NCBI GenBank assembly: GCA_964587195.1
Contig: CAZPKN010000001.1
Span: forward strand, 341-64,340
Source: an uncultured Gammaproteobacteria bacterium
GTDB taxonomy: Bacteria > Patescibacteriota > Patescibacteriia > Patescibacteriales > UBA12465
Direction of reading: 5' to 3'
DNA length: 64,000 nt
In this document: positions 1 to 64,000 of the stretch, piece by piece
How positions within the stretch are numbered: the first letter of the stretch is position 1
Layout of the letters: every line of letters begins with the position of its first letter
Notes under the pieces: generated by a model
Databases searched by the model: none
Told to the model about the DNA's origin: nothing
Seen by the model: the letters and a program-made list of their open reading frames with translations, nothing else
Position numbers and translations under genes: made by a program

Positions 1-306
1 TTTGATCTAGAAGGGAGTCTCTTAGCTAAAATCGATCAAACCTTGAGATTATCAACCGATGTCTTGCGCCATCAAATTGTCGTTAAAGCAGTTAAGTCGG
101 AAGAACAAATTAAGAAAGCCGAAAAAATTCGCGCTAAAATCGATTCTAAAAAAGCTGAGACAGAAAAAATCCAGCCAGCTAAAGAACAAAAATCTTCTGC
201 CTCTAAACCGGCTGAAAAAGCGACTCGTACTAAAGACAGCCGCGTTGAGCTAAAAGATTTAGATGAAAAGTTGGAGGGCATTTTAAATGCCAACGATTTA
301 ATTTAA
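1..306 (+). CDS. rpsF: 30S ribosomal protein S6, 5'-truncated at window edge (reading frame open from position 1)
   Basis: Frame is open from nt 1. Contains an S6-like 'VLRHQIVV' segment and a Lys/Glu-rich tail. Lies directly upstream of ssb-rpsR, the conserved rpsF-ssb-rpsR order. Confidence 0.55.
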   Translation, partial: FDLEGSLLAKIDQTLRLSTDVLRHQIVVKAVKSEEQIKKAEKIRAKIDSKKAETEKIQPAKEQKSSASKPAEKATRTKDSRVELKDLDEKLEGILNANDLI

Positions 307-346
307 TTAATCGCCTTCCGATTAATATCGGAATAAATCCAAACAT

Positions 347-790
347 ATGAATTTAAACAAAGCCATGATTATCGGAAACATCACCCGTGATCCAGAACTG
401 CGCAATACGCCATCCGGCCAAAGCGTCGCTTCTTTTTCCGTCGCGACTAATTTAGTCTGGACAGACCAAAGCGGACAACAGCAGAAAAAAACTGAGTTCC
501 ATAACGTTATCGCCTGGAGAAAATTAGCTGAAGTTTGTTCTAAGTATCTTCATAAAGGCTCAAAAGTCTTTATCGAAGGAAGATTGCAAACTACTGACTG
601 GACCGGGCAAGATGGAGTTAAGCGCTACCGGACAGAAATCGTCGCTGAAAATATGATCATGCTCGATTCTAAAGGCGGTGCACCGATGGGAGGAGCTACT
701 CCAAACTCCGGCCAAGCCGAAGCAACTATCGAAATACCGGAAGATAATATCGATGACGAAGAAATCCGCGTCGAAAATATTCCTTTCTAA
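347..790 (+). CDS. ssb: single-stranded DNA-binding protein
   Basis: OB-fold SSB N-terminus (MNLNKAMIIGNITRDPELRNTPSG...), Gly-rich linker, acidic C-terminal tail ending DDEEIRVENIPF. Sits between rpsF and rpsR. Confidence 0.85.
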   Translation: MNLNKAMIIGNITRDPELRNTPSGQSVASFSVATNLVWTDQSGQQQKKTEFHNVIAWRKLAEVCSKYLHKGSKVFIEGRLQTTDWTGQDGVKRYRTEIVAENMIMLDSKGGAPMGGATPNSGQAEATIEIPEDNIDDEEIRVENIPF

Positions 791-805
791 TAACTAATTA
801 AAACT

Positions 806-1015
806 ATGCCTAAAAAAATCAAAGAGTGCTATTTTTGCGCGAACAATCTGGAAGTCGATTACAAAGATACCAGAACTTTAAGAAAGTTTGTGAACTTTTT
901 TATGAAAATATTACCTGGTGATAGAACCGGCGTCTGTGCTTGGCACCAAAGAAAACTAGCGATGGCTATTAAACGCTCCCGCGTTATGGCTCTACTTGCC
1001 CCGACCCATAAATAA
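806..1015 (+). CDS. rpsR: 30S ribosomal protein S18
   Basis: 69 aa. YFCANNLEVDYKD...RTGVCAWHQRKLAMAIKRSRVMALLAPT matches the S18 consensus. Confidence 0.85.
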   Translation: MPKKIKECYFCANNLEVDYKDTRTLRKFVNFFMKILPGDRTGVCAWHQRKLAMAIKRSRVMALLAPTHK

Positions 1016-1040
1016 TCGTCAATTAATTGCCTGAAACTTT

Positions 1041-1601
1041 ATGTTGAATTTTAACGAAATCAAAACCGGCAAGGTTATTAAAGTTAACGCCGAGCCATAT
1101 ATCATCATTAAAACCGACCACCATAAAATGGGCCGCGGCGGCGCTGTCTTAAAAATTAAATGTCGTAATTTAATTAACGGCAATGTTCTAGAAAGAACCT
1201 ATCAAGGCTCAGAAAAGGCTGAAGAAGCAGAAACTGAAACCAAGAAGGCTAATTTCATGTATAAAGATAAGGACGAAGCTTACTTCATGGATAACACTAA
1301 CTACGAGCAATTTAATTTACATCTTGAGGAAATCGGCGAGTCAGCTAAATTCTTAAAAGACGGCACTGATGTTGATGTTCTATATTTTGAAAATAAGCCC
1401 GTTTCTATCAGTCTGCCGGTTAAAATGGATTTTAAAGTCGTTAGTGCTCCTCCGGGCGTTAAGGGCAACTCCGCCGGAAACGTCAACAAACAAGTGGAAA
1501 TCGAAACTGGCGCGGTCTTAAACGTCCCAATGTTCATTAACGAAGGCGATGTTATCCGCATTAATACTGATACCGGCGAATACGTTGAAAGAGCTAGTTA
1601 A
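1041..1601 (+). CDS. efp: elongation factor P
   Basis: 186 aa with KPATLETGAV-type C-terminus (VEIETGAVLNVPMFINEGDVIRINTDTGEYVER) and an N-terminal KOW-like domain. Confidence 0.9.
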   Translation: MLNFNEIKTGKVIKVNAEPYIIIKTDHHKMGRGGAVLKIKCRNLINGNVLERTYQGSEKAEEAETETKKANFMYKDKDEAYFMDNTNYEQFNLHLEEIGESAKFLKDGTDVDVLYFENKPVSISLPVKMDFKVVSAPPGVKGNSAGNVNKQVEIETGAVLNVPMFINEGDVIRINTDTGEYVERAS

Positions 1602-1610
1602 AAATTTAAA

Positions 1611-1640
1611 ATCGCCCCTGCGGGGGCGGTTTTTGTTTGT
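1611..1640 (+). terminator. rho-independent terminator after efp
   Basis: GC hairpin cgcccctgcgggggcg followed by a T-tract. Confidence 0.6.
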
Positions 1641-1683
1641 TTATTTTCCTAAAATGGTATAATAAAGAAATAAAAATAAAATC

Positions 1684-3084
1684 ATGAACGCTTTTATTAT
1701 CATTTTTTCAGTGGCCTACTTAATCCTCGCTATAAAGCGTCTGGATATTGCTTTATTTATCTTAATCGCCGCGCTGCCTGCCTATCTCGTGCGTTTTAAT
1801 TTTCTCGGCCTTCCGTCAACACTGCTAGAAATAATGATTTTAATTTCCTTTGCGGTTTGGTTTATAAAAAAATATTGCCCGAACTTAAAAGTCCTATTCA
1901 AAAGGCCAAATATGGCAAGGCCTTATCCCTTCTCTCGGGAAATAATGGCTTTAGTTATTCTTGCTTTTATCGCCGCCGGCATAGCTAGTTTTAATGCGAG
2001 CACTCTGGGCGCCTGGAAAGCTTATTTCTTTGAACCAATCCTGGTCTTTATTCTAATCATGAATATTTTCCAGGACAAAAAACAGCGTGAAAAAATCTAT
2101 TGGGCATTTTTAATTTCATCTTTAACAATTGCCCTGTTCGCTATTTATCAAAAAATAACCGGCGCTTTTATCCCTAATGATTTTTGGGCAGCGGCCGAAA
2201 CAAGACGGGTCATTTCTTTTTTTGAATATCCTAATGCCGTTGGCCTATACCTTGCCCCCTTGATAATGATTTTAAGCGGCTGGTTATTTTCAATTTATAA
2301 AAACAATTCCCCACTCTTTAAAAAATTATTAATCATCATAGCCATTGTCTCCTCTATTTTAGCTATTTATTTTGCTAAATCAGAGGGAGCTTTAATCGGG
2401 CTACTGGCCGGATTTATTATTTTCGGATTACTAGCTAATCGTCGTTTAAGAATAATCACCATCGCTTCCGGACTGTTAATTGCTCTTAGTGTGCTTATCT
2501 ATGCTCCGGCGCGGGAAAAAATTATTGATAAAGTAAGCTTTCAAGATTTATCAGGCCAAATTAGATTACAACAATGGCGAGAAACTGGCAAAGTTTTACG
2601 TGGCCTTAATATTATTACTGGCACCGGTCTGGCTAACTATCAAATGGCGGTCGCTCCATACCATCAAGAAGGCATCTTCTTTAACCGCGACAAGATTGAA
2701 AATTTTCATGCTGTTACTTGGGCTAGCTCAACTCTCCAAAAAAAGTATTGGCAGCCAGTTGAAATCTATCTCTATCCTCATAATATCTTTTTAAATTTTT
2801 GGACAGAGATTGGGCTTTTAGGAATGTTGCTTTTTATCTGGATTATAGCAAAAACAATCTTTATATCTTTACAAACCGCTAACAGAAATAAAAAAAATAG
2901 TGACAACAAATACCTTTCTTTGGGAATCATCGGTGCCATAACTGTTATCTGTATTCATGGGCTAGTTGACGTTCCCTATTTTAAAAATGATTTATCAGTT
3001 ATGTTCTTCGTTATCCTCGCCCTTGCCGGCCTATACTATTACGATCATCCTTACGGCGAGACGCTAAATACTGCAAAAAAATAA
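1684..3084 (+). CDS. O-antigen ligase (Wzy_C) family polytopic membrane protein
   Basis: About 12 predicted TM helices. Conserved 'YPHNIFLNFWTEIGLLG' block typical of the O-antigen ligase/polymerase family. Confidence 0.5.
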   Translation: MNAFIIIFSVAYLILAIKRLDIALFILIAALPAYLVRFNFLGLPSTLLEIMILISFAVWFIKKYCPNLKVLFKRPNMARPYPFSREIMALVILAFIAAGIASFNASTLGAWKAYFFEPILVFILIMNIFQDKKQREKIYWAFLISSLTIALFAIYQKITGAFIPNDFWAAAETRRVISFFEYPNAVGLYLAPLIMILSGWLFSIYKNNSPLFKKLLIIIAIVSSILAIYFAKSEGALIGLLAGFIIFGLLANRRLRIITIASGLLIALSVLIYAPAREKIIDKVSFQDLSGQIRLQQWRETGKVLRGLNIITGTGLANYQMAVAPYHQEGIFFNRDKIENFHAVTWASSTLQKKYWQPVEIYLYPHNIFLNFWTEIGLLGMLLFIWIIAKTIFISLQTANRNKKNSDNKYLSLGIIGAITVICIHGLVDVPYFKNDLSVMFFVILALAGLYYYDHPYGETLNTAKK

Positions 3085-3086
3085 TT

Positions 3087-3800
3087 ATGAAAATAATCCT
3101 CCAAAAAATTATTGCTTCAAGCGGCTACTCTTCAAGACGTGAAGCTGAAAGACTAATCAGAGGCGGTAGTGTCAAAGTTAACGGCCAAATAGCAGAAGTC
3201 GGCCAGCAAGCCGATCCTGAAAAAGATAGAATAACTGTTAAGGGAAAATTAATCGGACAAGCCGAAAAACTAGTCTATTTAATTTTCAATAAACCGGTCG
3301 GCTACACCTGCACTAATCGCCAATTTTCCGGAGAAAGAAATATTTTTGAGCTAGTTAGAAGACCGGAAAGATTGTTTGCAGTCGGTCGGTTAGATAAAGA
3401 TAGCCGCGGTTTAGTTTTACTAACCAACGATGGCGACCTGACCCTAAAACTTTCCCACCCGCGCTTTGCTCACGAAAAAGTTTACGAGGTTAAAGTAAAA
3501 GATGAGGTTATTAATCCAAAATTAGTTATTAAAGAGTTACTTAAAGGCGTTGATATAGATGACGAAGACGAACCATTAAAGGCAATAAAGGCAGAATATT
3601 TACAAAACGGTTTATTTATAATAACCTTAAACGAGGGCAAGAAAAGGCAGATTAGACGCATGTTTGAGGCGCTCGGCACTAAAGTCGCTGACCTTAAAAG
3701 AATACGTCTAGGTAGTCTTCATTTAGGAGATTTACCCGAAGGAAAATATCGCGAATTAACAACCGAGGAATTAACCGAGCTAAAGAAAGACATTGAATAA
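3087..3800 (+). CDS. rRNA pseudouridine synthase (RsuA/RluB family)
   Basis: N-terminal S4 domain (SSRREAERLIRGGSVKVNG) and catalytic motif VGRLDKDSRGLVLLTNDGDL. Confidence 0.8.
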   Translation: MKIILQKIIASSGYSSRREAERLIRGGSVKVNGQIAEVGQQADPEKDRITVKGKLIGQAEKLVYLIFNKPVGYTCTNRQFSGERNIFELVRRPERLFAVGRLDKDSRGLVLLTNDGDLTLKLSHPRFAHEKVYEVKVKDEVINPKLVIKELLKGVDIDDEDEPLKAIKAEYLQNGLFIITLNEGKKRQIRRMFEALGTKVADLKRIRLGSLHLGDLPEGKYRELTTEELTELKKDIE

Positions 3801-3826
3801 AATAATCATTGTAACTAAATAATATT

Positions 3827-3913
3827 GGAGACGTGGCTGAGTGGTTGAAAGCACCGCACTCGAAATGCGGCATACTCGAAAGAGTATCAGGGGTTCAAAT
3901 CCTCTCGTCTCCG
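3827..3913 (+). tRNA. tRNA-Ser (anticodon CGA)
   Basis: Cloverleaf drawn by hand. Acceptor GGAGACG/CGTCTCC, anticodon loop CTCGAAA, long variable arm, T-loop TTCAAAT. CCA is not encoded. Confidence 0.8.
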
Positions 3914-4094
3914 CAGGTAAATTTCAGAACGGATTTATCCGTTCTGAAATTTAGCTTTTGGACAGACAGGAGGATGAGAACCCGAAGGGTTCACACTGCC
4001 GAGGATAGCGAGAGAAATGATAGCTTGCTAGCATTTCCGAGCGACGCAGGCAGAAAGGGCGACAAAGTCGCCCTGCAATCCTCTCGTCTCCGCC
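3914..4094 (+). repeat. tRNA-linked GC-rich module: hairpin, ~140-bp GC-rich segment and a 17-nt duplicate of the tRNA-Ser 3' end (4077-4093)
   Basis: aatcctctcgtctccgc at 4077-4093 is identical to tRNA 3' end 3898-3914. Perfect inverted repeat aaatttcagaacggatttatccgttctgaaattt precedes it. Segment contains gcaggcag, a fragment of the palindrome family seen at other tRNAs. Confidence 0.5.
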
Positions 4095-4167
4095 TTCGCC
4101 ACGCCATAGCCACCTAAAAGGTGGCGGCGGCGGGCAATGTTTATACTGTTTTAAAAACTTATTTTTA

Positions 4168-4207
4168 AAACCCCCGCTCTTTTACTTAAAAGCGGGGGTT
4201 TTGTTAT
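4168..4207 (+). terminator. rho-independent terminator
   Basis: aaaacccccgctcttttacttaaaagcgggggtttt. Confidence 0.6.
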
Positions 4208-4275
4208 ATTAAGACAAGCTCTAGCGAGGTTCTTTTTTTTTATTAAAAAAGCCATTTGACAATTTTTGTCATTTT

Positions 4276-4304
4276 TTGACACGACACTTTAGCTGTGTTA
4301 AAAT
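4276..4304 (+). promoter_or_regulatory. sigma70-like promoter (TTGACA-17-TAAAAT) upstream of HTH gene and hsdM
   Basis: TTGACA at 4276-4281, 17-nt spacer, TAAAAT at 4299-4304. A second TTGACA lies at 4256-4261. Confidence 0.45.
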
Positions 4305-4339
4305 GTAAGTAAAGAAAAGCTATACGAATTATAAATTTT

Positions 4340-4519
4340 ATGACTAAATCGGATAAACTCTTAACGATTGAAGAAGTGGCCGGAATATTGCGGGTCAGTA
4401 CGCGAACTATCGTTAGATATATAGAATCAGGAAAACTAAAAGCCTCGAAAATAGGCGTCTGGAGGATTAAAGAATCAGACGTCCATTTATTTTTAGAAGA
4501 AACTAGCAATAAAAAATAG
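4340..4519 (+). CDS. small helix-turn-helix DNA-binding protein (excisionase/MerR-like HTH_17 family), 59 aa
   Basis: Absent from the ORF track because it is under 60 aa. Translation MTKSDKLLTIEEVAGILRVSTRTIVRYIESGKLKASKIGVWRIKESDVHLFLEE. 'LTIEEVAxxLxVSxxTIxRxIxxGKLxAxKIG' is the classic Xis-type HTH. Confidence 0.55.
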   Translation: MTKSDKLLTIEEVAGILRVSTRTIVRYIESGKLKASKIGVWRIKESDVHLFLEETSNKK

Positions 4520-4532
4520 GTTTATAAATATT

Positions 4533-6110
4533 ATGACAAAATCCACCCATCAAAATAATACTAAAGAACAAGAACGAGCCGAGCTACATCGCGCGATTTG
4601 GCAAATTGCCAATGATTTGCGAGGCGCAGTCGACGGCTGGGATTTTAAACAATATGTTCTCGGCATTCTTTTCTACCGCTTCATCAGTGAAAATTTAACA
4701 AAACATGTTAATAACGAAAAAAATGAAGGCGTCGGCTTTGACTATACAAAATTAGATGACAAAACAGCGGAATTCGGTCGGAAGGAAACGGTTATTGAGA
4801 AAGGTTTTTTTATTCTACCAAGCGAACTGTTTGTAAATGTTTGTAAAAATGCGAGACATAATCCGAATTTAAACGAAACGCTTTCAAAAATTTTCAGCAA
4901 CATTGAAAACTCGGCTAAGGGTTTTGAAAGCGAGGGCGATTTAAAGGGCTTATTCGCTGATTTGGATGTTAATTCTCCGAAATTGGGTAATACGGTTGAT
5001 AAAAGAAATCAGAAATTGGTTAAACTACTTGAAGCTATCGGTGCTCTTCGCTTAGGAAATTACCAAGACAATACCATTGATACTTTCGGCGACGCTTATG
5101 AATATTTAATGAGTATGTATGCTTCAAGCGCCGGAAAATCCGGCGGTGAATTCTACACGCCTCAGGAAGTAAGCGAGCTTTTAGCGGAAATTACCACCGT
5201 CGGGAAAACTGAGGTTAATAAAGTTTATGATCCTTGTTGCGGTTCGGGCTCGCTCTTGCTTAAATTCGCTAAAGTTCTCGGCAAAGATAAGGTTAGGCAG
5301 GGTTTTTACGGCCAAGAAATAAATCTCACGACTTATAATCTCTGCCGTATTAATATGTTCTTACATGACATAAATTATAATCATTTTGATATTGAACACG
5401 GCGATACTTTAACCGACGCGAAACATTGGGATGATGAGCCGTTTGACGCCATAGTTTCTAATCCGCCTTATTCGATAAGATGGGAGGGCGACAGCAATCC
5501 TTTACTGATAAATGATGCTCGTTTTTCGCCGGCCGGCGTTTTAGCTCCGAAAAGTAAGGCTGATTTAGCATTTACTATGCATATGCTTTCCTGGCTATCT
5601 ACGGGCGGAACGGCGGCGATTGTTGAATTTCCGGGTGTTCTCTATCGCGGCGGCGCCGAACAAAAAATTAGGCAATATTTAGTTGAGAATAATTATATTG
5701 ATACAGTTATCCAGCTCCCGCCCGATCTTTTTTTCGGAACTAGTATTGCAACTTGTATTTTGGTTCTTAAAAAGAGTAAAACGGATAATAAAATTTTATT
5801 TATTGATGCTTCGGCGGAGTTTGTTAGGGGCGGAAATAAAAATAAATTAAGCGAAGAAAATCGCCAGAAAATTTTAAAAGCTTTTATAGACAGAAAAAAT
5901 ATAGAATATTTCGCAAAAACGGCTGAGAACCAAAAAGTCGCCGCTAATGATTATAATATTGCTGTTTCAAGTTATGTTGAGCAGGAAGATACTAGAGAAG
6001 TTATTAACATAAAAGAACTGAACCAAGAAATCGTTAAAATTGTTAAAAGACAGAGCGAGTTAAGAAAAGCGATTGATGAGATTGTCGGGGAGATTGAGGG
6101 GAGTAAATAA
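4533..6110 (+). CDS. hsdM: type I restriction-modification system methyltransferase subunit
   Basis: HsdM N-terminal domain (LHRAIWQIANDLRG...YVLGILFYRFISE). SAM motif DPCCGSGSLL. Catalytic NPPY (IVSNPPYSIRW). Confidence 0.9.
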   Translation: MTKSTHQNNTKEQERAELHRAIWQIANDLRGAVDGWDFKQYVLGILFYRFISENLTKHVNNEKNEGVGFDYTKLDDKTAEFGRKETVIEKGFFILPSELFVNVCKNARHNPNLNETLSKIFSNIENSAKGFESEGDLKGLFADLDVNSPKLGNTVDKRNQKLVKLLEAIGALRLGNYQDNTIDTFGDAYEYLMSMYASSAGKSGGEFYTPQEVSELLAEITTVGKTEVNKVYDPCCGSGSLLLKFAKVLGKDKVRQGFYGQEINLTTYNLCRINMFLHDINYNHFDIEHGDTLTDAKHWDDEPFDAIVSNPPYSIRWEGDSNPLLINDARFSPAGVLAPKSKADLAFTMHMLSWLSTGGTAAIVEFPGVLYRGGAEQKIRQYLVENNYIDTVIQLPPDLFFGTSIATCILVLKKSKTDNKILFIDASAEFVRGGNKNKLSEENRQKILKAFIDRKNIEYFAKTAENQKVAANDYNIAVSSYVEQEDTREVINIKELNQEIVKIVKRQSELRKAIDEIVGEIEGSK

Positions 6111-6242
6111 ATTTTATAAATAAAAAGTTGAGACAAAACATTATAAATTTATGAAGGCGACGGCGGAGCGTATTTGGAAAGTATAAAGGTTTTGGAAAAG
6201 AGGGTTGGGGGGGGATAAGAATAAATTTTAAATGAATGAGAT

Positions 6243-7643
6243 ATGAAAATAAAAAAAATTGAATTCTATAACCATAAAATACTAGGAGATTTTGCAATAG
6301 ACTTTTCCGTCGATAATGTTATAAAAAATATTTCATTACTGGTGTCGGAAAATGGATGCGGTAAAACAACTTTATTAGAAGAAATTTATAAAATCTTGAC
6401 AGAGAGTTTTGCTGCCTGGGAGAATGGGCCTAATAAAAAAATAACATTTGAATTTACAGAAGATGAAAAAAATAAATTTAGCTTATCAACACACATATTA
6501 ACCATTGAATACGACAAATCAAAGAGTGAAAATAATATGTGGGGCAGATTTTTTGTTTTTGATGAAAACGGCAATGATATTAGTGCTAGCGCTCGTTCAT
6601 TGTTATATAATAATCCTTTAACTAGTGCTTTTAAATGCGCCTTTTCTACTGTTGAGATAAATTTCGAAAAGAGGTCTATAGAATCAATTAAGGCAACCTC
6701 GATTGACTCTGATGAATTTGTCAAAAATAAATCTACAAACAATATAGCAACAGAAATCTCTCAGTTATTAGTAGATATAAAGAATCAAGATAATGCCGAA
6801 AAGGCTAATCTTTTTGATAGTGGGGCCATAAGCACAGAACAACCGTATGCTGGAAAATTTGATCGTTTTAAGGCGGCTTATTCAAAGATGTTTAATGGAA
6901 AAGAATTGAAAGATGTAATTACCGAAAATAATAATTATAAAATTATTTTTAAAGACTTAAAAAAGAATGTTGAATTTGACATATCCGATCTCAGCTCAGG
7001 GGAAAAACAAATTGTTTATAGGGCTGGTTATTTACTTAAAAACTTACGAGGCATTACTAGCGGAGTAGTTCTTATAGATGAGCCTGAATTAAGTTTGCAC
7101 CCCATATGGCAAGAAAAATATCTTCAATTTATCAGAGAAGTATTCCTTTTAGAAAATAAAAATGATATTCAGTTTGTTATAGCGACTCACTCATTTTTAC
7201 TATTAAAAGATGCTCTAAAAGATGGTATCGTGATTAATATTTTCAGAAAAGATAGCCTAGGTCAAATTTCAGTAATAAATGCAAGAGACAAAGGTTTTGG
7301 TTTATTAAAATGGAGTCCTTCGTGGGGGGAAATATGTCATTTTGCATATGGATTACCAACTATTGAGTTTCACAATGATTTATATTCTGCAATTGAGGAT
7401 AAGTTAAAAAATGATCCATCAGATCGAATCGCCCAAGCTGTATTTGAAAAATATATAAAAGATAACGCCCCAAATACTCCAATAATAAAGTGGAAAACTT
7501 CAAGCGGACACCAAAAAGAAGAGACAATAATGACATTTGTAAGAAACAACATTCATCACCCAGATAACATTGAGAGGCCTAAGGCAGAGCCAGATCAATT
7601 AACAAAGTCTATCCACTATATGCTGAAATTAATTACTAGTTAA
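6243..7643 (+). CDS. ABC-type/AAA_21-like ATPase with uncharacterised ~130-aa C-terminal domain
   Basis: Walker A SENGCGKTTLLEEI, ABC signature-like LSSGEKQ, Walker B VVLIDEPELSLHP, H-loop IATHS. Inserted between hsdM and hsdS. Confidence 0.6.
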   Translation: MKIKKIEFYNHKILGDFAIDFSVDNVIKNISLLVSENGCGKTTLLEEIYKILTESFAAWENGPNKKITFEFTEDEKNKFSLSTHILTIEYDKSKSENNMWGRFFVFDENGNDISASARSLLYNNPLTSAFKCAFSTVEINFEKRSIESIKATSIDSDEFVKNKSTNNIATEISQLLVDIKNQDNAEKANLFDSGAISTEQPYAGKFDRFKAAYSKMFNGKELKDVITENNNYKIIFKDLKKNVEFDISDLSSGEKQIVYRAGYLLKNLRGITSGVVLIDEPELSLHPIWQEKYLQFIREVFLLENKNDIQFVIATHSFLLLKDALKDGIVINIFRKDSLGQISVINARDKGFGLLKWSPSWGEICHFAYGLPTIEFHNDLYSAIEDKLKNDPSDRIAQAVFEKYIKDNAPNTPIIKWKTSSGHQKEETIMTFVRNNIHHPDNIERPKAEPDQLTKSIHYMLKLITS

Positions 7644-7662
7644 TTTTTAAAATAAAATTTTT

Positions 7663-8055
7663 ATGGAAATTATTGAACTCATCTTTTCAAATATTAAAAA
7701 TATTTTCTGGTTAATTTTTGCATTAGCACTTTTAATAGTTGCGATTAAAATAACCTTTACTTTTAATATTAATGAATATTTAAAAATTAGGAAAGGCAAC
7801 ATTGATAATAAAATTAGAAATTGCTGTCCACATGCTCATATTTCTATTGTTGACAACAAGGTAATAGCAGAATCTTCTTTTGTTTCTCCCGTCGGCACAA
7901 CTAATTATATTTGCGAAAGATGTCGGTCAGTTATTTATGTCATGGATAAAGAGAGCGAAAAACAAAGAATAGAGAAATTAGTTAAAAATTTTGACGGATA
8001 TATAAAGCAAGAAAAAAAATTTAAAAAACTTTTAAGGAAAGGTGGATATATTTAA
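7663..8055 (+). CDS. small membrane-anchored protein with CxxH...CxxC zinc-ribbon-like motif
   Basis: N-terminal TM helix (IFWLIFALALLIVAI), then CCPHAH...CERCRS. No recognisable family. Confidence 0.4.
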   Translation: MEIIELIFSNIKNIFWLIFALALLIVAIKITFTFNINEYLKIRKGNIDNKIRNCCPHAHISIVDNKVIAESSFVSPVGTTNYICERCRSVIYVMDKESEKQRIEKLVKNFDGYIKQEKKFKKLLRKGGYI

Positions 8056-8085
8056 TATTTATAAGGTAGGGGCAAATGCAATAGT

Positions 8086-9114
8086 TTGATTAATATGAAA
8101 ATTGAATCAACTAACAACGAAGTGGGAATTGAACTTCATTATAGTTTTAACGATATTGATATTCATTCAATAAACTTTTATATTAGGAATTCTTGCTCAT
8201 TAGCTCAAGCGGAAATTATATCTTACCTAATAAATACTTTATACCCGGATGAGCATTTTGAGATTTTAACATTACCTCCGCAAAAAGGGTCTTTTAACGA
8301 TATAACTATCATAAAATTTTTAAACAAAAATCCCGGGATTATTCTTTCAGTTATTTCTTTAATATTGCCCGCATTACTGTATAATAGCCAGCTTAAAGCA
8401 AATGAAACAACAACAGATTATAATATTTTACAAGTTATTGAAAAATGTAAAGATTTAGATTCCAATTTCCCCGATGAAGTTTTGCAAAAAATAAATAGCA
8501 TTTGCGATTCGTATTATCCCAGAAAACAAAAAAATATTTTTTACGAATCTATAATATCCGATAAAAACATAGTTAGCATTGAGCCGAAGATATTTGCAAA
8601 TGATAAGAATGTTTTCAACGCACAAATAAAGCAAGAAGAGTTTGGAGATTATATAGAAGACATTCCAAAAGAAAAAGAGTTCCTAAAAGTTGAAATGACT
8701 GGCAACATACAATTGTCGCAACCTGTTATTGATAGGCAGCAACAATATGGCAGGGGTTTAGCGTGGAGGGGCGTATACTACGGGAATGATATCTCAGATG
8801 AAAACAATAATCTTATTGTTGAGGATGGTGAAAACATATTTTTTTATATGCAGGATGATGAATATAAAAAACAAATATTAAATCAGGAAATATCGTTTAC
8901 TAGTGGTGATAATATAGGTGTTATTTTTGATGTCAGTCGTTACTATGATTATGTAAATGATAAATTTGGCAAACCTAGATTATACGTGAAAAGAGTAGTC
9001 TCTCACAATGACAACCTCGTACAACACAAAAAGGACCTGGCTTTAAAACAAGAATTAAAAAAATTTGAAGAAAAGAATAAAAACCAGTCATCGCTTTTTG
9101 ATATTATAAAGTAA
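8086..9114 (+). CDS. hypothetical protein (342 aa) with one internal hydrophobic segment
   Basis: Long ORF with no recognisable motif. Hydrophobic stretch PGIILSVISLILPALLY. Very AT-rich. Ends 4 nt before the hsdS start. Confidence 0.4.
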   Translation: MINMKIESTNNEVGIELHYSFNDIDIHSINFYIRNSCSLAQAEIISYLINTLYPDEHFEILTLPPQKGSFNDITIIKFLNKNPGIILSVISLILPALLYNSQLKANETTTDYNILQVIEKCKDLDSNFPDEVLQKINSICDSYYPRKQKNIFYESIISDKNIVSIEPKIFANDKNVFNAQIKQEEFGDYIEDIPKEKEFLKVEMTGNIQLSQPVIDRQQQYGRGLAWRGVYYGNDISDENNNLIVEDGENIFFYMQDDEYKKQILNQEISFTSGDNIGVIFDVSRYYDYVNDKFGKPRLYVKRVVSHNDNLVQHKKDLALKQELKKFEEKNKNQSSLFDIIK

Positions 9115-9118
9115 TGCT

Positions 9119-10300
9119 ATGAAAACTAACCAGCCCAAAATCGAAAAGCTAATTTCAGAACTATGCCCGAATGGTGTGGAGTTTTTGGAAATTGATAGTT
9201 TGTGGATTAGGGCACCAAAATCAAAGCTCGGCGTCGCCCAAGTCAAAGAGCTTGGTGATGGTGAAAACATTTGCTTTACTTCTGGTAAAAATATTTTTTA
9301 TGTCGATAAATATCTTGTTGACGGTGAGTATATTTTTATGAATGATGGTGGAAGCGCTGATACAAAATATAATAAAGGTAAGGCGTATTATACGGATCAC
9401 ACTTTTACATTTACATGTGACAAAATAAAAATATTGCCAAAATTTCTTTATTTTTTCTTAAAAGAAAATGAAAAACATATAAATGATGTTTTATTTAAAG
9501 GAACGGGGTTAAAAAATTTAAATAAAAAAGCATTTGCAAACTTTCAAATCCCCATCCCACCCCTTGAAATACAAGAAGAAATCGTAAAAATTCTTGATAA
9601 TTTTACGGAGCTAGAAGCGGAGCTAGAAGCGGAGCTAGAAGCGGAGCTAGAAGCGAGAAAGAAGCAATATGAGCATTATCGCACTAGTCTTTTCCTAAAG
9701 AATAAAAATAATGAAATTAAGACGCTTGGCGAAGTTTGTTGTATTGGTTCTGGCGGGACACCATCAAAATCAAAGAAAGGATATTGGGAAAATGGAGACA
9801 TCCCCTGGATTAAGTCTGAGTCATGTAAAAATGAATCGGTACGTGTAGCAAATAGTTTTATTACAAGTATTGGTCTTAAAAATTCAAGTGCAAAATTATT
9901 AGATAAAAACACAACATTAATTGCTCTTGTCGGAGCTACTATTTTTAAAACTGCGTTTTTAGAGTTTGAGGCTAGTACAAATCAAAACATAGCAAGTATT
10001 AAATCTAATGACCAATCGATGTTGAGTGATAAGTTTATTTTTTATTATTTAACTAGTCTTTATTCAAGCTTAAAGAATAATATGAAAGATTATGGGATGC
10101 TCAACTTAACAACACTTAGGTCTTTCAAAATCCCCGTCCCACCCATCGCTGAACAAGAACGCATCGTTTCAATCCTTGATAAATTCGATGCCCTTGTTAA
10201 TGATATTTCAATCGGTTTACCCGCTGAACTTAAGGCTCGTCGTAAGCAATATGAATATTACCGAAACAAGCTTTTGATGTTTAAAGAATTAACAAAATAG
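9119..10300 (+). CDS. hsdS: type I restriction-modification system specificity subunit
   Basis: Two target-recognition domains, each followed by a conserved helix (IPIPPLEIQEEIVKILD / FKIPVPPIAEQERIVSILD). Central and C-terminal ...RKKQYEHYR / RRKQYEYYR conserved regions. Confidence 0.8.
   Translation: MKTNQPKIEKLISELCPNGVEFLEIDSLWIRAPKSKLGVAQVKELGDGENICFTSGKNIFYVDKYLVDGEYIFMNDGGSADTKYNKGKAYYTDHTFTFTCDKIKILPKFLYFFLKENEKHINDVLFKGTGLKNLNKKAFANFQIPIPPLEIQEEIVKILDNFTELEAELEAELEAELEARKKQYEHYRTSLFLKNKNNEIKTLGEVCCIGSGGTPSKSKKGYWENGDIPWIKSESCKNESVRVANSFITSIGLKNSSAKLLDKNTTLIALVGATIFKTAFLEFEASTNQNIASIKSNDQSMLSDKFIFYYLTSLYSSLKNNMKDYGMLNLTTLRSFKIPVPPIAEQERIVSILDKFDALVNDISIGLPAELKARRKQYEYYRNKLLMFKELTK
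9608..9655 (+). repeat. perfect 12-bp tandem repeat x4 (gagctagaagcg) encoding (ELEA)4 in the central conserved region of hsdS
   Basis: Four identical in-frame units counted directly. The position corresponds to the spacer-length-determining repeats of type I S subunits. Confidence 0.9.
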
Positions 10301-10301
10301 T

Positions 10302-11390
10302 ATGGAAAAGTTTGATTCCATCGAAAATCTTGCTAAAGAAATAAAAAAGAAATTAAAGGTCACTAAGAAAAAGAAGATAGGAGCTCTTTATGCATTTAAT
10401 TCTACCGGAAAAACAAGATTATCAACGATATTAAATGAATCAAATAGAGAAGATGAGGAAAGCGACGGTAAAATAAAAGTTCTTTGTTATAACGCTTTCT
10501 TAGAAGACATGTTTATATGGGACAATGAGAATTATGTTCTTTCTTTTAATACAAATTCATGGATTGTAAAATTAGTAATTGATCAAGGTTTGGATGGAGA
10601 TATTATTGACAATTTCAAAGATATTATAAACTCAAATATCGAGCCCTCATTTGACTTTACTAATGGGGAAATTGCTTTTAATGTAGTTTCAGGAGATGAC
10701 AACAGTAAAAATAATATTAAAATTTCAAAGGGAGAGGAAAGTATTTTCATATGGTCATTTTTTTATACTATCCTAAAATCCGCAATTGAGACTCTAAACA
10801 TTGAGGAGTCAAATAGGCCTACGCCTGTTTTTAATGACCTAGGGCGCATAGTCATTGACGATCCAGTATCCTCTCTAGATGATACCAAGATAATAACAAT
10901 GACAATTAAGCTTGTGGAAACCATAGAATCATTTGAAGGTGACTCTCTATCGTTCTTTATTGCCACGCATCACGCTTTATTCTACAATATTTTAGTTAAT
11001 TCTTTTAAAAGAAATAGTGGTTGTAATTTTAAATCATACAACCTTATAAAAGATAACTATACCTTTCAACTTTTAAAACAAGGGGACACTCCTTTCTCTT
11101 ATCACCTATCAATAAAAAAAATTATTCAGGAAGCTATAATAGGTAATCATATTGAAAGATATCACTTCAATCTTTTTAGAAGCCTACTTGAGAAAACATC
11201 TACCTTCTTGGGATACGACGATTGGAGAAAATGCGTGCCGAGCGGAAGAAAGGCGGAATTTATAAGACTTCTTAATTTGTATAGCCATGGCAAATTATCA
11301 GATATTGAGAGCAGACAGATGTCTGGAGAGGATAAAATTATTTTTGAAGAAACATTCACTAATTTTGTCTCAGATTTTAAATGGGGTTAA
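10302..11390 (+). CDS. PrrC-like anticodon nuclease (ABC-ATPase N-domain + C-terminal ACNase-like domain)
   Basis: Walker A AFNSTGKTRL, signature-like ISKGEES, Walker B/D-loop IVIDDPVSSLDD. C-terminal R-x3-E (FRSLLEK) and downstream YSHGK, as in the PrrC catalytic triad. Sits between hsdS and hsdR, the canonical prrC position. Confidence 0.55.
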   Translation: MEKFDSIENLAKEIKKKLKVTKKKKIGALYAFNSTGKTRLSTILNESNREDEESDGKIKVLCYNAFLEDMFIWDNENYVLSFNTNSWIVKLVIDQGLDGDIIDNFKDIINSNIEPSFDFTNGEIAFNVVSGDDNSKNNIKISKGEESIFIWSFFYTILKSAIETLNIEESNRPTPVFNDLGRIVIDDPVSSLDDTKIITMTIKLVETIESFEGDSLSFFIATHHALFYNILVNSFKRNSGCNFKSYNLIKDNYTFQLLKQGDTPFSYHLSIKKIIQEAIIGNHIERYHFNLFRSLLEKTSTFLGYDDWRKCVPSGRKAEFIRLLNLYSHGKLSDIESRQMSGEDKIIFEETFTNFVSDFKWG

Positions 11391-11435
11391 TAATATACGA
11401 ATATTACCGAAACAAGCTTTTAACTTTTAAAGAAT

Positions 11436-12311
11436 ATGAATCATAAAATTTCCATCCGTTTTTTTAACGACCGAGAAGTTCGGGCTGTTTGGGATGAAAA
11501 AAATAATAAATGGTTATTTAGTGTATTAGATATTATTGCCGTTCTTACAGATCAAAATAATTACACTAAGACCCGTAACTATTGGAAATACCTCAAGGCC
11601 AAGCTTAAGAAAGAAAAAAGTCAGGTGGTTAGTTCTACTACCCAACTGAAAATTTTGGCAAATGATGGAAAACGGTATTTAACCGATATGCTGGACTATG
11701 ACGGTATTATCGCTTTGGGTAAAAATTTCCCCGGAACAAAGGCTAACCGATTTATTAATTGGTTTACTTTTAGCGACGAGGGTATAGACGGGAAAAGCAA
11801 AACCAAGGCTTATGCTTTGTTCGAAAGTTCGCTAATTAACAACATAGAAATAGGGACCACGAAAGGACTAAAGCAGATTCACGCCTACTTATTCGGCGGT
11901 CTTTATAATTTTGCCGGACAAATTAGAAAAAAGAATATTTCTAAAGGCGGTTTTCAGTTTGCTATGGCGCAGTATTTAGAAAACACACTTCAGCAGATTG
12001 AAAAAATGCCGGAGAAAACTTTTGAAGAAATTGTTGATAAATATGTAGAAATGAATATCGCTCATCCATTTATGGAAGGAAATGGCCGAACGACTCGCAT
12101 CTGGCTCGATTTAATTCTTAAAAAACGCTTAAAAAAATGCGTGGACTGGAGCAAGATAAGTAAGAAGGACTACATCGGTGCGATGATACGAAGCCCTAAA
12201 AACAGTCTAAAACTAAAAAATTTACTAAAAAAATCCTTAACTAACAAAATCAACAATCGTGAAATGTTTATGAAAGGAATAGATTATTCATATTATTACG
12301 AAGAGGATTAA
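11436..12311 (+). CDS. Bro-N domain - Fic/Doc family protein
   Basis: N-terminal Bro-N-like segment ([33 protein letters not shown]). Fic motif [12 protein letters not shown]. Confidence 0.7.
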
Positions 12312-12317
12312 AAAACT

Positions 12318-15300
12318 ATGCCAAACCAAGAACACAGCTCCGCTGAAAATTCGGCGGGAAGTTATAATCTAGTCGCTTCAAGTACTCAAAGCACCGTCGT
12401 GGCTGAGTATGTTTCTGATAAAAAAAGAGCGTTTAAGTATCAAAGCGAAGCCGAACTTGAAAAAGCTTTCATTAAGCAGTTAGAAGCCCAGGCTTATGAA
12501 TATTTAAAAATCGCCTCAGAAGATGATTTGCTTTTGAATTTACGAAAACAGCTCGAAAAGCTAAATGATTATAATTTTAGCGATTTAGAATGGAATCGAT
12601 TTTTTAAAGCCGAAATTGCTAACCAAAGCCAGGGTATTGAAGAAAAAACCGCTACCATTCAGGAAGATTATAAAAAAAATCTAATTCTTGATGACGGCTC
12701 AACTAGAAATATTTATCTCATTAAAAAAGACAGTATCCACGATAATAGTTTACAAGTTATTAACCAATATTCAAGCGAAGATGGCGAACGATTAAACCGC
12801 TATGATGTAACGATTTTAGTAAACGGCCTACCGCTTATCCATATCGAGCTAAAAAGACGAGGAGTAGCCATACAAGAAGCATTTAATCAGATAAATAGAT
12901 ACCAAAGAGAAAGCTTTTGGGCCGCTTCCGGTCTGTTTGAATATGTCCAGTTATTTATTATCTCAAACGGAACCCATACTAAATACTATAGCAATACTAC
13001 CAGATCACAGCACATCAAAGAGTCCGGCGAAGGAAAACAGAAAAAGGGCAGGCGGACAAGTAATAGCTTTGAGTTTACGAGCTGGTGGGCAGACGCCGCT
13101 AATCGGCCGATTACCGACTTAATTGATTTTACTAAAACATTTTTCGCCAAGCATGCCGTTTTAAATATTTTAACAAAATATTGCGTCTTTACCTCGGACA
13201 AATTACTGTTAGTAATGCGCCCCTACCAAATCGTCGCCACGGAAAGAATTTTAAATCGCATCGAAATAAGTACAAACTACAAAAAATTCGGAACCGTTGA
13301 GGCGGGCGGCTATGTTTGGCATACGACCGGGTCCGGAAAAACCCTAACTAGTTTTAAAACCGCTCAGCTTGCTAGCAAATTATCTTATGTTGATAAGGTT
13401 TTGTTTGTTGTTGATAGAAAAGATCTCGATTATCAAACCATGCAGGAATATGACAAGTTTGAAAAAGGGGCCGCAAGCAGTAATGTCAGTACCGCTATTT
13501 TAAAAAGACAACTAGAAGACAGTAGCTCAAGAATTATCGTCACAACTATTCAAAAACTCGATCGCTTTATCGCTAAAAACTCCGGACATACCGTTTTTGA
13601 CGGACATATTGTTATTATCTTTGACGAGTGCCACCGCTCACAATTCGGCGAAATGCACGCCGGCATAGTTAAGGCCTTTAAAAAATATCATCTATTCGGT
13701 TTTACCGGAACGCCGATTTTTGCCGCTAACGCTTCAACCGGCGGTCGTCCCGATTTTAAAACAACCGAGCAGGCTTTCGGTTCAAAACTTCATACCTATA
13801 CCATAGTTGACGCTATTTCCGATAAAAATGTTCTACCTTTTAAAGTCGATTATGTTTCAACTGTCCGCGAAGCCGAAGACATTGAAGATAAAAAAGTTAG
13901 CGATATTGATAGAGAGGCCGTTTTAGCCGCCCCGGAAAGACTCGAGAATATCGTTAAATATATTATTGAACATTTCGACCAAAAAACTAAACGAAATAGC
14001 TTTTATAAACTAAAAGAACGGAGGCTAGCCGGTTTTAATTCAATTTTTGCCGTTAGTTCAATTGAAGTTGCTAAAAAATATTATTTAGAATTTAAAAAAC
14101 AATTAGCCGAAGTTCCGAGCGATAAAAAATTAAAAATAGGAACTATTTTTAGTTTCGGGGTTAACGATGAAGACGGAGACGGAATGATGGATGAAAATTC
14201 CGAGGACACTAGCGGGCTTGATACTAGCTCTAGAGATTTTTTAGAAAGCGCTATTTCCGATTATAATGAAATGTTCGGAACATCTTACGATACCTCCTCC
14301 GATAAATTCCAAAATTACTATAAAGATGTCAGCGAAAAAGTAAAGAAAAGAGAGCTTGATGTCTTAATTGTCGTTAATATGTTTTTGACCGGGTTTGATG
14401 CGACTACTCTTAATACCCTTTGGGTTGATAAAAATCTGCGCTCGCACGGACTGCTCCAAGCTTATTCTAGGACTAACCGCATCTTAAACAGCATCAAAAC
14501 TTTCGGTAATATCGTTTGTTTTAGAAATTTAGAAAAAGCGACTAACGAAGCGATTGCCCTATTCGGCGATAAAGAAGCGGGCGGGATTGTTTTGCTTAGA
14601 TCTTATCAAGACTATTACCACGGCTATAAAGATGGCGATAAAGAATTTCGAGGTTATGTTAGCTTAGTCGACGAGCTAATGGCAAAATTCCCGGTCGGGA
14701 TAAGAATTGATAGCGAGCAAGCGCAAAAAGAATTCATTAATCTCTACGGCGGAATTTTAAGACTAAGAAACATTTTAACAACTTTCGACGAGTTTATCGG
14801 CGATGAAATATTTACCCAATACGATATTCAGGACTATCATAGCATGTACATTGATTTGTATAATGAACTTCGCAAAGTTAAAGAGAGCGAGAAAGAAAAT
14901 ATTAATGATGATATTGTTTTCGAAATGGAACTTATTAAACAAGTTGATATCAATATTGATTATATTTTAAGTCTTATTAAAATCTACCATGAAGATAATA
15001 CAAAAAATAAAGACAGCTTGATGGATATTAATAAAGCGATTGACGCGAGCGTTGAGCTTAGAAATAAAAAAGATTTAATTAACCAGTTTATCAGCTCGCT
15101 TGATATTAATTCAAAGATTGATGAAGATTGGCGGAAATTTGTTGCTGAAAAAAAGATTGAAGAACTGGAAAAAATTATCGCTAACGAAAATTTAGACAAA
15201 GAAGCGACTTATGCGCTTATTGATAACGCCTTTAAAGACGGCTATGTCCCGACTACTGGAACGACTATTACCAAAATTTTACCACCCGTATCAAGATTTT

Positions 15301-15392
15301 CTCCCGACGGAAAAATGACTATTAAGCGCGAAACTGTTCTTAGAAAACTAGCTAGCTTCTTCGACAGATTCTTTGATATTTCTGAGAGGTAG
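12318..15392 (+). CDS. hsdR: type I restriction-modification system restriction subunit (SF2 helicase/endonuclease)
   Basis: 1024 aa. HsdR N-terminal nuclease region, helicase motif I TGSGKT, DEAD-box-like IIFDECHRSQFG, motif VI-like QAYSRTNR. Confidence 0.9.
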   Translation: MPNQEHSSAENSAGSYNLVASSTQSTVVAEYVSDKKRAFKYQSEAELEKAFIKQLEAQAYEYLKIASEDDLLLNLRKQLEKLNDYNFSDLEWNRFFKAEIANQSQGIEEKTATIQEDYKKNLILDDGSTRNIYLIKKDSIHDNSLQVINQYSSEDGERLNRYDVTILVNGLPLIHIELKRRGVAIQEAFNQINRYQRESFWAASGLFEYVQLFIISNGTHTKYYSNTTRSQHIKESGEGKQKKGRRTSNSFEFTSWWADAANRPITDLIDFTKTFFAKHAVLNILTKYCVFTSDKLLLVMRPYQIVATERILNRIEISTNYKKFGTVEAGGYVWHTTGSGKTLTSFKTAQLASKLSYVDKVLFVVDRKDLDYQTMQEYDKFEKGAASSNVSTAILKRQLEDSSSRIIVTTIQKLDRFIAKNSGHTVFDGHIVIIFDECHRSQFGEMHAGIVKAFKKYHLFGFTGTPIFAANASTGGRPDFKTTEQAFGSKLHTYTIVDAISDKNVLPFKVDYVSTVREAEDIEDKKVSDIDREAVLAAPERLENIVKYIIEHFDQKTKRNSFYKLKERRLAGFNSIFAVSSIEVAKKYYLEFKKQLAEVPSDKKLKIGTIFSFGVNDEDGDGMMDENSEDTSGLDTSSRDFLESAISDYNEMFGTSYDTSSDKFQNYYKDVSEKVKKRELDVLIVVNMFLTGFDATTLNTLWVDKNLRSHGLLQAYSRTNRILNSIKTFGNIVCFRNLEKATNEAIALFGDKEAGGIVLLRSYQDYYHGYKDGDKEFRGYVSLVDELMAKFPVGIRIDSEQAQKEFINLYGGILRLRNILTTFDEFIGDEIFTQYDIQDYHSMYIDLYNELRKVKESEKENINDDIVFEMELIKQVDINIDYILSLIKIYHEDNTKNKDSLMDINKAIDASVELRNKKDLINQFISSLDINSKIDEDWRKFVAEKKIEELEKIIANENLDKEATYALIDNAFKDGYVPTTGTTITKILPPVSRFSPDGKMTIKRETVLRKLASFFDRFFDISER

Positions 15393-15467
15393 ATATATTT
15401 TGAGATAATTAATTTTAAATTATACCTTTGAAAATGACCATCAGTCAGCGTTAAATAAAAAATAATT

Positions 15468-15881
15468 ATGAATGGCTTTCAATATAAAAAAGATTATAAT
15501 TTTTTCTTAAATAAGTTAGCTAAAGGCGATAAAATTTTATTTGCTAAAAAATATCTGAAGTTATTTGATTTTAGAGATCCTAGTATAAAAAGAAAGGAAT
15601 TTAATAAAATTAGGAATAAATTATATAAAAAATTAGTTTTAAAATTTGGCGAACAATGTCAGTTAAAAATTCACCCTGATTGTTTCAAGGAGAAATCTTT
15701 TGATGTTGATCATTTCATTCCTCTCTCAACAAATAAGCTAAATAAGGAACTCAGAAATATAAAAGCAGCAAAAGGGAGAAAGGTTGCGAGTCAAAGTTTT
15801 GGGTCGAATGACATTGCTAATCTAAAAATAGCTTGTAAGAAATGTAATAGCTATAAAAAACATAAACTTTTGTTTAAATAA
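15468..15881 (+). CDS. HNH endonuclease
   Basis: CQLKIHPDC...DVDHFIPLS...IACKKCNSYKKH: two Cys pairs with a His-containing core, typical of HNH. Confidence 0.6.
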   Translation: MNGFQYKKDYNFFLNKLAKGDKILFAKKYLKLFDFRDPSIKRKEFNKIRNKLYKKLVLKFGEQCQLKIHPDCFKEKSFDVDHFIPLSTNKLNKELRNIKAAKGRKVASQSFGSNDIANLKIACKKCNSYKKHKLLFK

Positions 15882-16022
15882 TTAACGACAAAAAGAACTT
15901 AAACACCCCCGACCTAATCAATAAAATTATCACTGAAGTAGAAAGAACGTATAAAAGATATTAAAATTATAATAAATGCAAAAATAAGATAAAATCTACT
16001 TGAATACTATCAATCATCCCCC

Positions 16023-17519
16023 ATGCCACACATAAGCAAAACACAATACCTTGAATACCTCGCCTGCCCTAAGAACGCCTGGCTTAAACAACATAAGCCG
16101 GAGTTGGCTGGCTCTTTTGAGTTATCAGCTTTTGAAAAAAGTTTAGTCGCTAATGGAAATTTAGTTGAAGAGTGGGCCAGAAAACTTTTTCCAAGCGGCG
16201 TTTTAATAGAATCATCTGGCAAAACAGCCGCCTTAGAAACTATTAAATATTTAGAGGTTAAACAGTCGGCTATTTTTCAAGCTACTTTTATCACCGATAA
16301 ATTTCTAGCGCGAGCCGATGTTTTAGAATATGATAGTGAAACCGACTCTTGGAATCTCTATGAAATAAAAGGTACTAATTCCTTGAAAGAAAAAACCGAT
16401 GACAGAGATCATATTGATGATGCCGCTTTCCAATATATAACCCTTGGCGACTGCGGCCTAAAAATTGGAACTATAAATATTATCCACCTCAACAAAGACT
16501 ATATCCGGGGCGATGAAATAAACGTTCAAGAATTATTTGCGATTGATGATATCACTGATAAGATTCTCGAGCGAGAAGAGGCCACTAGAGAAAAAATGTC
16601 GGAAGCCGCTCAGGCTCTTTTTCAAAAAGACGAACGGGCAGTTAATTGCAATTGCATTTACAAAGGACGGAGCAATCATTGCTCAACTTTTAGCTATGCT
16701 CATCCTGAAGTCCCTGAATATGCTATTCATGATTTATACCGCATCGGCCTGAGCCCAAAAAAATTAGCCTCCCTGGTTGATGACAATATTTTTGATCTTG
16801 CCGACGTTCCCTCCGACTTTAAATTATCAGAAGCTCAGCAGAATCAAATTAACGTCTATAAAAGCCAAATGCCGATGATAGATTTAATATCTATTAAAGC
16901 CGAGCTTGAAGCGCTAAAATACCCGCTCTATTTCTTTGATTACGAAACATACCCACCGGCCATTCCCCTTTTTAAAGGCTTTAAACCCTATCAGCATATC
17001 CCCTTTCAATTTTCTCTACACGTCCTAAGCAGCCCGGACAGCGAGCCTGAGCATTACGGATATCTTCATATAGATAATACTAATCCGACCGCAGACATTA
17101 TTAATGCCCTACAAAAATATATCGGCCCCGAGGGAAGTATTATTGTCTGGTATAAGCCGTTTGAACAAACCAGAAATTTGGAATTAGCGCTTTTAAGTCC
17201 TGACAATAGTGAGTTTTTAGCGGATATCAACAACCGCATCTACGATTTAATGGATATCTTTTCCAAACAGCTATACGTCCACCCAAAATTTAAAGGGAGC
17301 ACTTCGATTAAAAAAGTATTACCAGTTTTAGTTCCATCTCTTAATTACCAAGAGTTAGAGATAAAAGAAGGGGGATCGGCCATGGAAGCTTGGTTTGAAA
17401 AAATATTTAATGCCAGTTCAGAAGCAGAGAAAGAAGAAACTGCTAAAAATCTTCTAAAATATTGCGAACTAGACACCTATGCCATGTACGCTATTTGGAA
17501 GGAATTGATGAAAATATAG
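16023..17519 (+). CDS. DUF2779-family protein (RecB/Cas4-like PD-(D/E)xK nuclease N-domain plus C-terminal domain)
   Basis: N-terminus ISKTQYLEYLACPKNAWL matches the DUF2779 'SKSxYxxxxxCPKxxWL' signature. D...EIK motif (ADVLEYDSETDSWNLYEIKG). Confidence 0.55.
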   Translation: MPHISKTQYLEYLACPKNAWLKQHKPELAGSFELSAFEKSLVANGNLVEEWARKLFPSGVLIESSGKTAALETIKYLEVKQSAIFQATFITDKFLARADVLEYDSETDSWNLYEIKGTNSLKEKTDDRDHIDDAAFQYITLGDCGLKIGTINIIHLNKDYIRGDEINVQELFAIDDITDKILEREEATREKMSEAAQALFQKDERAVNCNCIYKGRSNHCSTFSYAHPEVPEYAIHDLYRIGLSPKKLASLVDDNIFDLADVPSDFKLSEAQQNQINVYKSQMPMIDLISIKAELEALKYPLYFFDYETYPPAIPLFKGFKPYQHIPFQFSLHVLSSPDSEPEHYGYLHIDNTNPTADIINALQKYIGPEGSIIVWYKPFEQTRNLELALLSPDNSEFLADINNRIYDLMDIFSKQLYVHPKFKGSTSIKKVLPVLVPSLNYQELEIKEGGSAMEAWFEKIFNASSEAEKEETAKNLLKYCELDTYAMYAIWKELMKI

Positions 17520-17647
17520 AGAAATTGATAAGTTTGTGGATACTAGAACCGTCACTTGATTTTTATAAAGATACATATTATAATAATCCGTTACCTTAGT
17601 TCATTAACTTCAAAAAAAACAATGCCTTCAAAGGAGGGGGGATATAT

Positions 17648-18148
17648 ATGGAAACAAATAATATTAAACTTTTTAGCGGAGAATTCTTCCTCCCTGTCGA
17701 TTATGATGAAGACTTTGACGACTTGCTCGAAAAAGGAAACTACGACCACGTTTCAGATGACATCAATGAAGAAAATTTTCAATCAGTTGTACAAGCCGAA
17801 CAAAGCGGGAACATTATTCAAGTTGCAAGGTTTATAGGGAGTAGAAAAGGAGGAATTTGCGATCTTATAGGTTTCCCATACAGACAAGCGACTTTAAGAG
17901 AGTTCGCGTCTTATGCATTAATCAAGCCTTCCGGGCCATTATTTGGGGTAGCCTATGGTTCAGTCTATAAAATAGCCCCGGGTAAAATGGAAGTTCCTTA
18001 TTTTAGCGATGAAAATGGCCGAAGGCGATTACATGGTATTTTGTCAGAATTAGATTATGAAAAAGAGCCGTACGGTAGATTGCTAGTTATCAGGATGTGT
18101 TTCGATTTAAACGAATATTACCGATCTCAAATTGAATTCTTTAGCTAG
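17648..18148 (+). CDS. hypothetical protein
   Basis: 166-aa ORF followed by a terminator. No family recognised. Confidence 0.35.
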   Translation: METNNIKLFSGEFFLPVDYDEDFDDLLEKGNYDHVSDDINEENFQSVVQAEQSGNIIQVARFIGSRKGGICDLIGFPYRQATLREFASYALIKPSGPLFGVAYGSVYKIAPGKMEVPYFSDENGRRRLHGILSELDYEKEPYGRLLVIRMCFDLNEYYRSQIEFFS

Positions 18149-18164
18149 AAGCCCCTCTTCAAAA

Positions 18165-18205
18165 GTCCCCGTTTCATTTATGAAGTGGGGATTTTCTTTT
18201 TTATG
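18165..18205 (+). terminator. rho-independent terminator
   Basis: gtccccgtttcatttatgaagtgggga hairpin followed by a T-tract. Confidence 0.55.
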
Positions 18206-18220
18206 CTATAATCCATATAT

Positions 18221-18955
18221 ATGAAACTAATATCATTAAATGCCTGGGGTGGACAGGTTCCGGAAATAATAGACTTTTTTAAAAAATACCAAGACGTTGA
18301 TATTTTTTTATTACAAGAAGTTTTTAATGATGGGACTGAAAGAACGGTTTTTCATGAAAACGAAAAAACTCAATTATTTAAAGAGTTGGATGAAAAGCTC
18401 CCCAGCCATCAAGGCTATTTTGCCCCCTCAGTTTTTCAAGAGTGGGGATTAGCCATTTTTATTAAAAAATCTATTTCTATTTTAACAAGCGGGGATCATT
18501 TTGTTTATTTACATAGAGAATCCTTACGTGGCCAAGAATTCAAAACCGTCGGTCGAAACTTACAATTTATAAACATTATCCATAATGGTAAAAATTTAAA
18601 TATTATTAACTTTCACGGACTTCATACTGGAGAAGGCAAGGATGATTGTCCTGAAAGAATAGACCAGTCAAAAAAAATAATTGATTTTATAAAAAAACTA
18701 GAAGGAGAAATAATTCTAGCTGGCGATTTTAATCTCAAGCCAGACACGGAAAGCTTAATAATGATTGAAAAAGGGCTTAAATTAAAAAATCTTATAAAAG
18801 ACTACGAGATAAAATCAACACGCACTTCATATTATAGTAAACCGGAAAAATTCGCCGATTATATTCTATGCTCAGAGGGAGTAAAGGTTGAAGAATTCTC
18901 TACTCTACCTGAGGAGGTATCCGATCATAAAGCGCTGTTGATGAAATTTATATAA
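18221..18955 (+). CDS. endonuclease/exonuclease/phosphatase (EEP) family protein
   Basis: N-terminus LISLNAWGG...DIFLLQEV and C-terminal SDHKAL motif, typical of the EEP fold. Confidence 0.6.
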   Translation: MKLISLNAWGGQVPEIIDFFKKYQDVDIFLLQEVFNDGTERTVFHENEKTQLFKELDEKLPSHQGYFAPSVFQEWGLAIFIKKSISILTSGDHFVYLHRESLRGQEFKTVGRNLQFINIIHNGKNLNIINFHGLHTGEGKDDCPERIDQSKKIIDFIKKLEGEIILAGDFNLKPDTESLIMIEKGLKLKNLIKDYEIKSTRTSYYSKPEKFADYILCSEGVKVEEFSTLPEEVSDHKALLMKFI

Positions 18956-18959
18956 ATTT

Positions 18960-19409
18960 ATGAAAATAACTATCTGCGCTAGTGTTGATTTCGCCCCAAA
19001 GATAAAAGAAGTAAAAGAGAGTCTTGAAAAAAGAGGCTGGGAAGTTAATATTCCTTATGTTTCTGAAATGATTATAAACGGCAAATTATTCTTAGAAGAT
19101 TTTTTAAGAGAAAAAGGGCTAAGTGGAGATATAGAGATTAGACGGGCGCAGAAAGTTGATATGATAAGACGTTATTGGGAATTTATTAAAAATTCTGATG
19201 CCATTTTAATTGTTAATGAAAGTAAAAAAGGAATTGATGGTTATATTGGTGGCAGCGTTTTAATAGAAATGGGCTTTGCTTATGGGCATAATAAAAAAAT
19301 ATATTTATACAACGATCTCCCAATTAGAAGCGAACGAATCCACTATTTAGATGAAATAATCGACATGAAGCCAATAGTGATAAATGGGGATTTAAACAAA
19401 ATTAATTAA
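18960..19409 (+). CDS. nucleoside 2-deoxyribosyltransferase-like Rossmann protein (tentative)
   Basis: ICASVDF...ILIV...GGSVLIEMGFAYGHNKKIY resembles the NDT/DUF4406 fold. Weak assignment. Confidence 0.3.
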   Translation: MKITICASVDFAPKIKEVKESLEKRGWEVNIPYVSEMIINGKLFLEDFLREKGLSGDIEIRRAQKVDMIRRYWEFIKNSDAILIVNESKKGIDGYIGGSVLIEMGFAYGHNKKIYLYNDLPIRSERIHYLDEIIDMKPIVINGDLNKIN

Positions 19410-19433
19410 TTTAAAAAATATAAAATCTTATAT

Positions 19434-19826
19434 ATGCCTAAATTAAGCAGTAATTTATATCGCCGCTGGATGTTTATCCTCGGTATTCTAGCAACCGTCG
19501 CCTACCGCATTATCGTTGTTTTAAACCATTATAGCCCCGTATTGGTCCAAATTGCCTGGTACGCCGGAACCATTGGTTTTGTTTGGTATTTTAGTCATCG
19601 TTTTAAAGTTGAAAATCGGCGCGATAAAATAATTACCGATAATGAGTTAGTTAGAAAAATAGAACAAGTCGAACCGCTTAGCCCTCAGGACCGCGAATCA
19701 CTCGCCTATGTTCTAAGAGGTTTACAAACCAGTCTTTCAAAATGGAATTATATCGCCATTTTCATTCTGTCGGCGCTCGCTCTAGCTTATGGCGTCTATC
19801 AAGACTTATTAGGGTTTCTAAAATAA
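19434..19826 (+). CDS. small integral membrane protein
   Basis: 130 aa with 3 predicted TM helices. Confidence 0.4.
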   Translation: MPKLSSNLYRRWMFILGILATVAYRIIVVLNHYSPVLVQIAWYAGTIGFVWYFSHRFKVENRRDKIITDNELVRKIEQVEPLSPQDRESLAYVLRGLQTSLSKWNYIAIFILSALALAYGVYQDLLGFLK

Positions 19827-19867
19827 CGCTCTTGACATAAATGTTAGAATAATATAACATAGAAGTA

Positions 19868-20269
19868 TTGTTAATTAATTCTAACATTATGACTCTTAAA
19901 ACTTATCAAAAAATTAAATTGGTCTTTGTGGTCTGCTTGTCCATGTTTTTTAGCTGGGCAATCTTTCTCGACAATTTCCTTATTCCGGTCGCCGTTATGA
20001 TCGCTAGCTCCTTAGTTCTCATGCTCCTACGTCGACAAGTAAAAGAAATAATCGCCGATGAAAGAGATTGGCAACTGGCCGGTAAGGCCGCCCTAATTGC
20101 CGTTCAGGCTTATAGCTGGGTCGCAGCCATTTTAATGTTTGTTCTCTATTCCTTGCGTTTACAAAACAACCTCTATGAGCCAATTGCCCTAACGCTCGCT
20201 TTTTCAACTTGCGCTCTCATGCTGATTTACGCCTTTACTTTCCGTTTTCTCGCTAAATATGGAAAATAA
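19868..20269 (+). CDS. small integral membrane protein
   Basis: 133 aa with 3-4 TM helices. Its stop overlaps the start of the downstream HTH-NUDIX gene. Confidence 0.4.
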
Positions 20270-20888
20270 TATTAAAAAACTGCGCCAAGAACTTGGCCTG
20301 ACCCAGGAAGACTTAGCCAGAAAAACTGGCGTCCGGCGAGAAACAATCGTCTTTTTAGAACAAGGAAAATATAATCCTTCTTTAAAATTAGCCAGCGATG
20401 TTGCCAATGTTCTTAATAAAAAAATTGATGATGTTTTTAAAACATTAACCAGCGGTAATGATAATCATTTTCATGTCGGAGTCTATGGAATTCTGGTTAT
20501 AGACAGGAAGGTTTTAATGATTAAAAAATCTCGCGGCGCTTATAAGGGTAAATACGATCTGCCGGGCGGAAAAATTGAATTTGGAGAAGAGACTGAAGAG
20601 GCTTTGAGGAGGGAGTTTATAGAAGAAACCGGAATAACTATAGATAGTTATAAATTCCTCGGCTACCAAGAACATTTCCAAGACTACAAAAACGACAAAG
20701 GCCAAGCTAGGCACCTGCACCACTTAGGGCTATATTTTCGGGTGTCCGCGCAAAAACAAGAAATAAAATCCGGTCCAGACGGTCACGATTCTCTAGGAGC
20801 GGAATTTATTGACACTAAAAAAATTAAAGACTTAAAAGTTGCCCCCATTGCTAATTTAGCCCTCAAAAATTTCTCTAAAAATATATAG
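20259..20888 (+). CDS. XRE-family HTH regulator fused to NUDIX hydrolase domain
   Basis: HTH_3 ([30 protein letters not shown]). Nudix box [24 protein letters not shown]. Confidence 0.7.
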
Positions 20889-21133
20889 CATAATACGTAA
20901 TATATATTTTAGCTAAAAATATATTAAATTTAAGACTTTTTTCGTTTTTCAGATATAGCACATTGCGTACTATATCTTTTATTTAATATAAGGGAAAATA
21001 AATGTAAAATCACCCTTTTTTTGTATATAGTAAAATATTTACACCATTTCCTTGAAAAATATCCTTTTCCATGTTAAACTATTATCCTCGTATCTGCTGC
21101 TGCCATAACTAATCATTAATCATTGATTTTACT

Positions 21134-21715
21134 ATGGGTAGATATTTAGGGCCAAAACTAAGGAAGCGGCAGCGCTTCGGACTAATCGGCGAAGAAGCCA
21201 GTATACGCCGTCGGGGCGTTCAACGCCCGAGAAAAACAGGCTACGGCCTGATTCTGGAAGAAAAGCAAAAGCTTAAATTCATTTATGGATTAATGGAAAA
21301 GCAATTGCGCCGTTACGTGAGCGAAGTTTTAAAGGGCAAAAACGACCCGCAAGTCGCCCTGCTCCAAAAACTGGAATCACGTTTGGATAATGTTGTTTAT
21401 CGCTTAGGTCTGGCAAAAACCCGGGAACAAGCGCGTCAAATAGTTAACCACGGACACGTTCTGGTTGATAACCAGCGAGTCGACATCCCTTCTTATATTT
21501 TAAGAGAAGGACAGGAAATTCGCTTGAAAGACAAATCTGCTAAAAAAGTTTTCTTTAAGGAATTATCAGTGGCTAGTCGTAAAGAAAATGAACCGGCTGG
21601 ATTCTTATCTTATAACGAGTTAGGAGGAAGGTTTCTCCATACTCCGACTGAAGCAGATTTACCGAAAAACGTTGATATGGCTAAAGCATTAGAGTTTTAT
21701 CACAATATACTCTAA
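21134..21715 (+). CDS. rpsD: 30S ribosomal protein S4
   Basis: MGRYLGPKLRKRQRFG... S4 N-terminus and S4 RNA-binding domain. Confidence 0.9.
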   Translation: MGRYLGPKLRKRQRFGLIGEEASIRRRGVQRPRKTGYGLILEEKQKLKFIYGLMEKQLRRYVSEVLKGKNDPQVALLQKLESRLDNVVYRLGLAKTREQARQIVNHGHVLVDNQRVDIPSYILREGQEIRLKDKSAKKVFFKELSVASRKENEPAGFLSYNELGGRFLHTPTEADLPKNVDMAKALEFYHNIL

Positions 21716-21732
21716 CTAACTACAGTCAACTT

Positions 21733-21768
21733 AAAAACACCTCTTTATTGCAAGAGGTGTTTTTATTT
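21733..21768 (+). terminator. rho-independent terminator after rpsD
   Basis: aaaaacacctctttattgcaagaggtgtttttat. Confidence 0.65.
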
Positions 21769-21826
21769 CACGCTGACGCTCAAATTAATTAATGTTTATT
21801 GTGTAAAAAAATAGAAAGAAAAACTG

Positions 21827-22534
21827 CTAATTATTTTCCTCTTTTTCCACTTCTTGAATCACTGCCTTAGAAGATTTATAAAAACCAAGCACTAAGAATA
21901 TTACCAAGCTACCAATAATAATTCCTGACACATTAAGACCGTAAACAGCCAGAGCATCTTTAAAGACATCAGGCTCACGACTAGCCAAAGCTAACCCCAT
22001 GGCTGCCAATGGTGGCATTAAGGTTACAGTAATGGCAACCCCAGAAAGAGATCCTGTTAGGTCTTTTTTTGCCCAAGTAAAACTAGCCGCCGCTCCAGCC
22101 GCCACCGGAATTAAAAAGGTGCTCCAACTAAAATTTGCCATTAAAGTTACTACACCTAAATCTGATAAACTGAAATCTATTCCTAGCCCAATTACAGCCG
22201 CAACAACTAAGGTCACGAAAGCTGACACAATAAAAACGAACACCGAACGACTAATAACTTTGAAATTTAAAATAGTAATTCCTAAAGAAATTGATAAAAT
22301 CGGAGACAGAAGAGGCGCAACCAACATCCCTCCTATTAACAAGACTAAATTATCTTTAACTAAGCCAATTACAACAATAAAGGTAGCTAACACTAGGAGA
22401 AGATAGAACCCTGAGCTAGGCGCTGAAGAACTAATGATGGATGATGAAAAATCTTCCCTCTCCTCCCTGGTTGTTTTTAAAGAATACTTCTGCAGTCCAT
22501 TTTGAGACTTAAAAATTCTTGAAAAGATATTCAT
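21827..22534 (-). CDS. DUF389-family membrane protein
   Basis: Polytopic membrane protein with LIGGMLVAPLLSPI motif characteristic of DUF389/TIGR00341. Confidence 0.5.
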   Translation of the reverse strand: MNIFSRIFKSQNGLQKYSLKTTREEREDFSSSIISSSAPSSGFYLLLVLATFIVVIGLVKDNLVLLIGGMLVAPLLSPILSISLGITILNFKVISRSVFVFIVSAFVTLVVAAVIGLGIDFSLSDLGVVTLMANFSWSTFLIPVAAGAAASFTWAKKDLTGSLSGVAITVTLMPPLAAMGLALASREPDVFKDALAVYGLNVSGIIIGSLVIFLVLGFYKSSKAVIQEVEKEENN

Positions 22535-22756
22535 AAAAATGTTTATTACATTGTTATAGTTTAATAGTATATGAAAAATAGCCCATACTCAAGGCTATTT
22601 AAAACTTAACAATTTTTCTTTCCTCCGCTCGCCCGCTTCGTTGGAGCTTAGCGAGGCGAGCCGGCTGCTAATTTGAATCATCTATTCATATAAACCCGAC
22701 CACAGGGGTCGGGCTTATTTTTGGCGGAGGGGAATCAACGGTATTAGAAATAAAAA

Positions 22757-23887
22757 TTAATTGAAACAATTAAAATATTCCCAGAGAATGAAAACTCGGT
22801 TTCTCGAAAATCCTGTTTTTTCCTTTAATATATCTATATTCATTAATTCTTTGGTTAAAGCATTGGCCGTAGGAGTGGTTATTTTTAAAGCTTTCTCAAT
22901 ATCTTTAGTATCAACAACCGGATCAGTAAATAAATACATTAATAAATCTTTAGCTAATTTACTTCTTTTTCCCATTTTTTCAATAATGGCACATTCGTAT
23001 TTTTGTCTTAGCTTAATTATTTTTTCAAAAGTATTAATACCGTCTTTCGATGTAGTAATAACACCTGCTAGGAAAAATTTTATCCATTGTTCTATTTCGT
23101 TTGATTTTCGGACCATGGTTAAAGAGTCGTAATATGAAGCTCTGTTTTTTTCAAAAAAATGAGAGAGATATAAAGTTGGCTTTTTTAGTATTCCCAAGCT
23201 AACTAAATGAAGAGTTATTAAAAGTCTGCCAATTCTTCCGTTTCCATCTAAGAACGGGTGTATGGTTTCAAATTGATAATGACTTAAAGCTATCTTGATT
23301 AAATTTGGAATATCTAAATTTTCATTATGCCAAAATTTTTCAAGATCACTTAATAAATCCATTACCTGTGAGTCATGCGGAGGAATAAAAAAAGCGTCTG
23401 ACAAGCTAGATCCCCCAATCCAATTTTGGCTCTTTCTTATTTCTCCTGTTTTTTTGTGTTTGCCTCTGGTGTTGGATAGAAGAATTTTGTGGGTATTTTT
23501 TACAAGCCGCATCGACAGAGGGAGTTGCTTTAATTCGGCTATGGCGGAATTAATCGCCTTTACATAATTTTGAACTTCTTGCCAGTCATCTCTTTTTTCG
23601 GGATCAATGTCTTCTTCGGAAAGCAGAGCTTCATCCATTTCAGTTTTTGTGCCTTCAATTTTACTGGATAAAACAGCTTCTTTATACACATGCATTTGAA
23701 TAAAAAAATCCACATCAGGCACTAAAAAAGAATAGGCGTTGAGTTCGCCTAAATATCTAGTGGCTTCCTCTAAAAGCATATTTATTTTTTTATCTTCCCA
23801 AACAAAATCTTTGTTTATAGGGTTAGGGAGGAAGCTTTTATATTGATATTGTTGTTCAAAAACACCTGCTTTAAAATTATTATTCAT
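22757..23887 (-). CDS. Fic family protein, class II (N-terminal inhibitory motif SxxxEG present)
   Basis: Fic motif [15 protein letters not shown]. Upstream SSKIEGT fits the [ST]xxxE[GN] autoinhibitory helix. Flanked by tRNA-Asp-linked repeat modules. Confidence 0.75.
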
Positions 23888-24006
23888 AGCTTTAACTATA
23901 TTATTTTATAATTAAAGTTTAGCACTTAACTTTAATTAAGTCAAAACATAATAAAAGTTGAAAAAAGTAAAACAAAAAATCATCTAACATTAGATAATTT
24001 TTTTGA

Positions 24007-24310
24007 TGGCGGAATGGACGGGACTCACTACCCGGTCCTCCCGGTCCGCCCAGGGCGGACATCGCTCAGACTTTCTCGTCCCGACGCGAGCCAAACTATT
24101 GGCTCACTTCCATTCCGTATTCAAAAATAAACCCGACCACAAGGGTCGGGCTTATTTTTGGCGGAATGGACGGGACTCACTACCCGGTCCTCCCGGTCCG
24201 CCCAGGGCGGACATCGCTCAGACTTTCTCGTCCCGACGCGAGCCAAACTATTGGCTCACTTCCATTCCGTATTCAAAAATAAACCCGACCACAAGGGTCG
24301 GGCTTATTTT
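24007..24310 (-). repeat. tandem direct repeat, 2 x 152 bp; each unit has 20 nt of the tRNA-Asp 3' end, ~95 bp GC-rich sequence and a copy of the tRNA terminator hairpin
   Basis: Units 24007-24158 and 24159-24310 are essentially identical. tggcggaatggacgggactc equals the tRNA-Asp 3' end. Hairpin aaacccgaccacaagggtcgggcttattttt is repeated, and a diverged third copy is at ~22690-22745. Confidence 0.85.
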
Positions 24311-24387
24311 TGGCGGAATGGACGGGACTCGAACCCGCGACCTCCTGCGTGACAGGCAGGCGTTCTAACCAACTGAACTACCACTCC
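24311..24387 (-). tRNA. tRNA-Asp (anticodon GTC), CCA encoded
   Basis: Reverse complement GGAGTGGTAGTTCAGTTGGTTAGAACGCCTGCCTGTCACGCAGGAGGTCGCGGGTTCGAGTCCCGTCCATTCCGCCA. Near-identical architecture to E. coli tRNA-Asp. Confidence 0.85.
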
Positions 24388-24549
24388 AAAACAACAGGAA
24401 AATCATAGCAAAAAGTTTTCAGCTTGTCAAAGTTTTTACGGCTCCTAAAATAGCCGAAACCCCTAGAAAAACTTGCCAAAATAGGAATAATAGTATATAC
24501 TTTAATTACAAAAACTACGAGCTTTCTAGTTTTTTTAATTTACACTCAT

Positions 24550-24933
24550 ATGGAACACTTACTAAAAGAAACAACTCTGTCCGAAATTGAAAAGAATCTC
24601 TTAGACCAGAAAACCCGCCTAGTTAGCGACTTGGCTGATTTGGCGCGTCCTGATAGCCACGAAAGTGATAATACTGGCGCTAAGTTCCCTGAATACGGCG
24701 ACAAGCCAGATGAAAACGCCCAAGAAATAGCCGACTACTCGACTAATCTCGCGACGGAAAAAGTTTTAGAAAAAAGCTTAGCGGATATCGAAGCGGCCTT
24801 AGGAAGAATTCAAAAAGGAACTTATGGCGTCTGTAAATATTGCGGAAATCCTATTCCTGAAAAACGCTTAATTGCTAGACCGACTGCTAGTTCTTGTGTT
24901 GCTTGTAAAACTGAGCTCCAAGAAAATGAATAA
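24550..24933 (+). CDS. DksA/TraR-family C4 zinc-finger protein
   Basis: C-terminal CKYCGNPIPEKRLIARPTASSCVACK (CxxC-17-CxxC) with an N-terminal coiled coil. Confidence 0.65.
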   Translation: MEHLLKETTLSEIEKNLLDQKTRLVSDLADLARPDSHESDNTGAKFPEYGDKPDENAQEIADYSTNLATEKVLEKSLADIEAALGRIQKGTYGVCKYCGNPIPEKRLIARPTASSCVACKTELQENE

Positions 24934-25396
24934 ATTATTGTTAAAAAATATTCGATTTAATATAGCTACGGTTTTACTAGTAGCTATATTTTTTATTGCC
25001 GACCGCTATTTAAAAATCTTAGCTCTACAAAATTTCTCTGAAAAATCACACAATCTAATCGGCGATTTTCTAGCTTTTACTTTTACTCCTAATTATTATA
25101 TCGCCTTTTCCCTGCCCTTATCGGGATTATTTCTCAATATCCTGCTAATAATCATTATTACCGGCCTCATGCTTTGGCTTTTTAAAGTAATTAAAAAACC
25201 AGAAAATAATTACTTAATTTTCGGTCTTTTCTTAATTTTACTCGGCGCCCTAAGCAATCTTTTAGATCGCCTTGCTTATGGCTATGTAATTGATTATTTT
25301 TATTTACAATATTTTAGCGTCTTTAATCTTGCTGATATCGGAATAAGCATAGGGGCCCTTCTCGCTCTTATCGGCCTAAACAAAAAACCGAGCTAA
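24926..25396 (+). CDS. lspA: lipoprotein signal peptidase (signal peptidase II)
   Basis: 4 TM helices. Conserved SNLLDRL and FNLADIGISIG motifs. Start chosen at MNKLLLKN, overlapping the DksA-like stop by 8 nt. The longer ORF-track start at 24872 is rejected. Confidence 0.8.
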   Translation: MNKLLLKNIRFNIATVLLVAIFFIADRYLKILALQNFSEKSHNLIGDFLAFTFTPNYYIAFSLPLSGLFLNILLIIIITGLMLWLFKVIKKPENNYLIFGLFLILLGALSNLLDRLAYGYVIDYFYLQYFSVFNLADIGISIGALLALIGLNKKPS

Positions 25397-25420
25397 CTAG
25401 CTCGGTTTTTTTATAAATTA

Positions 25421-25600
25421 TTATTTTCTATATTCTGGATCTTGCATGCGCACTTTTGCGTCGGCCGCTTCTTCTGGCGTATCATACGTCTCAACTAAAC
25501 CAGTTACCGGGTCAACTACCGCATATTTTTGTTCATTTCTAGCTTCTTTATCCTTATCAACTGAAGGATTTTGTCCCCACATTTGTTCTGGACTGCTCAT
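25421..25600 (-). CDS. possible small protein (59 aa, MSSPEQMWGQNPSVDKDKEARNEQKYAVVDPVTG...)
   Basis: Minus-strand sub-60-aa ORF in an otherwise empty gap. Codon usage looks compatible with the genome. No homology assignable. Confidence 0.2.
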   Translation of the reverse strand: MSSPEQMWGQNPSVDKDKEARNEQKYAVVDPVTGLVETYDTPEEAADAKVRMQDPEYRK

Positions 25601-25804
25601 AATTTTTGCTAAAATGACTATAAATTACTTAAAATAGCTTTATAGACACTTAAATTAATTAATAATTATTTACTATTGACAAAAGTTAATTACTTTGCTA
25701 TTATACCTCAACTGGCTAAAATTGTCAAGTCAGTTATTCACAAGAGGAATAAAAAAATAGAATATAAACCATTTAATTTGAGGGCGCTAGGAGGGGCCCG
25801 AAAA

Positions 25805-26341
25805 ATGAAAACAGTTCTTTTAAATCCGTCGCGTAGCCTGCATCTCGGTAGATCTTTATCGGAAAGAGACGCAGACACGTTAATTGCCGAGCTCTTTCAG
25901 TTAAACAAAACTGAAGGGCCAATTTATCTGCAGATTAACAGTCCCGGCGGCAGTGCTCCCGGAGCTAATAAGCTCTATGACAATATTGTCAACAGCCCCA
26001 ATCCGGTTATTGGTGTTGTCGTTGGCGATTGCTTCTCAATGGCCGCCACTATTCTGCAAGCTTGCGACAGGAGATATGCCAGCAAGCATTCCCGCCTGCA
26101 CATCCATCACGTAACTCATCCTGGTTTTATCTTGCGTCATAACGACACAGTAAAAAGCTTGAGGAAAAAATTACTGGAAGGGATTGAGTTGGCGCAGAAA
26201 GACGACAAAATCTTAATTGATATTCTTGAAAAAAGAATGAAAATATCAAGAAAAGAAATTATCGCTATCATGGATAAAGATGAGGCAATAACGCCGGAAA
26301 GAGCGCTCGAAATCGGACTTATCGATGTAATTATTGATTAG
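25805..26341 (+). CDS. ClpP/S14-family serine peptidase-like protein
   Basis: INSPGG motif, Ser-containing GDCFSMAAT block, LHIHH histidine block. Start moved to the internal ATG preceded by aggagg, so the ORF-track N-terminal 43 aa are rejected. Confidence 0.55.
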   Translation: MKTVLLNPSRSLHLGRSLSERDADTLIAELFQLNKTEGPIYLQINSPGGSAPGANKLYDNIVNSPNPVIGVVVGDCFSMAATILQACDRRYASKHSRLHIHHVTHPGFILRHNDTVKSLRKKLLEGIELAQKDDKILIDILEKRMKISRKEIIAIMDKDEAITPERALEIGLIDVIID

Positions 26342-26388
26342 AAAAAGCGCCTTGGGCGCCTTAATAAATACCAGCTTTAGTTATTTTA

Positions 26389-26841
26389 CTAAAGCTGTTT
26401 TTTTATAGTCAATGCTCTTTTATTTTCCATTAAAGCTTTTAACTCAATCTTTAAAGTATTTTTCGGCCAAATATTTTTTATCTTCTCCGCCCATTCTATC
26501 GCGACAACTGTATCAGTGTCGGATAAAAATTCTTCTATCCCTAACGTTAATAAATCTTTTTCGGAGTTAAGACGATAAGCATCGATATGACAAAACTGTT
26601 TAATGTTTTTATTACTTTTAACGGAATATACTTTTAGAATATTAAAAGTCGGGCTATTAACAATTTCTTTAACGCCTAAGCCCTTCGCTAGCCCTTGCAG
26701 AAACTTAGTTTTACCAGCGCCAAGATTACCATAAAGCGCCAAAGTTACGCCGCTTTCTAAGTTTTTTCCAAAATCAAAACCCACCTGCCAGGTTTCTTGT
26801 TCACTTAAGGTAATAGTTTTTTTAATATTTTCTTTTTTCAT
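26389..26841 (-). CDS. tsaE: tRNA threonylcarbamoyladenosine biosynthesis protein TsaE
   Basis: LYGNLGAGKTKFLQGLAKGLG (P-loop), VNSPTFNIL, HIDAYRL: YjeE/TsaE hallmarks. Confidence 0.75.
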   Translation of the reverse strand: MKKENIKKTITLSEQETWQVGFDFGKNLESGVTLALYGNLGAGKTKFLQGLAKGLGVKEIVNSPTFNILKVYSVKSNKNIKQFCHIDAYRLNSEKDLLTLGIEEFLSDTDTVVAIEWAEKIKNIWPKNTLKIELKALMENKRALTIKKQL

Positions 26842-26856
26842 ATTCCTTAAATTAAT

Positions 26857-28101
26857 TTACGCATTTATTTCCTCCTGTCTTAAAAGCGACATCGCTAAAG
26901 AAGCTAAAGCGGCTAATAAGAAAATATAACGAAGCGATAAATAGGGGAGCAGGATGAGAATAAAAATCGCCATAATTACTTTACCAATTAAAATAGCCAT
27001 TTCCCTAACAACTGTATACTCATCAACGTAATGGCCTTGATCGGCGGCAATATCATAATTTAAAACGTCAAAAGATGTTCGAGAAAATACTCGGCTTAAA
27101 TTATGATAAGTTGAAAATAAGAAAACCTGAAAAGCACTATCAATTAACGCTTTTAAAATCCAACCAAGTGCATATAAAAAAGTCCCGTACCTAAGCAAAC
27201 GTCGACGATTAGAAAATTTATCTAAAATGCCTCCGAAAACCATTTGTAAAATTATCGTCGCTAAGATAATAACTGATGATAAAGCGCCGATTTGAAAATA
27301 ATCTCCTTTTAGAAGCTGCCAAATAAAAATCGGCCAGATTATCGAACCGGCGACACTTTCCGCCCCATCACCAGCGTAAGCGATTATGCTCGGGCGCATT
27401 TTTTTAGAAAAGAATTTACGCCAAGTCTTGCGCCAGCTCCAAACAAATTTTTCTTCAACCGCCGGTAAAAAACTAAAGGGGATAAGAGAAATTAGATAAA
27501 TAGCAATCGCTGTTAAAAATAAAACCTCATAGCCTAAATAATCAAGGACTAGTCCAGCGACAATCGGCATAATAGCGCCAATTGCCATCATGGTCGCTTC
27601 CATTAAGCTAAGCTGGCTAGCGCGCACTGTTTTTTCGGTTAATTTGGCGACGTTAGTATGAAAAGGAATCCAATGGCTTAGGCGAAATAGTAGCGTAAAA
27701 ATCATCGCCGGTATTACCCATATCCAAGCCGAAATATTTTCAAGTAAATCGCCGGCAATAACAAAGCGATTAATTAAAAAGAAAACTACATAATAAGCCG
27801 CCCCGAATAAAACACTAAGTTGTAAGGATTTTTTAATGCCTATTTTATTCATAATTCCCTTGCATCCGAAAATAACCAGCCCGGCGTAAAGAGCGTCAAT
27901 TATTAAGTAATAAAAAATTACCGACCACAGGCTTAAGTCAAAAAACTGGTATAAAAAAATAGGCAAAAACAAGCCCATTAACTGCGTCGCGGAGTTTATA
28001 GTTATACGACTAAAAAAAATCATCCGAAAATTCTGAGTCAGATTGCGGCCAATTATTTCGGCTTGAAGATTATAAAAAAAGCGGCGTATTATTCTTAGCA
28101 T
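26857..28101 (-). CDS. MFS transporter
   Basis: About 12 TM helices, MFS-like topology. Confidence 0.55.
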   Translation of the reverse strand: MLRIIRRFFYNLQAEIIGRNLTQNFRMIFFSRITINSATQLMGLFLPIFLYQFFDLSLWSVIFYYLIIDALYAGLVIFGCKGIMNKIGIKKSLQLSVLFGAAYYVVFFLINRFVIAGDLLENISAWIWVIPAMIFTLLFRLSHWIPFHTNVAKLTEKTVRASQLSLMEATMMAIGAIMPIVAGLVLDYLGYEVLFLTAIAIYLISLIPFSFLPAVEEKFVWSWRKTWRKFFSKKMRPSIIAYAGDGAESVAGSIIWPIFIWQLLKGDYFQIGALSSVIILATIILQMVFGGILDKFSNRRRLLRYGTFLYALGWILKALIDSAFQVFLFSTYHNLSRVFSRTSFDVLNYDIAADQGHYVDEYTVVREMAILIGKVIMAIFILILLPYLSLRYIFLLAALASLAMSLLRQEEINA

Positions 28102-28205
28102 AAATATTAGAAGATACTAGGATAATCATAGGGTTAATTTAGGAAAAAATCAATCATAATTTAGTTTTTTTTCGTAAACAAAAACACAGAATTTTATCCT
28201 GTGTT

Positions 28206-28473
28206 TTTGTTATGGGTGGGCGCACAAGCCTGCCTGCCGGCAGGCAGGGATTTCCGCCCTCGCTTTTCGCCGGAAATGCGAAAAGCTCACTTGTCCAGAC
28301 CGGCCGCTAAACGCTCGCCAACTCGCGTTTATCGTCGCTCCCCTTTTCGCTCGAGCCCTGCCTGCCGGCAGGCAGGTTCCGCTCTCGCTCAAGACTCGCT
28401 CGCCGCTAGTTCGACTACTATGCCGTTCCGGCATTAAACAAAAAAGAAGCCATTGGCTTCTTTTTTGTTTATG
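28206..28473 (-). repeat. tRNA-Val-linked GC-rich module with two copies of the 20-bp palindrome CCTGCCTGCCGGCAGGCAGG (28229-28248, 28357-28376) and a 12-nt copy of the tRNA-Val 3' end (28217-28228)
   Basis: tgggcgcacaag at 28217 equals the tRNA-Val 3' end at 28474. Region is about 60% GC in an AT-rich genome. Homologous to the modules at tRNA-Gly and tRNA-Ala. ORF-track ORFs here are artefacts. Confidence 0.6.
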
Positions 28474-28547
28474 TGGGCGCACAAGGATTCGAACCCTGGA
28501 CCCCTTCGGTGTAAACGAAGTGCTCTAACCAGCTGAGCTATGCGCCC
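28474..28547 (-). tRNA. tRNA-Val (anticodon TAC)
   Basis: Reverse complement GGGCGCATAGCTCAGCTGGTTAGAGCACTTCGTTTACACCGAAGGGGTCCAGGGTTCGAATCCTTGTGCGCCCA. Anticodon loop TTTACAC. Confidence 0.8.
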
Positions 28548-28560
28548 TTATTCGGGACAG

Positions 28561-28644
28561 TGGGCGAAAGAGGATTTGAACCTCCACGGCCTCGCGGCCA
28601 CAAGCCCCTCAAGCTTGCGTGTCTACCAATTTCACCATCCGCCC
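28561..28644 (-). tRNA. tRNA-Leu (anticodon GAG), long variable arm
   Basis: Reverse complement GGGCGGATGGTGAAATTGGTAGACACGCAAGCTTGAGGGGCTTGTGGCCGCGAGGCCGTGGAGGTTCAAATCCTCTTTCGCCCA. Confidence 0.75.
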
Positions 28645-28661
28645 TAAAACGAAAAAGCCGT

Positions 28662-28988
28662 TTATTTAACGACCTTTTCCTTTAGCTTCTTCTTATAGCC
28701 GTCACGCAAGAAATATAATTTAGCCCGTTTCACTTTTGCCTCTTTCTTAATTTCAATCTTAGTAATTGTCGGCAAATTTAAAGGAAAAATCTTTTCAACA
28801 CCGATTCCTTCAGAAACCTTGCGAACAGTAATAGTCGCGCCGGTTTCTTTATTATGCTTGCGCGCGATAATCATTCCCTCAAAATACTGGACTCTTTCTT
28901 TTTCTTCTCCTTTAGAGTTCAATTCTTTGATTTTCTGATAAACCCTGACGGTTAATCCTGGTTTTAATTCCATTTTTGTTTCGACCAT
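28662..28988 (-). CDS. rplS: 50S ribosomal protein L19
   Basis: [13 protein letters not shown]...FEGMIIARK...[21 protein letters not shown]...KRAKLYFLR matches the L19 consensus. Confidence 0.85.
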
Positions 28989-29072
28989 ATGGTTAAAAAT
29001 TACACGAACGAGCCTGGCTCGTTCAACTTGAAAACACTTATTTAATAAGCAAAATCTTGTCTAATATTATAA

Positions 29073-29642
29073 TTAATTTTTCCTATTGTCAAGCTCTTTC
29101 TGTACCGCCCCCCAAACAGCCGAAAAAACCTCATTTGGAGCCAATTTCGTTGTATCTAGATAGAAATCATAGTTTTCAGGCTGATAAATGTCTATATTAT
29201 AGTACTTTTGATAGCGAGTTGTATCGCTAAGCACACGGCTACGATTACTGTCTAAAACTTTTTCCCAACTATCAAGCCCTTTATCCTCATTCCTATCATT
29301 TTTAGACTGCAAGCTTTTAAAAATCCTTTTTGCCCCTTCCTCCTCATGAACATCCAGATATATCTTAAAAGAATGAGGAATAAAATACCAAGATGTCCGG
29401 CCCTCGATAACAAAATTGTCTTCTTTTTCCCCTAATTCTTTCTGATAAAGATCAACTTCTTGATCAGTTTGAATATCATTTTCGCCCAATTTATTATATT
29501 CAGCCAGCGTCATCCCGCGTTCTTTAGCCTTATCGCGCCGTAAACCGCCGATATAATACCGGGGATAATTTAATTTATCAGCTAACATTTGCGCAATAGT
29601 ACTTTTCCCTGAACCGGGGGCACCGCTTAAAGAAATTATCAT
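29073..29642 (-). CDS. cytidylate kinase-like / (d)NMP kinase family P-loop protein
   Basis: N-terminal IISLSGAPGSGKST P-loop. Size and layout resemble archaeal-type CMP kinase. Confidence 0.45.
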   Translation of the reverse strand: MIISLSGAPGSGKSTIAQMLADKLNYPRYYIGGLRRDKAKERGMTLAEYNKLGENDIQTDQEVDLYQKELGEKEDNFVIEGRTSWYFIPHSFKIYLDVHEEEGAKRIFKSLQSKNDRNEDKGLDSWEKVLDSNRSRVLSDTTRYQKYYNIDIYQPENYDFYLDTTKLAPNEVFSAVWGAVQKELDNRKN

Positions 29643-29727
29643 AAATTATTTGTCATTTTAATCTTTATCCTTTATCATTATTATATAGAAAAATTATCAA
29701 ATCTCCAAAAAGCTTATTTTAAGACTT

Positions 29728-32700
29728 ATGTATTTAGAAAGATTAGAAATCCAAGGCTTTAAATCCTTCGCCAACAAAAACAAGTTGGTTTTTTCGGGCC
29801 TAATCGGCGATGAAAAGCGTGGCTTAACTGCTATTGTCGGACCGAACGGTTCTGGGAAGTCTAATGTCGCCGATGCTATCCGCTGGGCTCTCGGCGAACA
29901 GAGCATGAAAACTATTCGCGGTAAAAAAAGTGAAGATGTTATTTTCTCCGGTTCCGATAAAAAAGGCCAGCTCGGTATGGCCGAAGTCTCTCTTTGTTTA
30001 AATAATTCCGAAGTCGCTAAAAATAAATTAACCGCTCCTGAAAAAATCGAAAAAGAAGAAGACTTAAACCAAATTATTTTAAGCTGCCCGGAAATCGTTA
30101 TTACTAGAAGAATTTATAGAAGCGGAGAAAGCGAATACTTACTAAATAATAGCCGCGTCCGTTTATCTGATATCCAGATGCTACTGGCTAAGGCAAACTT
30201 TGGCCAAAAGACTTACAGCGTTATCGGCCAAGGCATGGTTGAGAATTTTTTAAACACTTCCGCCGCTGAACGCAAAGATTTTTTTGATGAAGCGACCGGC
30301 GTTAAGCAATTCCAAATCAAACGCGATTCGGCTTTAAATAAACTTGAATCAAGTTACGAAAATCTCCAGCAAGTCGAAATGCTCTTAACTGAAATTAGGC
30401 CGCGTCTTAAAAGTTTAACTCGCCAAGTTGAAAAACTAAAAAAACGTGATGAAATATCTTCGCGCTTAAAAGCCTCTCAACTCGACTATTACGGCTACCT
30501 CTGGCAAGACATTAATAATAAATTGAATAAAGCGAACCTTGGCTTTTTGGACTTGGAAAAAGATAAAATTGAACAAGAAAAAAAATTAACTAAGATAAAC
30601 GACGAGTTAAATAAAATTCGCGCGACTAATAATTTCCAAGAAATAAATGAACTACAAGCGAGCTTAAAAATCCTAGAAGGCCAAAAGGGCCAGTTCCAAA
30701 AACAACTAGCGAAACTGCAGGCCGAACTAGAACTTCAATTAGAGGCGCAGGGCCAGTTTGATGTTTCTTGGCTTAACAATAAACAAAGTGAACTAGAGGC
30801 TGAAAGACAAAATACCGCTAGCGAGCTAGCTCGCCTTCAAGCCGGCAACAATACTAATGAAGAAGCGGCTCTTCAAGATGAGCTCCGCCAAGTTAATAAT
30901 GAAATCCAAAAAATTAAAAATACCCAAGCAGAAATTGCCGGATTAGAAACTGAAAAATCTTTCTACTTCAAACAAGTTTCAAAGTTAGAGGCGGTTTTAG
31001 AGGCTAATCTGGAAGCGCAGGGCCAATTTGATATTTCTTGGCTTAATAATAAACAGGAAGAACTATCTGGAGATTTAAGTCGTTTAAAAGAAGAGCTAAT
31101 AAAGCTGCGCCGTGAAAATAATAGAGACCAGGAAAATGCTCAGCGTGAGAAATTGTCGGCTATCCAAGAAGAATTGAATACTTTAAATCGTGATTTATCA
31201 AATCTTAACAATGAGCTCCGAAGTTCGAAAAAGTCCGCTGGCCAAAATGAAGAAATTAGCCGCCTCATCGACGATTTCTTAAAACAACTAGAAAACATCG
31301 AAAAAGAAAATGACTTAAATCGCGTTAAAATTTTACTAGCGGATGCTAAAAAAGATTTCCAAAAAAACATCTCCCAAGCCATTAGCGGCCTTGATGATGA
31401 GAAGTTAAACCGCATTAAAGAAATTCAAACGACTATCATTAATTTAAATGAAGAGAAGCAGCTAGTTCAAGAAAATTTAAACAACGAACGCCTCAGACTA
31501 TCAAGCGTTAGCGAACGCTTGCGCTTACTTGAAGAAAAAGAATCACAAATCAACCGAGAATTAATTGATATCCGCGCTAAACTAGAGAAGGCGCAAGTTA
31601 AATTCGATGCCGGAAAAATAGAGGCTGATAAAGAAAATTTACTTAAAAAAATCGCCTTACTAGAAAAAGATCAGGCTAATCTGCGCCTAAACTCCGACCT
31701 TGATCCTTCCCTGGAAAAGCGTCAGGCCATTCAAGACAAATTAAATGACTGTCGTTTAAAGGCCTCCGCTCTATCTGAAAGAAAACGCTTGCTGGAACAC
31801 GAACAAGCCGATTTAGATAGAGAAATAGCAGATATTAAAAATAAACTCACCAAAAGCCAAATGAAGTTCGATGCGAGCGGACTAGAAAAAGAAAAAACAG
31901 AAATAAATGAACGGATAAATTCAATTAACGAGGAGATAAAAAATCTAGAAGAAAAGCTCGCCTTGCTTTCAGCCGCTCAAGAACAGGAAAAAAGTCGTAT
32001 GTTCTCTTATCAACAATCTGCTCAAGAGATCCAGCAAAGCCTTAACTATTTACTCGAAGAATTAAACAGCTTGAAAGTTGAAGCGGCCCGCCAAGAAACT
32101 AAACTGGAAGATTTAGAAAATAATATCAGGAATGACGAACTAGAAATCGGCGAAGTTAAAAGCTATCAGACTGCTATTAATGAAGAGTCTCTCGGCCATC
32201 TGCAAAAAGCCATTCTAGGCGACAAAAATCAACTTGATCAAATCGGTGGCATCGATCCAGAAACTGAAAAAGAATTTGCAGAAACCAAAGAGCGTTATGA
32301 TTTCTTGAGCGGCCAAACCGAAGATCTTGATAAAACTATTAAATCCTTAGAAGAAGTTATTTACGAATTAGACACGACGATTAAAGAGCGCTTTGATAAA
32401 GAATTTAAATTAATCGCTGAAAAATTTGATGAGTATTTTAAGATACTCTTTAACGGCGGTTCAGCAAAAATTTCTAAAGTCATGTTAGAGGACTTAGAAA
32501 AAGACGATAATAAAAATAATGGAGCTGATGCGCAAGCCAACCAAACAACCGAAACTAATCTTAGCCCATCAGAAGTAGCGGCAAAAAATGCTAGTGAAGA
32601 AAAATTAAAACGCTTAAGATTCCTTAAAAAACATAACGCTGTCGGATTGGCCGGCATTGAAATACAGGCAATTCCTCCTGGCAAAAAAATTCAAGCAGTT

Positions 32701-33006
32701 TCAATGCTGTCTGGTGGCGAGCGTGCTTTAACGGCGATTGCCCTAATAAGTGCTATTATTAGCGCTAACCCCTCGCCATTTGTCGTTCTTGATGAAGTCG
32801 ACGCCGCTTTAGACGAAGCTAATTCCGAGCGTTTAGCGAAAATTCTCGACGATTTATCAAATAAAACTCAGTTTATCGTCATTACTCACAACCGCGCCTC
32901 CATGCGCCGCGCCAGTATTCTTTACGGCGTCACGATGGAAGAAAACGGCGTTAGTAAATTATTAAGCGTTAAGCTTGATGAAACCTTGGCTAATGCCAAA
33001 AGATAA
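29728..33006 (+). CDS. smc: SMC-family chromosome segregation ATPase (no obvious hinge recognisable)
   Basis: N-terminus FKSF...GPNGSGKSNVADAIRWALGEQS. C-terminus LSGGERALTAIAL...VLDEVDAALDEAN. About 900 aa of coiled coil between. Contains an internal duplication (LEAQGQFD[VI]SWLNNKQ). Confidence 0.7.
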   Translation: MYLERLEIQGFKSFANKNKLVFSGLIGDEKRGLTAIVGPNGSGKSNVADAIRWALGEQSMKTIRGKKSEDVIFSGSDKKGQLGMAEVSLCLNNSEVAKNKLTAPEKIEKEEDLNQIILSCPEIVITRRIYRSGESEYLLNNSRVRLSDIQMLLAKANFGQKTYSVIGQGMVENFLNTSAAERKDFFDEATGVKQFQIKRDSALNKLESSYENLQQVEMLLTEIRPRLKSLTRQVEKLKKRDEISSRLKASQLDYYGYLWQDINNKLNKANLGFLDLEKDKIEQEKKLTKINDELNKIRATNNFQEINELQASLKILEGQKGQFQKQLAKLQAELELQLEAQGQFDVSWLNNKQSELEAERQNTASELARLQAGNNTNEEAALQDELRQVNNEIQKIKNTQAEIAGLETEKSFYFKQVSKLEAVLEANLEAQGQFDISWLNNKQEELSGDLSRLKEELIKLRRENNRDQENAQREKLSAIQEELNTLNRDLSNLNNELRSSKKSAGQNEEISRLIDDFLKQLENIEKENDLNRVKILLADAKKDFQKNISQAISGLDDEKLNRIKEIQTTIINLNEEKQLVQENLNNERLRLSSVSERLRLLEEKESQINRELIDIRAKLEKAQVKFDAGKIEADKENLLKKIALLEKDQANLRLNSDLDPSLEKRQAIQDKLNDCRLKASALSERKRLLEHEQADLDREIADIKNKLTKSQMKFDASGLEKEKTEINERINSINEEIKNLEEKLALLSAAQEQEKSRMFSYQQSAQEIQQSLNYLLEELNSLKVEAARQETKLEDLENNIRNDELEIGEVKSYQTAINEESLGHLQKAILGDKNQLDQIGGIDPETEKEFAETKERYDFLSGQTEDLDKTIKSLEEVIYELDTTIKERFDKEFKLIAEKFDEYFKILFNGGSAKISKVMLEDLEKDDNKNNGADAQANQTTETNLSPSEVAAKNASEEKLKRLRFLKKHNAVGLAGIEIQAIPPGKKIQAVSMLSGGERALTAIALISAIISANPSPFVVLDEVDAALDEANSERLAKILDDLSNKTQFIVITHNRASMRRASILYGVTMEENGVSKLLSVKLDETLANAKR

Positions 33007-33099
33007 ATTATTGTTTATTTTTCGTTTATCTAAAATTTAAAGCCGGCTTGTTAAAATAAAATCACCTTAACTTCAGGTGATTTTATTTTTAATAATTTT

Positions 33100-34632
33100 A
33101 TGGCGATTAAAATTTTAGCGGCCGCTATTATCGGCCTAGAAGCGTCAATTATCGAAGTCGAAGCTGATTCGGGCGGCGGCGATTTCGGACAGATAAGCAT
33201 CGTTGGTTTACCGGACGCCTCCGTCTCGGAAGCGAAAGAGCGCGTTAAAAGCGCTCTAAGAAATTCCGGCTATGAATTCCCGCGGCGGAAAATAACAGTT
33301 AATCTCGCTCCCGCTAATATTAGAAAGCATGGCCCCGGTTATGATTTAGCAATCGCCATCAGCATTCTGGCTTTGAAAAACAATTTTAGCTGGGATTTTG
33401 AAAAATCTCTTTTAGCGGGCGAATTATCTTTAAGCGGCGAACTGAGACCGCTTAACGGTGTTTTAGCCATCGCTATCAAAATGAAAAAAGCCGGCTTAAA
33501 AGATTTATTTATTCCCCGCGGTAATATCCGAGAAGCGTCTTTAGTCGGCGGGTTAAATATTTTTCCGGTTGATAATTTAACCGAACTGGCTCGCCACTTT
33601 TCTGGCAAGGAACTCTTAAACCCTGTCTGTGAAAAATTAACTTTTCCGCCGTCTGTAAAAAATAATGATTTAAATGAATCTGATTTTGCTTTTATCAAGG
33701 GTCAAGAAAAAGCCAAGCGAGCTTTAGAAATCGCCATTGCTGGCGGCCACAATATTTTAATGGCCGGACCGCCTGGATCGGGTAAAACTTTATTAGCCCA
33801 AGCGGCCGCCGGCATACTGCCTGATTTATCCGAAGAAGAGACGTTAGAAATAACTAATATCTATAGTATCGCCGGTGAATTAAAGCCTGAAGCTCGTTTA
33901 ATAACTGAACGCCCCTTTCGCATGCCGCATCATAGCGCTTCAAATACTGCTTTAGTCGGCGGCGGCTCGTGGCCTAGACCAGGGGAAATATCCTTAGCCC
34001 ATCATGGTGTTTTATTTCTTGATGAATTTCCGGAATTTAGCCGCTTAGCTTTAGAAAACTTACGCCAACCGCTTGAAAACGGCCATATTACCATTAATCG
34101 CTCGGCCGGTTCCTTAAAATTTCCTTGCCGGTTTATTTTAATCGCCGCCATGAATCCCTGCCCTTGCGGTTATTATGGTGATAAAAAAGTCGCCTGCACC
34201 TGCCGAAGTAAACAAATCGCTGATTATCGCCGGAAAATTTCCGGCCCGATTATGGACAGAATCGATATCCATATTTCCGTTCCCCGCTTAGATTTTGATG
34301 CCCTGAGTAGTAATATCATCGGTGAAAATTCACAAATCGTAAAAGCCCGCTTAAGCGCCGCCAGACAGCGCCAATTAGAGCGTTTAAAAACGCCTGGGAA
34401 AATATTAAATAGCCGTTTATCAAGCCGTCTAATTGAAAAATATTGTTTTTTAGACGAAGAGTCAAAAAACATCCTAAAAGTAGCCTCTAGCCGCTTAAAT
34501 TTATCATCGCGCTCCTATTTTAAAGTTTTAAAAGTCGCCAGAACTATCGCTGATTTATCCGGCCAAGATCATGTTTCCGTCGAGCATATCGCCGAAGCTC
34601 TCCAATACCGACCACAATTACTAGACAGTTGA
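33100..34632 (+). CDS. comM: YifB/ComM-family Mg-chelatase-like AAA+ ATPase
   Basis: N-terminal Lon-like domain, Walker A MAGPPGSGKT, sensor motifs, C-terminal ChlI domain. Confidence 0.85.
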   Translation: MAIKILAAAIIGLEASIIEVEADSGGGDFGQISIVGLPDASVSEAKERVKSALRNSGYEFPRRKITVNLAPANIRKHGPGYDLAIAISILALKNNFSWDFEKSLLAGELSLSGELRPLNGVLAIAIKMKKAGLKDLFIPRGNIREASLVGGLNIFPVDNLTELARHFSGKELLNPVCEKLTFPPSVKNNDLNESDFAFIKGQEKAKRALEIAIAGGHNILMAGPPGSGKTLLAQAAAGILPDLSEEETLEITNIYSIAGELKPEARLITERPFRMPHHSASNTALVGGGSWPRPGEISLAHHGVLFLDEFPEFSRLALENLRQPLENGHITINRSAGSLKFPCRFILIAAMNPCPCGYYGDKKVACTCRSKQIADYRRKISGPIMDRIDIHISVPRLDFDALSSNIIGENSQIVKARLSAARQRQLERLKTPGKILNSRLSSRLIEKYCFLDEESKNILKVASSRLNLSSRSYFKVLKVARTIADLSGQDHVSVEHIAEALQYRPQLLDS

Positions 34633-34693
34633 TTTTAAGTTGGAAAAGGTCTGGCTTTTTGCTATAATAAAAGAAATGATAACCACTAAAAAT

Positions 34694-36061
34694 ATGACTA
34701 AAAAAGCTATTACTTTATTTTTGCTCGCGACTTTTATCCTGGGCTCCGGTTTCGGCTGCAAGACGGGCGACAAAAAAACTCAAGAAGCTTTAAAGCCGGT
34801 TACTCTGACTTACTGGCGAGTCTTTGACGGCCCAGACGCTTTTTCAGAAATTATCCAAAAGTATAACGCTCTTCATCCTAATATTACTATTAACTACCGC
34901 AAGCTTCGTTATGAAGAATACGAAAGCGAGCTTTTAAATGCTTTAGCTGAAGACAGAGGGCCGGATATTTTTTCTATTCATAATACTTGGATGAAAAAAT
35001 ATGAATCAAAATTAGCCCCTCTGCCTAAAACTATTACCCTTGCCTACCAAGTTACCCAGGGAACGATTAAAAAAGAAGTTGTTCAGAAACTACAAACAAC
35101 GAATAGCTTGACTACTAGAGAGCTGCGCGATAACTTCGTCGATGTAGTTAGCTCTGATGTTATCTTAAGCGACGGCCAGATTTACGGCTTGCCTCTCTCG
35201 GTTGATACTTTAGCAATGTATTATAATAAAGATTTATTTAATCAAGCCGGCATCAGTGATATCCCTAGCTACTGGAATAATGACTTTGTTCAAACTGTGA
35301 AAAAAATAACTCTCCAGAATGCCCAGAAAGAATTAGTCCAATCGGGCGTCGCTTTAGGCGGCGGCAAAAACATCAACCGCGCCAGCGACATATTATCAGT
35401 TTTAATGCTGCAGAGCGGAGCGACTATAATGAATGAGCGGGGACAAGTTCTCTTTAATGTTCCTAATAATAACGCCTATACCCCCGGGCTTGACGCCTTG
35501 CGTTTTTATGCCGATTTTTCCGACCCAGCAAAAGAATCATATTCTTGGAACAATACTCTGCCCAATTCTTTAGAGATGTTTATGAACGGTACCTTAGGAA
35601 TCATGTTTAGCTATTCTTATGACTTGCCGACTATCAAGGCTCAAGCCCCAAAGCTTAATTTTTCCGTCGCTAAGCTCCCTCAAATCGAAGGCAATCCGCC
35701 GACCAATATTAATTTTGCTAATTATTGGATAGAGGTTGTTTCTAAAAAAAGCGCCTATACTAATGAGGCTTGGGACTTCGTCCAATTTATGACAAAAGCT
35801 GAGAACGTCCAAAGCTACTTAAACAAAAGCAAAAAGCCGACTGCTTTACGGGCCTTAGTTGCTGAACAAAAAAAGCATGAAGAAATCGGAGTCTTTGCTG
35901 ATCAAGTGCTAACTGCTAAAAGCTGGTATCGCGGCAAAAATTCTTTGGCCGCTGAAGAAGCGATGATAGAGATGATTTCTGCGGCTAATTCCGTCCCGAC
36001 TGATAAATTGAAGGATGTCGCTGGTATCGGGGCTGCTAAAATTCAACAAACGGTCTACTAA
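34694..36061 (+). CDS. extracellular solute-binding lipoprotein (ABC transporter SBP family 1-like)
   Basis: Lipoprotein signal LLATFILGSGFGC. SBP_bac_1-like length and composition. Start set at MTKKAIT. No permease genes adjacent. Confidence 0.55.
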   Translation: MTKKAITLFLLATFILGSGFGCKTGDKKTQEALKPVTLTYWRVFDGPDAFSEIIQKYNALHPNITINYRKLRYEEYESELLNALAEDRGPDIFSIHNTWMKKYESKLAPLPKTITLAYQVTQGTIKKEVVQKLQTTNSLTTRELRDNFVDVVSSDVILSDGQIYGLPLSVDTLAMYYNKDLFNQAGISDIPSYWNNDFVQTVKKITLQNAQKELVQSGVALGGGKNINRASDILSVLMLQSGATIMNERGQVLFNVPNNNAYTPGLDALRFYADFSDPAKESYSWNNTLPNSLEMFMNGTLGIMFSYSYDLPTIKAQAPKLNFSVAKLPQIEGNPPTNINFANYWIEVVSKKSAYTNEAWDFVQFMTKAENVQSYLNKSKKPTALRALVAEQKKHEEIGVFADQVLTAKSWYRGKNSLAAEEAMIEMISAANSVPTDKLKDVAGIGAAKIQQTVY

Positions 36062-36072
36062 TAATTATTTAT

Positions 36073-36753
36073 ATGAGAAAAAAAATCTTTGCTTTTAGCC
36101 TTTGTTTAATTATCTTTTTAGCAGTTCTAATCATCCCGACCATATCAAGCGCCCAAAGCTCAATCATTGCTTCTTCTAGCGAAAAATATGAATACGGGCA
36201 ATACGGCCTTAATGACATGTTAAGTATAGCGACTTGGGCGGCCAAATGGATACTGGGAATAGTCGGCTCGCTAACTCTTTTAATGTTTGTCTATGGCGGC
36301 TTTATCTTATTAACTTCGGCTGGTAGTAATGAAAAGGTCGGAGAAGCAAAAAAAATAATTACCGCGGCGGTAATCGGTTTAATTATTGTTTTCAGTAGCG
36401 CCATGATAATTAGGTTTGTTTCTACTTCGCTCGGATTAAGTTGGTCCGGAGAAAAATTAGAAACGGCCTCTAGCCAAAATACAGGAGGAGTAATAAAAGC
36501 AACTGACTCAACTTGCGCAAATTATAAATTATCTAGCGGAGAAACAGCGGGATCATCAGGATTTAGTTGCGTTGAATCAAGCAGTGCTGGCTATTGTCTT
36601 AACGGGCTCTGCCCAAGTTATGGCAGCAGCATAAAATGCTGCGCGCCAAAATGTGAGACCAAGCATCCTGGATGGACATGTACTACCGATACCGACGGAA
36701 AAACTTGTGTCGATTATCTATGTAAAGGGGCGGGGAAATGTTGCAAAAAATAA
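36073..36753 (+). CDS. TrbC/VirB2-like pilin-family protein with Cys-rich C-terminal extension
   Basis: Signal peptide, then a conserved two-helix core (GSLTLLMFVYGGFILLTSAGSNEKVGEAKKIITAAVIGLIIVF) shared with the 40.5-43.1 kb paralogs. C-terminal ~90 aa contain about 16 Cys. Confidence 0.5.
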   Translation: MRKKIFAFSLCLIIFLAVLIIPTISSAQSSIIASSSEKYEYGQYGLNDMLSIATWAAKWILGIVGSLTLLMFVYGGFILLTSAGSNEKVGEAKKIITAAVIGLIIVFSSAMIIRFVSTSLGLSWSGEKLETASSQNTGGVIKATDSTCANYKLSSGETAGSSGFSCVESSSAGYCLNGLCPSYGSSIKCCAPKCETKHPGWTCTTDTDGKTCVDYLCKGAGKCCKK

Positions 36754-36756
36754 ATT

Positions 36757-37413
36757 ATGGCGGCCTTTATTCCTAAAAAAATTATCAATGAGATAAGTTG
36801 TGGAGAGAAACTGCGAGCGGCTCGTCTGGCAAAAAACTGGGAATTAGCCGATATCGCTAAACATTTATCTATCAAAGAAGAATACTTAACTGCCCTTGAA
36901 GAGAACCGCTTTGAACGTTTGCCGGCGGGATTATACGGAAAAAATTTTATCAAGAAATATGCGCGCCTACTGCGGTTAGATTGTCGAGAACTCTTAACTG
37001 ACTGGGAGAATCAACTAGGCAACGAAATTGACGACCCGTTCTCTCGAAAAATTATCAATCGCCGCCAATTTATCGTCTTCCCTAAATTAGTGAGAAATAC
37101 TTTGATAATTTTAGCCGTCGCTGTTTGTTTTCTTTATCTGATTTTCTATTTCCGCAACATTATTCTGCCCCCGGAAATGACAATTCATTATCCAGAAACT
37201 AATTTGTCTTTAAACGCTACTAAGCTAACTATCTCCGGAACAACCGAGGCCGAAGCGGAAGTACGCATTAATGGCGAGATTGTTTTAAATAACGACCAGG
37301 GAAACTTTGAGCAGACTGTTAATTTAAAAAAGGGCCTAAATAATATTATTATCCGGGCGAAAAAAAAATATAGCCAAGAACAAATTATCACCCGCCAAAT
37401 TTTAGTCGAATAA
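36757..37413 (+). CDS. RodZ-like helix-turn-helix membrane protein
   Basis: N-terminal HTH (GEKLRAARLAKNWELADIAKHLSIKEEYLTALEEN), one TM helix, C-terminal beta-rich domain. Confidence 0.5.
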   Translation: MAAFIPKKIINEISCGEKLRAARLAKNWELADIAKHLSIKEEYLTALEENRFERLPAGLYGKNFIKKYARLLRLDCRELLTDWENQLGNEIDDPFSRKIINRRQFIVFPKLVRNTLIILAVAVCFLYLIFYFRNIILPPEMTIHYPETNLSLNATKLTISGTTEAEAEVRINGEIVLNNDQGNFEQTVNLKKGLNNIIIRAKKKYSQEQIITRQILVE

Positions 37414-37423
37414 TCTAAAAAAT

Positions 37424-37975
37424 ATGCCTACTATTAAAAATTCCTTCTTATTTGACATTGAGAAAATTATCGGTAAAATGAAAATATCCGAGGGCCAGGT
37501 AGTAGCCGAACTGGGTTGTGGCAACTTTGGCTTCTTTGTTTGGCCGCTAGCTAAATTCGCTGGCAGGCGTGGGACGGTCTATGCCGTCGATATCTTAAAA
37601 AATAGCCTAGATGAAATAAAGCGCAAGGCCTTAAAAGATAACTTTCCGCAAGTTAAACCTGTTTGGAGTAATTTAGAGATTTTTAAAGGAACAAAGATCG
37701 AAACTAATAGTTTAGACGCCGCCTTACTCATTAATGTCTTACATCAATCCGAAAAAAAAGCTGATATTTTAAGAGAGGCGCTAAGGATGTTAAAGCGCGG
37801 CGGACAACTGATGATTGTCGAGTGGGGAAATAGCGACTCGCCGCTCGGACCAGAACCAGCCAAACGCGTTCGTCTAGAATCCTTAAAACGCGCCGCTGAA
37901 AAATTAGGGCTTGATTTAAAAGAAGAATTTTTAGCCGGACCCTATCATTACGGAATTATTTTAATTAAATTATAA
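37424..37975 (+). CDS. class I SAM-dependent methyltransferase
   Basis: Motif I VAELGCGNFGF and a methyltransferase-fold spacing. Confidence 0.6.
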   Translation: MPTIKNSFLFDIEKIIGKMKISEGQVVAELGCGNFGFFVWPLAKFAGRRGTVYAVDILKNSLDEIKRKALKDNFPQVKPVWSNLEIFKGTKIETNSLDAALLINVLHQSEKKADILREALRMLKRGGQLMIVEWGNSDSPLGPEPAKRVRLESLKRAAEKLGLDLKEEFLAGPYHYGIILIKL

Positions 37976-37979
37976 AACT

Positions 37980-38363
37980 ATGCGACACCTTTTAGACTTG
38001 AACTACTGGTTCAATCTGCGCCCGGAAACGCTCAGTAGCGTCGGACAAGCCCTGTTTATTATTTTACTGGCCATCTTTTTAGTGACCATTATTGTAATCT
38101 TTATCGCCAAGAAAAAAATGGGGATATACCGAGGATTTTTTAAGAGAATATCTGACTTCTGTGTCGGCAACTTAATCATCGGCGGGACGCTCCTCTTTTT
38201 TAACTATGAGATTATCCCCTTCTTCTCGGCTCGTTTCTGGCTAGCGATTTGGGCCATCGTTATGATTGTCTGGAAATATTTTATTTTAAAGACGCTCAAG
38301 AAAATAAAGTTAGATAGAAACGATAAAGGAAAAGAAGACCAGTTTAAAAAATATCTTCCCTAA
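37980..38363 (+). CDS. small membrane protein
   Basis: 3 TM helices. Terminator follows at 38386-38416. Confidence 0.35.
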   Translation: MRHLLDLNYWFNLRPETLSSVGQALFIILLAIFLVTIIVIFIAKKKMGIYRGFFKRISDFCVGNLIIGGTLLFFNYEIIPFFSARFWLAIWAIVMIVWKYFILKTLKKIKLDRNDKGKEDQFKKYLP

Positions 38364-38385
38364 ACATTTTTAAAATATTTTTAAC

Positions 38386-38416
38386 AAAAAAACCTCTCGG
38401 CTCGAGAGGTTTTTAT
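38386..38416 (+). terminator. rho-independent terminator
   Basis: aaaaaacctctcggctcgagaggttttt. Confidence 0.6.
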
Positions 38417-38422
38417 AAAAAT

Positions 38423-38782
38423 ATGAATTACCGAAAATCACTTGGCGCACGAGGAGAAAATTTAGTCAAAGCATATCTACTAAAAAATGGCCAAACTTTC
38501 ATTACTCAAAACTACCGCTGCGGCCGGCAAGAAATCGACCTAATTTTTAAAGACGGCCCCTGGTTAGTTTTTATAGAAGTTAAAACCCGTCAAAAAACCG
38601 GGGTAGTCGAAACCGAGGGGACTCTAAAACCTAGACAAGCCCAGCAGCTCGGCCGTGCCCTAACGGCTTACTGTTTAAAAGTCGGACACAATCTGGAAAA
38701 GGCTCGGCTTGATTTAGTTATCGTATCTGTTGATAAGAAAAAAGTGACCGCTGACTTAGTTTTCTATAAAAATGTTTTATAA
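38423..38782 (+). CDS. YraN-family (UPF0102) endonuclease
   Basis: ARGENLVKAYL...QNYRCGRQEIDLIF...LVFIEVKTR: the YraN motif set. Confidence 0.7.
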   Translation: MNYRKSLGARGENLVKAYLLKNGQTFITQNYRCGRQEIDLIFKDGPWLVFIEVKTRQKTGVVETEGTLKPRQAQQLGRALTAYCLKVGHNLEKARLDLVIVSVDKKKVTADLVFYKNVL

Positions 38783-38789
38783 TATTTAT

Positions 38790-40382
38790 TTAATTTTTAA
38801 AATAAATTAATGCCGTGCCGTCCTCATAAATTTTTTCCCAATCCGCAGCGCTATTTAAATAATCGCGCAAATAATTATTGACTTTTAAATCCTCGTCACT
38901 AATCCTAAAAAATATTTTTTCCCATTTCTTGATATTTAAAGGCTTATCTTTGGCCGGTAAAAGCGCGAGACGGATGTCATATTGGGCAAACTTAGCCGCC
39001 TTATCAACGTCTTTCTTAAAAAACTCTTTATATTCCTCGATAAAGGTTTTCCCGGCGAAAGGCGCTTGAGGCAAACGTCCGTCAATAAATAATTGCCTTT
39101 CCGGATAGACCCAAATCAAATAGCCGCCCCAATTATAATCATTAAATATTTTATAATCATCATACTCTCTATTGTCGTGTAAAAATTTAACAGCCTGACA
39201 AGGAAACTGGCCGCAAAAACCTATAAATGGCTGCTTCTGATAAGGAACAGAAATGGCTAGGCTAATAATAGACAAGCTTAAACAAAGAACCAGTAAGCCT
39301 CTAATTTTTATGTTTGAACCGGCTTTTTTAATCGCTTCCCAATTAAATAGATTAACCAAAATATGAATAAAAAACGGGAAAGTTGCTGCTAGCGCTAAGG
39401 GGAAGTTGCGCTCAGACTTAAAAGCGAGAATTAAAAAAAGGATAAACAAAGAGAATTGCCACCAATTTAACTTGATCTCTTTGCGCCTTACTACTTCATA
39501 TAGATATAGCAGCCAAGCCGCGCTCAAGAGTCCTAAATAAATTAGTTTTAGATATCCGATCGGAAAAGCGTAAAGCGGCAGCCATTCGGCAATTAAACCT
39601 AAATAAGCCGTATTTTTGTATTCACCTAAAAAAGCGTACAAGCTAGCTCCGTAAGGGTTAACAAGAGTTGCGCCTACGGCTAAAATTAAAAACCAAGAAG
39701 CGATTAGTAAATCTTTGCTTAATAATTTGCTCGACTCTAAATAACCGTTAATTTTTCTTATCCTGCTTAATAACTTTTGGGACAATTCAATTAATATCCA
39801 AAAAAATAAAATGCTCAGTCCAAATAAAAAACTGCCGTGTATATTAACCCAAACCAGAAAAAGCGGGATTAGCCAGACTAGTACTCGCTTGTCAGCCCGA
39901 CTACGAAAATCATTAATAATTATTAATTCTAAAAATAGAAAAAGCACACTAAGCTCTTGCATTCTAACCCCAAAATGCGGCAAACAGGCGTAGAGTCCGA
40001 GTAGTTGGAAAATTGCTATAGGTAAACTCGCCGCCGCTCCGACTAACCGGCGCGTATAGATATTAAGAAAAATAAGAAATACAACAATTACTAAAGCAAA
40101 TAAAATACTAAGGACTAAATAATTTAAATTAGTATAAATTTCAAAAGATAGCCAATCTATCAACCATTCATGATTAACCCAATCGCCAGAAAAAGTATAA
40201 TTATAAAAGTTCTCGCGAGACACTTCTCCGGTCAAGGAGATATGCTCACCGGCTTTTAGATGCCAGCCTAAATCTGGGTCTAGATAAGAATAAGAATTCT
40301 TAAATAAAATAACAAAAACCAATAAATAGAAGAAAAACCAAATAATCCTGGAAAATTTTATTTTTTTACCGAATATTAACAT
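38790..40382 (-). CDS. large polytopic membrane protein (possible glycosyltransferase-like / envelope biogenesis)
   Basis: 530 aa with more than 12 TM helices and a C-terminal soluble domain. No firm family. Confidence 0.4.
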   Translation of the reverse strand: MLIFGKKIKFSRIIWFFFYLLVFVILFKNSYSYLDPDLGWHLKAGEHISLTGEVSRENFYNYTFSGDWVNHEWLIDWLSFEIYTNLNYLVLSILFALVIVVFLIFLNIYTRRLVGAAASLPIAIFQLLGLYACLPHFGVRMQELSVLFLFLELIIINDFRSRADKRVLVWLIPLFLVWVNIHGSFLFGLSILFFWILIELSQKLLSRIRKINGYLESSKLLSKDLLIASWFLILAVGATLVNPYGASLYAFLGEYKNTAYLGLIAEWLPLYAFPIGYLKLIYLGLLSAAWLLYLYEVVRRKEIKLNWWQFSLFILFLILAFKSERNFPLALAATFPFFIHILVNLFNWEAIKKAGSNIKIRGLLVLCLSLSIISLAISVPYQKQPFIGFCGQFPCQAVKFLHDNREYDDYKIFNDYNWGGYLIWVYPERQLFIDGRLPQAPFAGKTFIEEYKEFFKKDVDKAAKFAQYDIRLALLPAKDKPLNIKKWEKIFFRISDEDLKVNNYLRDYLNSAADWEKIYEDGTALIYFKN

Positions 40383-40514
40383 AACTACTCCTAAAAACTA
40401 GTCTTATTATTATATTTTAACATGTTGTTTTTTATTTGTCTTGTTTTGAATTTTATGCTAAACTTATTAGTATAAAATGAATAAATCATTAATCTTAGAG
40501 AAGGGGGGTGAAAT

Positions 40515-40910
40515 ATGAAAAAAATATCAAAACACTTACTATCTTTAGCCATAGTTTCTTTATTGGTTTTACCAGTATTCGCCTTAAATGTTCACGCTCA
40601 AGATGACAACCCAATTACCAATGGCATAACAGCTGTCGAAAGTAAATTCAATGGCGTTTTAGGATCTACTAATACCGACCCCCGAGAAGTAATCGCTAGT
40701 ATTATCAATATTGCCCTAGGATTTCTTGGGATAATCGCGGTAGGAATCGTTTTAATCGGCGGTTTTAAATGGATGACGGCGGCTGGAAACGAAGATAAAG
40801 TCGAAGAAGCTAAGAAAATTCTTGGCGCTGGCGTTATCGGTTTAGTTATCGTTTTATCCGCTTGGGCTCTAGCATCATACGTCATTAACACTATCCAAAA
40901 CGAAATATAG
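40515..40910 (+). CDS. TrbC/VirB2-like pilin-family small secreted membrane protein (paralog 1 of 6)
   Basis: Signal peptide plus conserved core IINIALGFLGIIAVGIVLIGGFKWMTAAGNEDKVEEAKKILGAGVIGLVIVLSAWALASYV. Confidence 0.55.
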   Translation: MKKISKHLLSLAIVSLLVLPVFALNVHAQDDNPITNGITAVESKFNGVLGSTNTDPREVIASIINIALGFLGIIAVGIVLIGGFKWMTAAGNEDKVEEAKKILGAGVIGLVIVLSAWALASYVINTIQNEI

Positions 40911-41013
40911 CTCTACAAAATAAGTAGTCCTCATTATCTAATGGGGATTGCTATTTTGGGCTCTAAACAACTTTACTTATTTTGAGCCCAAAGTAGTGAT
41001 TAATCTTATTTTT

Positions 41014-41433
41014 ATGTTAAAAAAAATTGTTTTAACGGTTTTTTTAAGCTTCCTATTAGGCGGTCTTTTACTTGGTTTTTGTACAAATCCGGCTAGTGCT
41101 CAAGAAGAAAATTATGGCCTTAATGCTACCGCCGGCCAAATAGACGCTTTCAAAGAACAAGTAAATAATTCAACTCTTCCTGAAAATTTTATCCAAACTC
41201 GCGCCGGAGAAGTTATCGGCTTCGTACTCTCGCTGGTCGGTATTCTTTTTCTAGGCTTAATGATTTACGCTGGATTGCTCTGGATGACTGCTCAAGGCAA
41301 TGAACAAAAGGTAGAAAAAGCTAAAGACTTATTAATTAATGCGGTAGTCGGTTTAATTATTGTCTTCGCCGCTTACGCTATAACTGCCTTTGTCGGTGAG
41401 TTTGTTAGTAAAGAGTTATTAGCTTCTAAATAG
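41014..41433 (+). CDS. TrbC/VirB2-like pilin-family protein (paralog 2)
   Basis: Same core (LWMTAQGNEQKVEKAKDLLINAVVGLIIVFAAYAIT). Start set at MLKKIVL, so the ORF-track upstream extension is rejected. Confidence 0.55.
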   Translation: MLKKIVLTVFLSFLLGGLLLGFCTNPASAQEENYGLNATAGQIDAFKEQVNNSTLPENFIQTRAGEVIGFVLSLVGILFLGLMIYAGLLWMTAQGNEQKVEKAKDLLINAVVGLIIVFAAYAITAFVGEFVSKELLASK

Positions 41434-41441
41434 CAAAAACA

Positions 41442-41876
41442 TTGACCTTCATGTCTAGACTTTCTATTCATTATTCAAAACTAACTTATTTAAAAAAGGC
41501 TTTTTTAGTTGGTTTTTGCTTACTCGGATTATCTTTATTGAGCTTAACGGCGTCGGCCTATGAATTTAAAAGTGACAGCGGACTCTCAACTACTGGGAAA
41601 GCAGCGGGATATAACGAAGGCGCAACGCCTGATCCGGCCGTAATAGCCGGACAAGTTGTTCAGGCAGTTTTAAGTGTTTTAGGGATAGTTTTTCTCGCTT
41701 TTATGATTTACGCCGGGATAACTTGGATGACTGCTCAGGGCGATGACCAAAAATCCATGAAAGCCAAAAGAGTCATTGAAGGCGCTATAACCGGCCTTAT
41801 TATTGTTATCGCCGCTTACGCTATTTCCTACTTTATTATTGGTTATTTTGCCGCTACCGGGACAATAAAAAACTAG
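41442..41876 (+). CDS. TrbC/VirB2-like pilin-family protein (paralog 3)
   Basis: Core ITWMTAQGDDQKSMKAKRVIEGAITGLIIVIAAYAIS. Confidence 0.55.
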   Translation: MTFMSRLSIHYSKLTYLKKAFLVGFCLLGLSLLSLTASAYEFKSDSGLSTTGKAAGYNEGATPDPAVIAGQVVQAVLSVLGIVFLAFMIYAGITWMTAQGDDQKSMKAKRVIEGAITGLIIVIAAYAISYFIIGYFAATGTIKN

Positions 41877-41883
41877 ATAATAT

Positions 41884-42267
41884 ATGAAGTCTTTATCAAA
41901 AAAAATAATTACCGCTTTATTTTTCATATTTGTTATGTCCGCTTCTTCGGCTCTAGCTCAAGGAGGCATAGAGTCAGCTTTTGATAACGCAAAAACAGTC
42001 GCCAGCAGCTCTGGTTATGTCGAGCAATCGGTTAATACCTTAGCTGGGGATATTATTCGCCTGGCCTTAACAATTCTCGGGACTTTATTTGTAGTTTTTA
42101 TAATTTATGCCGGATTTCTCTGGTTAACCGCTGCCGGCAACGAACAAAGAGTTGATAAGGCTAAAAAAATAATTTTTGAATCAACTATCGGCCTAATTAT
42201 CGTTATCGCCGCCTACGCTATAACTTACTTTATTGTTTCCGCCTTCAAAGGGCAGATTAACCTTTAA
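41884..42267 (+). CDS. TrbC/VirB2-like pilin-family protein (paralog 4)
   Basis: Core LWLTAAGNEQRVDKAKKIIFESTIGLIIVIAAYAIT. Confidence 0.55.
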   Translation: MKSLSKKIITALFFIFVMSASSALAQGGIESAFDNAKTVASSSGYVEQSVNTLAGDIIRLALTILGTLFVVFIIYAGFLWLTAAGNEQRVDKAKKIIFESTIGLIIVIAAYAITYFIVSAFKGQINL

Positions 42268-42272
42268 ATATT

Positions 42273-42665
42273 ATGAAAAAACATTTTAAAACTGTATCAT
42301 CCCTGCTAATAATGATAGTTATATTAGTTTTACCTTATTTTGTATTTGGACAGAGCGCTGGGACGGAAGACGGTATGCTAGGCAGATTAAATACCGTCGC
42401 TAAAACTGGCGGATATGTAACTGGTGGTGAGAGCGAGCTAGCTTATACAATTGGCTTAATCATTCAGGTTGTTCTCGGACTTTTAGGCGCCATCTTCATT
42501 ATTCTTATGGTTTATGCCGGCTATACCTGGATGACAGCCGCTGGAAACGAACCAAAAATAGACAAAGCTAAAGACATGATACAAACGGCGATTATCGGCT
42601 TAGTTATAGTTTTATCATCTTGGGCAATTTGGACATTTATTTTCACTAATTTCATTAGTAAATAA
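42273..42665 (+). CDS. TrbC/VirB2-like pilin-family protein (paralog 5)
   Basis: Core TWMTAAGNEPKIDKAKDMIQTAIIGLVIVLSSWAIW. Confidence 0.55.
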   Translation: MKKHFKTVSSLLIMIVILVLPYFVFGQSAGTEDGMLGRLNTVAKTGGYVTGGESELAYTIGLIIQVVLGLLGAIFIILMVYAGYTWMTAAGNEPKIDKAKDMIQTAIIGLVIVLSSWAIWTFIFTNFISK

Positions 42666-42691
42666 AAGCCCATTTTTTAATACAGATATAT

Positions 42692-43123
42692 ATGAAAAAA
42701 ATTATTAGCTTCTTAATTCTTCTCGGACTAGCGATTGTGATTATTCCTAGTGCTTCGGCTCAACTTATAGATGAAAAAACGCTAGGATACATGAATGATA
42801 TTTCTGGGAGCGTCCAGGAAACCGCCGGTTTCGGAGATGCTTCGGTCGGCAGTATTATTGCCGCTATTATAAGAGCTATTCTCGGACTACTAGCCGCTAT
42901 TTTTATGGTTCTAATGATTCTATCGGGCTTTAGATGGATGACGGCGGCTGGTAATGAAAGTCAGGTAGAAAAAGCTCAGGAAACGATTAAAGCGGCTTTA
43001 ATCGGATTAATAGTTGTTCTAGCTGCCTACGCCATAACCTACTACGTGTTTACCTATCTTCCCTTCAGCGCTGGACAGGCCGGCAGCGAAACGGGCAGCG
43101 GGCTAATAACATCTGGCTCATAG
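42692..43123 (+). CDS. TrbC/VirB2-like pilin-family protein (paralog 6)
   Basis: Core RWMTAAGNESQVEKAQETIKAALIGLIVVLAAYAIT. Confidence 0.55.
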   Translation: MKKIISFLILLGLAIVIIPSASAQLIDEKTLGYMNDISGSVQETAGFGDASVGSIIAAIIRAILGLLAAIFMVLMILSGFRWMTAAGNESQVEKAQETIKAALIGLIVVLAAYAITYYVFTYLPFSAGQAGSETGSGLITSGS

Positions 43124-43190
43124 GGGCCCACGAATAATTCAAATATAAATTTAAAAGGCGGTCTCAAAAGAGATCGCCTTTTTTAACTTT

Positions 43191-43712
43191 TTATCTTCCC
43201 CTGTCCCAAACAGCGTACCAATGCATTTGTTCTCCAAATACATCAGTCAACTCTGAGGATACCCTTAGGATGCTTTCTCCTTCCTTGCGGCCCCTCACAT
43301 AAACGATGCAGAGATATTCTCCTGGCAACAGATACTTTGTAATTTGCTGCCCGGGAGCGACTATAGAAGAAATGGGGCGGGTTGATGTAACTTTGCCGGT
43401 TCTATCCAGTCGATAGACCTGAAACTGGACATTTTCCCAGCGAGAGAGATTGAGAAGCTTCCCCTCGTACCCCTTCACTGAGTCGGCCATTACCGGCTGG
43501 TTTTCCAGTCTTTTAAAATTTAACTCGGTATACTTGGCCTCGGTCGATTCAACCCTCTGCGTTCTCTGTGCGGCGACGTAATTAGTCACCCGGTGTCTCT
43601 GCAAATCAGTCAGCTTGCCACTAACTTCGGCATAGCTTGCTTTAGTTGAAGCACAAGAGCCCAAGACTCCGACAATAACCGCCAGGACCACAAAAATAAA
43701 ATACTTTTTCAT
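43191..43712 (-). CDS. lipoprotein (hypothetical)
   Basis: Lipobox VLGSCAS. GC-richer than its surroundings. Preceded (in gene orientation) by the conserved ~115-bp promoter/operator element. Confidence 0.45.
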   Translation of the reverse strand: MKKYFIFVVLAVIVGVLGSCASTKASYAEVSGKLTDLQRHRVTNYVAAQRTQRVESTEAKYTELNFKRLENQPVMADSVKGYEGKLLNLSRWENVQFQVYRLDRTGKVTSTRPISSIVAPGQQITKYLLPGEYLCIVYVRGRKEGESILRVSSELTDVFGEQMHWYAVWDRGR

Positions 43713-43790
43713 GATTATTCCCCGCCTTTACCCCGATTATTACTTAATTTATTAAGTTTTCATCGATCTCCGGCGAGGCTCCTTTTTAAA

Positions 43791-43908
43791 GTTAAACATA
43801 TAATAATTACCAGTTTGGCTAATATTAGTAAAACTAGTAATTATTACATGCCAACTTCTTTGTCAAAGATCAATTTGTTAATAAATAATTATATCACAAA
43901 TAAACTAA
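43791..43908 (-). promoter_or_regulatory. conserved ~115-bp upstream element (copy 1), about 85% identical to 58046-58160, with -35/-10 and an inverted-repeat operator-like site
   Basis: The two copies were aligned directly. In gene orientation it contains TTGACA, an ATAATT-like -10, and inverted repeat CAGTTTggctaatattagtAAACTAG. Confidence 0.55.
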
Positions 43909-44047
43909 AAAGTCAAATCTTTTCCCCAGCCTCGGATTGACATTTAATTCTCCCTATGCTATAGTATTCAGTCGAGAAAATCCCTGCTAGATATTATCGA
44001 TATGATAAGGTAGGGATTTTTTATTTGACGCCAACAGCCAAAAATTT

Positions 44048-44713
44048 ATGAAAAAATTAATGCAACTCATTCGCGAGGAGATAGTTCCTCTCAGTAGACG
44101 GCAAAATATAGTCTTATTAACTATTATTGCCTGTATTTTTCAATTTGTTCTTTTCTACGCCCCGGCTTTAGCTGATCAAGCTGTTCAAGAAGCGAGCGCT
44201 CAGGCCATAGAGGAAGAAATGATAGTTGGCGGCGGACTAACTAAAGAATCGGCTATGGATTCTGAAGCCGCTAAACTAAGACCGACGAACGGAATAAATA
44301 CTCCCGAGGCTATGGCAGCTGAAATAGAAATCACTCCGCTCATCGGGCCGGAAAATAAATCATTCGGGCCAGATGTTAAGCCAAGCGATCCTTACCGTGT
44401 CGTTCGAAGTAGTACGCATACTATGACGGCCTATAATTCCGAAGCTGCTCAAACTGATAGTACTCCTTGTATAACCGCTAATGGTTTCGATGTTTGCAAA
44501 CATGGGATTGAAGATACTGTGGCGGCTAATTTTCTACCGATGGGAACGAAGATTAGAATTCCTGATTTATTCGGCGACCGCGTCTTTACCGTTCGCGACC
44601 GCATGAACAAGCGTTATTCGGACAGAGTTGATATTTGGATGATACATAAAACTGATGCTTTAAAATTTGGAGTTAGAAAAGCACGGATTGAAGTTTTAGA
44701 AGAAATAAAATAA
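44048..44713 (+). CDS. 3D-domain protein (MltA/RlpA-like lytic transglycosylase fold)
   Basis: C-terminal 3D-like block ITANGFDVCKHGIEDTVAANFLPMGTKIRIPDLFGDRVFTVRDRMNKRYSDRVDIWM with the conserved Asp residues. N-terminal TM helix. Confidence 0.5.
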   Translation: MKKLMQLIREEIVPLSRRQNIVLLTIIACIFQFVLFYAPALADQAVQEASAQAIEEEMIVGGGLTKESAMDSEAAKLRPTNGINTPEAMAAEIEITPLIGPENKSFGPDVKPSDPYRVVRSSTHTMTAYNSEAAQTDSTPCITANGFDVCKHGIEDTVAANFLPMGTKIRIPDLFGDRVFTVRDRMNKRYSDRVDIWMIHKTDALKFGVRKARIEVLEEIK

Positions 44714-44745
44714 GATAATTTTTAAGTTACATAAACAAAAACACC

Positions 44746-44781
44746 GTCAGCCTAGCGCTAACGGTGTTTTTGTTATCCGGA
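44746..44781. terminator. bidirectional rho-independent terminator between convergent genes
   Basis: aaaaacaccgtcagcctagcgctaacggtgtttttg. Confidence 0.6.
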
Positions 44782-44800
44782 AATATACTAAACTCACGCT

Positions 44801-47212
44801 TTAAACAAATAGACCTAAAATACCGCGACTCCAGCGCAATTTCTTTTCCTTTTTAGAAATAGCCATAGTCGTGGAAATAACCGTATCAGGATTTAACGAT
44901 AAGCTATCAATTCCGGCTTCGACTAAAAACTCAGCGAAATCCGGGAAATCGCTCGGCCCCTGGCCACAAATCCCAACTTTACGTTTATTTTTTTTAGCAA
45001 CTTTAATTAAAGATTTAATTAGCTCTTTGACTGCTTCATTTTTTTCATTAGAGACACCTTCGACTTTTAAGCTTCCGCCTGAATCTCTGTCTATGCCTAA
45101 AGTCAGCTGAGTTAAATCATTAGAGCCAATCGAAAAACCATCAAAAATCTTACAGAATTTCTCCGCTAGAATTATGTTAGCCGGGATTTCTGCCATGACA
45201 TAGATTTCTAAACCCTTTTCGCCGCGCTTTAAACCATTTTGTGCCATAATTTCCTGAACCTTTGTTCCTTCTTCAATGGTTCGACAAAATGGAACCATAA
45301 CTTTTAAATTAGTTAGGCCCATTTTTTCCCTAACTTTTTTAATCGCTTTGCATTCTAATTTAAAAGCTGGTAAAAATTGCGACGAATAGTAGCGGGAAGC
45401 GCCGCGAAAACCAATCATGGGGTTAGATTCAATCGGCTCATATTCCTGTCCGCCAATTAAATTCGCGTATTCGTTAGTCTTGAAATCGCTTAAACGAACA
45501 ATGACATCTTTCGGATAAAAAGCGGCCGCGATTCTCGCCATTCCTTGCGCTAACCGGTCGACAAAATATTCTGATTTATCTTGATAAGTAAAGGTTAGCT
45601 CGTCAATGGCTTTTTTAACGGCGGAGTTTTTTATTTTTTTATAGTTAACTAAAGCCAACGGATGAATTTTAATGTAGTTATTAATAATAAATTCCAGTCT
45701 GGCTAAACCGACCCCGCTATTTGGAACCATGGAGTTAGAGAAGGCCAACTCCGGCTCACCAATATTCATCATTATTTTGGTTTTGGTTTTACCCAAATCT
45801 TTAATGTTATTTTTTTCAATTCGATAAGGCAAGATTCCTTCATAAACAAAACCGTCTTCTCCGGAAGCGCAATCAATGGTTATTTTCTGATTTTTCTTTA
45901 ATAGCGCTGACGCTTTTCCTGTCCCAACAACACACGGAATACCAAGCTCACGAGAAACAATCGCCGCATGGCAGGTTCGTCCGCCCTTATCGGTAACAAT
46001 GGCCGCCGCAATTTTCATAATCGGCTCCCAATCTGGGTCAGTCATATCCGTAACTAGCACCTGACCAGGCTTAAACGAACTAATTTCCTTAACATCCATA
46101 ATACGGTTAACCTGCCCAGCGCCAATCTTATTACCAACGCTCTGGCCCTGAATAATTAACTTTGATTTTTTCTCTAATTTATAAGTTTCTATCAGTTGCC
46201 AGTCTTTTTGACTTTGAACAGTTTCTGGTCTAGCCTGAGTAATAAACGACTCCCCAGTTCGACCATCAACAGCAAATTCAATATCCATGGGGCGCTTATA
46301 ATGTTCTTCAATAATCATTCCCCATTTAGCCAGCTCAATAACCTGCTTATCATTTAAAGATGGTTTATACTGCTCACTAACGGGAATTTTAACGTCTTTA
46401 ACAGGTTTTTTCCCTTTCTGATTATAGACCATTTTAATGTCCTTGCGGCCCAAAATTTTAGAAATTATTGCTCCGGTTGGCTTAAAAACATAGAATTCAT
46501 CGGGGGTAACTTTCCCCTGAACAATATTTTCCCCCAAACCGAAGATGGAGTTAATTAAAACAGCATTAGAAAATCCCGATTCAGTATCAATAGTAAACAT
46601 CACCCCGGAAGAACCTAAATCGGCGCGGACCATTTTCTGGACGCCGACTGACAGCGCGATGGAAAAGTGATCAAACTTCTTATCAACGCGATAAGAAATC
46701 GCTCGATTAGTGAATAAAGAAGCGATACATTTTTTAACGGCCAAGAGAATCGCTTTCTCGCCACTGACGTTTAAGAATGTTTCCTGCTGACCAGCGAAAG
46801 AAGCGTCAGGCAAGTCTTCAGCAGTTGCGCTAGAACGAACCGCAACGTCGACATTTTTCATTTTATATTTAGCCGATAATTTTTTGTAAGCCAACACTAC
46901 TTCTCGAGAAAAATCGGCCGGCATTTTTGAACTAATAATCAGCTTTCTAATGGCGGCGCCGCGCTTCATTAAATCATTAACATTTTTAGTGTCCAGCCCT
47001 TTTAAAATTTCTTTAATTTTCTTCTTTAAGCCGGTTGATTCAAGAAAATAATTATAGGCTTCGGCAGTCGTGGCAAAACCATCGGGGATCCTTAAGCCCT
47101 TCTTAGTTAAATTAACATACATTTCTCCTAAAGAAGCATTCTTTCCGCCGACTTGGGGGACGTCTTTAATGCCTAATTCTGAAAAAAACTTAATGAATTT
47201 TAATTGGGACAT
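44801..47212 (-). CDS. ppsA: phosphoenolpyruvate synthase (PEP-utilising enzyme)
   Basis: 803 aa. N-terminal ATP-grasp domain (DVPQVGGKNASLGEM), phospho-His domain (GGRTCHAAIVSRELGIPCVVG), C-terminal PEP-binding TIM barrel. Confidence 0.8.
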   Translation of the reverse strand: MSQLKFIKFFSELGIKDVPQVGGKNASLGEMYVNLTKKGLRIPDGFATTAEAYNYFLESTGLKKKIKEILKGLDTKNVNDLMKRGAAIRKLIISSKMPADFSREVVLAYKKLSAKYKMKNVDVAVRSSATAEDLPDASFAGQQETFLNVSGEKAILLAVKKCIASLFTNRAISYRVDKKFDHFSIALSVGVQKMVRADLGSSGVMFTIDTESGFSNAVLINSIFGLGENIVQGKVTPDEFYVFKPTGAIISKILGRKDIKMVYNQKGKKPVKDVKIPVSEQYKPSLNDKQVIELAKWGMIIEEHYKRPMDIEFAVDGRTGESFITQARPETVQSQKDWQLIETYKLEKKSKLIIQGQSVGNKIGAGQVNRIMDVKEISSFKPGQVLVTDMTDPDWEPIMKIAAAIVTDKGGRTCHAAIVSRELGIPCVVGTGKASALLKKNQKITIDCASGEDGFVYEGILPYRIEKNNIKDLGKTKTKIMMNIGEPELAFSNSMVPNSGVGLARLEFIINNYIKIHPLALVNYKKIKNSAVKKAIDELTFTYQDKSEYFVDRLAQGMARIAAAFYPKDVIVRLSDFKTNEYANLIGGQEYEPIESNPMIGFRGASRYYSSQFLPAFKLECKAIKKVREKMGLTNLKVMVPFCRTIEEGTKVQEIMAQNGLKRGEKGLEIYVMAEIPANIILAEKFCKIFDGFSIGSNDLTQLTLGIDRDSGGSLKVEGVSNEKNEAVKELIKSLIKVAKKNKRKVGICGQGPSDFPDFAEFLVEAGIDSLSLNPDTVISTTMAISKKEKKLRWSRGILGLFV

Positions 47213-47305
47213 AAAATAGTTAAAATTATAATTTTATGTTCTCATTATAACACAATCTTTACATTATTATAATAATCGTTTATGATATTGATGTTCGAAG
47301 AATAC

Positions 47306-47387
47306 GCGGACGTGGCGAAATTGGTAGACGCACTTGGCTTAGGACCAAGCGGGGCAACTCTTGAGAGTTCGAGTCTCTCCGTCCGCA
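47306..47387 (+). tRNA. tRNA-Leu (anticodon TAG), long variable arm
   Basis: GCGGACGTGGCGAAATTGGTAGACGCACTTGGCTTAGGACCAAGCGGGGCAACTCTTGAGAGTTCGAGTCTCTCCGTCCGCA. Terminator hairpin follows. No GC-rich module at this tRNA. Confidence 0.8.
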
Positions 47388-47494
47388 CCCATAAAAAGCG
47401 ATTGCTATTAAGTAACCGCTTTTTTGTAAAAACTTTCTTTCTTAACATTTCTCCGGACATTGCGGATGAGTTATAAAACTGCTAAAATTCAAGT

Positions 47495-48313
47495 ATGATT
47501 ACCTGGCTACATACCTTCTACCCACAAGCGATTATGTTAAATTTAGGGCCTATCACTATCTATTGGTATGGCCTCTTCATTGTTCTGGGAATAAGCGCCG
47601 CTTTATTGGTAACTCTAAAAATCGCCCGATATTACCAGCTAAACCGGGACATAGTTTTTGATATTTCTTTTTGGTTGATTATCAACGGCCTAATCGGCGC
47701 CCGTTTATACGAAGTTCTTTTAGAGTTCCCCTATTACCTTTCAAATCCTCTTAGTGTTTTCAAGGTTTGGGAAGGCGGACTAGCAATCCACGGCGCTATG
47801 CTGGCCGGGATATTAACCATTATTTATTTTGCTCGTAAAGAAAAAATTTCTTTCTGGACATTAAGCGCCTTGTTTGTTCCTGGTCTGGCGATTGGCCAAG
47901 CTATCGGCCGCTGGGGAAACTACTTTAACCAAGAACTATTCGGCAGGCCGACTAGACTTCCCTGGGGAATTCCGATTAACATTTTGAATCGCCCCGAAGC
48001 TTATAAGAGTTTTACATTCTTTCATCCAACTTTCTTATATGAAAGCCTAGGACTCATAATTATTTTTATCATCCTTTTAGCCTTAACCTTTATCTTGTTA
48101 AAAGATAAAAAAAATATTTCAAAAGAGCCGTTAATCATTACCTCAACTTATTTAATTCTGGCTTCCGTTTTGCGCTTTTCTTTAGAATACATAAAAGTTG
48201 ATCAGACTCCGCTATTTTTTTCCTGGCGCTGGCCGCAATTTTTTAGCTTGATTATTATTTTATCTGCCATCCTATCATTAATTTTTAATTTCCATGCCAA
48301 CAAAAAAAGATAA
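47495..48313 (+). CDS. lgt: prolipoprotein diacylglyceryl transferase
   Basis: Lgt signature GRWGNYFNQELFGRPTRLPWGI plus multiple TM helices. Confidence 0.85.
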   Translation: MITWLHTFYPQAIMLNLGPITIYWYGLFIVLGISAALLVTLKIARYYQLNRDIVFDISFWLIINGLIGARLYEVLLEFPYYLSNPLSVFKVWEGGLAIHGAMLAGILTIIYFARKEKISFWTLSALFVPGLAIGQAIGRWGNYFNQELFGRPTRLPWGIPINILNRPEAYKSFTFFHPTFLYESLGLIIIFIILLALTFILLKDKKNISKEPLIITSTYLILASVLRFSLEYIKVDQTPLFFSWRWPQFFSLIIILSAILSLIFNFHANKKR

Positions 48314-49502
48314 GGCCATTTCGTTAAAAAAGAAAGGCCCAAAAATAATAAAGCACTCTAATCTTCCTCTCCTATATGTTTTGGGGTTAGTGTTAGCGGT
48401 ATCAGCTGCTTTACCTGCCTACGTTCAATCAAACTTCTTAAATAAATTTATCAGTTTAGGGACTTTAAGCTTATTCTTTATTATCGCCAACGCTTTAACC
48501 GTTCTATGCATTATCATCTTTCCGCGAGCCATAAAATCTCTCAGTAACTTTGTCACTACTAAAATAACCGTCGGTTTGTTCGGCGCATCTTTATTGTCTC
48601 TTTCTTTGGTCGATGGCCCGACATCGGCTCTTTGGGCTATTATATTTTTTACGATCGCCAGTAATCTTCTTTGGATAAACATGGACATTCTCGTTGAAAC
48701 GTTTTCTAAAAACGCTTCAACCGGAACTATTCGCACCGTCTATTTCACCTTCATCAACCTAGGCTGGATCATTTCACCAACATTATCAAGTTGGTTGATT
48801 AATTTCAGCGGCTACCAATTAATTTTTGTAATAGCTGCTTTTCTAACCGTACCGGTTTTCTTTGTGCTGTCTCGCCAGAAGGACAATTTAAAAAAAGAGG
48901 CAAAATATCACCATGAAAAACTTAGGATTGTTTTAAAAAACACCTGGCGTAATAAGAACTTGCGAGGTATATTCTTCATCGCCCTTCTTCTGCAGATTTT
49001 CTATAATACCGCTGTTGTTTATCTCCCCATCTACCTCCATCAAAATTTAGGCATCGCCTGGAGTGAGCTCGGCTTAATCTTCTCTATCATGTTAATCCCC
49101 TTTTTAGTCTTTGAAATTCCCGCCGGGATAATCGCCGATAAATACTTAGGGGAAAAGGAATTTTTGTTCACTGGCTTCGCGATTTTAGTTATTTCTTTGT
49201 TATTATTTTTCTTCGTTAAAACGACCAATTTTTGGATTTGGGCCAGTATTTTATTCTTCAGCCGTATTGGCGCAGCCTTAATAGAAGCAATGCGCGAAAG
49301 CTATTTCTTTAAGTTAGTTGATGCTAAAGATATTAGCTATATTAATTTCTTTAGAGCGTCGGCTCCGCTTGGCTATGTAATCGGGCCGATTTTGGCAATT
49401 ATAATCTTGACCTTCTTGCCTATTAATTATATTTTTATGAGCATTGCGATCCTAACCATGTCGGCCTTCTACTTTATCTATTCCCTCAAAGACACCAAAT
49501 AG
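48294..49502 (+). CDS. MFS transporter
   Basis: 12-TM topology. Start overlaps the lgt end. Confidence 0.5.
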   Translation: MPTKKDKAISLKKKGPKIIKHSNLPLLYVLGLVLAVSAALPAYVQSNFLNKFISLGTLSLFFIIANALTVLCIIIFPRAIKSLSNFVTTKITVGLFGASLLSLSLVDGPTSALWAIIFFTIASNLLWINMDILVETFSKNASTGTIRTVYFTFINLGWIISPTLSSWLINFSGYQLIFVIAAFLTVPVFFVLSRQKDNLKKEAKYHHEKLRIVLKNTWRNKNLRGIFFIALLLQIFYNTAVVYLPIYLHQNLGIAWSELGLIFSIMLIPFLVFEIPAGIIADKYLGEKEFLFTGFAILVISLLLFFFVKTTNFWIWASILFFSRIGAALIEAMRESYFFKLVDAKDISYINFFRASAPLGYVIGPILAIIILTFLPINYIFMSIAILTMSAFYFIYSLKDTK

Positions 49503-49653
49503 TCCAAGAGTTGACTTTAGGGACACTTTTTTATAGAATAATTATCAGTTACTAAAGATAGTTGAAGGGCTAATTATAATATTAATAGGCGGGGTAATCC
49601 CCGCTGAAGTGTGAAATTAATAGGCAGGCTTGCCTCGCTGAAGCGAAGCGAAA

Positions 49654-49725
49654 GCGGGTATCGTATAGTGGTTATTACCTAAGGTTTCCAACCTTATGAG
49701 AGGGGTCCGATTCCCCTTACCCGCT
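49654..49725 (+). tRNA. tRNA-Gly (anticodon TCC)
   Basis: GCGGGTATCGTATAGTGGTTATTACCTAAGGTTTCCAACCTTATGAGAGGGGTCCGATTCCCCTTACCCGCT. Close to E. coli tRNA-Gly(UCC). Confidence 0.85.
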
Positions 49726-50184
49726 CAATTAAAAACAACATCCGACAGGGTGTTGTTTTTAATTGTATGGAATGAATGGGAATCGGACTGGTTGAAAGTG
49801 AGCGAGGACTGAGGTCGGAAGACCGAGGGACGAAGCGAACGTCGGACGGCTTGCCTTGAATGGCAAGCCGAACGCCAACCCCGGACAAGTGAACGAGGCG
49901 CTTTCCGGCGCCGAGTGAGCGCGGAACCTGCCTGCCGGCAGGCAGGTTCCCCTTACCCGCTCAATTAAAAACAACATCCGACAGGGTGTTGTTTTTAATT
50001 GTATGGAATGAATGGGAATCGGACTGGTTGAAAGTGAGCGAGGACTGAGGTCGGAAGACCGAGGGACGAAGCGAACGTCGGACGGCTTGCCTTGAATGGC
50101 AAGCCGAACGCCAACCCCGGACAAGTGAACGAGGCGCTTTCCGGCGCCGAGTGAGCGCGGAACCTGCCTGCCGGTAGGCAGCTA
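49711..50184 (+). repeat. tandem direct repeat 2 x 237 bp downstream of tRNA-Gly; each unit has the tRNA 3' 15 nt, a terminator hairpin, and a GC-rich segment ending in CCTGCCTGCCGGCAGGCAGG
   Basis: Units 49711-49947 and 49948-50184 are near-identical. Palindrome at 49927-49946 and a variant at 50163-50181. The first unit begins inside the genuine tRNA. ORF-track ORFs here are artefacts. Confidence 0.85.
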
Positions 50185-50601
50185 TACTACCTTGTCTTTT
50201 TTTATTGCTTTCAATAAAAAAACCGCTAGCCCTAAAAAGATGATATGCAAAAAGAAGTCCGTTGGTGTTAAATTAAAAACAAATAACTCACCAAGCAATG
50301 AGATTATCCCCGCCCCAGAAATTATCAGCGCCCAAATAAGGGCAAGTGATAAAAAAATAATTAAGCTAAGATAAACTTGCTTAATATATTTATTAATAAT
50401 CAATAATAATCCGGCGGAAATTTCGACCGCAACAATAAACCAAGATAAAACTGGCGGTAAGTCTAAATTAATTAATTCCTGCGATGCTGACGCTGGGAAA
50501 ATAATTCTAAAGATTCCGGCGGATAAAAAAACTAGCGCCAGAAAATAGCGCCCAAAAAAGCTTGGAATATTAGTTTTTTCTTTAATAGCGCCCGAATTCA
50601 T
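50182..50601 (-). CDS. small membrane protein (DoxX-like, tentative)
   Basis: 4 TM helices. Weak resemblance to the DoxX family. Confidence 0.3.
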   Translation of the reverse strand: MNSGAIKEKTNIPSFFGRYFLALVFLSAGIFRIIFPASASQELINLDLPPVLSWFIVAVEISAGLLLIINKYIKQVYLSLIIFLSLALIWALIISGAGIISLLGELFVFNLTPTDFFLHIIFLGLAVFLLKAIKKDKVV

Positions 50602-51286
50602 ATTTAATCTTATTTTGTTTTATTTTCCGTCTAAAAATCGTGAACATTGCCATCCGTGTCCAGGACCAGGCGGTCGGCCACCAACCGTCTTTTTGCAAAC
50701 GGCGTGAAGAATATAATAATTTTTCTGATTTAATCATGCGAAATTTCCCTTGCCTAGCCAGGCGATCGCAATAATCATAGTCTTCCGCTAATAAAACCTC
50801 AACATCAAAGCCATTAATGGCCTCATGGGCGGTTCGAAGCGCTAAAATCCCTGCTCCGACCGAAGCCGGGGAAAAATATTGACGGAAAAAACAGAATAAA
50901 TTTGCTAAACCAGAAAAGATATTATAGGAGAAAGAATTAGGATTAAAAATAAAATAAAAACCAGCGCCGATTAATTTTCGTCTGGTAAATTCTGAGAAAG
51001 CTTTGCTTAAAAAATCTGGCTGTAAAACTGAATCCGCGTCCAGAAAAAGCAAAATCTCTCCCCGAGCGACTTTAGCGCCATTATTTCTTTGCCAAGACGG
51101 ATGATGATGTTCTTTATCTTCAATAAATATACAGCCGTTATCTTCGGCTACTTGTTTCGTTTTATCAGAAGAGCCGCCGTCAGAAACAATGATTTCATAG
51201 TCATTAAAATCTTGCTTCTTTATGGACTCTAAAAGGCGTGGCAGAAATTTTTCCTCATTTAAAGTTGGTATAATTATTGAAACCAT
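50582..51286 (-). CDS. family 2 glycosyltransferase
   Basis: VSIIIPTLNEEKFLPRLLESI...YEIIVSDGGSSDKT...LFLDADS: GT2 DxD-type motifs. Confidence 0.7.
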   Translation of the reverse strand: MVSIIIPTLNEEKFLPRLLESIKKQDFNDYEIIVSDGGSSDKTKQVAEDNGCIFIEDKEHHHPSWQRNNGAKVARGEILLFLDADSVLQPDFLSKAFSEFTRRKLIGAGFYFIFNPNSFSYNIFSGLANLFCFFRQYFSPASVGAGILALRTAHEAINGFDVEVLLAEDYDYCDRLARQGKFRMIKSEKLLYSSRRLQKDGWWPTAWSWTRMAMFTIFRRKIKQNKIKYEFGRY

Positions 51287-51289
51287 ATT

Positions 51290-52315
51290 CTAGAAAATAG
51301 TCCGCGCTAATTCCCAATAACTCTTATCACCATACTTATACTGATAATACCACCACTCTACGCCCCAAAGATAACTTTTTTCAAAATCTATATTAATAGC
51401 ATACTGCAAGTTGGCCTTGAACTGCTCTAGATTAAAAGATTTTCGAGCCTCTTTTTCTGGTAGATAAATCATATTCCCATTAGGAACCCAGGGCTCGGCT
51501 TGTAACTCAACGATATAGCGATTTTCTGGCTCAATTCCATTTATAAAAGCCTTAAGACGATAAAACCAGGCAGGGATGGGATAACGAATATATCCAGTCT
51601 GTTTTCCCCAGACAACTCGGTAAACAGTGCTGCCAAAGATATCAGCATACTTAGCCTCTTTATTCCAAAAACTTAATTCGCCAGTTGCCGAAACCATAAT
51701 CGGCCGGCTGTCTTTTGATTTTACTAACGCTAATTCTTGCCGAAAAAAATTCTCATCACTAGGAGGACAGACTCCAAAAGCATCAAAAAACGGTTCGTTT
51801 TCAAGCTGCCAAATAATAATTGCCTGATTGTCTTGATAGTGTTCAACAACTGCCGCTAACATATTTAAAGCAGCCGCTTGAGTGGCCGCTAAGCTCTTTT
51901 TCCCGGCCCAATCAGGCGCATGGCACTCCGGCCAGCGCGGTAAACGCCAGCCGATATTAGCAACAAATTTAACACCGCGTTTTTCTCCTTCAGAAATAAT
52001 ATAATCATAATCAGAAAAATCATAAACGCCGCGTTCTTTCTCAATCTGATCCCAATAAATCGGTAAGCGGATTTCTTTAACCTGCAAATCGTCCAGAGCG
52101 GCTAAATAAACTTCGCGCCAATCAAGCCCTAGTTCTTCGGAAAACTTTGTTGAAAAAGTTATTCCAAAAAAATTTGGTTCATGCTTTAAATCCCGGCGTA
52201 AAGGAAAATTACTAGCGAACTTAAAAAAATAAATCAGCAGTAAAATGATTATTAAGATTAACCAAGGCCAGCATTTTTTCCATTGATATTTTTTATGCCA
52301 ACAAAACATTGTCAT
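51290..52315 (-). CDS. GH-A clan TIM-barrel glycoside hydrolase-like protein
   Basis: N-terminal TM anchor. Conserved WQLENEP (catalytic acid/base NEP motif) typical of GH5-like enzymes. Confidence 0.4.
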   Translation of the reverse strand: MTMFCWHKKYQWKKCWPWLILIIILLLIYFFKFASNFPLRRDLKHEPNFFGITFSTKFSEELGLDWREVYLAALDDLQVKEIRLPIYWDQIEKERGVYDFSDYDYIISEGEKRGVKFVANIGWRLPRWPECHAPDWAGKKSLAATQAAALNMLAAVVEHYQDNQAIIIWQLENEPFFDAFGVCPPSDENFFRQELALVKSKDSRPIMVSATGELSFWNKEAKYADIFGSTVYRVVWGKQTGYIRYPIPAWFYRLKAFINGIEPENRYIVELQAEPWVPNGNMIYLPEKEARKSFNLEQFKANLQYAINIDFEKSYLWGVEWWYYQYKYGDKSYWELARTIF

Positions 52316-52316
52316 A

Positions 52317-53252
52317 TTAAGCTAAAATAAAATATAAACCAAGAGCGATTATTAAAACCGCGACTGATTTTTGTAAAAAAATCCGCCAAGAAAAAGTTTC
52401 TTTTAAGAGGCGCGGGGAAAGTAAAGCTAAGCCCGTACTTAATACTAATAAAAAAGCATACTGAACGCCTTGCAAGGCGTTTACTAAAGCGACGGAGCCG
52501 AGAGAAATCGCGTAATTTTGTAAAATAAACCCAGCCGAGCCGATAATTTGATTAATAACAACTAGTCCGCCCTTTTTAGTTTTCTTTTTCTTATTAAAAA
52601 TTTGTAAAACATCTTCCCTGTCTTGGCGACGTATTAAAAATAATAGAACAAAAATAGCCGCCCCGAGCCGAGTCCAAATAAAAGCACTAGCAAAAGGCTG
52701 AGATGAATAGGCGTACTTAGTCAAAATAAAATAAGAAGCATAGGCAAAAGCGGAAACAGCCGCAAAAATTAAATAACCGCTTTTAACATCTTGAGTTAAG
52801 CGTAATTTTTTCATTAGTCTCGCTAAGAAACTTCTCTGCTGAGGAAGGAGGGCGACAACCGCAATGCCGATTAGTAAAGTAAAAATTCCTAACCATTCAG
52901 AAAAAGAAAATTGTTCTTTAAAAAACAGAATTGAAAAAATGATTGAGAAAACCGGTGTTAAACCGCCAATAAAAACTAAGGTTCGAGCAGCTTCGCCACG
53001 GCGCAAAGCTTCATATAAGGTCCAAAGGGCAATCGCAAAAATAAAGCCAGCCACAATATTAATCATGAGCCAATAAACTCCCGGCCACTCTAAAAACCAA
53101 GGAGCGGCTAAAAACAAAAGCCCGCCGAATAAGCAGACAACAAAAGCATAAGCCTTGCTACTCGGCAAGACATTATCAACTAAAAATTTATCGAATAAGT
53201 TTGCAACCGCTAAAAAGAAATACGCCGATAAAGCCGTTAATATCCAAGACAT
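52317..53252 (-). CDS. EamA/DMT-family transporter
   Basis: 10 TM helices in two EamA-like halves. Confidence 0.55.
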   Translation of the reverse strand: MSWILTALSAYFFLAVANLFDKFLVDNVLPSSKAYAFVVCLFGGLLFLAAPWFLEWPGVYWLMINIVAGFIFAIALWTLYEALRRGEAARTLVFIGGLTPVFSIIFSILFFKEQFSFSEWLGIFTLLIGIAVVALLPQQRSFLARLMKKLRLTQDVKSGYLIFAAVSAFAYASYFILTKYAYSSQPFASAFIWTRLGAAIFVLLFLIRRQDREDVLQIFNKKKKTKKGGLVVINQIIGSAGFILQNYAISLGSVALVNALQGVQYAFLLVLSTGLALLSPRLLKETFSWRIFLQKSVAVLIIALGLYFILA

Positions 53253-53271
53253 AAATATCTAAAAATAAATA

Positions 53272-54555
53272 TTATTTTCCTGATTCCGAAATAATTTTCT
53301 CTATATTATAAGTTCCCATCGCCTCTCCATTTAAAAATCCGTCCATGGCGGCGCGCGCTAAGCGACCCGATGATAATAAATCAAATAACCATTCATCAAC
53401 ATATTTAGGGTCATAACTATCAATACCCGCGCCAGTACTAATTAACCATTGGCGATTAAAATCTTCCTGCGAGCCGACCGGTTCCGACATAATAATCGGC
53501 AAACCTAAAGAAGAATAAAAAGATAATTCAGACGGCTTAGTCCATAAAATATCCGTTTCATGCAAACAATCATTAAACATCTTAAAATATTCCGTTTTAT
53601 CTTCAGCAAAAATTATACCGACCCCATTTCCCTCTTTTACGCCATGCCTCTCTAATTGATGGTGAAAATAATCTCTTACTTCAGGTCTAACCCCGGCTAC
53701 CAAATTAAGTTTTATCTCACCATTTTTTATTTTCGGAACTAATTTATCTAAAATAAGGGCGCCAATTTCTTTTTGCGCTCCCGCACCGCCAACGGCAAAC
53801 GTAATGGTTAAAATTCCAGGGGCTGACTGCTCATAATCTGGCAAATGTCGAGCTATTAAATCATGATAAGAATCATTGTATCTACTGTGTATATCTAAAG
53901 TCTTTAACCGTCTCGCCAAATCTGCTTTTAATATTTCTTGATGATGGCCGACATTTTCTTTCGGCAAAGGAAAGCCGGTCACAAAAAGATTTTCTGGTTT
54001 TACTCCATACATTAAAAATCTTTTTTTGACTCTTTCACTAGGTAAGAAAAATTTTATCCGACTATCTTTCGGATAAAACGGGCCCCAGGCTCGAGAAGCG
54101 TCCGCATCGCAAATAATTGAATAAACTTCTCCTGGAAAATTAAAGTATTCAGCCATATAAGCGGCCACAAAAAAAGTCGTCACGAGCGGCAAGTTATCAG
54201 CCGATAATTTATCGATTAAATCCTTCCCTAACCCCTTCTGTAAAGACTGACGATAAAATTTTTGTTGGATTATCATCTTGGATAAGTCCCGAAAAGGATA
54301 AAACGGATCTATTTCTTGAAGCTCGTCCATGGCCTTAAAAACCAATCCACCGACCAAGGGGATTTTTTTAAAGCGAGAAATCGCTTCATATGATTTGCGG
54401 CTGCTCAGCCAGTACTTCTTTTCCCAATCGGGAATACCAGGATAGTTATTAGTACTAATCGCTTCTCCGCCCGCTAAATCAAGTAGAGGATAGGCGGCGC
54501 GCTGATGGCCGTAGCCCATGTCAGCGACAACTAAATTAATTTTTTTATCAGCCAT
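53272..54555 (-). CDS. GT-B fold glycosyltransferase (MGDG-synthase/MurG-like, tentative)
   Basis: C-terminal ILWTKPSELSFYSSLGLPIIMSEPVGSQEDFNRQWLISTGAGI resembles the GT28 C-terminal nucleotide-sugar binding region. Confidence 0.4.
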   Translation of the reverse strand: MADKKINLVVADMGYGHQRAAYPLLDLAGGEAISTNNYPGIPDWEKKYWLSSRKSYEAISRFKKIPLVGGLVFKAMDELQEIDPFYPFRDLSKMIIQQKFYRQSLQKGLGKDLIDKLSADNLPLVTTFFVAAYMAEYFNFPGEVYSIICDADASRAWGPFYPKDSRIKFFLPSERVKKRFLMYGVKPENLFVTGFPLPKENVGHHQEILKADLARRLKTLDIHSRYNDSYHDLIARHLPDYEQSAPGILTITFAVGGAGAQKEIGALILDKLVPKIKNGEIKLNLVAGVRPEVRDYFHHQLERHGVKEGNGVGIIFAEDKTEYFKMFNDCLHETDILWTKPSELSFYSSLGLPIIMSEPVGSQEDFNRQWLISTGAGIDSYDPKYVDEWLFDLLSSGRLARAAMDGFLNGEAMGTYNIEKIISESGK

Positions 54556-54576
54556 ATACTATTATTATAGCAAAGA

Positions 54577-55515
54577 TTAATAATCTCTGGCTATTGCGTC
54601 TTTACCGGCCTTAAGCTGTAAATATTGATAGGCGCTTAAAGCGGCAACCGTCGCTTGCCCGGTCGCAATCGTAATTTGCTTAAATTCGCCAGCGACAACA
54701 TCTCCAGCGACGAAAAGGCCCGGTGTCTTAGTTTCCATTTTCTCGCCGGCGATAATTTGGTTACTACTATTTCTGTCAACAAAATCAGCAACTAAGTCAG
54801 TACTAGCGATACGGCCGACTTCGATAAAGACGCCGTCGACTGGGATTTCTCTAGTAGTGCCACTTTTGGTATCAAGAATTAAAACTTGTTCAACCTTATT
54901 TTCTCCAGAAATTTTTTTTAATTCTGAATTAAGAATTATCTCAATATTATCTTTTTCCTTAACTTCGGCAACTAAGGCATCGAAGGCTCTAAACTTATCA
55001 TTGCGATGAATAAGATAAACTTGTTTAGCAATTTTTGATAAAACCTCAGCTGCATCAAGAGCCGAATTCCCGCCGCCGACTACAACTACGTCCTTATTCT
55101 TAAAAAATGGTCCGTCGCAATTAGCACAATAAGAAACTCCTCGGCCGCTCAGTTCCAACTCCCCATCAACCGCCAAGCGGCGCGGCGATAAACCCATGGA
55201 AACAATAACAGTTTTCGCCTCAAACTTATCTTTATTGGTATACAAAATAAAAGATCCATCGGATGCCGTCTCAATTTTTTTAACTTCATCGTTTTTAATT
55301 TCGACTCCAGCTTTAATAGCTTGATTATTCATTTTAGAAATCAATTCAAAAGCGCCGATATTTTCAAAGCCCGGATAGTTCTCAATTTCTCCTGCCCAAA
55401 CTAACTGGCCACCCAATTCTTTCCCGATAACCATAACCTTCATTTCCCGACGAACCGCATAAAGACCAGCAGTTAAGCCAGCTGGACCAGAGCCAATAAT
55501 TATTACATCATACAT
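54577..55515 (-). CDS. trxB: thioredoxin-disulfide reductase
   Basis: FAD motif IIGSGPAGLTAG, redox-active CANCDG, NADPH motif VVVGGGNSALD. Confidence 0.85.
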   Translation of the reverse strand: MYDVIIIGSGPAGLTAGLYAVRREMKVMVIGKELGGQLVWAGEIENYPGFENIGAFELISKMNNQAIKAGVEIKNDEVKKIETASDGSFILYTNKDKFEAKTVIVSMGLSPRRLAVDGELELSGRGVSYCANCDGPFFKNKDVVVVGGGNSALDAAEVLSKIAKQVYLIHRNDKFRAFDALVAEVKEKDNIEIILNSELKKISGENKVEQVLILDTKSGTTREIPVDGVFIEVGRIASTDLVADFVDRNSSNQIIAGEKMETKTPGLFVAGDVVAGEFKQITIATGQATVAALSAYQYLQLKAGKDAIARDY

Positions 55516-55839
55516 AATCTTTAAACAAAATTAATTTTATAAACTTAACAAGTATAATTATAAGGTTTTTGAGGGCGAAAAGCAAACAAAAATGTTATTA
55601 TTTTTTAAAATTAATTTTTACGTTTTTTATTAAATTTTAGTGACAAAAGTCACGATTTATAACATTTTTTCCACAGCTTATCCAAAATCATTATTTAGCT
55701 AATATTAGATAATATAAAGATTTAAGTCCAGAATTACGTGGACTTATCCCTCTTCCCTGTTGATTACTTCGCTATTTTTGTGTTAATAAGAAAAAGATGA
55801 GCGCCAACTCATCTTTTTTAAACAGCTATTAAAAAATAA

Positions 55840-56226
55840 TTAATCGATATTTTTATCCAAAAATTCTTTTAACTTGCCGAGATCTTTTGACTCATAATCA
55901 TAAACGTAGCTTCTTATTCCTACTGATCGAGCGCTATTAACAGCGTCTATGTTATGTTCAAAATACAATACTTCGTCTGCGCCCAGACTATAAATATTTA
56001 AAAAAGTTTTAAAGTAATCAGAAGAGGTTTTTTCAGGATTATGTTTTAATGTAAATAACTCATACGGCAACTTATCCAAACCAAATAATTTAACCTGTTC
56101 ATCGTTGGCATTAGTTAATACAATTTTTCTATTTGGATACCTCTCTAATAGATTGTACATTTCTTTAAAAATACCGCCTTCTTTAATTACAAAAGTATTA
56201 ACAGCGTCAACTAAGATTGTTTTCAT
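55840..56226 (-). CDS. HAD-superfamily hydrolase-like small protein (tentative)
   Basis: C-terminal YFEHNIDAVNSARSVGI resembles HAD motif III/IV. N-terminal Asp motif is not clear. Confidence 0.3.
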   Translation of the reverse strand: MKTILVDAVNTFVIKEGGIFKEMYNLLERYPNRKIVLTNANDEQVKLFGLDKLPYELFTLKHNPEKTSSDYFKTFLNIYSLGADEVLYFEHNIDAVNSARSVGIRSYVYDYESKDLGKLKEFLDKNID

Positions 56227-56263
56227 AATTTTATAACCTATTAGTATAGTTTATTTTATTAAA

Positions 56264-56281
56264 ATGTTCCTCAAGGAACAT
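56264..56281. repeat. 18-bp near-palindrome ATGTTCCTCAAGGAACAT (copy 1 of 3 of the TTGTTCCTTAAGGAACAA family)
   Basis: Read directly. Two more copies at 56943-56960 (perfect) and 57419-57436. Confidence 0.7.
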
Positions 56282-56288
56282 TTTGGTT

Positions 56289-56870
56289 TTATTTAGCCAT
56301 TTTTAATATAGAATCAAACACGACATGGAGTTCGTTTATTCCATCACTTCCTGAAAAATGCCCCTTATCTCCGTCAATAATTATTTCTGATCCCAGCCTC
56401 TCTCTAAAATCATCTTGATTATCCAATGGAACAGATTCATCGTTACTAGAAAAAATTGCAAAGCTTTTGATAAGCTTGTTTTTAATATTATCAAAATCAA
56501 TAGGAGCCTCCAGCCATTCTTTATCAACCCCCGAAGAAATCTCTTCTTCTTCTAAATTAGTCAGTCTTTTAAAAAACCCCGCTACAAAAACTGCTCCGCC
56601 AATTTTTACTCCCTCGGGAAGCTTTTCAATAAATCGAGCAATCGCCTGACATCCTATGCTGTGGCCAACTAAATAAGTATCTTGATCGGGATTATTAATT
56701 ATTTCTCGCAGAAAGGGAATCCATACATTAATTCTCGGCTCATCAGAATTTGGCATTTCTGGAACTTCTACCAAAAATCCATTTTTCTCTAATTCTGCTT
56801 TTAACCACGGAAACCATCCCTCAGACGGATATCCGCCCCAACCGTGAATAATAAAGACTTTTTTTGACAT
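56289..56870 (-). CDS. alpha/beta hydrolase (YdeN/RBBP9-like serine hydrolase family)
   Basis: VFIIHGWGG...LVGHSIGCQA (GHSxG nucleophile elbow) and C-terminal His. Family size about 190 aa. Confidence 0.55.
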   Translation of the reverse strand: MSKKVFIIHGWGGYPSEGWFPWLKAELEKNGFLVEVPEMPNSDEPRINVWIPFLREIINNPDQDTYLVGHSIGCQAIARFIEKLPEGVKIGGAVFVAGFFKRLTNLEEEEISSGVDKEWLEAPIDFDNIKNKLIKSFAIFSSNDESVPLDNQDDFRERLGSEIIIDGDKGHFSGSDGINELHVVFDSILKMAK

Positions 56871-56942
56871 ACTTTTTACTAAATAATACTTATACTATTA
56901 CAATTATAGTATATTTTTGAGTTAAACGATAGCCGCCACTAA

Positions 56943-56960
56943 TTGTTCCTTAAGGAACAA
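56943..56960. repeat. 18-bp perfect palindrome TTGTTCCTTAAGGAACAA (copy 2)
   Basis: Read directly. Upstream of the alpha/beta hydrolase start. Confidence 0.7.
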
Positions 56961-57083
56961 TTGAACATTAGATTGCCGAATTTGTGATGATGCAAACAAA
57001 TAAAAAAGGACATTATATCTCGCCTTCAACTTTATCTGCCTTTCGCGTCTCACTTCCAACTAGTTCAAGTCCTTTATTCCGAA

Positions 57084-57334
57084 TCAAACAAAACAAAAGA
57101 GCCTCACGCAGGTGAGGCTCTTTTGTTTGTGGACCATAAGGGACTTGGTCACCGTCGCTAAGTCTCGCTCGCCCGCTCTAGGTGGGCTTCGCTCACTAAG
57201 CGCCCCGACCCGGCCTCGGCGGCGCACAAGCCCGCCTACCGGCAGGCAGGTGCGCATCGCCTCCGGCATTCAAGTCCCTTTTTGCGAATCAGACATAACA
57301 AAAGAAGCTCACGCAGGTGAGCTTCTTTTGTTTG
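57084..57334 (-). repeat. tRNA-Ala-linked GC-rich module: terminator copy, palindrome variant CCCGCCTACCGGCAGGCAGG (57235-57254) and 17-nt copy of the tRNA-Ala 3' end (57130-57146)
   Basis: tggaccataagggactt is duplicated. Hairpin aaaagagcctcacgcaggtgaggctctttt is duplicated as aaaagaagctcacgcaggtgagcttctttt. Contains gcgcacaag, a Val-3'-like sequence, adjacent to the palindrome, as in the tRNA-Val module. Confidence 0.6.
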
Positions 57335-57408
57335 TGGACCATAAGGGACTTGAACCCTTGACCTCTTCCATGCCATGGAAGCGCTCTAGCCAACTGAGCT
57401 AATGGCCC
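57335..57408 (-). tRNA. tRNA-Ala (anticodon GGC)
   Basis: Reverse complement GGGCCATTAGCTCAGTTGGCTAGAGCGCTTCCATGGCATGGAAGAGGTCAAGGGTTCAAGTCCCTTATGGTCCA. Anticodon loop ATGGCAT. Confidence 0.8.
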
Positions 57409-57418
57409 ATATCTTAAT

Positions 57419-57436
57419 TGTTCCTTGAGGAACAAT
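57419..57436. repeat. 18-bp near-palindrome TTGTTCCTTGAGGAACAA (copy 3)
   Basis: Read directly. Immediately upstream of the tRNA-Ala 5' end. Confidence 0.7.
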
Positions 57437-57620
57437 TTAGCAAATCACTAATATTACCCTAGAATTATAGCAAAAAGGGAAGAGCTGTCAATAGTCAATA
57501 AGAATGGGGTTTTTTATAGTTATTTTATTTGATATTAGGTAAGATATTAACAAATTTAAAAATAAAAGAGCCCCGACTTATGTGTATGCGGGGCTAAAAT
57601 ATTTTTCTTTAGGATCATTG

Positions 57621-58010
57621 CTATAACAACAAAATTATATTTGCCGTTATAGCAGCATAAAAAATTATTACTGCCAATACTCTGGCTCTTGGCCTTTGGG
57701 CCCAGGCAGCGGCAGCAACAAAAGCCGCAGCACTAGCCGATATTACGGCAGTCATTGCCGCTAAAGTATCAGCTGCGAAGACTCCCATAAGAGAGCTCGC
57801 CACTAAAGCAGCGAAAGCTGCCATTGCTACGATGGCGGCAGCATCAGATTGGTTTTTTTTATAAAGCCAGCCTGACGCTAGCATACTTATCACTGCAGCC
57901 ATGCTGCAGAATGCTGAAGCGGGCGCTCCTGTCGATAATATGATAGATTGCGCACTAACATAACCCGCAGCCCAAAAAGCTGCCAATAAAATAAAAATAA
58001 TCTTTTTCAT
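57621..58010 (-). CDS. Ala-rich small membrane protein (hypothetical)
   Basis: Signal/TM N-terminus, then 3-4 hydrophobic Ala-rich helices. Preceded by copy 2 of the conserved ~115-bp upstream element. Confidence 0.4.
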   Translation of the reverse strand: MKKIIFILLAAFWAAGYVSAQSIILSTGAPASAFCSMAAVISMLASGWLYKKNQSDAAAIVAMAAFAALVASSLMGVFAADTLAAMTAVISASAAAFVAAAAWAQRPRARVLAVIIFYAAITANIILLL

Positions 58011-58045
58011 TTTTCTTTACCGCTCCTAACGGCTTTTTTAATTTA

Positions 58046-58160
58046 GTTAAACATAGAATAATTACTAGTTTGGCTAATATTAGTAAAACTAGTACTTATT
58101 CCATGCTAACCGTCTTGTCAAAGAACGCTATTATTTACATAACAAATAATTATATCATAT
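58046..58160 (-). promoter_or_regulatory. conserved ~115-bp upstream element (copy 2), about 85% identical to 43791-43908
   Basis: Direct alignment with copy 1. Carries the same TTGACA / inverted-repeat arrangement. Confidence 0.55.
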
Positions 58161-58257
58161 TTATAGCTTAATGTCAATAGTTTTGCGCATCAAGAAAAAG
58201 CGTTGATTATAAAAAAACAACCAATCTACTAATAGGAAGATAATGGCTGTTTTCTAG

Positions 58258-58329
58258 TGTCCCCGCCGGGAGTCGAACCTGGATCTAGAACTTAGGAGGT
58301 TCTTGTTCTATCCATTGAACTACGAGGAC
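58258..58329 (-). tRNA. tRNA-Arg (anticodon CCT)
   Basis: Reverse complement GTCCTCGTAGTTCAATGGATAGAACAAGAACCTCCTAAGTTCTAGATCCAGGTTCGACTCCCGGCGGGGACA. One A·C mismatch in the T-stem as drawn. Confidence 0.7.
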
Positions 58330-58479
58330 GTTTTGACGTGTCTCCTTTATTCTACCTTAAGGAATCCATTATTTCAATCATCTTTTACTTAACTATTTTA
58401 ACTTGTTTTTACTTTGACAATTGCCTCATCTTAACCTAAAATAACAGTATAAAATTAACTTAAATTTTATTACAACCAT

Positions 58480-58884
58480 ATGTTCAGCAAAGAAACTAGG
58501 CTGGAAAAATTCAAAGATGCCGAAACCATCATCGGGGCTTCCATTAAGGTCAAAGGAAATTTCCAGGGACAGGGTAACATTATTATCGAAGGAACCTTAG
58601 AGGGTTCGCTAAAAACTAATGCCAATCTTTTCATCGGAGAAAAAGCGAAAGTAATTGCCAACGTTGAAGCAAAAGATGCTATCGTCAATGGAGAACTACG
58701 CGGCAACCTGAAGACTAAAGGTTATTTAGCTTTAGGTGGAAGCGCTAAAATATTCGGCGACATCCAATATGGAGAATTATCTGTCGAAAGGGGCGCTTCT
58801 ATCAACGGACAATTATTAGCTAACGGCGAGAACAACCACCGAGAAGCTAAGCGGGAAGAAAAGGCTGAAGAAGTCATCAAATAA
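58480..58884 (+). CDS. bactofilin-family cytoskeletal protein
   Basis: Repetitive beta-helical DUF583 pattern (KGNFQGQGNIIIEGTLEGSLKTNANLFIGEKAKVIANVEAKDAIVNGELRGNL...). Confidence 0.75.
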   Translation: MFSKETRLEKFKDAETIIGASIKVKGNFQGQGNIIIEGTLEGSLKTNANLFIGEKAKVIANVEAKDAIVNGELRGNLKTKGYLALGGSAKIFGDIQYGELSVERGASINGQLLANGENNHREAKREEKAEEVIK

Positions 58885-58896
58885 AACGGAGCTTTT

Positions 58897-59634
58897 ATGC
58901 ACGTCTATATTTACGACGATTATTTGAATAAGTCCAAATATAACCGAGCTATTAACAAATTGGAAATTCGTCTAACCGATCTTGGCTTAAATGGAAAGAT
59001 TATCAGACTAGGGGGAATAAAAAACATTCGAGGAACTATCCAGCATGAGATAAAATTAGGAGCGAAAACTATTGTCGCTGTCGGCAATAACCAAACTGTT
59101 AACAAAATCATCGGAGCGATTATTGATACGGAAATATATAGTGATTTTCAGAAAAAAACCTTATTAGGGCTTATTCCTATCGGCGATGACAATTCTATCG
59201 CCGCTTCTTTTGGAATAAAAAATGTTGATGAGGCCTGCAATATTTTACTAGCGAGAAGGATAGAAAAAATCGATCTCGGCCTGGTCGGGCAATATTATTT
59301 TCTCAATCATGCGTCCATCCAGAGCTTAGGCACTCAAATCGCGATTGATGATTATACTCTAGAAATAAGCGAGAGAGGGGAAGTTAAAATAATTAATCTT
59401 TTAAGCGATACTAAAGAAAAAATAAAATCGAATCCGCATGATGGAAAATTAGATGTCCTAATTAAAACGCGTAAAAAAGATGAGTCGATTATTACTGTGA
59501 AAAAATTAACGATTACTAATCCTCAAGAAAAACTAATAGTCGACGATGTCGTCGAAATTAATACTCCGGTTGAAGTTGGTATTATGAAAGATAAGGTAAG
59601 CGTGATTGTCGGTAAAAATCGCTTGTTTGAATAA
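58897..59634 (+). CDS. diacylglycerol-kinase catalytic-domain-like protein (YegS/BmrU-like; GGDG motif degenerate)
   Basis: AVGNNQTVNKIIGAI...LGLIPIGDDNSIAASFGI parallels DAGK_cat AVGGDGTVNEV...LGxIPxGTGNDFAR but with GNNQT replacing GGDGT. Confidence 0.45.
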   Translation: MHVYIYDDYLNKSKYNRAINKLEIRLTDLGLNGKIIRLGGIKNIRGTIQHEIKLGAKTIVAVGNNQTVNKIIGAIIDTEIYSDFQKKTLLGLIPIGDDNSIAASFGIKNVDEACNILLARRIEKIDLGLVGQYYFLNHASIQSLGTQIAIDDYTLEISERGEVKIINLLSDTKEKIKSNPHDGKLDVLIKTRKKDESIITVKKLTITNPQEKLIVDDVVEINTPVEVGIMKDKVSVIVGKNRLFE

Positions 59635-59687
59635 TCTCTCGCTTTAAAATATTTCTTGAAATTACTATTTTTCATTCTAATAAAAAA

Positions 59688-59810
59688 GACCGACTTAAAC
59701 GGGTAGGCAAGAAAATTTCTTCTAGGCACCTTCGAGCACAATGCCGGAAAAATCCTAACAAGAAAATCCCCATGCTTGTCGTGCCTGACCCGTTTAAAGC
59801 GGTCTTTTAT
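59688..59810. ncRNA. candidate structured RNA / complex bidirectional terminator (~117-nt long-range hairpin plus T-tract)
   Basis: 5' gaccgacttaaacgggt...acccgtttaaagcggtc 3' closing stem with inner gaggcac/gtgcct pairing. Lies between convergent genes. No family identifiable by eye. Confidence 0.3.
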
Positions 59811-60013
59811 ATTTACTGTCATTCTTAAACAACTGATTACTATATCATAAGTTATTACTGTTGTCAATAGTTTTATCCACAGATTAGTAACAAAGAGCAC
59901 GGTCTATAAAACCTCGGATTCACCCGAGGTTTTATTGTTTAATATTAGGAAATTTTTATGAAAAGTGGTAATCTTTTCTAAAGCTTATCTTAATGAAGCC
60001 ATCGCTACTTGTT

Positions 60014-62059
60014 TTAAACCTTAATAACTACCGGCAAAACCATTGGGCGCCTCTTAGTCGTTTTAAATAAGAATTGACCGATATCGTTCCTGATTTTATT
60101 TTTAATATAATCATCATCAGCGGCTGTCATCGGATTCTTATCTTTGACAATTGTTTTGACCTTAGCACGAGTTTTTTCAATTAAATCGCGGCTCTCTTTC
60201 ATATAGATAAATCCGCGCGAAATAATATCGGGGTTGCCGATTATTGATCCGGTTTTAGAATCAATGGTCGCAATAATAACAATCATGCCGTCATCAGACA
60301 TTAAACGTCTGTCGCGCAAAACAACTTCTGAGACATCGCCTACTCCAAGGCCATCAACCATCACATAGTCTGTATTGGCTTTTTCTTTAAGAACAAGCGG
60401 CTTTTGATTTTTTTGAAAACGGAGAATCTGTCCATTATCAAGAACAAAAACCTGTTCATCTTTAAAGCCTTGCCGAAGCGCTAATTTTTTAGCTTCAACC
60501 AACATATAATGATTGGCGTAAACTGGTAAAAAATAATCCGGCTTAACCTGGCTTAAAATATTTTTAATGTCCTCCGCATTAGCATGGCCGCCGGAATGGA
60601 CATCCATGATACTGCTATGGATAACATGATCGCTTAAGCGGTATAGCTGATCTTTTATTTTTTGGATAGAGCGTTCGTTGCCGGGAATAATCGAAGAGGA
60701 AAAAACGACCGTATCTGACTTTTTAATATTAATATAACGATGATTGCCGTTAACTATTCTAGAAAAAACGGCGTTTGGTTCGCCCTGCGCGCCTGTACAA
60801 ATGACGACAATCTTATTTTCTGGATAATCATGGACTTGTTCGACTGGGATAAGAGTATTCTTATGAGCGGCGATATAGCCTAATTCTTGGGCAATTTTAA
60901 CATTAATCTTCATGCCGTATCCATCCAGGGCTACTTTTTTACCGATTTTTTCAGCATAAGCAATTAAACTAGAAACTCTTTCTAGCTGGGAAGCAAATGT
61001 GCCGATAATCACCCGTCCTTGAGCCTCTCTAATAATCATTTCTAAGTTCGCTAAAGTTGTTTTCGTTGAAACTCGTTCCTTAGAATAGGCGACTCCTAGA
61101 CTTTCTAGCATCAAAATACGCGGCGCCGGCAGGGAAGCGAGGTGTTTGTAATCAACTACGCCAGACCCATTATCATCATATTCTATCATCCAGTCGCCAG
61201 GATGGATAACGGTTCCATGCGGAGTCTTAATAATTACGCCGACGGCATCAACAATAGAATGCTCGACTTGAAAAAAACTAATTTTAAACTTACCAAGCGC
61301 TATTTCTTGATTAAGGGAGTTTATCGTAATGGTTTTTAAATTCTTAGTTGTGCCTTTTTTATAATCTTCTTGTCGATGTTTAATCATCGCTAAAGTAAGC
61401 TTGCGTCCGACAATAGGCGGATTACCTAATTGCTCCAGTAATATCGGGGCTGCCCCGATATGATCAAGATGACCATGACTAAAAATAACCCCGCGGATAT
61501 TTTTTTTCTTATTTTTTAAATAATCAACGTTAGGTACTATATAATCGACTCCCGGCATATCTTCATCGGCAAACTGCATCCCCATATCAAGAATGATTAT
61601 ATCGTCTTCATATTCAAAAATGGTGCAGTTGCGTCCGACCTCCTCTTGCCCGCCCAGAGGAATAATCCTTAAAGATGCTTCTGAAATATTTTTACCGCCG
61701 GAAAAAGATGGCTTAGAAACAGTTTTTACAGGAGCTAAATTTCTCTTATTAATAAACGTCGGCTTGTCTCCAAGCTTCGAACGATTAGAGGTCGAAAAAT
61801 TTTTTTTACCGGTTTGATAGTTTTTTTTATCTCCCGAATAACGGTTATTCTGGCGGTTCACATTAACCGGGGATGATTTAATAATCGATGGACGCTTTCC
61901 GCCGCCGACTATCATATCGGAAGCTAAAAAAGCCTCCAGTCCGCGACTGGATGCCGGTACCGACCCTTGAGGGGCGGCTTTCTTTTGAGTGGCGTTGAAA
62001 TTTTTTGTTCCAACAAACCTTTTCCGAGCATTATTCGGATTTGATTGCTTAACTAGCAT
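60014..62059 (-). CDS. rnj: ribonuclease J (metallo-beta-lactamase/beta-CASP RNase) with basic N-terminal extension
   Basis: HGHLDHIGAAP motif (GVIFSHGHLDHIGA), beta-CASP region, about 560-aa core, preceded by a ~120-aa Lys/Arg/Asn-rich extension. Confidence 0.8.
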   Translation of the reverse strand: MLVKQSNPNNARKRFVGTKNFNATQKKAAPQGSVPASSRGLEAFLASDMIVGGGKRPSIIKSSPVNVNRQNNRYSGDKKNYQTGKKNFSTSNRSKLGDKPTFINKRNLAPVKTVSKPSFSGGKNISEASLRIIPLGGQEEVGRNCTIFEYEDDIIILDMGMQFADEDMPGVDYIVPNVDYLKNKKKNIRGVIFSHGHLDHIGAAPILLEQLGNPPIVGRKLTLAMIKHRQEDYKKGTTKNLKTITINSLNQEIALGKFKISFFQVEHSIVDAVGVIIKTPHGTVIHPGDWMIEYDDNGSGVVDYKHLASLPAPRILMLESLGVAYSKERVSTKTTLANLEMIIREAQGRVIIGTFASQLERVSSLIAYAEKIGKKVALDGYGMKINVKIAQELGYIAAHKNTLIPVEQVHDYPENKIVVICTGAQGEPNAVFSRIVNGNHRYINIKKSDTVVFSSSIIPGNERSIQKIKDQLYRLSDHVIHSSIMDVHSGGHANAEDIKNILSQVKPDYFLPVYANHYMLVEAKKLALRQGFKDEQVFVLDNGQILRFQKNQKPLVLKEKANTDYVMVDGLGVGDVSEVVLRDRRLMSDDGMIVIIATIDSKTGSIIGNPDIISRGFIYMKESRDLIEKTRAKVKTIVKDKNPMTAADDDYIKNKIRNDIGQFLFKTTKRRPMVLPVVIKV

Positions 62060-62180
62060 AGTTTTTTATCCGCCAGCGTTTCGATATTTCCTAATATGCT
62101 AAGCAAAAGGCTAATAGGCGATAGGGCGGACTGATTTAATTTTATGAGTTTATCACCTGGAGATAGCTGAAAATAGCTAA

Positions 62181-63971
62181 CTACCAGATTAATTTAGTTT
62201 TGGTTTTCAAGTACCAATCAGCGACAGTCGCAAAGCGATCCGATGGCTCTACAAGCGTGGTTGCCTGGAAACCATGAACCTTTTTACTTTGTACGTAAGT
62301 ATAGGTAGGTGAATAAAGGAAAATGGCCGGTAAATTGCTAGCGATATTTTCCTGAAATTTTTTGTATTTTGTTATCCTCTCTGTCAGGTTGGCAGTCTCC
62401 CGCCCTTCAGTTAAAAGCGTGTCCGCTTCAGCATTGTTATAACTCGCGATATTTAAACCGCCCGCCTTGGCTTGGCTGGAATGCCAAAAAGCATAAACAT
62501 CTGGATCAGCCCCAACTGCTTGACCATAAAAAATTATTTCAAAATCGCGACCCTTAACAACTTCCGCGGCTTTTTCACTAGCAATAATTTTTAATTCAAC
62601 CGCGACGCCGATGCTTTCCCAATATTGTTTAATCTTTTCGGCAACAGCAACATTACGTCCTGAGTCAACAACAGTCAGGCTAGTAGAGGCTAATTTATTT
62701 TTAATATTATTAGCCGCTTCTTCCGGATTATAGCCATATCGGATTATCTCGTTGTTGTATGCATAATTATTTTTCAAGATAGGTCCGTCTTCTGAACGAT
62801 AGGCCCCATCAAAAATATCTTTGATAAGCTGTTCTTTATCGATTGCCTGGGCTAAAGAAATTCGAGCGGTTTTGTCGCCGAGCGCCTTATCTTTTTCAAA
62901 ATTAAAGAAGAGGCCAAAGACCTGCGGGCGAGCCAGCTCATGAAAAAAGAGCGAGTCCTTAGCAATTAATTCCTGCCTTTCATTAAGAGGCAAATAGCCC
63001 AATCCATCTATCTGGTTATCATTCAAAGCTTTAATGGCTTCTGTATAATTAACAAAGAATTTAAACTTAATATTTTTTATATAAGGCTTCTGGCTATAAT
63101 ATTCATCATTAACCGCTAAATTATATTCTTTAATTTCGCCATCTTTATTCTTAACTAAAGACTTAAATTTATACAAACCTGATCCAATTGGCTTAAGATT
63201 TAGCTCTGACAAAATAGCCGAACCAGGGACAACTTTTTCCCAAACGTTTTTTGGCAATATGCCAAAAGTTAAATTGCTCAAAAAAGGAGCATACGGAGAG
63301 CTTAGAGAAATTTTAAGAGTAAAGTCGTCGACTCTTTCTAGCTCGGCGCCACTAAAAATATTTTTTAAAGGGGAGCGGTATTCCTCATTCTTGATAGCGC
63401 TAATAGTAAAAATAACATCATCAATGGTTAAGCTCTCGCCATTATGCCATTTAACGCCTTCTTTTATTTTAAAAATATATTCCGTATTTCCATTAATAGA
63501 ATATTCGGCAACCAAATCATTGACTAGTTCTCCTTCGCCGTTATAGCGGAATAAGCTCGAATAAATTAAACGACTTAAATCACTATCAATGTCCCGATTA
63601 ACGGCATAAAGCGGGTTAATTGCCTTCGGATAAGCAATAACGCCTTCAATGTATTCCCCTCCTACGAGCGGGGAGTAGCTTAAATGCTTTTTAAAAAAAG
63701 CGACGCCCAAATAAGCAGCGTTAACAATAATGAGCAAAAGACAGATTTTGATTATTAAATATTCCCTAGGATTCAAGAAACGGTGTAAATGTTTAAGTTG
63801 CTGTCCGCTAGGAATCTTTTTAGGAGACAAATCATAAACTAGCTTTTGATCAACATTAATATGGTTAAAATTTTTTCTTTTAGAAAAATGTTTCCCAAAT
63901 ATGCCAAAAAACGACCAAAGATAATTGGTAATTTTTTTAAAAAAGTTTGTTTTGCGCTTGAATAAGTTCAC
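62181..63971 (-). CDS. ABC transporter substrate-binding protein, family 5 (peptide/nickel-type)
   Basis: N-terminal TM anchor. About 550-aa SBP_bac_5-like domain. Confidence 0.55.
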   Translation of the reverse strand: MNLFKRKTNFFKKITNYLWSFFGIFGKHFSKRKNFNHINVDQKLVYDLSPKKIPSGQQLKHLHRFLNPREYLIIKICLLLIIVNAAYLGVAFFKKHLSYSPLVGGEYIEGVIAYPKAINPLYAVNRDIDSDLSRLIYSSLFRYNGEGELVNDLVAEYSINGNTEYIFKIKEGVKWHNGESLTIDDVIFTISAIKNEEYRSPLKNIFSGAELERVDDFTLKISLSSPYAPFLSNLTFGILPKNVWEKVVPGSAILSELNLKPIGSGLYKFKSLVKNKDGEIKEYNLAVNDEYYSQKPYIKNIKFKFFVNYTEAIKALNDNQIDGLGYLPLNERQELIAKDSLFFHELARPQVFGLFFNFEKDKALGDKTARISLAQAIDKEQLIKDIFDGAYRSEDGPILKNNYAYNNEIIRYGYNPEEAANNIKNKLASTSLTVVDSGRNVAVAEKIKQYWESIGVAVELKIIASEKAAEVVKGRDFEIIFYGQAVGADPDVYAFWHSSQAKAGGLNIASYNNAEADTLLTEGRETANLTERITKYKKFQENIASNLPAIFLYSPTYTYVQSKKVHGFQATTLVEPSDRFATVADWYLKTKTKLIW

Positions 63972-64000
63972 AGATCTTTTAGTTGCCCTTGTTTTCGCTT

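Follow-up and report, generated by a model that had tools for sequence, protein, structure and literature searches.

The 3' flank of the tRNA-Val gene in this 64,000-nucleotide stretch of Patescibacteria DNA (hereafter the window) raises the question of what the GC-rich module behind the gene is, and whether the 20-bp palindromes that it carries belong to it or arrived separately. Patescibacteria have tiny genomes that are thought to be poor in mobile DNA. Our preferred answer, in which we place slightly better than even confidence, is that the locus holds two nested layers of selfish non-coding DNA: a cassette that lives at tRNA tails and a palindrome that was inserted into it.

The tRNA-Val module is one of several. 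The window has a GC content of approximately 37% and contains eight tRNA genes, five of which (Ser, Asp, Val, Gly, and Ala) are followed directly at the 3' end by a GC-rich stretch (55–62% GC). All five are recognised as tRNAs by ARAGORN and Rfam, and each of these filled sites consists of an intact tRNA and a direct repeat of its own 3' end. Read in the tRNA sense, the modules share an order in which the tRNA is followed by an A-tract/hairpin/T-tract, an inverted and partly diverged copy of the T-arm or 3' end, 100–230 nucleotides of GC-rich hairpins, a direct copy of the last 13–20 nucleotides of the tRNA, and a second hairpin. The modules are 150–260 bp in size and have a GC content of approximately 62%, compared to 37% for the genome, a richness that helix stability would account for only indirectly. 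A simple terminator scan did not pick up the A-tract/hairpin/T-tract structures, which we describe as terminator-shaped from their form and position. The direct repeats vary in length (13–20 nucleotides) and always end at the tRNA 3' end, and thus lack the fixed length of a MITE- or REP-type target-site duplication. In nearly all copies the repeat starts at T-loop position ~57–59. A hairpin is located 10–13 nucleotides from the right end of the module, and the inverted target copy is at the left end. In the Asp, Ser, and Ala modules and in the units of a further locus (L076), this left inverted T-arm or 3'-end copy pairs with the tRNA-end copy on the right, whereas in the Val/Gly family it matches the T-loop only.

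The intact tRNA-Val(TAC) gene (28473..28547, identified by ARAGORN and Rfam) is preceded 12 nucleotides upstream by tRNA-Leu(GAG) (28560..28644, ARAGORN; Rfam tRNA score 50.7 bits), and these genes and the features that follow, apart from the palindromes, are on the minus strand. The last 13 nucleotides of tRNA-Val (28473–28485) form the proximal 3'-end repeat, or core. Next comes a terminator-shaped A-tract/GC-hairpin/T-tract (28436..28472), which by alignment is orthologous to the hairpin after the tRNA-Val 3' copy in a relative (L158) and which arrived with the insert. It is followed by a short hairpin, GCCGGAACGGC, with an inverted T-loop (TCGAAC; 28409..28435), and the same layout of hairpin plus GGATTCGAAC is found ahead of the body in L163, L165, L166, L170, and L171. 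The structured body (body V; 28251..28408) has approximately 139 positions in seven helices and is split by the first palindrome copy, a clean 20-bp insertion (28357..28376) at the 3' edge of the GGAA apical loop of a body helix. The second copy (28229..28248) separates the T-loop-like body end, GGCGGAAATC, from the displaced tRNA-Val 3'-end copy (28216..28228), which reads CTTGTGCGCCCAC in the tRNA sense. Beyond it is the native terminator-shaped hairpin of tRNA-Val (28175..28215), orthologous to the hairpin found directly behind tRNA-Val in another relative (L160). The first-pass annotation had noticed both palindromes downstream of tRNA-Val and the fusion of the distal one to the tRNA 3' end, and we find the same: both copies are exact matches to CCTGCCTGCCGGCAGGCAGG (hereafter PAL), and the distal copy abuts GTGGGCGCACAAG, the 13-nucleotide repeat of the tRNA terminus. 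Its division of the module into two sub-units has to be abandoned. Nothing is common to the two parts beyond the palindrome, and the module consists of one conserved body interrupted by a PAL insertion.

The modules at the other tRNAs differ in content. The tRNA-Ser module (3915..4140, plus strand) contains a tRNA-Ser 3'-end copy at 4077–4093, and tRNA-Asp carries two 152-bp tandem units (24000..24310, minus strand) with three 3'-end copies (24311–24330, 24159–24178, and 24007–24026); neither module contains PAL. At tRNA-Gly there are two identical 236-bp units (49727..50182, plus strand) with bodies of the structured family at 49789–49927 and 50025–50163. These units include the third exact PAL of the window (49927–49946), a tRNA-Gly 3' copy (49947–49963), and a variant PAL with two mismatches (50163–50182). 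The tandem units at Asp and Gly, two in each case, are 98–100% identical. The tRNA-Ala modules (57060..57333, minus strand) consist of a GC-rich first unit and an AT-decayed copy as the second, with a tRNA-Ala 3'-end copy at 57128–57147. In addition, an orphan fragment (22620..22735, minus strand) combines a GC-rich stretch with a tRNA-like 3' end, GATTCCCCTCCGCCA, and a hairpin that matches the one in the Asp module at 97% identity; no tRNA gene lies beside it.

Protein-level matches assign the organism to Patescibacteria, and its neighbours carry the annotations Falkowbacteria or Parcubacteria. Orthologous loci in relatives whose flanking proteins are 72–97% identical reveal that the modules are polymorphic insertions. 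The Val site is empty in L160, where tRNA-Val is followed directly by the hairpin orthologous to the distal hairpin of the window, and the empty tRNA-Val site is predicted to consist of the tRNA end joined to CCATAACAAAAACACAGG; two further empty-site junctions are predicted to read GAGCGGAAGCTCGAGCG and GGCGGAAATCCTTGTGCG. The Asp site is empty in three relatives (L158, L160, and L162), the Ser site in one (L158), and the Ala site in two (L183, 74%, and L185, 86%). At tRNA-Gly, a 97% relative (L176/L177) has a single unit instead of the two in the window, a 72% relative (L181) has a body different from that of the Gly unit in the window, and an 80% relative looks empty, on a contig that ends 70 nucleotides after the tRNA (L179). 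In L158, the tRNA-Val that bears the module in the window is occupied by a 1.45-kb element of the classical kind, which contains an integrase fragment and is flanked by 28-bp repeats. The pattern of empty and filled sites indicates that tRNA 3' ends are hot spots and that the modules are lineage-specific gains. The modules are insertions that supply a new tRNA 3' end and hairpin and displace the old 3' end.

Homologues of the body were found by a BLAST search of the Val module against fetched loci, which yielded L163, and by a 23-mer metagenome scan, which yielded seven more contigs. The body of approximately 140 nucleotides is present at 76–90% identity in other Patescibacteria contigs and is associated with several tRNAs, being joined to tRNA-Val in the window and in L166/L167, to a tRNA-Trp 3' end in L163, L170, and L171, to tRNA-Gly in L181, and to a fourth tRNA end in L165/L168/L169. 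The body end is always the T-loop-like GCGGAAT. A history of movement between tRNA loci had been proposed in the first-pass annotation from a Val-like string in the Ala module, and movement is borne out, although the exchange of tRNA partner by the body is much stronger proof of it than that string.

The fold of the body is well supported by covariation. RNAalifold predicts seven helices from seven sequences, with 98.3% of cells paired, and compensatory changes are present in 22 of the 36 pairs, compared to 3–5 in slid controls; none of 500 shuffles reach the observed values. With more distant members added, in an alignment fitted to our covariance model of the body (R1), compensatory changes are present in 29 of 36 pairs. 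R1 scores the Val body of the window at 145.9 bits (E 7e-33) and matches the Val and Gly bodies of the window and nine others, always in the tRNA sense; beyond the seven sequences that it was built from, its matches include the two Gly units of the window (66 bits), the unit of L176, and two further units in L163. There is no R1 match to the Ser, Asp, and Ala modules, and these, which have only layout and short motifs in common with Val/Gly, are putative members of one family with them. A few G-U pairs in the body would be A-C on the other strand, which favours the tRNA-sense strand. The fold may act as an RNA or as single-stranded DNA, and the data fit either. The strong covariation implies that the body is selected for its fold, which counts against our reading in that 'junk' cassettes would not need it, and the body may be an RNA with an unrecognised function. 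No promoter-like site for a body transcript was found. At the gathering score, Rfam 15 returned only the tRNAs, and relaxing the threshold to E ≤ 10 added no meaningful match in the Val and Gly regions. When viral contigs were scanned for the body, the outcome was at most a match in a phage gene that is due to chance.

Conservation of the body does not extend to the hairpin adjoining the tRNA, which differs between copies of the same body. The proximal Val hairpin of the window is the L158-type allele. Moreover, the L181 hairpin behind tRNA-Gly is identical to the distal Val hairpin of the window at 35 of 39 positions, including CCA, which indicates that the flanks of tRNA loci travel with cassettes. 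This hairpin has moved from a Val-type locus to a Gly locus.

PAL, a perfect 20-bp palindrome, behaves as a layer of its own. Shuffles of the window give an expectation of zero PAL matches. Six homologous bodies cover the internal insertion site, and without PAL this site reads GAGCGGAA joined directly to GCTCGAGCG. At the junction between body and core, PAL is absent in all five covering homologues and the tRNA end follows GGCGGAAT, the end of the body, without interruption; L163, L165, L170, and L181 have no PAL at the body/tRNA-end junction. The two indels in the Val body are clean and without duplication. Neither disturbs the predicted structure, since the first copy is at the edge of the GGAA apical loop and the second is outside the fold. 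The absence of PAL at both positions in the homologous bodies implies a separate clean 20-bp insertion rather than an attachment site, and we interpret PAL as such an insertion, which has occurred twice in the Val cassette. The Gly cassettes have it at the corresponding body/tRNA-end junction, and the Ala cassette contains a single copy.

Outside the window, exact copies of PAL are present in 35 stretches in IMG/VR and in at least 120 stretches in one-genome-per-species GTDB contigs, compared to an expectation of about 0.5 for any 20-mer if the four bases were equally frequent. Overall, there are at least 150 unrelated contexts in many phyla, including Patescibacteria, Bacteroidota (cultured isolates among them), Omnitrophota, Planctomycetota, Bdellovibrionota, Proteobacteria, and Nitrospirota, as well as viral contigs. 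Most copies are lone 20-mers in AT-rich DNA. Abutting direct repeats of at least 5 nucleotides (5–8) were found at only 7 of 165 sites, and there is no consistent target duplication. Motifs of the tRNA D-arm are enriched four-fold beside PAL, while T-loop motifs are not enriched. Tandem repeats hold 12% of PAL sites versus 1.7% of controls, and 17 of 20 have a period of seven (heptamer repeats). A preference for CGGA(A) as the abutting flank is real but weak (10/333 versus 37/6190). A general preference for hairpin loops was considered and dropped, since 31% of sites fall in a predicted loop once PAL is removed, compared to 30% of controls, which is not significant. Deletion of PAL restores a complete tRNA in only two cases, and the palindrome is mostly in tRNA fragments or elsewhere. 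We also rejected a sequencing or adapter artefact: PAL occurs in isolate genomes, in assemblies from many groups, and in contigs named like long-read assemblies, and its in-frame and structure-compatible placement counts against such an origin. Response regulators are another recurrent protein cluster near PAL, which we consider irrelevant. We found neither the palindrome nor the body of the cassette described in Rfam or in the literature that we searched.

At five independent loci in other genomes, PAL starts 39–57 nucleotides upstream of a small GIY-YIG ORF (Pfam PF01541) and lies inside a partial copy of the adjoining gene, which is tRNA-Lys, tRNA-Gly, tRNA-Leu, another tRNA, or hsdS. At such a locus, PAL separates part A from part B of the partial tRNA, and the GIY-YIG ORF comes next, ahead of the complete tRNA; in L097, this layout is found in frame inside hsdS. 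L114, L173, and L174 have a variant palindrome in the corresponding position. In L076 and L111, one and the same tRNA has a decayed GIY-YIG cassette on its 5' side and a GC-rich module on its 3' side. These loci were picked by the palindrome and frequency was counted from the PAL side; L111 and L175 have GIY-YIG cassettes without PAL, and approximately 90% of PAL sites have no GIY-YIG ORF within 1.2 kb. In a profile search, no ORF of 40 amino acids or longer in the window matched GIY-YIG at E ≤ 10, and no GIY-YIG gene lies beside the copies of body V.

The tRNA-Ala module contains a Val-like 10-mer, GGCGCACAAG, next to a palindrome variant, CCCGCCTACCGGCAGGCAGG, that has two mismatches (PAL*, at 57231–57250; the 10-mer and variant together span 57221..57250). 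The first-pass annotation had reported this string at 57232–57254. The recurrence is genuine but that location is ~5–10 nucleotides off, since GCGCACAAG plus palindrome is found in the window at 28220–28248 and 57222–57250, and none of 100 shuffles match. Similarity between the Ala and Val modules covers 30 nucleotides at 93% identity, with the flank identical at 10 of 10 positions, and does not continue outside these 30 nucleotides. In the tRNA sense, the Ala variant is followed by CTTGTGCGCC, the same ten bases that follow PAL at the Val junction. A 5-nucleotide direct repeat, GCGCA (57224–57228 and 57252–57256, plus strand), flanks CAAG-PAL*-T, so part of the match may be local and only the four nucleotides of CAAG are strictly unexplained. 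The Ala copy has a C13>T variant that is also present in the copy of Gly unit 2 and missing from the exact Val copies. Alignments of the Ala module with the modules of L076 and L163 are too divergent to place PAL* and the Val-like 10-mer.

Most likely, the Ala string is a PAL that was copied from a palindrome/Val-end junction together with approximately 9 nucleotides of flank, in an event that may have been resolved at the 5-nucleotide microhomology GCGCA. That the match is mostly coincidence, with PAL inserted alongside a 5-nucleotide GCGCA target duplication and CAAG matching by chance, strikes us as rather unlikely. It would explain the GCGCA repeat on both sides, would resemble the few PAL sites elsewhere that have abutting direct repeats, and fits the variant shared with Gly unit 2. 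However, the two Val-body indels have no duplication, an identical 10-nucleotide flank right next to the palindrome has a prior probability of about 1e-6 in any one comparison, and CAAG next to PAL is not a general preference (2 of ~330 flanks). Descent of the whole Ala module from a cassette once located at tRNA-Val, as the first-pass annotation had offered, draws on the same 30-nucleotide match and on the demonstrable ability of cassettes to change their tRNA partner. We find it hard to sustain and give it little weight: only those 30 nucleotides are common, the covariance model has no match in the Ala module, and the Val-like 10-mer occupies a mid-module position and not one at a hairpin junction.

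If the two-layer reading is correct, the first layer would be a non-autonomous mobile cassette living at the 3' ends of tRNA genes. In the tRNA sense, such a cassette would begin with a replacement tRNA 3' end (from T-loop position ~57–59 to the end) and a terminator-shaped hairpin, and would continue with the short hairpin and inverted T-loop and with the multi-helix body of approximately 140 nucleotides ending in GCGGAAT; the displaced native 3' end and native terminator would follow. Entry is predicted to occur by recombination between the T-loop/3'-end sequence of the cassette and the tRNA gene, rebuilding the tRNA and leaving a direct repeat of 13–20 nucleotides. One possible route is a Campbell-type event from a small circle, for which the predicted circle junction joins GGCGGAAATC to CTTGTGCGCCCAC-ATAAAC, that is, the body end to the core and ATAAACAAAAAAG. 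Another is a double crossover after DNA uptake, in which the tRNA and the 3'-end copy would act as two arms. ComM, of a transformation helicase family, is encoded at 33100–34632 according to a Pfam scan. The distal tRNA-end copy is missing in L176 and in the last Gly and Ala units, so a pure Campbell model needs a later deletion. Tandem units might arise by recombination between repeats. We infer that the enzyme acts in trans and is encoded outside of the window: the window contains no homologue of the L158 integrase, Pfam searches of the 20 larger ORFs, which include all those beside modules, found no integrase, recombinase, or transposase family, and there is no credible ORF inside the modules. 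The second layer would be the PAL insertions in the apical loop of the body, at the body/tRNA-end junctions of Val and Gly, and in the Ala cassette, by a copying mechanism that, like the recombination route and the enzyme, we deduce from the arrangement of the products. A retroelement reading, in which the inverted tRNA-end copy serves as a primer-binding site, was rejected; the ORFs scanned with Pfam include no reverse transcriptase, and it offers no route to the observed layout.

Other explanations treat the palindrome, the fold, or the nuclease as the key to the locus. The proposal that the palindrome and a Val-like core form the element's own attachment sequence has the appeal that a palindrome abuts the displaced tRNA end at both Val (28229–28248 next to 28216–28228) and Gly (49927–49946 next to 49947–49963). 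It is nevertheless very improbable, as cassettes at Val, Trp, Gly, and the fourth tRNA join the body end to the tRNA end without a palindrome, the Asp and Ser modules have none, and a Val-like flank beyond 5 nucleotides is found at 0 of 167 palindrome sites in other genomes. A derivation of the cassettes from IS200/IS605-type single-strand transposons or another RNA-guided element, with body, 13–20 nucleotides of tRNA sequence, and hairpin forming a guide RNA that homes into tRNA genes directly behind the conserved T-loop TTCGA, would account for a covarying, scaffold-like body in the tRNA sense followed directly by target-identical sequence, for the near-constant start of the repeat in the T-loop, and for the positions of the right-end hairpin and the inverted target copy at the left end. 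We regard it as unlikely. No TnpA, TnpB, IscB, or IS110 gene was found in the window or beside approximately 12 copies, clustering of ORFs around palindrome loci identified GIY-YIG as the only recurrent nuclease, there is no Rfam match at E ≤ 10, and a tRNA-end copy at the left end is not normal for such transposons.

A further explanation traces both layers, as by-products, to the cutting of tRNA genes by small free-standing GIY-YIG homing nucleases; repair from foreign or ectopic templates would then produce the partial tRNA duplications and disperse the palindrome. The five loci with PAL in a partial gene copy just upstream of a GIY-YIG ORF, the variant palindromes at the same place in three more loci, and the combination of a decayed GIY-YIG cassette and a GC-rich module at one tRNA in L076 and L111 are what this would lead one to expect. 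On the other hand, GIY-YIG genes are absent from the window and from the surroundings of every copy of body V, the great majority of palindrome sites have no such ORF nearby, and the associated loci were chosen by the palindrome and two GIY-YIG cassettes lack it; we consider this origin rather unlikely. Also unlikely is a bolder combination in which the body would be a guide-type RNA (a scaffold, 13–20 nucleotides identical to a tRNA 3' end, and a terminator) that homes to the conserved tRNA T-loop via an RNA-guided nuclease or recombinase encoded elsewhere. In it, no mobile DNA unit smaller than PAL would be on record, and small GIY-YIG nucleases, whose genes PAL precedes, would copy it from phylum to phylum. 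We continue to favour a tRNA-tail cassette with palindromes inserted into it.

Several known systems resemble one or the other layer. Integrative elements that target tRNA genes include tyrosine-integrase islands and prophages and their integrase-less derivatives, such as cis-mobilisable elements. Like the cassettes, they enter at the T-loop/3' end and restore an intact tRNA with a 3' end that the element brings along, the displaced 3' fragment remaining as a direct repeat, and they form empty and filled sites and tandem arrays. In contrast, the cassettes are only 150–260 bp, gene-free, and GC-rich in an AT-rich genome; they have a folded domain with compensatory changes and a body found with at least four tRNA ends, and their tRNA-adjacent hairpin is not conserved together with that body. 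Short palindromic repeats such as REP/BIME, Correia elements, Rickettsia palindromic elements, and the GC clusters of yeast mitochondria are lineage-specific families. They share with PAL a GC-rich hairpin unit in non-coding DNA (some inside RNA genes), presence/absence polymorphism, and a lack of coding capacity. However, PAL is only 20 bp, perfect, and identical across phyla, has no constant target duplication, and is linked to GIY-YIG genes and heptamer repeats.

The omega RNAs of IS200/IS605 elements have a folded scaffold at the right end of the element followed by flank-derived, target-identical sequence, and in the cassette a folded scaffold likewise directly precedes target-identical sequence. 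The cassette differs in having no TnpB, IscB, or TnpA nearby and no Rfam match, and its transcription would be putative. Endonuclease genes of fungal mitochondria may carry a duplicate of the end of the host gene. Free-standing GIY-YIG genes resemble the PAL loci in being small ORFs in or near tRNA genes where a partial duplicate keeps an intact copy. In phage T4, segB is a free-standing GIY-YIG homing endonuclease gene in a tRNA gene cluster (PMC2330249). However, the modules in the window have no ORF, and the GIY-YIG cassettes elsewhere, as read from sequence, encode the catalytic domain only (~80–95 amino acids) and have a constant palindrome in the broken gene copy. What appears to be new here is a gene-free cassette, a folded body that changes its tRNA partner, and a perfect 20-mer that is identical across phyla.

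These repeats have practical consequences. They break assemblies, as Logan contigs of the same strain end inside them, and they can mislead the annotation of tRNAs and pseudogenes. The body is a new, well-supported structured family of approximately 140 nucleotides, and its change of partner makes the retargeting of tRNA-directed elements directly amenable to study. A 20-bp sequence that is identical across phyla and is gained cleanly implies a very widespread, unnamed copying activity, which possibly corresponds to the ubiquitous small GIY-YIG proteins. For the Patescibacteria lineage itself, recent insertions at five of the eight tRNA genes in 64 kb make tRNA tails a major site of genome flux.

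The perfect 20-bp palindrome that is inserted twice in the tRNA-Val module of the window is frequently found within tandem heptamer repeat arrays (L003, L024, L087, L095, L105, L117, L119, L138 and others, where L-numbers denote loci fetched from other genomes, viral contigs or metagenome assemblies). The heptamer unit around the palindrome varies between genomes, while the palindrome itself is constant. Among the matches listed, 20 of 167 palindrome sites occupy a tandem-repeat setting, versus 1.7% in controls, and the period is seven in 17 of these 20.

The palindrome also occurs in a recurrent cassette, in which it splits a partial 5' gene copy that is followed by an ORF of 80-95 aa encoding a GIY-YIG protein and then by the complete gene (L074 2100-2480; L143 3660-4061; L155 5791-6300; L034 440-900; L097 3700-4160). 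The partially copied gene is either a tRNA or hsdS, and the hosts include different phyla as well as viral contigs. In L130 (4700-5200), another small ORF of this GIY-YIG family is inserted into a putative 23S rRNA gene.

At the equivalent of the window's tRNA-Val in a relative (L158 7940-9420), we found a 1.45-kb element that carries a truncated phage-type integrase and is bounded by 28-bp repeats of the tRNA-Val 3' end. The same arrangement is present in L167, where it is followed by the conserved cassette body, the folded part of the Val and Gly modules.

Repeats also lie near other tRNAs. Immediately 5' of tRNA-Gly in the window are two tandem units of ~35 nt with small GC hairpins (49576-49653; AATAGGCGGGG..CCCCGCTGAAGTG and AATAGGCAGGC..GCCTCGCTGAAGCG), which are kept in the 97% relative at this locus. 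Three tandem units of ~91 nt precede tRNA-Gly(GCC) in L155 (2480-2860), each containing a 5' tRNA copy with its anticodon arm swapped for a GC hairpin that differs per unit; these are an ORF-less, 5'-side counterpart of the window's 3' modules. A near-identical hairpin, TAATTGTTCCTTRAGGAACAATT, brackets the window's tRNA-Ala and its modules (56938-56960 and 57417-57440), and also flanks tRNA-Ala in two relatives that have no modules (L183 and L185). Logan short-read contigs of the window's own strain (L001, L002 and L182) end inside modules, and module repeats therefore fragment assemblies.

An island of 20-33% GC (4533-17519) adjoins the tRNA-Ser module. Its scanned ORFs match type I restriction S (9119-10300) and R (12318-15392) subunits, AAA/AbiEii-like ATPases, a Bro-N/Fic protein and DUF2779; hsdS carries four copies of the 12-nt repeat CGGAGCTAGAAG (9606-9653). 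Elsewhere, six or seven small paralogous genes spaced by ~400 bp (36073-36753 and 40515-43123; repeat families D1, D2 and D4) are T4SS-pilin-like (PF18895) by synteny with relatives. An AT-rich intergenic block is present in two copies (43790-43928 and 58045-58189; 89% over 80 nt), one immediately 3' of tRNA-Arg(CCT).

Variants of the palindrome were also observed. A tRNA-Leu-like gene 3' of a GIY-YIG ORF (L174 225-380) holds three: one lies in the D-loop region, and a tandem pair immediately precedes the T-loop. The C13>T variant (CCTGCCTGCCGGTAGGC...) is present in the window (50163-50182 and 57231-57250) and in L123, L036, L018 and L176. Because this variant recurs in several unrelated genomes, its distribution suggests a second palindrome 'allele' rather than random decay.

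Follow-up and report, generated by a model that had tools for sequence, protein, structure and literature searches.

One of the closest described systems is that of SegB, a GIY-YIG nuclease whose gene sits in the tRNA cluster of phages T4 and T6, and which cuts tRNA-containing DNA and drives tandem amplification (PMC2330249, PMC13096335). It resembles the bacterial cassettes that are discussed below (L288-L300, L162, L235 and L248), in which a nuclease gene also lies beside a tRNA gene in one or two tandem copies; however, the bacterial proteins comprise the catalytic domain only (78-83 aa) and are chromosomal, and each bacterial cassette has a partial tRNA duplicate that is interrupted by one constant 20-bp palindrome. 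The modules that were found in the window, i.e., the whole stretch of 64,000 nt that was analysed here (positions 341-64,340 of the forward strand of contig CAZPKN010000001.1, assembly GCA_964587195.1), carry no nuclease gene and have the layout alone in common with SegB. Integrative elements of tRNA genes and CIMEs are similar to these modules in the duplication of the tRNA 3' part from the T-loop onwards, the replacement tail and terminator, the tandem arrays and the existence of non-autonomous derivatives. In contrast to them, no integrase was found for the window modules, which are only 150-270 bp long, have an inverted tail copy, share one core at four tRNA species and in some units are missing the direct repeat. 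The REP/BIME sequences are also GC-rich palindromic units of alternating orientation that are separated by linkers, lie after the 3' ends of genes and vary in copy number, but the palindromic unit in the window consists of the host tRNA tail and its terminator, no RAYT was found in the window and the palindrome is identical across phyla. Short GC-rich palindromes in AT-rich genomes are also known as the yeast mitochondrial GC clusters, the PstI palindromes of Neurospora mtDNA and the Rickettsia palindromic elements, which are about 30-150 bp long, lineage-restricted and in some cases duplicate their target. These three also occur near or inside RNA genes and in frame in protein genes, as does the present palindrome in locus L060, whereas the palindrome described here is exactly 20 nt long, makes no duplication and is found in many phyla and phages. 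No earlier description of the cassettes, of the palindrome sequence or of the combination of GIY-YIG gene, tRNA and palindrome was found in the open-access literature. The T-loop start of the tail copies, the inverted pseudo-copy that extends to G53 and the identification of those cargoes that have a common core are new here.

The host belongs to a Falkowbacteria-like lineage (Patescibacteria) with a small genome. Eight tRNA genes were identified in the window using ARAGORN and Rfam, five of which (Ser, Asp, Val, Gly and Ala) are followed within 300 nt by an exact copy of their own 3' end. The copies measure 17 nt for Ser, 20 nt for Asp (three copies in all), 13 nt for Val, 15-16 nt for Gly and 19 nt for Ala (28 nt if the start of the terminator is counted), which is far above the chance expectation, while the three control genes (Leu-GAG, Leu-TAG and Arg) gave downstream own-tail matches of no more than 7 nt in the same test. 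The architecture at five tRNA genes that had been proposed in the sequence-only reading was thus borne out. In each case, a long palindromic terminator comes after the tRNA, and then non-coding DNA that is GC-rich and an exact tail copy of 13-20 nt; the GC content of the intervening DNA is 0.56-0.61 (0.49 for Ser) against 0.374 for the whole window. All of the direct copies start in the T-loop, at tRNA positions 56-62. Moreover, the tRNA tail is present in each cassette a second time as an inverted pseudo-copy, which extends as far as G53 and is exact over 9-15 nt at Gly, Ala and Asp as well as in loci L126, L128, L039 and L004; the unusual T-loop of tRNA-Gly is mirrored even in its inverted copies. 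A unit can therefore be described as the tail (from the T-loop to the 3' end), the long palindromic terminator, the inverted pseudo-copy to G53 and a GC-rich, hairpin-rich cargo, with a direct tail copy appearing where another unit or a displaced old tail comes next. The tRNA itself is always intact because the adjoining unit provides a correct tail and terminator. The putative ORFs inside the modules overlap the tRNA genes and repeats, and can reasonably be called artefacts for that reason.

Table 1. Coordinates of the tRNA genes and of the parts of the adjoining modules in the window
Feature	Position	Strand	Remarks
tRNA-Ser(CGA), intact	3827-3914	+	
Ser unit	3919-4093	+	Terminator 3919-3952; diverged inverted tail copy 3960-3983; hairpin-rich cargo; tail copy 4077-4093
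Orphan unit after Fic gene	22622-22736	-	tRNA-like 3' end (gattcccctccgcca); Asp-type terminator (93% identical); GC-rich cargo
Different terminator after last Asp tail copy	23973-24006	-	Presumably the original
Asp unit 2	24007-24158	-	98% identical to unit 1; third tail copy 24007-24026 at its end
Asp unit 1	24159-24310	-	Terminator 24274-24310; GC-rich cargo; tail copy 24159-24178
Inverted tail copy of Asp unit 1	24261-24269 and 24230-24237	-	Split by hairpin 24238-24260
tRNA-Asp(GTC), intact	24311-24387	-	Tail 24311-24330 is copy 1 of 3
Val terminator T2	28173-28215	-	Differs from T1; resembles terminator beside tRNA-Gly in relative L126
Direct tRNA-Val tail copy	28216-28228	-	cttgtgcgcccac
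Perfect palindrome inside displaced tRNA-Val tail copy	28229-28248	-	Between positions 61 and 62
E core at Val	28249-28408	-	R1 119 bits; precise 20-nt palindrome insertion 28357-28376, absent from homologous cores
Val terminator T1	28433-28472	-	Adjoins tRNA
tRNA-Val(TAC), intact	28473-28547	-	
tRNA-Gly(TCC), intact	49654-49725	+	Last 15 nt (49711-49725, tRNA positions 59-73) are the first copy of the repeated tail
Gly terminator copy 1	49726-49765	+	Palindrome with stem of about 18 bp, A-tract and T-tract
Inverted pseudo-copy of tRNA-Gly 3' end	49768-49788	+	Exact core gggaatcggac 49778-49788 (11 nt, p about 0.002); ends at complement of G53
E core copy 1	49789-49926	+	GC-rich; hairpin 1 49848-49869; hairpin 2 49897-49912; R1 127 bits
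Perfect 20-bp palindrome	49927-49946	+	Between tRNA positions 58 and 59 of tail copy
Direct tRNA-Gly tail copy	49947-49961	+	ttccccttacccgct
Gly terminator copy 2	49962-50001	+	
Inverted pseudo-copy of tRNA-Gly 3' end, copy 2	50004-50024	+	
E core copy 2	50025-50162	+	R1 127 bits
Degenerate palindrome	50163-50182	+	2 mismatches; array end; same end in related strain L122
Older, decayed Ala unit	57023-57074	-	Inverted T-arm copy 57063-57074; E-core remnant common to relative L128 (R1 E=0.035)
Displaced tRNA-Ala tail copy and diverged terminator copy	57091-57147	-	Terminator stem with paired changes
Newer Ala unit	57148-57333	-	Terminator 57297-57333; inverted T-arm copy 57269-57279; GC-rich cargo unrelated to E core
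Palindrome of newer Ala unit	57231-57250	-	Degenerate; beside Val-type tail fragment 57221-57230
tRNA-Ala(GGC), intact	57334-57408	-	

Tandem units, which had also been read from the sequence, were confirmed at Gly (2 x 235 nt at a spacing of 236 nt) and at Asp (2 x 152 nt at 98% identity). The statement that each module ends in a tail copy followed by the same terminator needs correction at three loci. At Val and behind the third Asp tail, the second terminator is a different one. The Gly array closes with the degenerate palindrome instead of a tRNA-tail copy, and its direct repeat is found at the inner junction only. Its terminator has both an A-tract and a T-tract and could therefore terminate in both directions. 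An assembly or adapter artefact was ruled out by the mutated variants, by the agreement of independent assemblies and by the presence of the palindrome in isolate genomes. In the SRR3330210, SRR3330211 and SRR3330212 assemblies, whose contigs stop inside the modules, the Val and Asp modules were base-identical over their outer parts on the gene side.

The comparison of the cargoes revealed a homologous core of about 137 nt (the E core), which alignments and the covariance model R1 placed at Gly, at Val, in the old Ala remnant and at a tRNA-Cys gene just outside the window, i.e., at four different tRNA hosts with host-specific ends. The earlier claim that the GC-rich parts are homologous between loci was therefore upheld for Gly, Val and, weakly, the old Ala remnant; the Asp, Ser and newer Ala units have only the layout in common with the E-core modules and their cargo is unrelated according to R1, with the Ser unit having neither the palindrome nor an E-core match. 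The junction that had been noticed in the Ala module proved to be of the Val type: the palindrome adjoins cttgtgcgcc, and an identity of 93% was found between the segment 57221-57250 and the Val junction (28219-28248). The nearest match of the Val core is a Gly core in another genome, and these two loci appear to have exchanged terminators. Incongruence of the core phylogeny with the host loci and genomes is already suggested. These observations bear on the view that the modules are not mobile at all and arose through local tandem duplication, slippage and fold-back copying at the long palindromic terminators, with gene conversion accounting for the common sequences. Unit numbers do indeed change by simple tandem gain or loss, the inverted copies lie on either side of a long palindrome, as fold-back template switching would lead one to expect, and the Gly and Ala modules are old. 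We nevertheless find this view improbable, as it is at odds with the presence of one GC-rich core next to four tRNA genes in a genome of 37% GC, the apparent swapping between Val and a foreign Gly locus, the Val tail fragment in the Ala unit and the recurrence of the layout in other phyla (L004 and L039).

Relatives of the host strain provided additional information on the history of the modules. Relatives at 66-72% protein identity also have modules at tRNA-Gly and tRNA-Ala, and much of the history of these modules is therefore vertical. At the same time, a comparison of strains and samples showed differences in copy number: the two-unit Gly state was seen in the window assembly alone, the closest strain L122 having one unit with a different terminator, and the tRNA-Cys gene has one unit in L301 and two in L302. 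In L126, the Gly module is palindrome-free and has a Val-like core with a displaced tail and the native terminator. Older or decayed states were found in L128 and L129, the latter with AT-rich decay and a decayed remnant at Ala, while no clean empty site was found among the relatives' loci that were compared. Direct repeats also flank the modules in L126 and L039, whereas the single-unit modules (L122 Gly and L128 Ala) have the inverted copy and no direct tail copy. The proposal of non-autonomous, ORF-less DNA that resides on tRNA 3' ends and forms tandem arrays agrees with these data, with a varying copy number and one core at four tRNA hosts.

Miniature integrative elements that depend on a tyrosine (or serine) integrase supplied in trans from another locus, with an attP that carries the segment from the T-loop to the 3' end and with CIME-like tandem accretion, would account for several of these features. 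The T-loop, in which the direct tail repeats begin, is reportedly a classic location of the integrase crossover; the adjoining unit comes with a terminator of its own, while the displaced tail keeps another at Val, Asp and L126; tandem arrays exist, and the four partial tRNA-Thr halves that are arrayed in L029 are typical of repeated integration. However, no tyrosine or serine recombinase was found among the 44 window ORFs of at least 150 aa or among the called genes of the relatives' loci, and no integrase in about 90 kb of distinct DNA from these loci. Furthermore, one core at four tRNA species with host-specific ends is unexpected for a sequence-specific integrase, the inverted tail copy is left unexplained, the direct repeat is missing in the single units, and the elements, at 150-270 bp, are practically devoid of arm sites. 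We consider this explanation unlikely. The mobile-element interpretation was partly supported, and the observation of the layout was confirmed.

The covariance analysis of the aligned modules revealed one hairpin that covaries. R1 scored 127 and 127 bits at Gly and 119 bits at Val, and in hairpin 1 all six of the six pairs were changed on both sides, with 96.7% of its cells being paired compared to 10-43% in the slid controls. This result, the single-stranded motifs of the core that are conserved across hosts, the very stable folding of the modules (z-scores of -6 to -9.5) and their retention at the same tRNAs in the relatives are in line with a function of the module, either within the tRNA transcription unit or as a small RNA; it could insulate, stabilise the 3' end or give a structurally conserved antisense or read-through RNA. 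On the other hand, only the tRNAs reached the Rfam 15 gathering score in the window, and a search at E<=1 over the Gly and Val modules returned hairpin noise only; a promoter scan inside the modules gave no promoter-like site, and a strong terminator lies between the tRNA and the module. The copy number differs between near-identical strains, the modules undergo AT-rich decay in L129, the cargo is unrelated at Asp, Ser and Ala, and self-correction by template switching can keep a palindrome paired without selection. We regard a functional RNA as unlikely; the structured-RNA alternative that had been raised earlier gained the covarying hairpin, but no Rfam match and no internal promoter-like site. 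Still, the hairpin and the conserved single-stranded motifs could mean function rather than selfishness.

The palindrome CCTGCCTGCCGGCAGGCAGG occurs, as had been reported, in the Gly, Val and Ala cassettes of the window; it is perfect at 28229, 28357 and 49927 and has two mismatches at 50163 and 57231, with none expected by chance. Its proposed role as the recombinase core of the module was not supported. It is missing from the Asp, Ser, Cys and L126-Gly modules, which still array or vary in copy number, and the Val core differs from its homologues by the clean insertion of these 20 nt. Scans recovered it from at least 120 stretches in genomes and at least 120 in metagenomes, across many phyla; it occurs in several hundred loci, with 274 occurrences in 250 loci examined, and has no conserved flanks. 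The palindrome was also present, unchanged, in phages, and about 90% of an unbiased sample of its sites lay outside tRNA-derived DNA. The E core, in turn, was detected by R1 in only one of the 200 palindrome-selected loci searched (L026). Where an uninterrupted paralogous site was available, all 21 of the 21 palindrome sites were longer by exactly 20 nt without a target duplication. The palindrome is thus a later, separate and exact 20-nt insertion and not the core of the module.

Several known types of insertion were considered for the palindrome. A target-site duplication was rejected: the 7-bp flanking repeats in four GTDB cases lie in short tandem-repeat arrays, and the 21 paralogous sites have none. 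MITEs do not fit, because of the missing duplication and because the inverted repeats that flank the modules are tRNA sequence of the host and change with it. An IS91-like insertion next to GTTC agrees with the T-loop junctions, but the insertions in the D-loop, in the anticodon loop and in non-tRNA DNA have no GTTC. Strict targeting of hairpin loops was excluded as only a partial effect was observed, with hairpin contexts at 17% of the palindrome sites and 6% of random sites. This mild enrichment, the insertion without target duplication and the BIME-like alternation of palindromic units (tail, terminator and inverted tail) with linkers in arrays downstream of genes would suit a REP/BIME-like or IS200/IS605-type system, in which an HUH (Y1) transposase from elsewhere in the genome would mobilise hairpin units in single-stranded form. 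We assign little probability to such a system: no Y1 transposase or RAYT was found in the window and none was enriched near the palindrome (about 275 loci), no conserved target tetranucleotide flanks the palindrome, REPs are species-specific while the palindrome is identical across phyla, and the ends of the modules are host tRNA sequence rather than element sequence. The idea that the inverted tail copy is the primer-binding site of a retro-element was also rejected, since exactness is confined to the T-arm portion, and conservation is lowest in the stretch that would pair with the extreme 3' end of the tRNA.

The sole gene family that was enriched near the palindrome encodes a GIY-YIG nuclease of 78-83 aa that matches PF01541; it was found at 23 of about 275 palindrome-bearing loci, at a median distance of 19 nt. 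In these cassettes, the tRNA is followed by a terminator, the nuclease gene as cargo and a partial tRNA copy that contains the palindrome; they are mirror-image on the 5' and 3' sides of tRNAs and occur as one or two tandem copies. An intact GIY-YIG ORF is present in the equivalent cassettes L106, L118, L162, L235, L248 and L288-L300. In a reciprocal test, in which GIY-YIG homologues were chosen without reference to the palindrome, the order of tRNA-Leu, terminator, GIY-YIG gene and palindrome-bearing partial tRNA was recovered at 13 of 13 loci, cultured Flavobacterium genomes among them. The displaced tail in the window is split by the palindrome at Gly (58/59) and Val (61/62) in the same manner as in the GIY-YIG cassettes (GGTTCGA-palindrome-TTCC). 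In its layout, although in this respect only, the window modules match the position of homing cassettes, as they lie beside the target gene and the retained copy is altered. Additionally, in L039 a single tRNA-Val has a remnant of GIY-YIG on its upstream side and a module of the window type on its downstream side.

Based on these observations, we tentatively favour, with somewhat less than even confidence, the explanation that the modules are non-autonomous, selfish and gene-less repeat cassettes on the tails of tRNA genes, which are driven in trans by nuclease breaks in the T-loop, the 78-83 aa GIY-YIG family being the most likely candidate for the nuclease. A break of the tRNA gene in the T-loop would be repaired by copying a cassette from another locus, with the conserved T-arm serving as homology, which would restore the tRNA and displace the old tail. 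The inverted tail copy might be made or maintained by fold-back copying at the palindromic terminator, and unequal recombination between the repeated tail-terminator segments would alter the number of units. Where the palindrome interrupts the displaced partial tRNA copy, it may stand in the way of renewed cutting or of deletion. Against this explanation, no GIY-YIG gene or remnant was detected in the 64-kb window using tblastn and HMM searches, nor in the relatives' loci L121-L129 (about 67 kb, L126 and L128 overlapping) or among the called genes of L301-L303 (about 45 kb). The E core shows no sequence relation to the GIY-YIG cassettes, and a decayed GIY-YIG gene was rejected as its origin, as there was no tblastn or HMM signal and its GC-rich, purine-rich composition is unlike the coding DNA of a 37% GC genome. 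The GIY-YIG cassettes, in turn, have no inverted tail copy, and single units without a direct tail copy are not predicted by simple T-loop insertion. Given that the palindrome is missing from the arrays at Asp, Ser and Cys, these are linked to GIY-YIG only through their layout.

A broader interpretation, which is possible but doubtful, is that the palindrome may be a new minimal mobile DNA, i.e., a constant self-complementary 20-mer that would be written without target duplication at breaks made by catalytic-domain-only GIY-YIG nucleases. Both would spread across phyla and phages and would invade essential tRNA genes by duplicating a part of them and disabling the spare copy, while the modules of the window would represent a gene-less branch, restricted to this lineage, that takes advantage of the same break-and-repair process.

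If the cassette explanation is true, selfish DNA can colonise the essential tRNA genes of very small genomes in a non-lethal manner by bringing a replacement tail and terminator, and the cassettes would explain the breaks of short-read assemblies at the tRNA genes of these organisms. A 20-base sequence that is identical across phyla and phages and is linked with a very small nuclease suggests that a DNA break-and-repair or homing system of very wide distribution has gone unrecognised. Since complete cassettes occur in cultured Flavobacterium genomes, such as F. azooxidireducens (CP096205, around 1.860 Mb) and Flavobacterium sp. IMCC34852 (CP121446), in which the GIY-YIG protein measures 82-90 aa, this system is open to direct study. 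For annotation, it is worth mentioning that the palindrome and the partial tRNA copies yield false ORFs and conceal pseudo-tRNAs. Within protein genes, the palindrome is translated in frame as PACRQAG in L060, and a second palindrome lies within a recJ-like gene in L032.

Eight tRNA genes were found in the window using ARAGORN and Rfam, and five of them, Ser-CGA, Asp-GTC, Val-TAC, Gly-TCC and Ala-GGC, had 13-20 nt of their own 3' end repeated exactly within the next 300 nt, as the sequence-only reading had claimed; at the remaining three (Leu-GAG, Leu-TAG and Arg-CCT), the match to the own 3' end did not exceed 7 nt. The same reading was right about the tandem arrays, which comprise two units of 235 nt with a spacing of 236 nt at Gly, a two-unit state that is known from one assembly, and two units of 152 nt with 98% identity at Asp. 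It was also right about the GC-rich DNA between the tRNA and the copy, the GC content of which was 0.56-0.61 (0.49 at Ser) compared with 0.374 for the window. Its description of every module as ending in a tail copy and a second copy of the terminator held only in part, as a degenerate palindrome, with no tail copy, closes the Gly array, and at Val and Asp the last tail copy is followed by a different terminator. In tRNA numbering, the direct copies start at 56 (Ala), 57 (Asp), 58 (Ser), 59 (Gly) and 62 (Val), which is in the T-loop or just past it, and those of Gly and Val would start at ~56-58 once the inserted palindrome is discounted. A long near-perfect palindromic terminator, which is flanked by an A-tract and, on its opposite side, by a T-tract, lies immediately 3' of each tRNA and could terminate transcription in both directions. 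The modules are real repeats and no artefact of a single assembly, since contigs of three separate runs agreed exactly with the Val and Asp modules in their outer parts and broke inside them.

A feature beyond that description is an inverted pseudo-copy of the tRNA's own tail after the terminator, the exact part of which is the T-arm and which stops at the complement of G53; with the tail and the terminator, it thus forms a single long hairpin. The exact match was 11 nt at Gly, 12 nt at Ala and 9 nt at Asp, and in related or similar loci it reached 14 nt (Gly of L126 and L128), 15 nt (Ala of L128), 13 nt (L039) and 12 nt (L004). At Val and Ser it was 6 nt and non-significant, and the control tRNAs, Leu-GAG, Leu-TAG and Arg-CCT, had no inverted tail copy. 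The inverted copy is host-specific: it tracks the unusual tRNA-Gly T-loop GTCCGATT in the window and the normal T-loop in the relative L129.

Several features were observed in the surroundings of the modules (coordinates in the table). The 5' leader of tRNA-Gly has, after a promoter-like site, two GC-rich hairpins that are each followed by a GAAG-type motif and that are missing in the relative L126. Directly 3' of the tRNA-Ser module lies a type I restriction-modification island (HsdM, HsdS and HsdR with an embedded AAA ATPase and Fic), and no second tRNA-Ser tail copy was found at its far end. The Asp array and an orphan unit, in which the tRNA-like 3' end of another tRNA is combined with GC-rich cargo and an Asp-type terminator, flank a Fic/DOC gene; an older and larger insertion may have brought this gene in as cargo. 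A tandem run of about six small genes, all of the T4SS-pilin family (PF18895), is conserved in the relatives L128 and L129. Two intergenic sites share an 80-nt AT-rich repeat (89% identical), one copy of which is upstream of a small membrane-protein gene.

The Gly and Val cargo aligned with that at tRNA-Gly of L126, tRNA-Ala of L128 and tRNA-Cys of L301, a same-population contig that reaches ~9 kb past the left end of the window, and the common core of ~137 nt has conserved purine-rich motifs and two hairpins. In a covariation check, hairpin 1 was paired in 96.7% of the cells, compared with 10-43% for slid controls, and in 6 of its 6 pairs both sides had changed; because this helix was picked by a scan of the very alignment that was then used for the check, and palindromes can self-correct, the covariation by itself is no proof of function. 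A covariance model of the core gave 127 bits for each Gly copy and 119 bits for the Val copy, matched the old Ala remnant weakly (E = 0.035) and had no match in the Asp, Ser, newer Ala and post-Fic cargo of the window. The proposed homology of the GC-rich parts therefore stands for Gly and Val and weakly for the old Ala remnant, and is unsupported as a relationship of five loci. Among 200 palindrome-selected loci outside L210-L249 and the viral set, the model found one further match, L026, which is a Patescibacterium. The core is therefore lineage-specific and the layout general. A functional RNA or a terminator-insulator structure would agree with the covariation and with the retention of modules in relatives, but we find it distinctly unlikely, as the copy number varies, units decay, the cargo of Asp, Ser and the newer Ala unit is unrelated, and promoter and Rfam evidence is absent.

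The source organism is Falkowbacteria-like. In L122, a locus with a flanking protein that is 97% identical, there is one Gly unit compared with two in the window; the terminator beside the tRNA differs, and the outer end has the degenerate palindrome of the window. At tRNA-Gly of the 72% relative (L126/L128), the core has no palindrome and is nearest to the Val core of the window, and the order is a terminator like the one after the displaced Val tail copy, core, displaced Gly tail and native Gly terminator. A Val-like core and terminator at tRNA-Gly indicate an exchange between the Val and Gly loci and, together with the core at four hosts, agree with the suggestion that modules were copied between tRNA loci. 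The sole unit at tRNA-Ala of L128 corresponds to the old, decayed one of the window, and a trace that has decayed further is left in L129. Approximately 8.5 kb left of the window, tRNA-Cys(GCA) carries a module with the shared core (E-type) and no palindrome; within the same population, one unit was present in sample ERZ724082 (L301) and two, with a period of 207 nt, in ERZ724084 (L302), and the array ends in tail, terminator and inverted copy with no core. Copy-number polymorphism, which the sequence-only reading had proposed to look for among strains, thus occurs at both Gly and Cys. These differences at Gly, Ala and Cys show that units are gained and lost over short time scales, that cores moved among tRNA loci over longer ones and that old units decay toward AT. 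Miniature integrative elements driven by an integrase would fit the T-loop repeats and the replaced terminators; they are nevertheless an unlikely source, as no integrase was found among the 44 window ORFs of at least 150 aa or in ~90 kb of DNA of the relatives, one core has four hosts and the inverted copy is left unaccounted for.

The 20-bp palindrome CCTGCCTGCCGGCAGGCAGG, for which the chance expectation in the window is none, occurs there in perfect and in two-mismatch copies, and the Val junction reported in the Ala module was recovered. In a one-genome-per-species scan it was found in at least 120 stretches, compared with ~0.5 expected by chance (our own estimate for 596 Gb and even base composition), and its hosts among the matches listed were Patescibacteria, Bacteroidota (including isolates), Omnitrophota, Planctomycetota, Proteobacteria and others. 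At least 120 matches also came from metagenomes, which were scanned with a query longer by four bases, and 35 stretches of viral contigs had the palindrome, with six copies on one 29.5-kb contig. No conserved flanks were found around it. Wherever the same locus had an uninterrupted paralogous site (21 cases), the difference was exactly +20 nt with no target duplication (21/21). In the Val core, it is a clean 20-nt insertion relative to the homologous cores, and L126 lacks the right-end copy of Gly and Val. Of 121 copies in the unbiased genome set, 12 interrupted tRNA-derived sequence; 17% of the copies were in hairpin contexts compared with 6% of random sites. The palindrome is therefore a separate element that landed in three modules and is not their core, and the proposal of a recombinase-binding core is not supported.

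Positions of the features (window or locus coordinates)
Feature	Sequence	Position
CCTGCCTGCCGGCAGGCAGG, perfect	Window	28229, 28357, 49927
CCTGCCTGCCGGCAGGCAGG, two mismatches	Window	50163, 57231
Palindrome beside Val-type tail fragment in Ala module	Window	57221-57250 (93% identical to 28219-28248)
tRNA-Gly leader hairpins	Window	49588-49634
Type I restriction-modification island	Window	4533-15392
Fic/DOC region	Window	22622-23887 (gene 22757-23887)
T4SS-pilin family genes	Window	36073-36753, 40760-43045
80-nt repeat	Window	43790-43869, 58045-58124
Small membrane-protein gene	Window	57621-58010
tRNA-Cys(GCA) modules	L301, L302	L301:4269-4700, L302:4062-4900
TCCGCCAGCTGGCGGA	Palindrome-bearing loci	L011:3333, L015:2858, L016:161, L032:967, L040:2963 and 4469, L108:1248, L110:435
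Apparently full-length tRNAs with palindrome	L254, L277, L085	L254:8616, L277:2284, L085:67
tRNA-Thr array	L029	4661-5250
HsdS-like ORF with palindrome	L060	3861-4180

A second GC-rich palindrome, TCCGCCAGCTGGCGGA, was observed in palindrome-bearing loci of different phyla, as the centre of a long hairpin in L040 and in frame within a recJ-like gene in L032. Three apparently full-length tRNAs contain the 20-bp palindrome and have no visible second copy; of these, two phage tRNA-Met genes have it at the variable-loop position, where a 20-nt hairpin might be tolerated as an extra arm, and one, on a 137-bp contig, has it in the D-loop. In L029, an array of four partial 3' halves of tRNA-Thr, each different, comes after a tRNA-Thr, and the palindrome interrupts the last of them in its T-loop; it looks as if one tRNA gene had been invaded repeatedly. 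In L253, L255, L261, L271 and L276 (viral) and in L045, L080, L082 and L101, the palindrome is often within arrays of 6-14 nt tandem repeats and hence appears to be flanked by direct repeats.

When ORFs within 1.5 kb of the palindrome were clustered (~275 loci), the only family that stood out was a protein of 78-83 aa, a bare GIY-YIG catalytic domain (PF01541), at 23 loci with a median distance of 19 nt. In the 5' type of layout, a tRNA 5' fragment, of which the D-loop or anticodon loop contains the palindrome, precedes the GIY-YIG gene and an intact tRNA. The 3' type is the mirror image, with an intact tRNA, a terminator, the GIY-YIG gene, a partial tRNA in which the palindrome separates ..GGTTCGA from TTCC.., and a terminator, sometimes in tandem. 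In a reciprocal test with GIY-YIG homologues chosen independently of the palindrome, 13 of 13 loci had the 3' layout at tRNA-Leu(CAA), including complete genomes of cultured Flavobacterium, with a perfect or degenerate palindrome and one or two tandem cassettes across samples. In the cassettes examined, the palindrome was always in the displaced partial tRNA copy. The window modules have the same layout with non-coding cargo instead of the nuclease gene, and the palindrome of the Gly module is at the identical tRNA position, 58/59. At one tRNA-Val (L039), a module of the window type lies downstream and the remnant of a GIY-YIG gene upstream. SegB, a GIY-YIG enzyme encoded among the clustered tRNA genes of T4/T6, is known from published work to cleave tRNA-containing DNA and to drive, through recombination, the tandem amplification of the tRNA-segB unit (PMC2330249, PMC13096335).

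We tentatively favour a nuclease break and its repair as the possible origin of the window modules, the driver of which we infer. Behind this lie the module anatomy, the homologous core of four hosts with its host-specific ends, the polymorphism among strains, the later and exact insertion of the palindrome and, in other genomes, its tight association with GIY-YIG genes and partial tRNAs. The tRNA gene would be broken in the T-loop, most likely by this GIY-YIG family acting in trans, and repair would copy a cassette from another locus using the homology of the conserved T-arm. Since the incoming unit would bring a tail and terminator, the tRNA would survive and its old tail would be displaced. 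The long palindromic terminator would allow fold-back copying or self-correction, by which the inverted tail copy would be made and maintained, and the number of units would shift by unequal recombination between repeated tail-terminator segments. We speculate that the palindrome in the displaced copy blocks re-cutting or breaks up the homology that deletes the cassette. Against the GIY-YIG mechanism, neither the window nor the relatives' loci (~90 kb of distinct DNA) yielded a nuclease gene, the palindrome is missing from several arrays, single units occur with no direct repeat, and GIY-YIG cassettes, unlike the window modules, have no inverted copy. That the modules came instead from a REP/BIME or IS200/IS605-like single-strand system, or from purely local duplication and gene conversion, is in each case very improbable.

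In the open-access literature, we found no paper with the palindrome sequence and none on GIY-YIG cassettes with partial tRNA duplicates. Known systems include free-standing GIY-YIG homing genes and miniature palindromic repeats, of which the finding is a variant; the 20-mer shared across phyla could be of a new kind. In L060, the palindrome is in frame (PACRQAG) together with a GIY-YIG domain within an HsdS-like ORF, which looks like an in-frame domain insertion.
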